IMG/VR virus record: IMGVR_UViG_3300028361_000018
DNA length: 13,970 nucleotides
Strand: one strand, 5' to 3'
DNA from: a virus
Taxonomy: Duplodnaviria; Heunggongvirae; Uroviricota; Caudoviricetes
How positions within the stretch are numbered: position 1 is the first letter of the stretch; every line of letters starts with the position of its first letter. The notes under the pieces are model-generated. The model was not told where the DNA came from, made no database searches, and saw only the letters and a program-made list of their open reading frames with translations. Positions 1 to 13,970 of the stretch are shown one piece after another. A program made the translations under genes and the position numbers.

Positions 1-102
1 GATAATGCGAAACACAAGTTTTTGTTTGACATCGCCTTTAGTCACTTGCAGCTTTGGAACAGCGCAGAGGATTTCTTGGCAGACCATGCGGATGTGGTCT
101 AG
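1..102 (+). CDS. 3' end of a paralog-array protein (5'-truncated by window)
   Basis: Frame 1 reads DNAKHKFLFDIAFSHLQLWNSAEDFLADHADVV* (TAG 100-102). HKFLFDIAF and WNSAEDF match the two C-terminal motifs of the downstream paralogs. Not in the ORF track. Confidence 0.7.
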   Translation, partial: DNAKHKFLFDIAFSHLQLWNSAEDFLADHADVV

Positions 103-114
103 TGGCAGTGTGTC

Positions 115-369
115 TTGAAATATAGAGTGGGCATAACCACCAGCGGAGTTGCAGTGAACCTACAAGGTGCAGCATGGTTAGAGCAGTGTGTAGGATCAAG
201 AGACCTGCAGTGGCGCGCGGTAGTAGATGCCCTGCGCAGTGACTACACCTCAGTACATCAAAAACGCTGCTATGACATATACTTCAACTGCGATCGGCAT
301 GTTCGAATGTGGGTGCTTTGGTGTTCATTAAATGACGTTGAGGTAAGATACAGCTTTGTGGTTGACTAG
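115..369 (+). CDS. Small paralog-array protein (F/W-x-LWC subfamily)
   Basis: WLEQCVGSRDLQW ... IYFNCDRHVRMWVLWC. TTG start without a clear SD, so the start is uncertain. Confidence 0.65.
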   Translation: MKYRVGITTSGVAVNLQGAAWLEQCVGSRDLQWRAVVDALRSDYTSVHQKRCYDIYFNCDRHVRMWVLWCSLNDVEVRYSFVVD

Positions 370-420
370 CGCAGTTTATGAAGTTGTACTGGTTATTAAC
401 TTATTATGAGACTCTAACTT

Positions 421-723
421 ATGAGCAAGATAACTCGACGGTACGTTATAGTACTAGCAGTATCTCATTACGACTATGAACAGATGGATGCTGCTATTGA
501 ATGGATAAGCGCCACCAACAAGCCCGACACTTGGAGCAGGTGGTCATTCTTTTTTGCAGACTATTGGTGTGAACAAATTCAAGTAGATACGCAATCACAA
601 CAAGCTAGAATTAACTTGTATGCAAATTTGTGTAATATCGAGAGTTATAACAGTGTAAGCGAGTTTGAGCTTAAAAATCCAAACCGTTATCCGTTCATTG
701 ACGGCATTCAAAATGAAACATAA
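421..723 (+). CDS. Small paralog-array protein (divergent)
   Basis: IEWISATNKPDTW and C-terminal SYNSVSEFE, similar to CYASIAEFE of 2700..3053. Confidence 0.6.
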   Translation: MSKITRRYVIVLAVSHYDYEQMDAAIEWISATNKPDTWSRWSFFFADYWCEQIQVDTQSQQARINLYANLCNIESYNSVSEFELKNPNRYPFIDGIQNET

Positions 724-1009
724 ACTACGCGCAAAGTTTGATCCCAGAGAAATGGTCTCCAACCAAGCGGTTAAATCATATTATGAATGGGCAAACCTAC
801 GAAAGCAATCGGATCGATGGCAACAGCATAATCTCGGATATTGCGCTGCTGCTGCCGTGTGTACAGACGATCGCGATGGTCGAATTGCAGTAGTTTGCTA
901 TTTGTTCAAGAGTTCACGCGACCTACGCCGTTTTAAGTTATGGTGCGATTTACACGGACTACAAGTAGAGGACTGTTCTGGTGCTGATAATGCAGAGAAA
1001 AACACCTAG
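713..1009 (+). CDS. Small paralog-array protein
   Basis: ATG 713 overlaps the previous stop (more likely than TTG 665). YEWANLRKQSDRW ... YLFKSSRDLRRFKLWC. Confidence 0.7.
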   Translation: MKHKLRAKFDPREMVSNQAVKSYYEWANLRKQSDRWQQHNLGYCAAAAVCTDDRDGRIAVVCYLFKSSRDLRRFKLWCDLHGLQVEDCSGADNAEKNT

Positions 1010-1280
1010 CGGATTTGCCTGCTTGATCGAACTGGATACTGATCAGCGACTCAAGGTCACTCAGTGGGTAGTATCCAATATAGCGGCTGGCGCAATGCCT
1101 TTCAACAATCCCTACATATTCACCTATCAGCATATGGACCGGAATGAGCAGCACCAGTTTATGCACAGCATGGCTTTCTTCTATCAGATAGACTTTGATA
1201 GCCAGCGTCTGCTGAGACAATTTGTTCTTTGGGCTACCTTCACAAACATTGTAATAGTCAGCACAACACACGAGGTATGA
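990..1280 (+). CDS. Small paralog-array protein
   Basis: ATG 990. QWVVSNIA ... IDFDSQRLLRQFVLWA. Confidence 0.7.
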   Translation: MQRKTPSGFACLIELDTDQRLKVTQWVVSNIAAGAMPFNNPYIFTYQHMDRNEQHQFMHSMAFFYQIDFDSQRLLRQFVLWATFTNIVIVSTTHEV

Positions 1281-1281
1281 T

Positions 1282-1584
1282 ATGTACAACAGCGTAACAA
1301 AACCATTAACCACCAGTGAACGACTAGAGATGTTTGCTTGGTGTAAACAAGTGCTAGGCACGTGGCAGAACGGTGAATGCGAGGGAATCACATATGGTTG
1401 GTCTCATCGCATTAACCGAATTAGTAACTATCATGTGAATACGTTTTCCTTTCCAAGGGCATGCGACAAGTTTATGTTCGACATACGCTTTGGACACTAT
1501 GAGATATATGACAGCTTAAACGATTACTATAATAAAGTAGAACGTGCAAAATTTAGTCCTAAACAACCACGGTGGACAATATGA
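1282..1584 (+). CDS. Small paralog-array protein
   Basis: SD GAGGT 1272-1276. AWCKQVLG ... FSFPRACDKFMFDIRFG ... IYDSLNDY. Confidence 0.75.
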   Translation: MYNSVTKPLTTSERLEMFAWCKQVLGTWQNGECEGITYGWSHRINRISNYHVNTFSFPRACDKFMFDIRFGHYEIYDSLNDYYNKVERAKFSPKQPRWTI

Positions 1585-1883
1585 TTACGGACATTAATCG
1601 TTATGCGTTTGAACACGTGAGTTATATAAGAATGAAACATGAACACTTCAAGATTCTTGAGCAATGGCTATACAAAAATATAGGCCCGGCACACTTCGAT
1701 TGGAGTAATGAGTTAGAGCGCAAGTATGCTAACAGCACAGTATTCAGCTTTAGAGTACACAAACACAAACGAGCGTTTGTTCTATTCGCGCAAATGTCAG
1801 GCTGCGCAGTGTTCGACACGTTTAATGAATATATTATATGGTGTAGCAATGTTAAAAGATCCGGATCCAATCAAACCCTATAG
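1581..1883 (+). CDS. Small paralog-array protein
   Basis: ATGA overlap with previous stop. QWLYKNIGPAHFDW ... FSFRVHKHKRAFVLF ... VFDTFNEY. Confidence 0.75.
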   Translation: MITDINRYAFEHVSYIRMKHEHFKILEQWLYKNIGPAHFDWSNELERKYANSTVFSFRVHKHKRAFVLFAQMSGCAVFDTFNEYIIWCSNVKRSGSNQTL

Positions 1884-2121
1884 CTGTGCGTTTTTGGTCA
1901 CTGAGAGACAAATCACAACAATACACAATTGGCTACATGAAAGATTCGGCCCCTACGGTGATCGATGGGCAATTAAGAGTGTGTCTCCAGGTTACTCTAT
2001 TAGGATGGCTGCTGTGATATCGTTTGCTAAAGAATCACAGCAAACATTTTTTCAGCTGGCCTGGAGCGACACGGTTAAAAGATTCTACGACACAGCAGAA
2101 GAGTGCTTTAACGATCAATAG
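1849..2121 (+). CDS. Small paralog-array protein
   Basis: Likely ATG 1849 rather than 1726. NWLHERFGPYGDRW ... ISFAKESQQTFFQLAWSD. Confidence 0.75.
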   Translation: MLKDPDPIKPYSCAFLVTERQITTIHNWLHERFGPYGDRWAIKSVSPGYSIRMAAVISFAKESQQTFFQLAWSDTVKRFYDTAEECFNDQ

Positions 2122-2133
2122 AGGAATGTTGTG

Positions 2134-2424
2134 ATGTGTAAAACAAACGGTGAAGATCAAGTCGCCCTCTACGTGAGTGTGTTTAAGATTGTTAACTATA
2201 ACGGCACGGATCAATTCACTGAGGACGTAATCTGCTGGCTTGAACATCGGTTAGGTGCTGCTAACAAACAGTGGAGCTACAAGAAAGCATACTATTGTGG
2301 TCATGCTGCCGCTATGATATCATTTAACAAAGAGTCACATCGAACATTGTTTCAGCTAGCTTGGAGTGATAATATACATGAATTCTATTCTTGCCTTGCA
2401 CATGCCTTTCACAATTGGCTTTAA
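2134..2424 (+). CDS. Small paralog-array protein, close paralog of 1849..2121
   Basis: SD GAGGA 2121-2125; ATG 2134 (or GTG 2131). CWLEHRLGAANKQW ... ISFNKESHRTLFQLAWSD. Confidence 0.75.
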   Translation: MCKTNGEDQVALYVSVFKIVNYNGTDQFTEDVICWLEHRLGAANKQWSYKKAYYCGHAAAMISFNKESHRTLFQLAWSDNIHEFYSCLAHAFHNWL

Positions 2425-2427
2425 AGA

Positions 2428-2456
2428 TTGACACCTCTGCTGTCTGACTGTATACT
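2428..2456 (+). promoter_or_regulatory. Sigma70-type (early) promoter
   Basis: TTGACA 2428-2433, 17-nt spacer, TATACT 2451-2456, in one of the few sizeable gaps in the array. Confidence 0.8.
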
Positions 2457-2485
2457 CTAAGTATATTAAAACACAAGGCAACACT

Positions 2486-2707
2486 ATGAGCCAACTAACC
2501 TGTACAGTATACGAAACCAACATGCATTACTGGACGTGGATCAAGCTGGCCTTCGACGATCCCAAGTGTAAGATTGCTAGAGTTGACGAATCTCGAGCAG
2601 GGTCAAACCGATTGACATTTATTTTCAAAGACCGTTACGGTATGCTGTTCTTTTTTCTCAAGTACTCAACACATTTTGGAATAGTAGAGGAGAACAAACT
2701 TGATTAA
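2486..2707 (+). CDS. Small paralog-array protein (minimal member)
   Basis: TWIKLAFD ... FIFKDRYGMLFFFLKYS; lies downstream of the 2428 promoter. Confidence 0.65.
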   Translation: MSQLTCTVYETNMHYWTWIKLAFDDPKCKIARVDESRAGSNRLTFIFKDRYGMLFFFLKYSTHFGIVEENKLD

Positions 2708-3053
2708 ATTTAGTAACCAATCAGTAATAGATTTTAGTTATGACCAGTCGGCGGAGATGGAGGAATGGTTAGTCAAACACTTTGGCTCCGAGGGCGAACT
2801 TTGGGTCGCTTATCTCAAACCACGAAGCACCTATGCCTATGTTATTGAGTTTTCTCAAGTAACGCATCAGATGCTGTTCGAACTTCGGTTTAGTGACTCC
2901 GCAAAGTGTTACGCTAGCATTGCTGAGTTTGAAATAGGTAGAGCAGCAGACCGAGAGGCACAAGAGGCAAAGTTCCCCAACGCGGCGACTAGGATAGAAC
3001 AATACCGTAAAAAATACCGTAACCTATTCTCATACACCGAGGATATAGAATGA
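2700..3053 (+). CDS. Small paralog-array protein
   Basis: TTG start after SD AGAGGAG. EEWLVKHFGSEGELW ... IEFSQVTHQMLFELRFSD. Confidence 0.75.
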   Translation: MIKFSNQSVIDFSYDQSAEMEEWLVKHFGSEGELWVAYLKPRSTYAYVIEFSQVTHQMLFELRFSDSAKCYASIAEFEIGRAADREAQEAKFPNAATRIEQYRKKYRNLFSYTEDIE

Positions 3054-3412
3054 AAGAGTTCGACTACATTTCTGTAATAAACATGGACATACTAGCTCTT
3101 ATTGGTATCAGCGAATGGATGACTACAGTCTTGGGCCGTCGTGGGATCAAATGGGACACTGAAGTAACTCGAGGGTATCCTCAACTAATTATAGTCATGT
3201 TTGAATCAGACAAGTATAAGACATTGTTTGATATGAAATGGGAAAGTGAGTATTCGATACATGCTAGTGCAGAAGCAGCTAATCATTATTGGACTAACAG
3301 CTACCACCAAGGCATATTAAACGCCAGTAACACAGTGCTTGGTATTGCTCGAGATACTAGTGCAAGGACGCAAATAAAGATCGAGAAAGGGAGGCACGTT
3401 GTTAATGGGTAA
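3050..3412 (+). CDS. Small paralog-array protein
   Basis: ATGA overlap. EWMTTVLGRRGIKW ... VMFESDKYKTLFDMKWES. Confidence 0.75.
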   Translation: MKEFDYISVINMDILALIGISEWMTTVLGRRGIKWDTEVTRGYPQLIIVMFESDKYKTLFDMKWESEYSIHASAEAANHYWTNSYHQGILNASNTVLGIARDTSARTQIKIEKGRHVVNG

Positions 3413-3665
3413 TCATATAGTGAGTAGTCGAATGCTGGTCCCTGAACACATGGCCTACATACGTTATAATACTAAACAGTTGAGCAAAGTAATAGACTGG
3501 CTATGCGAATTGTCAGCTGAGGATGATAAGTGGAGTATTGATCTATGGACCAAACCGTTTGAAATATACTCTATAAAGTTTAAGAACCCAAGACACCGAG
3601 TACTATTTGAATTGCGATTCGCAGGAGAAATAGACTTCATTGAACTTACGGACTCGTTAACATGA
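3405..3665 (+). CDS. Small paralog-array protein
   Basis: SD GGGAGG 3389-3394; ATG 3405 (or TTG 3399). DWLCELSAEDDKW ... IKFKNPRHRVLFELRFAG. Confidence 0.75.
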   Translation: MGNHIVSSRMLVPEHMAYIRYNTKQLSKVIDWLCELSAEDDKWSIDLWTKPFEIYSIKFKNPRHRVLFELRFAGEIDFIELTDSLT

Positions 3666-3979
3666 AACTATCAAAGTTCAAACACCACACTGTGTTTAGC
3701 TACACAAAAATTCCTCTTCAAACAGCGTTGGATTGGTTGACTGCTCGCATGGGGCCGGAGGATATCAAATGGCAATGCAACCGCCCCTTAGGAAACATTG
3801 CAACTGTAGAATTTATGTCTAATCGAGACAAGTTCCTCTTCGACATACGATGGTCTGAACAAATGCGTATTCTGCCAACATCTGGAGCAGGTCCTGCTCC
3901 AAGTTTTGTAAAGTTGTTAATTGAGCTCGGTGCACAATCAAATAAACAGCATACTAAAATCACAACAGCAGGTCTGTAA
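3662..3979 (+). CDS. Small paralog-array protein
   Basis: DWLTARMGPEDIKW ... ATVEFMSNRDKFLFDIRWSE ... MRILPTSGAGPAP. Confidence 0.75.
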   Translation: MKLSKFKHHTVFSYTKIPLQTALDWLTARMGPEDIKWQCNRPLGNIATVEFMSNRDKFLFDIRWSEQMRILPTSGAGPAPSFVKLLIELGAQSNKQHTKITTAGL

Positions 3980-3982
3980 GCT

Positions 3983-4288
3983 ATGATGAAACGCAACTAC
4001 CACACAATCTTTCGCACAAGCCACACTACTCTACTTAAGATGGAACACTGGCTGGCTCTCAGCTTTGGGCCCGAAGGGGGCCGGTGGCAGATCAAAGACG
4101 ACTACCTTCGAGTAGACATGGCGGCTGTTGAGTTTGAGGACGAGCGACACAAATTATTGTTTGATCTTAAATGGGGTAACGATAATCGTATGCGCGTGAT
4201 GCCGAGTCTAGGGCAAGGGCCCAGCCCGCGTCCGGTATCGGGCAGTCTGCTCGGGTACGCAGTGACAGATGAGACATCTACCCTGTGA
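3983..4288 (+). CDS. Small paralog-array protein
   Basis: HWLALSFGPEGGRW ... AAVEFEDERHKLLFDLKWGN ... MRVMPSLGQGPSP. Confidence 0.75.
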   Translation: MMKRNYHTIFRTSHTTLLKMEHWLALSFGPEGGRWQIKDDYLRVDMAAVEFEDERHKLLFDLKWGNDNRMRVMPSLGQGPSPRPVSGSLLGYAVTDETSTL

Positions 4289-4518
4289 GCTACATAATTG
4301 CAGGGTTTAGAAAATTTGAGCAAGCAACGCCGTTAATTGAATGGATCGAAACCAATCCCAACTATTCACTAGGGGAGTGGTTTCAGCATTACGGACAAGA
4401 ATCTAACAACTGTTATTCAACAACGTCTGTTATAGTCCACTACGACGGACCAGTATACGGAATGCTATTTAAACTACGCTGGGCCGATAGATTATATATT
4501 TTAGAGGAAGTAAATTAG
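4285..4518 (+). CDS. Small paralog-array protein (last member)
   Basis: GTGA overlap. IEWIETNP ... GMLFKLRWAD. Confidence 0.65.
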   Translation: MSYIIAGFRKFEQATPLIEWIETNPNYSLGEWFQHYGQESNNCYSTTSVIVHYDGPVYGMLFKLRWADRLYILEEVN

Positions 4519-4528
4519 GATTAACTCT

Positions 4529-4565
4529 CTACTGGCATTAATTACCACGCCATTAATGCCAGTAG
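4529..4565. terminator. Perfect 14-bp inverted repeat; probable bidirectional terminator between convergent blocks
   Basis: CTACTGGCATTAAT (4529-4542) / ATTAATGCCAGTAG (4552-4565), 9-nt loop, located where + and - genes converge. No clear U-tract. Confidence 0.55.
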
Positions 4566-4706
4566 TCCTTGAGCAAATATATAGATTACTGTCCATGCTA
4601 TTATTGTTAGTAAGGTCCATGATATTAGTACTATTTTAAAACGTCGGAATCGATAGAACAGCACAAATAACATGCACAGCAGCAGTCCAAAGAAATATAC
4701 TATCAT
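4542..4706 (-). CDS. 54-aa two-TM membrane protein (holin-like architecture)
   Basis: MIVYFFGLLLCMLFVLFYRFRRFKIVLISWTLLTIIAWTVIYIFAQGLLALMAW*. ATGA-coupled to the stop of 4703..4978. Below the ORF-track size cut-off. Confidence 0.7.
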   Translation of the reverse strand: MIVYFFGLLLCMLFVLFYRFRRFKIVLISWTLLTIIAWTVIYIFAQGLLALMAW

Positions 4707-4978
4707 GGAGTAGCATACTCTACATCATCAATGTTCCAACAGTTATCCCATGATACTACAAACTCCTGCTCTGTCACAACGTCTATTAATTGAACCAGTT
4801 GATTCTTCTGATCACGTATTTGTATAATACCCGTGCTTTCGTATATTCCAGGCTTGCCTGGATGAGCTTGCCCAACCTGAGGAGCTGCTTTTATCGGCAC
4901 TCCTGCTGGGTCTACAAACGTAGTTACTTTGAATTCGCAAGCATAAGGCTTGCCTGGTGTAATATCAATTAGCTGCAT
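4703..4978 (-). CDS. Hypothetical protein (beta-rich)
   Basis: 91 aa; SD AAGGGGA and a TAAATA motif upstream. Confidence 0.75.
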   Translation of the reverse strand: MQLIDITPGKPYACEFKVTTFVDPAGVPIKAAPQVGQAHPGKPGIYESTGIIQIRDQKNQLVQLIDVVTEQEFVVSWDNCWNIDDVEYATP

Positions 4979-4998
4979 ATCTTTATCCCCTTGTATAC

Positions 4999-5004
4999 TA
5001 TTTA
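4999..5004 (-). promoter_or_regulatory. T4-like late promoter core (TAAATA)
   Basis: TATTTA on + strand, upstream of the SD of 4703..4978. Confidence 0.55.
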
Positions 5005-5027
5005 ATTATCTCATTGAGGCACAAGTG

Positions 5028-5034
5028 ATAAATA
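5028..5034 (+). promoter_or_regulatory. T4-like late promoter core (ATAAATA)
   Basis: Upstream of SD AAGGAG 5053-5058 and ATG 5066; divergent from the 4999-5004 copy. Confidence 0.6.
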
Positions 5035-5065
5035 TATTTGAACCGTTACTTAAAGGAGACTTGCC

Positions 5066-5287
5066 ATGAGTAGAATGCGCAATATATCTTTAAACCTAGA
5101 GTTAGGTCAAAAGATACTAGTAGGCCCAAACAACGAAACAGCCGAAATAACAAAAATTGAGTTTCATGAAAAGAGCGGAGAGATAGACATAAACACTACA
5201 AGAGGTCCTCGCAAGGTTTTAACATTTAGGCTATGCGAGCAATCTGACCAAGAAGAAAATACTAATCCTGCTGACAAATTTAGGTAA
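5066..5287 (+). CDS. Hypothetical protein (possible small beta-barrel)
   Basis: 73 aa, strong SD; fold is a guess from residue pattern. Confidence 0.75.
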   Translation: MSRMRNISLNLELGQKILVGPNNETAEITKIEFHEKSGEIDINTTRGPRKVLTFRLCEQSDQEENTNPADKFR

Positions 5288-5293
5288 ATGAAT

Positions 5294-5539
5294 ATGAAGA
5301 TAAATGAAATTATAGACACAGTTACAGAGTGGAAAGCCTCTAAAAAGCTTTGCACTAGTTCTAAGCCAGACAGCGCAATAGGTGCAAGTGCACTAGCGTC
5401 CTGTAAGTCACAAGGCTATCGCAGTCGCGACGGGAACAAGAGTCACAAGATTGGCAAGAAAAGAGTTAAGATGGGCGGAAAGAAAATTCGCGGCGCTCCC
5501 TATGGAGGATCTATACCGAATTATGGTAGCGGGAGCTAA
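5294..5539 (+). CDS. Small basic protein with MKINEII leader; candidate internal head protein
   Basis: MKINEIIDTVTE then a K/R/G/S-rich body (16 K+R in 69 aa). ATG 5294 or 5288. Confidence 0.7.
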   Translation: MKINEIIDTVTEWKASKKLCTSSKPDSAIGASALASCKSQGYRSRDGNKSHKIGKKRVKMGGKKIRGAPYGGSIPNYGSGS

Positions 5540-5542
5540 TCA

Positions 5543-6103
5543 GTGCTGGAAATAAAAACAGTCGAATGTTTAAAAGGATCAATTATAGTTAGCACTCCTT
5601 TACTTGTAGACCGTCTTTTTGAGGAGTGTGTAATTTATATATACGACCATTCCTCTAGATGGGGCACACAGGGCATTGTGATAAACAGAACTACTGATCT
5701 AACGGTATTAGATTTACTAGAGAAAATGGAGCTTTTCTCTCAAGACCCACAACTAGACTTTCCATTGTATCACGGCGGACCTATTGAAGAAAACGGTATT
5801 GCCATGGTACATACTAGTGAATGGTACTCTTCCAACACTTGTGCAGTGACAAGCGATATTAGTATTAGCTCAGATAAGTTTATGATAGAAAAGCTCTTAG
5901 ACGGCAATGCACCTGCTAACTGGTTGATGAGCGCAGGCAAGTGTGAATGGGAGCCTGGAGAGATAGAACAGGAAATAGCAGCAGGCGCTTGGCTGTGTGC
6001 TACGGCGTGTGAAGAGATGTTATTCTCGTCAAAGGATAACGACAGCCAATGGAGAATAGCTATTGAATATTGCACCAAACAAGCAGTAAACAGTTGGCTC
6101 TAG
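5543..6103 (+). CDS. yqgE: YqgE/AlgH family protein (UPF0301/DUF179)
   Basis: GSIIVSTP..D..F..CV....H....G..GIVINR, YHGGPI, G..EW.PGEIEQEI..GAW match the family pattern. GTG start with SD GGGAG. Confidence 0.85.
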   Translation: MLEIKTVECLKGSIIVSTPLLVDRLFEECVIYIYDHSSRWGTQGIVINRTTDLTVLDLLEKMELFSQDPQLDFPLYHGGPIEENGIAMVHTSEWYSSNTCAVTSDISISSDKFMIEKLLDGNAPANWLMSAGKCEWEPGEIEQEIAAGAWLCATACEEMLFSSKDNDSQWRIAIEYCTKQAVNSWL

Positions 6104-6112
6104 ACAAAGCGA

Positions 6113-6141
6113 TTGACAGCTAAATAAAACACTGCTATAAT
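6113..6141 (+). promoter_or_regulatory. Consensus sigma70 promoter with extended -10; TAAATA nested in the spacer
   Basis: TTGACA 6113-6118, 17 nt, TATAAT 6136-6141 preceded by TGC; TAAATA at 6121-6126. Confidence 0.85.
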
Positions 6142-6204
6142 GGCAGTTGTACTATGAAGTCATACAACGGTATGACTACTGATTAAGGAAAAAGAGGAGA
6201 TAAC

Positions 6205-6714
6205 ATGGATTGCTTGCTGTTAAATGCTAACGGACAACCAGTGTCTTATCTTCCGTTAAGTGCAATAACGTGGAAAGATGCTGTTACTTATATGTGGCTG
6301 GACAAATGCATTGTACTAGATTGGTATGATGACTGGATAGTACACGCAGAAACTTGGGAAACGCGAGTTCCCGCAGTCATCATGATGAAAGAAATGATGA
6401 AGTCCAAGACCAAGCCGAGATTCTCAAAGGGAAATATATTTCTACGAGATCTATTCACTTGCCAGTATTGCGAGACTAAGGTAACGCGAAACGAAGCAAC
6501 ATTGGATCACGTGAGGCCACAAAGCCTCGGCGGTAAAACTACCTGGGAAAATATAGCAACAGCATGCGGTCCATGTAACCATAACAAGGGCAATCGGCTT
6601 AGTCCTAAACCTATTAGGCAGCCCTACAAGCCTGATTACTATGAGCTAGTAAGTAAGCGCAAGCTGTCATCATGGGAAGTAAAACACCCGTCTTGGAACA
6701 CCTACCTACAATAA
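6205..6714 (+). CDS. HNH endonuclease, McrA/COG1403-like
   Basis: RDLFTCQYC ... TLDHVRPQSLGGKTTWENIATACGPCNHNKG (CxxC/HNH); SD AAGAGGAG. Confidence 0.9.
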   Translation: MDCLLLNANGQPVSYLPLSAITWKDAVTYMWLDKCIVLDWYDDWIVHAETWETRVPAVIMMKEMMKSKTKPRFSKGNIFLRDLFTCQYCETKVTRNEATLDHVRPQSLGGKTTWENIATACGPCNHNKGNRLSPKPIRQPYKPDYYELVSKRKLSSWEVKHPSWNTYLQ

Positions 6715-6715
6715 G

Positions 6716-7132
6716 CTACTTAAACCAAGCAATACGTTTACCAGCGTCTATACGGCGCTGGTGTTCTTGGTGGCTTCCAGGGTAGCGCCACCCCCATATG
6801 CTAACCAAGAACATAAATCCTCCACTCCACGCAATCGCAGCAATATTGCCTGTGGTAAACCAAAGCACAGCTAGGCTAGTTGACATTGTAATTACCATTA
6901 GGTATTTAAATTTAGTAGGGAAGATACGTTTCTCTGTCCAGTTTTTTAAAAACGGTCCAAAGATCTTATGATTATAGATCCACTTGTGCATACGCTTGCT
7001 ACTTTTAGCAAAGCAGTATGCTGCACCTACCGCAGGTGTGCTCCACGGTAACATAGGCATATAAATCCCTACAAAGGCTACTCCTACAAGTATAATGCCC
7101 AGCGTAAACCAAAGTGCTTTTTTAATGTTCAT
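6716..7132 (-). CDS. ybaN: YbaN/DUF454 family inner-membrane protein
   Basis: G.....VG...PMLP..P....A.CFAKSS.R...W...H..FGP....W....P.K.K pattern. Start overlaps the hemA stop by 11 nt. Confidence 0.8.
6740..6768 (+). terminator. Probable intrinsic terminator for the HNH transcript, inside the 3' end of ybaN
   Basis: CCAGCGTC-TATAC-GGCGCTGG stem-loop (one G-U) followed by TGTTCTT. Confidence 0.45.
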
Positions 7133-8321
7133 CTAATATCTCCTTGAGTGATGCTACTAGATAGCTCATCATCTCGTCTGTGTGCAAGGGAGTAGGAGCA
7201 ATACGAAGACGTTCTTGGCCGACAGGAACTGTAGGAAAGTTAATGCTTTGAACGTAGATTCCGTAATCTGTTAATAACCTATCGCTCAGCATCTTGCATC
7301 TAACTGCATTGCCTATCATTACAGGTACGATGTGAGTGCACGATGCCGGATGTACGCTTATGCCTGCGTCGGCTAGCATCTTCTTGAGACGGCTAGCACG
7401 TTCTTGGTGCTTGTCTCGTAGTTCGTTATGGTCCTTAAGATATTTTATGGATGCCAAGGCCCCTGCACAAATCACCGGACTTGTGCTGGTAGTGAATATA
7501 AATCCACTGGCTACACTGCGCACTGCATCTATGACGCTTCCATGGGCTGCTATGTATCCGCCTTGCACTCCAAAGGCTTTACCTAGGGTGCCATTAATAA
7601 TATCGATCCTGTCTTCAAGTCCAAGCTTTTCACACCACCCTGCACCGGTACTCCCGTACAGGCCCACAGCGTGAACTTCGTCGATATATGTAATTGCACC
7701 ATAGGCATCGGCCAGGTCGCAGACTTGAGAAATAGGAGATATATCACCATCCATGCTATACACAGATTCAAAGACAATACAGGGTGTGAGTCCTCGGGCT
7801 ACGGTATTCTTTAGTTTCTCTTCTAAGTCGCTCATATCATTGTGTTGCCATACTAATTTGTCAGCACCGCTGTGTCGTATACCTTGTATCAATGAAGCAT
7901 GGTTCATTGAGTCAGACAGGAACACAATATTGGGAATGATTTGTTTGAGAGCGATCAGTGTCCACTCATTAGCAACATAAGCAGAGGTATAGAGCAGTGC
8001 GCTGCCTTTTTTGTGCAGACGTGCCAGCTCAGATTCCAACGCTACATGATAGTGGCTTGTGCCGCTAATGTTTCTAGTTCCACCTGATCCACTTCCTGTT
8101 TGATCAAGTGCGGTATGCATTGCGTCAATAACTACTTTATTTTGCCCCATACCTAGATAATCGTTACTGCACCAGTTGACTATGTTCTTTATAGCATAAG
8201 GCCCGTACCAGAGGCTTTTAGGGAATAACCCGCGTTCGCGAAGTACGTCATTAAATACTCGATAGGCACCGGAGGCTTTTAAGGAGTCAGTTGTTTTTTG
8301 AAAAGGTGTTAGGTTTATCAT
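7122..8321 (-). CDS. hemA: 5-aminolevulinate synthase (PLP-dependent, C4/Shemin pathway)
   Basis: ALAS-type motifs [61 protein letters not shown] (PLP Lys), INFPTVP.G.ERLRI.P.P.H. ATG at 8321 (track start 8324 is TTG). Confidence 0.93.
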
Positions 8322-8327
8322 CAATTG

Positions 8328-8333
8328 TATTTA
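8328..8333 (-). promoter_or_regulatory. T4-like late promoter core directly upstream of hemA
   Basis: Minus strand AATAAATA-CAATTG-ATG; no SD present. Confidence 0.55.
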
Positions 8334-8376
8334 TTAAAACGCTGATTGGCTATTCCTTGTATCATTAATAATTACG

Positions 8377-8383
8377 ATAAATA
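8377..8383 (+). promoter_or_regulatory. T4-like late promoter core (ATAAATA)
   Basis: Upstream of SD AAGGAG 8393-8398; divergent from the hemA copy. Confidence 0.6.
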
Positions 8384-8406
8384 TCTAGTATAAAGGAGAG
8401 TATAAA

Positions 8407-8442
8407 ATGATTAAGATTGCAGGAACATATTGTGGCAGCTAA
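8407..8442 (+). other. 11-codon upstream ORF with strong SD, overlapping the next gene's start out of frame
   Basis: AAGGAG-N8-ATG; MIKIAGTYCGS*. Confidence 0.35.
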
Positions 8443-9403
8443 TGGAATTTCAACACTAGAGTTTAAACGTGATAGACAAAACGCAAAACTGGCATTGGCA
8501 GCAGCTAACAGAGGTATTAGTGGAAGACGTAGTAACCTGGATATATCACAGCTTCCTACAGTTTATAGCCCGACTAACAATACTGTCATTAATAATCCAA
8601 ACCTGGGTGGATTGATAGTGGGCCGACCGTGGACTGACCTATCACTGTTGCAAGCCCTAATTACCTCGCTCTTCGGCGCAGGCGAACAGGGCGCATTCTA
8701 CATCCCTCGGCCCATCGTCAACGGCGTGCAGTCGCTCTTTCAAGATGCGGCAGGCACTGTGCCGGTGACTGCGGACGGCGATCCCGTTGGGCTAATGCTG
8801 GATCAATCTGGGAATGGGAATCACGCCTTTCAGACTGTTAGCGGGAGAAGGCCGATATATAGAACTGATGGGACGTTGCATTGGCTAAAGTTTGATGGGG
8901 TAGATGACTTGCTAGTAACTGGACAAGTCGCATTCGATGGTGACGCCTTTCTTCTTATCTGGGGCGGGATAAACCCAACAGACTCTAGCTTATCGGGTAG
9001 GCCAGGATATAATTTCTTAAAAGTTGGAAGCAATAAGTATTTTGTAGAGTATTTAAACAGTTTCGATGAGAGCGCACGCAAAGTTTTATTAGAAGAATCC
9101 CCGCGTGGCACTATTTTTGCAAATGAAAGCCCCGCTTATCCGCCAAGGGGTACTCCTTTTGTGTCATGGTCTACTCAGGGCACCGTCGGAAAGATTGGCG
9201 TAATTGACACCCTGAGTGCTGTTGATGTAGGGAGTAAGTCGCTAGAGTCTTTTAATGCGAATCTTCGATTGGGATCTGGATTTGCGCAAAGTTTAGGGCC
9301 GCTTGTGCTTTTTGGCTATGTATGGCTATCTCGTACGCCAACAGAGTCGGAGCTTACTAATACCAATGCCTATCTTGCCGGATTATCAGGGATAACTCCA
9401 TGA
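8432..9403 (+). CDS. Chimeric virion/receptor-binding protein (N-terminal GGL..GRPW module plus tail-fibre/lectin-like domain)
   Basis: Likely GTG 8432 with SD AGGA 7 nt upstream (MAANGISTL...). LFQDAAGTVPVTADGDPVGLMLDQSGNGNHA ... LKFDGVDD resembles proteobacterial phage tail/LamG-like proteins (from memory, no search). Confidence 0.65.
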   Translation: MAANGISTLEFKRDRQNAKLALAAANRGISGRRSNLDISQLPTVYSPTNNTVINNPNLGGLIVGRPWTDLSLLQALITSLFGAGEQGAFYIPRPIVNGVQSLFQDAAGTVPVTADGDPVGLMLDQSGNGNHAFQTVSGRRPIYRTDGTLHWLKFDGVDDLLVTGQVAFDGDAFLLIWGGINPTDSSLSGRPGYNFLKVGSNKYFVEYLNSFDESARKVLLEESPRGTIFANESPAYPPRGTPFVSWSTQGTVGKIGVIDTLSAVDVGSKSLESFNANLRLGSGFAQSLGPLVLFGYVWLSRTPTESELTNTNAYLAGLSGITP

Positions 9404-9801
9404 CCACCTCTTATGTCCAGCGCGCCACAATCGCCGCCCCCATCAACCACATCCCCGACGCCAACCAACTAGCCCTATGCCTCGGCGAGTCAACACAAGA
9501 CGATCAGACATTCAACACGGCATCGTACCAAGACGCATCCGGCAATTTGTACGCAGTAGCCTCAACAGTCACTAAGCCCATCTTTGCAGAGCTAGCAGGC
9601 CAGCCGTTAAAAGCCCCTGACCATGCACCGGATATGGACATAGAAGCGGCTACAAGGGCACAGGCTCTGCTACAGATTAACGGCGGCATTGCAAGCCCGG
9701 ATGTTATCGCGGTGATACTGGGCGACCGTAAAGAGTCACCGCAGGATCACATAGCGGCGCTAGGGCTGACGCGGGTAGAGCAGGATCAACCAATTAATTA
9801 G
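9400..9801 (+). CDS. Partner protein of the tail-fibre-like gene (possible assembly/accessory protein)
   Basis: ATGA-coupled; about 58% GC over 9401-9520; function inferred from position. Confidence 0.55.
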   Translation: MTTSYVQRATIAAPINHIPDANQLALCLGESTQDDQTFNTASYQDASGNLYAVASTVTKPIFAELAGQPLKAPDHAPDMDIEAATRAQALLQINGGIASPDVIAVILGDRKESPQDHIAALGLTRVEQDQPIN

Positions 9802-9815
9802 CTATAGATGATTTA

Positions 9816-9842
9816 CCCCTGGTGTATTGCTACAGTCAGGGG
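9816..9842. terminator. Stem-loop terminator candidate
   Basis: CCCCTG/CAGGGG outer stem plus TGTA/TACA inner stem, followed by T-rich CAGTTGTTTCATTTTATT. Confidence 0.5.
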
Positions 9843-9908
9843 CAGTTGTTTCATTTTATTGTAAAAGCTATGCTTTTTTTAAAAGACCATCGTCTCATTG
9901 TAGAAAAC

Positions 9909-9914
9909 TATTTA
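9909..9914 (-). promoter_or_regulatory. Orphan late-promoter core (GATAAATAG) with no long ORF downstream
   Basis: TATTTA on + strand, intergenic. Confidence 0.35.
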
Positions 9915-9955
9915 TCTCTTGACCTTATGGTAGTATAATGTAGTGAAGTGTGAAC

Positions 9956-9961
9956 TAAATA
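9956..9961 (+). promoter_or_regulatory. T4-like late promoter core
   Basis: CTAAATAC upstream of SD AAGGA 9972-9976 and ATG 9988. Confidence 0.55.
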
Positions 9962-9987
9962 CTGCCACAGCAAGGAATTTCTATTAT

Positions 9988-10251
9988 ATGAAAAAGCGCA
10001 CGCGAAGCATTCTCGAAGAACTAAATCAAATCCACGGCGGGCGAGATAGTGATTTATTCATTGACGCTACTGCTAACAATATTATTGAAAGCGCTATCAA
10101 CTTGCTGACCAGAGTGCACAGTCTCTATGACGTTGACACTGCATCAGAGCTTGAAAGGCGATTCTTAAACAGCATAAAGAACGGTGACCCTAAAAAGTTT
10201 CAACGGTCTATGCAAAAGATAAAAGAGAGTAAACGCAATGATCCTAAGTGA
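9988..10251 (+). CDS. Hypothetical phage protein (helical)
   Basis: MKKRTRSILEELN...; ATG 9988 with SD is more likely than GTG 9943. Confidence 0.75.
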   Translation: MKKRTRSILEELNQIHGGRDSDLFIDATANNIIESAINLLTRVHSLYDVDTASELERRFLNSIKNGDPKKFQRSMQKIKESKRNDPK

Positions 10252-11104
10252 AGGCGGCGCAATGTCAGGTGTAGGAGCAATACACATTTCAGAAATAGAG
10301 CCCACTCTCAGCGCATTAGAAAAAGTACTAGGCATTGATCTTAAAAACAACGTGCTGGGCAGCGTAGGCAAGAAAGAGTTCTCGGGGGACATTGATGTTG
10401 CTCTCCAAATAGATACTGATAAGATTACAGAGTTTATGCAACGCCTCAAAAAAACACCCGAGGTACTAGATATTGCTAAAACTAGTGTGATCATGACCAA
10501 AGTAAAAATTGTAGGATACGATCCACAAAAGCAGACAACTGAACCAAGGACAGGATTCGTACAGCTAGACTTTATGCTGGGCGAGCCTGAATGGATGAAA
10601 ACATATTATCATTCCCCGACTGATAAAGAATCAAAGTATAAAGGTGTGTTTCGCAACCTAATGATTGCGTCTATTGCTGGTGCGTATGATAGGCAAGACT
10701 CAGACGAAACACTAGATGACGGAAGACCACTGCGCAGCCAGCGGTGGATGTTTTCTCCTACTGACGGACTTGTACGTGTGATTCGAACTCCTGTGCCCAA
10801 GAAAAGTAGCAACGGGTATACAAAAAAGAACGCTAATAAAAAGTTACAGGACGGTATTAAAAATCCTCAAGAGATTGCCAAAGCACTAGGACTAGATAGT
10901 GCATTAGACTTGAATTCTTTTGAAAGTCTAATAGCTGCTGTTAATAAAAACCATGCTGGACCATTAGCTAAAACTATCAAACAAAACTTTATAGCCAACA
11001 GCACAGTACAAGACATTGGTATTCCCAGCGAACTAACAGTAACAGAAACTCTAGCAGACAAGCATTTTGCACGTATTAAAGCACTACTGGAAAAACTAGC
11101 CTAA
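10238..11104 (+). CDS. Pol-beta superfamily nucleotidyltransferase
   Basis: LGSVGKKEFSGDIDV (hGS-x-DxD) and distal VQLDFM (third Asp); N-terminus MILSE-GG. Confidence 0.7.
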   Translation: MILSEGGAMSGVGAIHISEIEPTLSALEKVLGIDLKNNVLGSVGKKEFSGDIDVALQIDTDKITEFMQRLKKTPEVLDIAKTSVIMTKVKIVGYDPQKQTTEPRTGFVQLDFMLGEPEWMKTYYHSPTDKESKYKGVFRNLMIASIAGAYDRQDSDETLDDGRPLRSQRWMFSPTDGLVRVIRTPVPKKSSNGYTKKNANKKLQDGIKNPQEIAKALGLDSALDLNSFESLIAAVNKNHAGPLAKTIKQNFIANSTVQDIGIPSELTVTETLADKHFARIKALLEKLA

Positions 11105-11973
11105 TGATGGAATTTATAAAGGAACTGCACGAAGCACGTATGACCAAGGGCAGCAGCAACGTTGCCCAGTTGACATACACAGACTGCGGCGAAAGAATGT
11201 ATCTATTGCTGCTGGCCCTCGAAGTCATGCGGTTGTATCCTGCATTTAGGCCCATAGTACAACGCTACGCTAAGAGCACTGTTATGTTCGACAACTACAA
11301 GTACTACTTGAGCTCAGGAACAGACCTTTATAATTTTATCTACTTTTTAGTAGGCGACAACAGTGCGCAAGCCAAGCTTAAAGATCCACAGGCAGCCACA
11401 GCACTAAAACAGAAAACACGCATTCCGTTGATAGCGCTGAGCAGACATATGGAAGCACTGGCACAGGGACGAGAGCCCAGCTTGGTTACTAAATTGTTTA
11501 TAGATATCGAAGGCGCTATTCGACTGCCCACACAAGACTACAAGAAGATACGCCGTGGAATTAAAGACTTTCCTCGGTTAACTGCCAAAGAAAGACAAAC
11601 ACTGGTCACTAGACTTATATTTGCCGTGAGAGCAAAACTGAGAAGCTCAGACTTCATCAACAGCTTCGAAAAGTTTGCAACTGTTAAAAACCTAGAGAAT
11701 CCCAATGCTAGAGACCCAGAGCCCGAACTGAGCACGCCTGATGTTAAAACCAGTCCCGCCAACATAGCACTCTACAGTTATCTAGTAGGCCCGTCAAACA
11801 TAGCACAGACCAAACGATTCCTTGATATGGCCAAGAACGGCAACGCAGTGAGCGCGGAGATGTTGAAAGCATATATTCCTGTGATAGATATTATAGACGA
11901 TATAGTGCAAGGCGGCCCGGCATACGTACAAAACCTAAAAGCACTTCACAATAGAGCTAAAAAACGCAATTAA
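11104..11973 (+). CDS. Hypothetical protein with MEFIKELHE leader; candidate head-associated protein
   Basis: TAATG-coupled, 289 aa, no recognised catalytic motif. Confidence 0.75.
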   Translation: MMEFIKELHEARMTKGSSNVAQLTYTDCGERMYLLLLALEVMRLYPAFRPIVQRYAKSTVMFDNYKYYLSSGTDLYNFIYFLVGDNSAQAKLKDPQAATALKQKTRIPLIALSRHMEALAQGREPSLVTKLFIDIEGAIRLPTQDYKKIRRGIKDFPRLTAKERQTLVTRLIFAVRAKLRSSDFINSFEKFATVKNLENPNARDPEPELSTPDVKTSPANIALYSYLVGPSNIAQTKRFLDMAKNGNAVSAEMLKAYIPVIDIIDDIVQGGPAYVQNLKALHNRAKKRN

Positions 11974-11995
11974 CCCCGTAAATCTTAAAAAGACA

Positions 11996-12001
11996 TAAAT
12001 A
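11996..12001 (+). promoter_or_regulatory. T4-like late promoter core
   Basis: CATAAATAC, followed by an 8-bp hairpin (12011-12032) and SD AGGAG. Confidence 0.6.
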
Positions 12002-12058
12002 CTTTCATACAAGTTCATTAGAACATGAACTTACCATTTAGATACAGGAGAATATAAA

Positions 12059-12436
12059 ATGGCGGTAACATTAGATTTTGCAAAAGTAAACAGTAACCTA
12101 TACACACTAGGTACACTAGTAGGAACAGGTCAAGTACGTGCATATAAGGCAGTATTTGGAACAGCACTAACTTCCGACACACGTGCGGCCGGCGACGACG
12201 GCGAACCTGGGTCAATTCGCGGCCCTATTACCACTGGTACGTTGCGCCTAGTAGCTAACGAGCTAAATGCATTGGTGTTTGAAAGCAATGGTGACGGTAC
12301 TACTGTTGGGTTTGTTACTGAATTTCACCACGTAGATATAGCTAGTCTAGAACGTAGACTAGAGCACCTCGTAGACGATGGCACAGCTTCCCCACCACAA
12401 GTAACAGTTACTGAAGTAGGTCTAAAGCTTGCTTAA
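12059..12436 (+). CDS. Putative abundant structural protein
   Basis: 125 aa, G/T/V-rich; has its own promoter, strong SD and strong terminator. Confidence 0.7.
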   Translation: MAVTLDFAKVNSNLYTLGTLVGTGQVRAYKAVFGTALTSDTRAAGDDGEPGSIRGPITTGTLRLVANELNALVFESNGDGTTVGFVTEFHHVDIASLERRLEHLVDDGTASPPQVTVTEVGLKLA

Positions 12437-12460
12437 TTAGTATCCCTACCTAGTTTAGGC

Positions 12461-12493
12461 AAAAGAGTTCAGTTTTTACTGAGCTCTTTTTTT
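12461..12493 (+). terminator. Rho-independent terminator
   Basis: AAAAGAGTTCAGT-TTTT-ACTGAGCTCTTTT-TTT (13-bp stem with one G-U, U-tract). Confidence 0.85.
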
Positions 12494-12500
12494 ATGACTG

Positions 12501-12506
12501 TAAATA
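12501..12506 (+). promoter_or_regulatory. T4-like late promoter core, 4 nt before ATG
   Basis: GTAAATACACT-ATG, no SD. Confidence 0.6.
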
Positions 12507-12510
12507 CACT

Positions 12511-12909
12511 ATGAAATTCAAACTATACACACTGATCGATATAACAGAAACGGGTGGCCGCAAAGGTGATGATCCCAGAAAGATACAACAGCAACAAAAC
12601 TTCCTTACTATTTTACAGACAATTGGGCTGAGAGTTAATCCAGCATACGACCAAGCTCCTGTGCTGTTTTACGCTACTGCTGATGAGTTTAATCTAGGTA
12701 CTAATTTTAAAAATAGACAGAACGTATGGGTGTTTGAATTCGACATAGAACACGAAGACGCAATGTCTATTGACACACTGGTAAACGATTTTAATCTAGT
12801 GCCAATAATAGATCATCTAGACGAAACTGCTGAGTTCGAAAACGCACACTTTGTTACTCATAATACACAGTATCGAAATATCGTCTTTGAACTAGTTGAA
12901 TATAAATAA
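12511..12909 (+). CDS. Hypothetical phage protein
   Basis: 132 aa, MKFKLYTLIDITETG...; no SD. Confidence 0.75.
   Translation: MKFKLYTLIDITETGGRKGDDPRKIQQQQNFLTILQTIGLRVNPAYDQAPVLFYATADEFNLGTNFKNRQNVWVFEFDIEHEDAMSIDTLVNDFNLVPIIDHLDETAEFENAHFVTHNTQYRNIVFELVEYK
12901..12908 (+). promoter_or_regulatory. Full T4 late promoter consensus TATAAATA
   Basis: Overlaps the previous stop; SD TAAGGAG 12932-12938 follows. Confidence 0.6.
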
Positions 12910-12943
12910 GACTATACAACGCGGTTCACCGTAAGGAGATTAC

Positions 12944-13183
12944 ATGTCAGGGATAGAACCTACAGCATTAGAAAGATCTAGTCTAGAAGCGCATGTTGAT
13001 TTATGTGCTCTAAGATATAAAAACCTAAATGATCGTATTACCACCGTAGAAACAACTCTAATGAATATACGCACTGATATAAAGGAAGGGCAGTCATCCT
13101 TAATTAAGGTATTAATAGGAACTGCTGGCACTATTGTTGCCGGTTTGTTATCTACTATAGTTGTAATATTAGTTACCTTTTGA
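12944..13183 (+). CDS. Coiled-coil plus C-terminal TM protein (XhlA/holin-like)
   Basis: SLEAHVDLCALRY coiled-coil segment followed by hydrophobic LIGTAGTIVAGLLSTIVVILVTF. Confidence 0.6.
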   Translation: MSGIEPTALERSSLEAHVDLCALRYKNLNDRITTVETTLMNIRTDIKEGQSSLIKVLIGTAGTIVAGLLSTIVVILVTF

Positions 13184-13190
13184 GAACACG

Positions 13191-13197
13191 ATAAATA
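13191..13197 (+). promoter_or_regulatory. T4-like late promoter core, 4 nt before ATG
   Basis: GATAAATACAAT-ATG, no convincing SD. Confidence 0.6.
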
Positions 13198-13201
13198 CAA
13201 T

Positions 13202-13492
13202 ATGTTACTACGTGAACTTTTTACTAACCTACTAGACGAATCACAGACATGGGCTCGATCCGGAAAAAAGGTCGTGCGCAAGTACAGATGCGGCAGTGGA
13301 CCACGAAAAGGAAGAGTAGTGGCCAAAGCTGCACAATGTTTTGCAGCACCGGATATCAAAAAACGCCAAACAATGAAACGAACCAAAGCAAGACTGGGTT
13401 CAAGAATGATTCGTAAATCTAAGAAGACTAAAAAGATAAATCCTGCTAGTCGTAGAGTTCAATCTATGAACAAAGCATCAAGGAGAGTCTAA
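13202..13492 (+). CDS. Highly basic protein with MLLRELF leader; candidate DNA-condensing internal protein
   Basis: 29 K+R and 1 acidic residue in the 83 aa after LLDE. Confidence 0.75.
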   Translation: MLLRELFTNLLDESQTWARSGKKVVRKYRCGSGPRKGRVVAKAAQCFAAPDIKKRQTMKRTKARLGSRMIRKSKKTKKINPASRRVQSMNKASRRV

Positions 13493-13493
13493 A

Positions 13494-13811
13494 ATGTTTT
13501 TACGAGAGCTGTTCGAAGGTGTAGCCACAGTGTTTGGTACCAACAAAGGCAAGACTGTGCGCAAGTACCGTTGTACTAGCGGTAGCCGAAAAGGACGAAT
13601 TGTGGCCAAGCCTGCAACTTGTACAGCACCTAAAAATATGAAGGCATCTAATACTCTAAAAAAGACTAGACGCAGCCGTGGATCGTCTATTGATATCAAA
13701 CGATCAAGAACCAAACGTACAAATCCTTCGACTCAGAGACTAAGTCGAATCAACACCGGACGTAGGACTATAAGGCCTAAGAAGCGTACAGGATCAAAGG
13801 GGAGAATATGA
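13494..13811 (+). CDS. Highly basic paralog with MFLRELFE leader
   Basis: 31 K+R and 1 acidic residue in the 97 aa after LFE; shares VRKYRCxSGxRKGRxVAKxxxCxA. Confidence 0.75.
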   Translation: MFLRELFEGVATVFGTNKGKTVRKYRCTSGSRKGRIVAKPATCTAPKNMKASNTLKKTRRSRGSSIDIKRSRTKRTNPSTQRLSRINTGRRTIRPKKRTGSKGRI

Positions 13812-13970
13812 AGATACACGAAGTAATAAATAAAAATCAACAGGAACTACAAGTTGTTAAGGATACTCCCAGAGAAACTGAGCTAGTTGATCCAAAAACA
13901 AAAGTTAAAACTATTGTTCCTAAAGATCCAAAGATGCCCGGCGCAATTGCCAAAGATGCCCAAGGCAAAC
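13808..13970 (+). CDS. 5' part of a protein with MKIHEVI leader (3'-truncated)
   Basis: ATGA overlap, SD GGAG; MKIHEVINKNQQELQVVKDTPRETELVDPKTK... open to the window end. Confidence 0.7.
   Translation, partial: MKIHEVINKNQQELQVVKDTPRETELVDPKTKVKTIVPKDPKMPGAIAKDAQGK

Follow-up and report, generated by a model that had tools for sequence, protein, structure and literature searches.

A tandem array of 22 paralogous genes with a predicted ferredoxin-like fold in a large uncultured phage

Positions 1-4518 of the DNA that we analyzed (13,970 nt of IMG/VR record IMGVR_UViG_3300028361_000018, hereafter the window) cover the distal two thirds of a 6.8-kb tandem array of 22 genes, all on one strand. 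Comparisons of the predicted proteins confirmed that all 16 + strand open reading frames (ORFs) in this part fit one family. The source is a large uncultured phage, and the metagenomes are from lake and salt-lake samples. We believe, with a probability of about one half, that the array is an early repertoire of non-enzymatic binding proteins for host takeover or anti-defence.

The array extends to the left of the window, as an earlier note on this DNA had expected. Of the 16 ORFs at positions 1-4518, 15 are complete and one is represented by its 3' end only, and the leftward extension is 2.3 kb: the phage's own contig has four further family members left of the window, and ENA contig L002, which is 99.99% identical to the window, has three more. 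The genes are tightly packed, with five ATGA overlaps and other overlaps of 8-59 nt, in agreement with the start/stop overlaps reported in that note. The array is preceded by a 1.7-kb ORF-free region with a DnaA-box cluster and begins 28 nt downstream of a predicted sigma-70 promoter that matches the consensus (TTGACA-17-TATACT with TG, L002:1673-1701); an AAGGA ribosome-binding site comes after it. Within the array there is another sigma-70-type promoter-like site (2428-2456, + strand; TTGACA-17-TATACT, 11/12; L002:6441-6469). Early expression, which had also been proposed beforehand, is suggested by the location of the array downstream of sigma-70 promoters that match the consensus. Eleven nt past the last gene there is a perfect 14-bp inverted repeat with a 9-nt loop (4529-4565), which faces convergent - strand genes. 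Because no T run follows it, we classed it as a hairpin only and assigned no role.

The earlier note counted at least 16 diverged paralogs of one small domain, and membership of the 16 could be graded. Pairwise phmmer searches linked seven of the window ORFs at E values of 1e-6 to 4e-16, and iterated HMMs scored ten full genes at 60-122 bits, compared to 11.6 bits for the best of 1,600-3,800 shuffled decoys. These ten and the 5' partial gene are unambiguous members, two genes (8 and 9) are probable, and three (10, 11 and 16) are weak by sequence.

All of the genes described here are on the + strand. The certain members start with gene 7, of which the window contains the 3' end (1-102; the full gene, 85 aa, is at 956-1213 of the contig); the full ORF scored 94.5 bits and the window part alone 11-15 bits. 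Gene 12 (1282-1584, 100 aa) scored 74-93 bits. Gene 13 (1572-1883, 103 aa) scored 31 bits with a seven-member core HMM built without it, and later 77-93 bits. Gene 14 (1849-2121, 90 aa from the ATG at 1849 in an ORF that is open from 1726; 79-93 bits) is a younger duplicate of gene 15 (2131-2424, 97 aa, 82-92 bits), which it matched with a phmmer E value of 5e-14. Downstream are gene 17 (2700-3053, 117 aa, 101 bits), which has a charged C-terminal tail, gene 18 (3050-3412, 120 aa, 112 bits), gene 19 (3399-3665, 88 aa, 90 bits), gene 20 (3662-3979, 105 aa, 122 bits) and gene 21 (3983-4288, 101 aa), the last two matching each other with an E value of 4e-16 and having a Gly/Pro-rich tail in common. 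Gene 22, the last copy (4285-4518, 77 aa), exceeded 1,600 decoys when searched with the core HMM (13.8 bits) and later scored 60-65 bits.

The five doubtful ORFs had hhalign scores of 14.8-25.7, compared to 6.9-13.5 for 11 non-array small ORFs of the window, so that even the three individually weak genes were above all 11 controls. Gene 8 (115-369, 84 aa, TTG start) scored 12.6-16.3 bits, above 3,800 decoys, with an hhalign P value of 2.8e-4, and has an intact ortholog in a relative, L016. Gene 9 (421-723, 100 aa; 12.4 bits, P value 6.2e-5 over 74 columns) is missing in L016 and had no cover in run X5. The three weak genes all aligned co-linearly to the β3-α2 part of the profile. They are gene 10 (665-1009, with a likely start at 713 that gives 98 aa; P value 0.014-0.017, seven orthologs at 60-86% identity), gene 11 (981-1280, 99 aa; P value 0.0045, 8.0 bits, a score that three of 3,800 decoys reach; L016 ortholog 70% identical) and gene 16 (2486-2707, 73 aa; P value 0.01, L016 ortholog 79% identical).

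The conserved sites of the family are all in the hydrophobic core. In a core of about 75 residues, which variable tails follow, helix 1 has a conserved Trp and ends with a conserved Gly, a conserved Trp opens strand 2, strand 3 has a conserved Phe, and helix 2 contains the motif [LM]F-x-L-x-W, for which the window copies prefer HK-x-LFD[IL]-x-W. Two anchor motifs described in the earlier note, searched for as W-x5/6-G...W and as the helix motif [LMF]F-x-[LIM]-x-[WF], were each found in 16 of the 22 genes, and its picture of shared anchors and hypervariable loops corresponds to core residues on the one hand and variable loops and tails on the other. There was no conserved polar residue in the family alignment, which makes an enzymatic function very unlikely. 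They are mostly neutral to acidic (median pI of 6.4; 68% of relatives acidic).

The structure predictions support a ferredoxin-like β-α-β-β-α-β fold, a two-layer α/β sandwich, for the family. The AF2 model of gene 21 (pLDDT 79) has strands at residues 6-11, 35-41, 46-51 and 71-73 and helices at 14-28 and 54-64. A second model, of gene 10 from the start at 713 and made from its own orthologs only, has its strands and helices in the same order, although its confidence is low (pLDDT 64), and its VIA matches overlap the PDB entries matched by the first. The AlphaFold and structure-search check suggested in the earlier note gave one topology for a clear and a weak copy. The first model matched a designed ferredoxin (2n2t, Z of 7.9), RRM4 of Pes4 (6exx, 7.6), the RRM of NELF-E (6.6) and the ACT domains of TyrA (5uyy and 5v0s, 7.0-7.1), with ribosomal domains also tied. 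By the tool's own statement, Z values under 8 are typical of a shared common arrangement, and since all of these values are under 8 and tied, they indicate a common fold and do not demonstrate a family tie. RRMs, ACT domains and designed ferredoxins have their secondary structures in the same order as the array family, which has no sequence relationship to any of them. The second model also matched adenovirus E4-ORF3 (PDB 4djb, Z of 7.3), a viral, protein-binding example of this fold class to which the likeness is structural only.

The array proteins are unlikely to be RRM-type RNA binders, each with its own host or phage RNA bound to the exposed β-sheet face, as in T4 RegA or eukaryotic RRMs. 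RegA, a translational repressor with an RRM fold, is encoded by T4-type phages (PMC7824862), the predicted topology is that of an RRM, RRMs are among the tied top VIA matches, and RRM-named AFDB clusters were matched at E values of 0.02-0.1. However, neither an RNP1 nor an RNP2 consensus, even when loosened, was found in any of 183 proteins (22 from the array and 161 relatives), and Pfam gave no RRM match in searches with 10 members at E≤1 and with 104 members at E≤0.01. In addition, the isoelectric points are mostly neutral to acidic, and ACT domains, designed ferredoxins and ribosomal domains tie with the RRMs. Of the RRM/ferredoxin-like pattern in the earlier note, the ferredoxin-like fold is supported, and neither RRM membership nor the proposed RNA binding is.

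We think it similarly improbable that the proteins are ACT- or Dabb-like regulatory modules that dimerize through the sheet and bind a small ligand or regulate a phage or host enzyme. Small free-standing ferredoxin-like proteins are often dimers, and both models matched the TyrA ACT domains, IlvN and dimeric α+β-barrel proteins. However, there was no ACT match in Pfam and neither a conserved ligand-binding loop nor a conserved polar residue, and ligand sensing hardly explains 22 diverged copies in a row.

The surroundings of the array bring up another reading, to which we give little weight: that the proteins are the phage's own replication or transcription factors, on the model of papillomavirus E2 DNA-binding domains or NusG/Spt5 NGN domains, and bind DNA or polymerase to act on the adjoining origin-like region or on RNA polymerase. 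Twelve DnaA-box-like sites are clustered about 1.1 kb upstream of the array start, iterons also precede the array, and the top PDB rows in Foldseek were Spt5 NGN domains (E values of 0.02-0.5), with HPV E2 at 0.43. However, all of these matches are non-significant and the proteins are not basic. Close relatives differ in copy content, although conservation of the origin-like region is 88.6% in the relative, which is ill-suited to an essential replication factor.

Most array copies are old, judging from their divergence, and turnover appears in the promoter-proximal part. Most paralogs within the array are 12-35% identical and orthologs in the relative are 65-97% identical. L016 has 14 array genes compared to 22 here: the first six or seven genes of the array are replaced there by three members that cannot be aligned, gene 9 is absent, and the gene 14/15 pair is a single gene. 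A variant joint (1859 to 2428) is present in another sample. The promoter-proximal copies have nucleotide-level repeats among them, and a stop-interrupted relic of an array copy lies after gene 3. A 62-nt repeat (329-390, + strand), which spans a gene 3' end and a promoter-like intergenic stretch, has a 92% identical copy 1,970 nt upstream (L002:2372-2433) and is a candidate recombination footprint. These comparisons of sequences show gain, loss and swapping of promoter-proximal copies between close relatives. The gene accordion of the earlier note fits the promoter-proximal third, with its copy-number change, repeats and relics, but not to most copies, which are old and have 70-97% identical orthologs.

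Estimates of dN/dS showed purifying selection on the array genes. NG86 values between the array and the relative were 0.23-0.96 (median of 0.40, 12 orthologs), about fivefold higher than those of flanking genes (0.01-0.12, median of 0.08, 10 genes) yet under 1 in every ortholog pair; the values are noisy for the nearly identical 3' array genes, whose lower dS (0.02-0.14 versus 0.37-1.9 in the flanks) means that recombination between lineages may distort the comparison. A dN/dS that is raised but below 1 is as compatible with relaxed constraint as with diversifying selection at a few sites. The excess over the flanks, the relic with its in-frame stop and the loss or replacement of copies in relatives would fit largely dispensable duplicates that decay slowly and lack distinct functions, kept only by weak selection or hitch-hiking in a recombination-prone region. 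We consider this the least probable of the alternatives, as all 22 reading frames are open, the orthologs are well conserved with dN/dS under 1, 225 clusters retain the residues that define the fold, and arrays recur in unrelated contigs.

The family was shown to be phage-restricted and unannotated. We found no Pfam, PHROG or PDB relative and no annotation in the public family libraries searched, in line with the view that it is undescribed, and no member was seen fused to a known domain that might point to a partner. At E≤1e-3, matches came from about 225 metagenomic clusters, and the closest clusters in the ESM Atlas are 75-100% viral. All ten consecutive ORFs of an unrelated 2.9-kb contig belong to the family, as do five ORFs of another. 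The cultured 490-kb phage Atu_ph07 had only three weak matches (best E value of 1.2e-5). A profile from the window copies alone matched proteins ending in ...DAMLFKLRW or ...AMIFKLAWGG (E values of 1e-4 to 1e-6); these end at the last-helix motif, beyond which the window copies have strand β4 and tails.

The array resembles the hyperplastic regions of T4-type phages, in which promoter/stem-loop (PeSL) motifs shuffle genes (Comeau, Arbiol & Krisch 2014, PMC4122927). Both have small same-strand genes of unassigned function behind early sigma-70-type promoters (predicted ones for the array), both differ in content between close relatives through indels, and both have promoter-bearing intergenic repeats at break points, for which the candidate in the array is the 62-nt repeat. 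The T4 regions are mostly mixtures of unrelated ORFs, whereas the array consists of 22 paralogs of one fold. Multigene families and gene accordions are also known from poxviruses and ASFV. Jumbo phages have lineage-specific expansions, such as the approximately 35 zinc-ribbon copies of Bacillus phage G (Iyer et al. 2021, PMC7824862, where a family of the array type is not mentioned). As in the array, one small domain is tandemly multiplied in a large virus genome, presumably in conflict with the host, but the folds of the zinc ribbons and the poxvirus and ASFV families differ from that of the array, and most array copies are old rather than recent amplifications.

Phage genes for host takeover or anti-defence are known for conserved cores, variable surfaces, an early position and fast evolution, as in the T4 hyperplastic regions (PMC4122927). 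Against such a role for the array, most copies are ancient and have conserved orthologs, which is more in keeping with stable and distinct functions than with an accordion driven by an arms race. If the array is nevertheless such a repertoire of binders, host RNA polymerase would transcribe it early. It would then supply small binding proteins that have one scaffold but differ in surface, each directed at another macromolecule of the host or of a competitor, and would serve host takeover or counter-defence. The repertoire would be renewed by a birth-and-death process among the copies.

The small genes in window 1-4518 form one diverged paralog family. The region holds 15 complete ORFs on the + strand (73-131 amino acids) and the 3' end of a sixteenth. 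All-against-all phmmer linked seven of them with E values of 1e-6 to 4e-16, and an HMM built from these seven gave 31 bits for 1572-1883 and 11-14 bits for 4285-4518, the 5' partial ORF, and 1282-1584, compared with a top score of 9.1 bits among 1,600 shuffled sequences. With the iterated HMM, ten full genes scored 60-102 bits. Five interspersed ORFs (115-369, 421-723, 665-1009, 981-1280, and 2486-2707) were co-linear with the correct part of the profile. The HMM scores of 115-369 (12.6-16.3 bits) exceeded those of all 3,800 decoys and its hhalign P was 2.8e-4; 421-723 scored 12.4 bits with a P of 6.2e-5; and P was 0.0045 for 981-1280, 0.01 for 2486-2707, and 0.014-0.017 for 665-1009. A profile of the orthologs of 713-1009 (the likely extent of this last gene) matched the family profile with a P of 0.0066, no gain over the single sequence. 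The hhalign scores of the five were 14.8-25.7, versus 6.9-13.5 for 11 other small ORFs of the window, and by our calculation all five would rank above all 11 controls by chance with a probability of 1 in 4,368. Based on these comparisons, 11 of the window ORFs are certain members, two are probable, and three are likely, and all 16 fit the single family proposed in the earlier note.

The array extends beyond the left edge of the window, as had been suspected, and comprises 22 genes. The window corresponds to bases 1112-15081 of a 39,435-bp IMG/VR contig, and a scan of this whole contig (39 kb) with the HMM found four further members to the left of the window (23-33 bits prior to being included in the model) and no family match beyond the array. 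An ENA contig, L002, is 99.99 % identical to the window across 8,365 bases, continues for 4 kb more on the left, and contributes three further members (47-61 bits). Because the two contigs add members leftward, we count the whole array as 22 consecutive + strand genes of 73-132 amino acids over 6.8 kb (L002:1729-8531). Five of the gene junctions are ATGA overlaps, six more are overlaps of 8-59 nt, and four are gaps of >50 nt. There is a perfect 14-bp hairpin 3' of the last gene, and scans of the array and upstream region for Rfam families (gathering threshold) and tRNAs found nothing.

The surrounding DNA appears to be that of a large lytic phage. CheckV estimated the completeness of the contig at 11 %, and the rest of it encodes a class Ia ribonucleotide reductase, whose genes are interrupted by a homing endonuclease, as well as an exonuclease and virion proteins; based on this estimate and gene content, we read the contig as a fragment of such a phage. 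For two members, there are also contigs of 119-128 kb. Metagenome runs from lake water contain DNA nearly identical to the array, and one from a salt lake contains a diverged relative. In the window, a small protein encoded at 9943-10251 (+) matches virion structural protein phrog_11854 (E 8.6e-16), placing virion genes within 5.5 kb of the array. On the other strand, 7122-8324 (-) encodes a 5-aminolevulinate synthase (TIGR01821, 560 bits versus a cut-off of 338.55) and adjoins genes for a DUF454 membrane protein, an HNH endonuclease, and a YqgE/AlgH-family protein. It looks like an auxiliary metabolic gene for a haem precursor; this type of synthase is typical of Alphaproteobacteria, which may be a hint at the host. 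Farther right, 13202-13492 and 13494-13811 (+) encode neighbouring paralogs, small and very basic, that both start with M-[LF]-LRELF and have the common motif RKYRC-x-SG-x-RKGR-[IV]-VAK; neither has a PHROG match.

Structure prediction supports a ferredoxin-like alpha+beta sandwich as the family fold. The AlphaFold2 model of a clear member, 3983-4288, made from an alignment of 14 clear paralogs, had a pLDDT of 79, with core blocks at 80-97 and a disordered tail, and its elements are beta1 (residues 6-11), alpha1 (14-28), beta2 (35-41), beta3 (46-51), alpha2 (54-64), and beta4 (71-73). The sequence anchors pointed out previously fall into place on this model: W-x5-G closes alpha1, the W after it starts beta2, h-x-F corresponds to beta3, and [LM]F-x-L-x-W to alpha2. 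The model of 713-1009, made from an alignment restricted to its own seven orthologs, was of low confidence (pLDDT 64, with only one of five models >50), and its elements follow the order seen in the clear member (strand-helix-strand-strand-helix-strand). Its best PDB matches included 12 entries in common with that member (2n2t, 6exx, 3ofg, 5uyy, 6nuk, 6zu5, 7eqx, 3cb4, 4qbu, 8xi2, 2rqm, and 5gar). In exhaustive alignment with VIA, 3983-4288 superposed best on a designed ferredoxin (2n2t; Z 7.9, rmsd 2.4, 71 aligned), followed by an RRM (Z 7.6) and TyrA ACT domains (Z 7.0-7.1), and numerous other members of the ferredoxin-like class were at Z 6-7.6 with both models. Of the 258 chains at Z>=5, none reached Z 8, a pattern that the tool terms a common arrangement. 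The ferredoxin-like scaffold that had been proposed is thus borne out by the order of elements in two models and by superposition on members of the class.

In Foldseek searches of PDB, BFVD, and AFDB clusters, no match to the model reached E<=0.001, the top one being an uncharacterised 335-aa protein of Atu_ph07 (E 1.4e-3). The nearest ESM Atlas shapes were unnamed clusters (TM 0.60-0.62), two of them 75-89 % viral, and the Atlas feature search returned unnamed viral clusters alone, at 0.86, which is under the tool's reliability level. Residues 1-80 of 3983-4288 scored 0.09 when modelled as a homodimer, which counts neither for nor against dimerisation.

The more specific tie to RRMs drawn in the earlier note is not supported by sequence or model. 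The beta1-alpha1-beta2-beta3-alpha2-beta4 topology of an RRM is present in the model of 3983-4288. However, neither RNP1 ([RK]G[FY][GA][FY][ILV]x[FY], on beta3, also in a loosened form) nor RNP2 ([ILV][FY][ILV]xNL, on beta1) occurred in any of 183 proteins (the 22 array genes and 161 relatives), and there was no match to an RRM profile at E<=1 with 10 members or at E<=0.01 with 104 members. The best VIA scores are spread over RRM, ACT, and designed ferredoxin, and the array has a median pI of 6.4 and the relatives one of 6.2, with 68 % of the latter below pI 7. With no indication of RNA binding in motifs, profiles, or pI, we consider it unlikely that the copies are RNA-binding proteins. We similarly doubt that they are ACT/Dabb-like modules for ligand binding or dimerisation: the likeness to the TyrA ACT domains is on par with that to other folds of the class, neither the 10 nor the 104 members had an ACT Pfam match, and no residue is conserved between beta1 and alpha1, where an ACT domain would have a conserved ligand-binding loop.

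The family is widespread in metagenomes. Searching 1.84 billion cluster representatives with a profile of the 14 clear copies, we found 225 proteins at E<=1e-3, of which 23 were at E<=1e-10, with sizes of 51-152 amino acids among the matches listed. Many are of 60-90 amino acids, have E values of 1e-4 to 1e-6, and end in the alpha2 motif (for example, ...DAMLFKLRW or ...AMIFKLAWGG); the corresponding last-helix motif [DEH][AK]-x-[LM]F-x-L-x-W is present in 16 of the 22 array genes. Arrays also occur elsewhere: all ten consecutive ORFs of a 2.9-kb contig from another sample belong to the family, as do five on another contig. A tail of roughly P-[ST]-x-G-x-G-P-x-P-S follows the domain in genes 20 and 21 (window 3662-4288) and in several metagenomic relatives (P0042, P0045, and P0077), possibly a short linear motif of one subfamily.

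Megablast of the window and tblastn of three members found nothing in 50,697 deposited phage genomes. Queries of IMG/VR, both with one protein and with an alignment of a subfamily, and of GTDB genomes confirmed no relative, in a search that may exclude records of the window's own genome, and a search for fused forms of 245-2000 amino acids found none, which is weak evidence. The 490-kb genome of Agrobacterium phage Atu_ph07 had three weak profile matches only, the best of them in an unannotated frame, which falls short of identifying its expanded family with that of the array. Neither 10 nor 104 members had a match in Pfam or PHROGs, and a profile search of PDB sequences gave nothing at E<=1; the family is absent from Pfam and PHROGs and has no relative among PDB sequences.

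The array lies directly downstream of a region that, by its sequence, resembles a replication origin or a control region that titrates DnaA. This 1.7-kb stretch (L003:1251-3012, equivalent to L002:1-1728), outside the window, has no credible ORFs, and genes diverge from it on both strands. Within it, 12 DnaA-box-like sites (TTATNCACA, <=1 mismatch) fall inside 186 bp; the 4.1-kb locus L003 has 16 such sites in all, a count not reached in any of 200 shuffles (5.8 expected by chance). The stretch also contains an 18-nt iteron (TAAGTCATTGATTTCATT) in direct and inverted copies and an AT-rich 10-mer in nine tandem copies, and three copies of AACAGCGGGGCC are immediately upstream of the array promoter. 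The copies might act in the phage's own replication or transcription, given that they adjoin this region, a role that we regard as improbable. The promoter-like site TTGACA-17-TATACT, with an upstream TG, is 28 bases 5' of gene 1 and is followed by an AAGGA ribosome-binding site, and a second TTGACA-17-TATACT is at window 2428-2456, 5' of gene 16. Both match the sigma-70-type consensus at 11 of 12 positions.

Gene content of the array differs between related phages. In a relative (contigs L015 and L016) with 87-89 % nucleotide identity, the flanks are collinear and the origin-like region is 88.6 % identical, but L016 has 14 array genes versus 22 in the window's phage. Three members that cannot be aligned as DNA stand in place of the first six or seven genes, gene 9 (421-723) is missing, and a single gene (49 % identical) is present where the window has the pair 1849-2121 and 2131-2424; the distal array genes are 76-97 % identical. 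Contigs from other samples have a variant joint of 1859 to 2428 (in run X2) and do not cover 463-770 and 1860-2443. The seven promoter-proximal genes have common stretches of 70-91 nt that are 60-77 % identical, two of these copies have about 50 nt almost identical, and a 62-nt segment (a gene end and promoter-like spacer) is present twice, 1,970 nt apart. There is also a relic copy at L002:2783-2885, to the left of the window: beyond gene 3 and an in-frame TAG, the frame of that gene still encodes a recognisable beta3-alpha2-beta4 end. A second assembly has this stop as well. Outside the array, L015:6097-8325 (versus window 6714-6716) has three extra genes (91, 508, and 107 amino acids) between the HNH and DUF454 genes that the window's phage does not have.

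The array proteins evolve faster than those of the flanking genes. By the Nei-Gojobori method, dN/dS was 0.23-0.96 (median 0.40) for 12 orthologous array pairs and 0.01-0.12 (median 0.08) for 10 flanking genes. Against the same relative, dS was 0.02-0.14 for the five distal array genes (3050-4518) versus 0.37-1.9 for flanking genes (5066-13128), making the dN/dS of the 3' array genes noisy. The low dS suggests either that lineages recently exchanged this segment or that its nucleotide sequence is under constraint. Near-neutral, decaying duplicates would leave relics such as that after gene 3, and we judge this account of the array very unlikely. Based on gene loss and replacement, repeats, the relic, and conserved distal orthologs taken together, we read the array as a birth-and-death family whose promoter-proximal end is active and whose distal part is old and conserved. 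The gene accordion described in the earlier note thus fits the promoter-proximal copies, which turn over, but not the distal part, where we found no recent accordion.

We believe that the array is best explained as an early repertoire of small binders against host or competitor macromolecules, a reading that we put at about even odds (roughly 0.5). It rests on the probable host-polymerase promoters, from which the array is predicted to be transcribed early, the fast protein evolution, and the turnover between relatives. No polar position is conserved across the family, making an enzyme role unlikely; the conserved positions build the core, and the variable ones are on the surface, in the beta2-beta3 region, and in the tails. 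More tentatively, the array might belong, as one of many loci, to a very large phage superfamily of ferredoxin-fold "mini-binders" that has yet to be named. These would be combinatorial early effectors, each paralog acting against a different defence or regulatory protein of the host to neutralise it, with copies renewed by birth and death near the early promoter. If so, it would be a phage counterpart of the multigene families of poxviruses and ASFV.

The array resembles the hyperplastic regions of T4-type phages, in which shuffling is mediated by promoter/stem-loop motifs (PeSL; PMC4122927). In both, small ORFs on the same strand (here 22, of 73-132 amino acids) follow sigma-70-type promoter-like sites, and content varies by indels (14 versus 22 genes) between flanks that are 87-89 % identical. 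The array region has one 62-nt repeated segment with a promoter-like site, and several hairpins. Unlike the T4-type regions, all array genes are paralogs of one fold. A survey of jumbo phages describes a zinc-ribbon expansion of 35 copies and no family resembling that of the array (Iyer et al., PMC7824862). Based on these comparisons, we place the array among the lineage-specific small-protein expansions of large phages.

The array is a clean case of such an expansion, with 22 copies of one small, confidently modelled scaffold whose core is conserved and whose surfaces vary, a probable early promoter, copies that turn over measurably from one natural relative to another, and dead-copy relics. 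To our knowledge, several per cent of the genes of large phages are in families of this kind, and we know of none with a known function. If the copies do not bind distinct host proteins, the array is one more unannotated paralog expansion. If they do, many natural inhibitors of bacterial functions and defences could be drawn from the family, which would also be a model of how phages diversify a binding scaffold.
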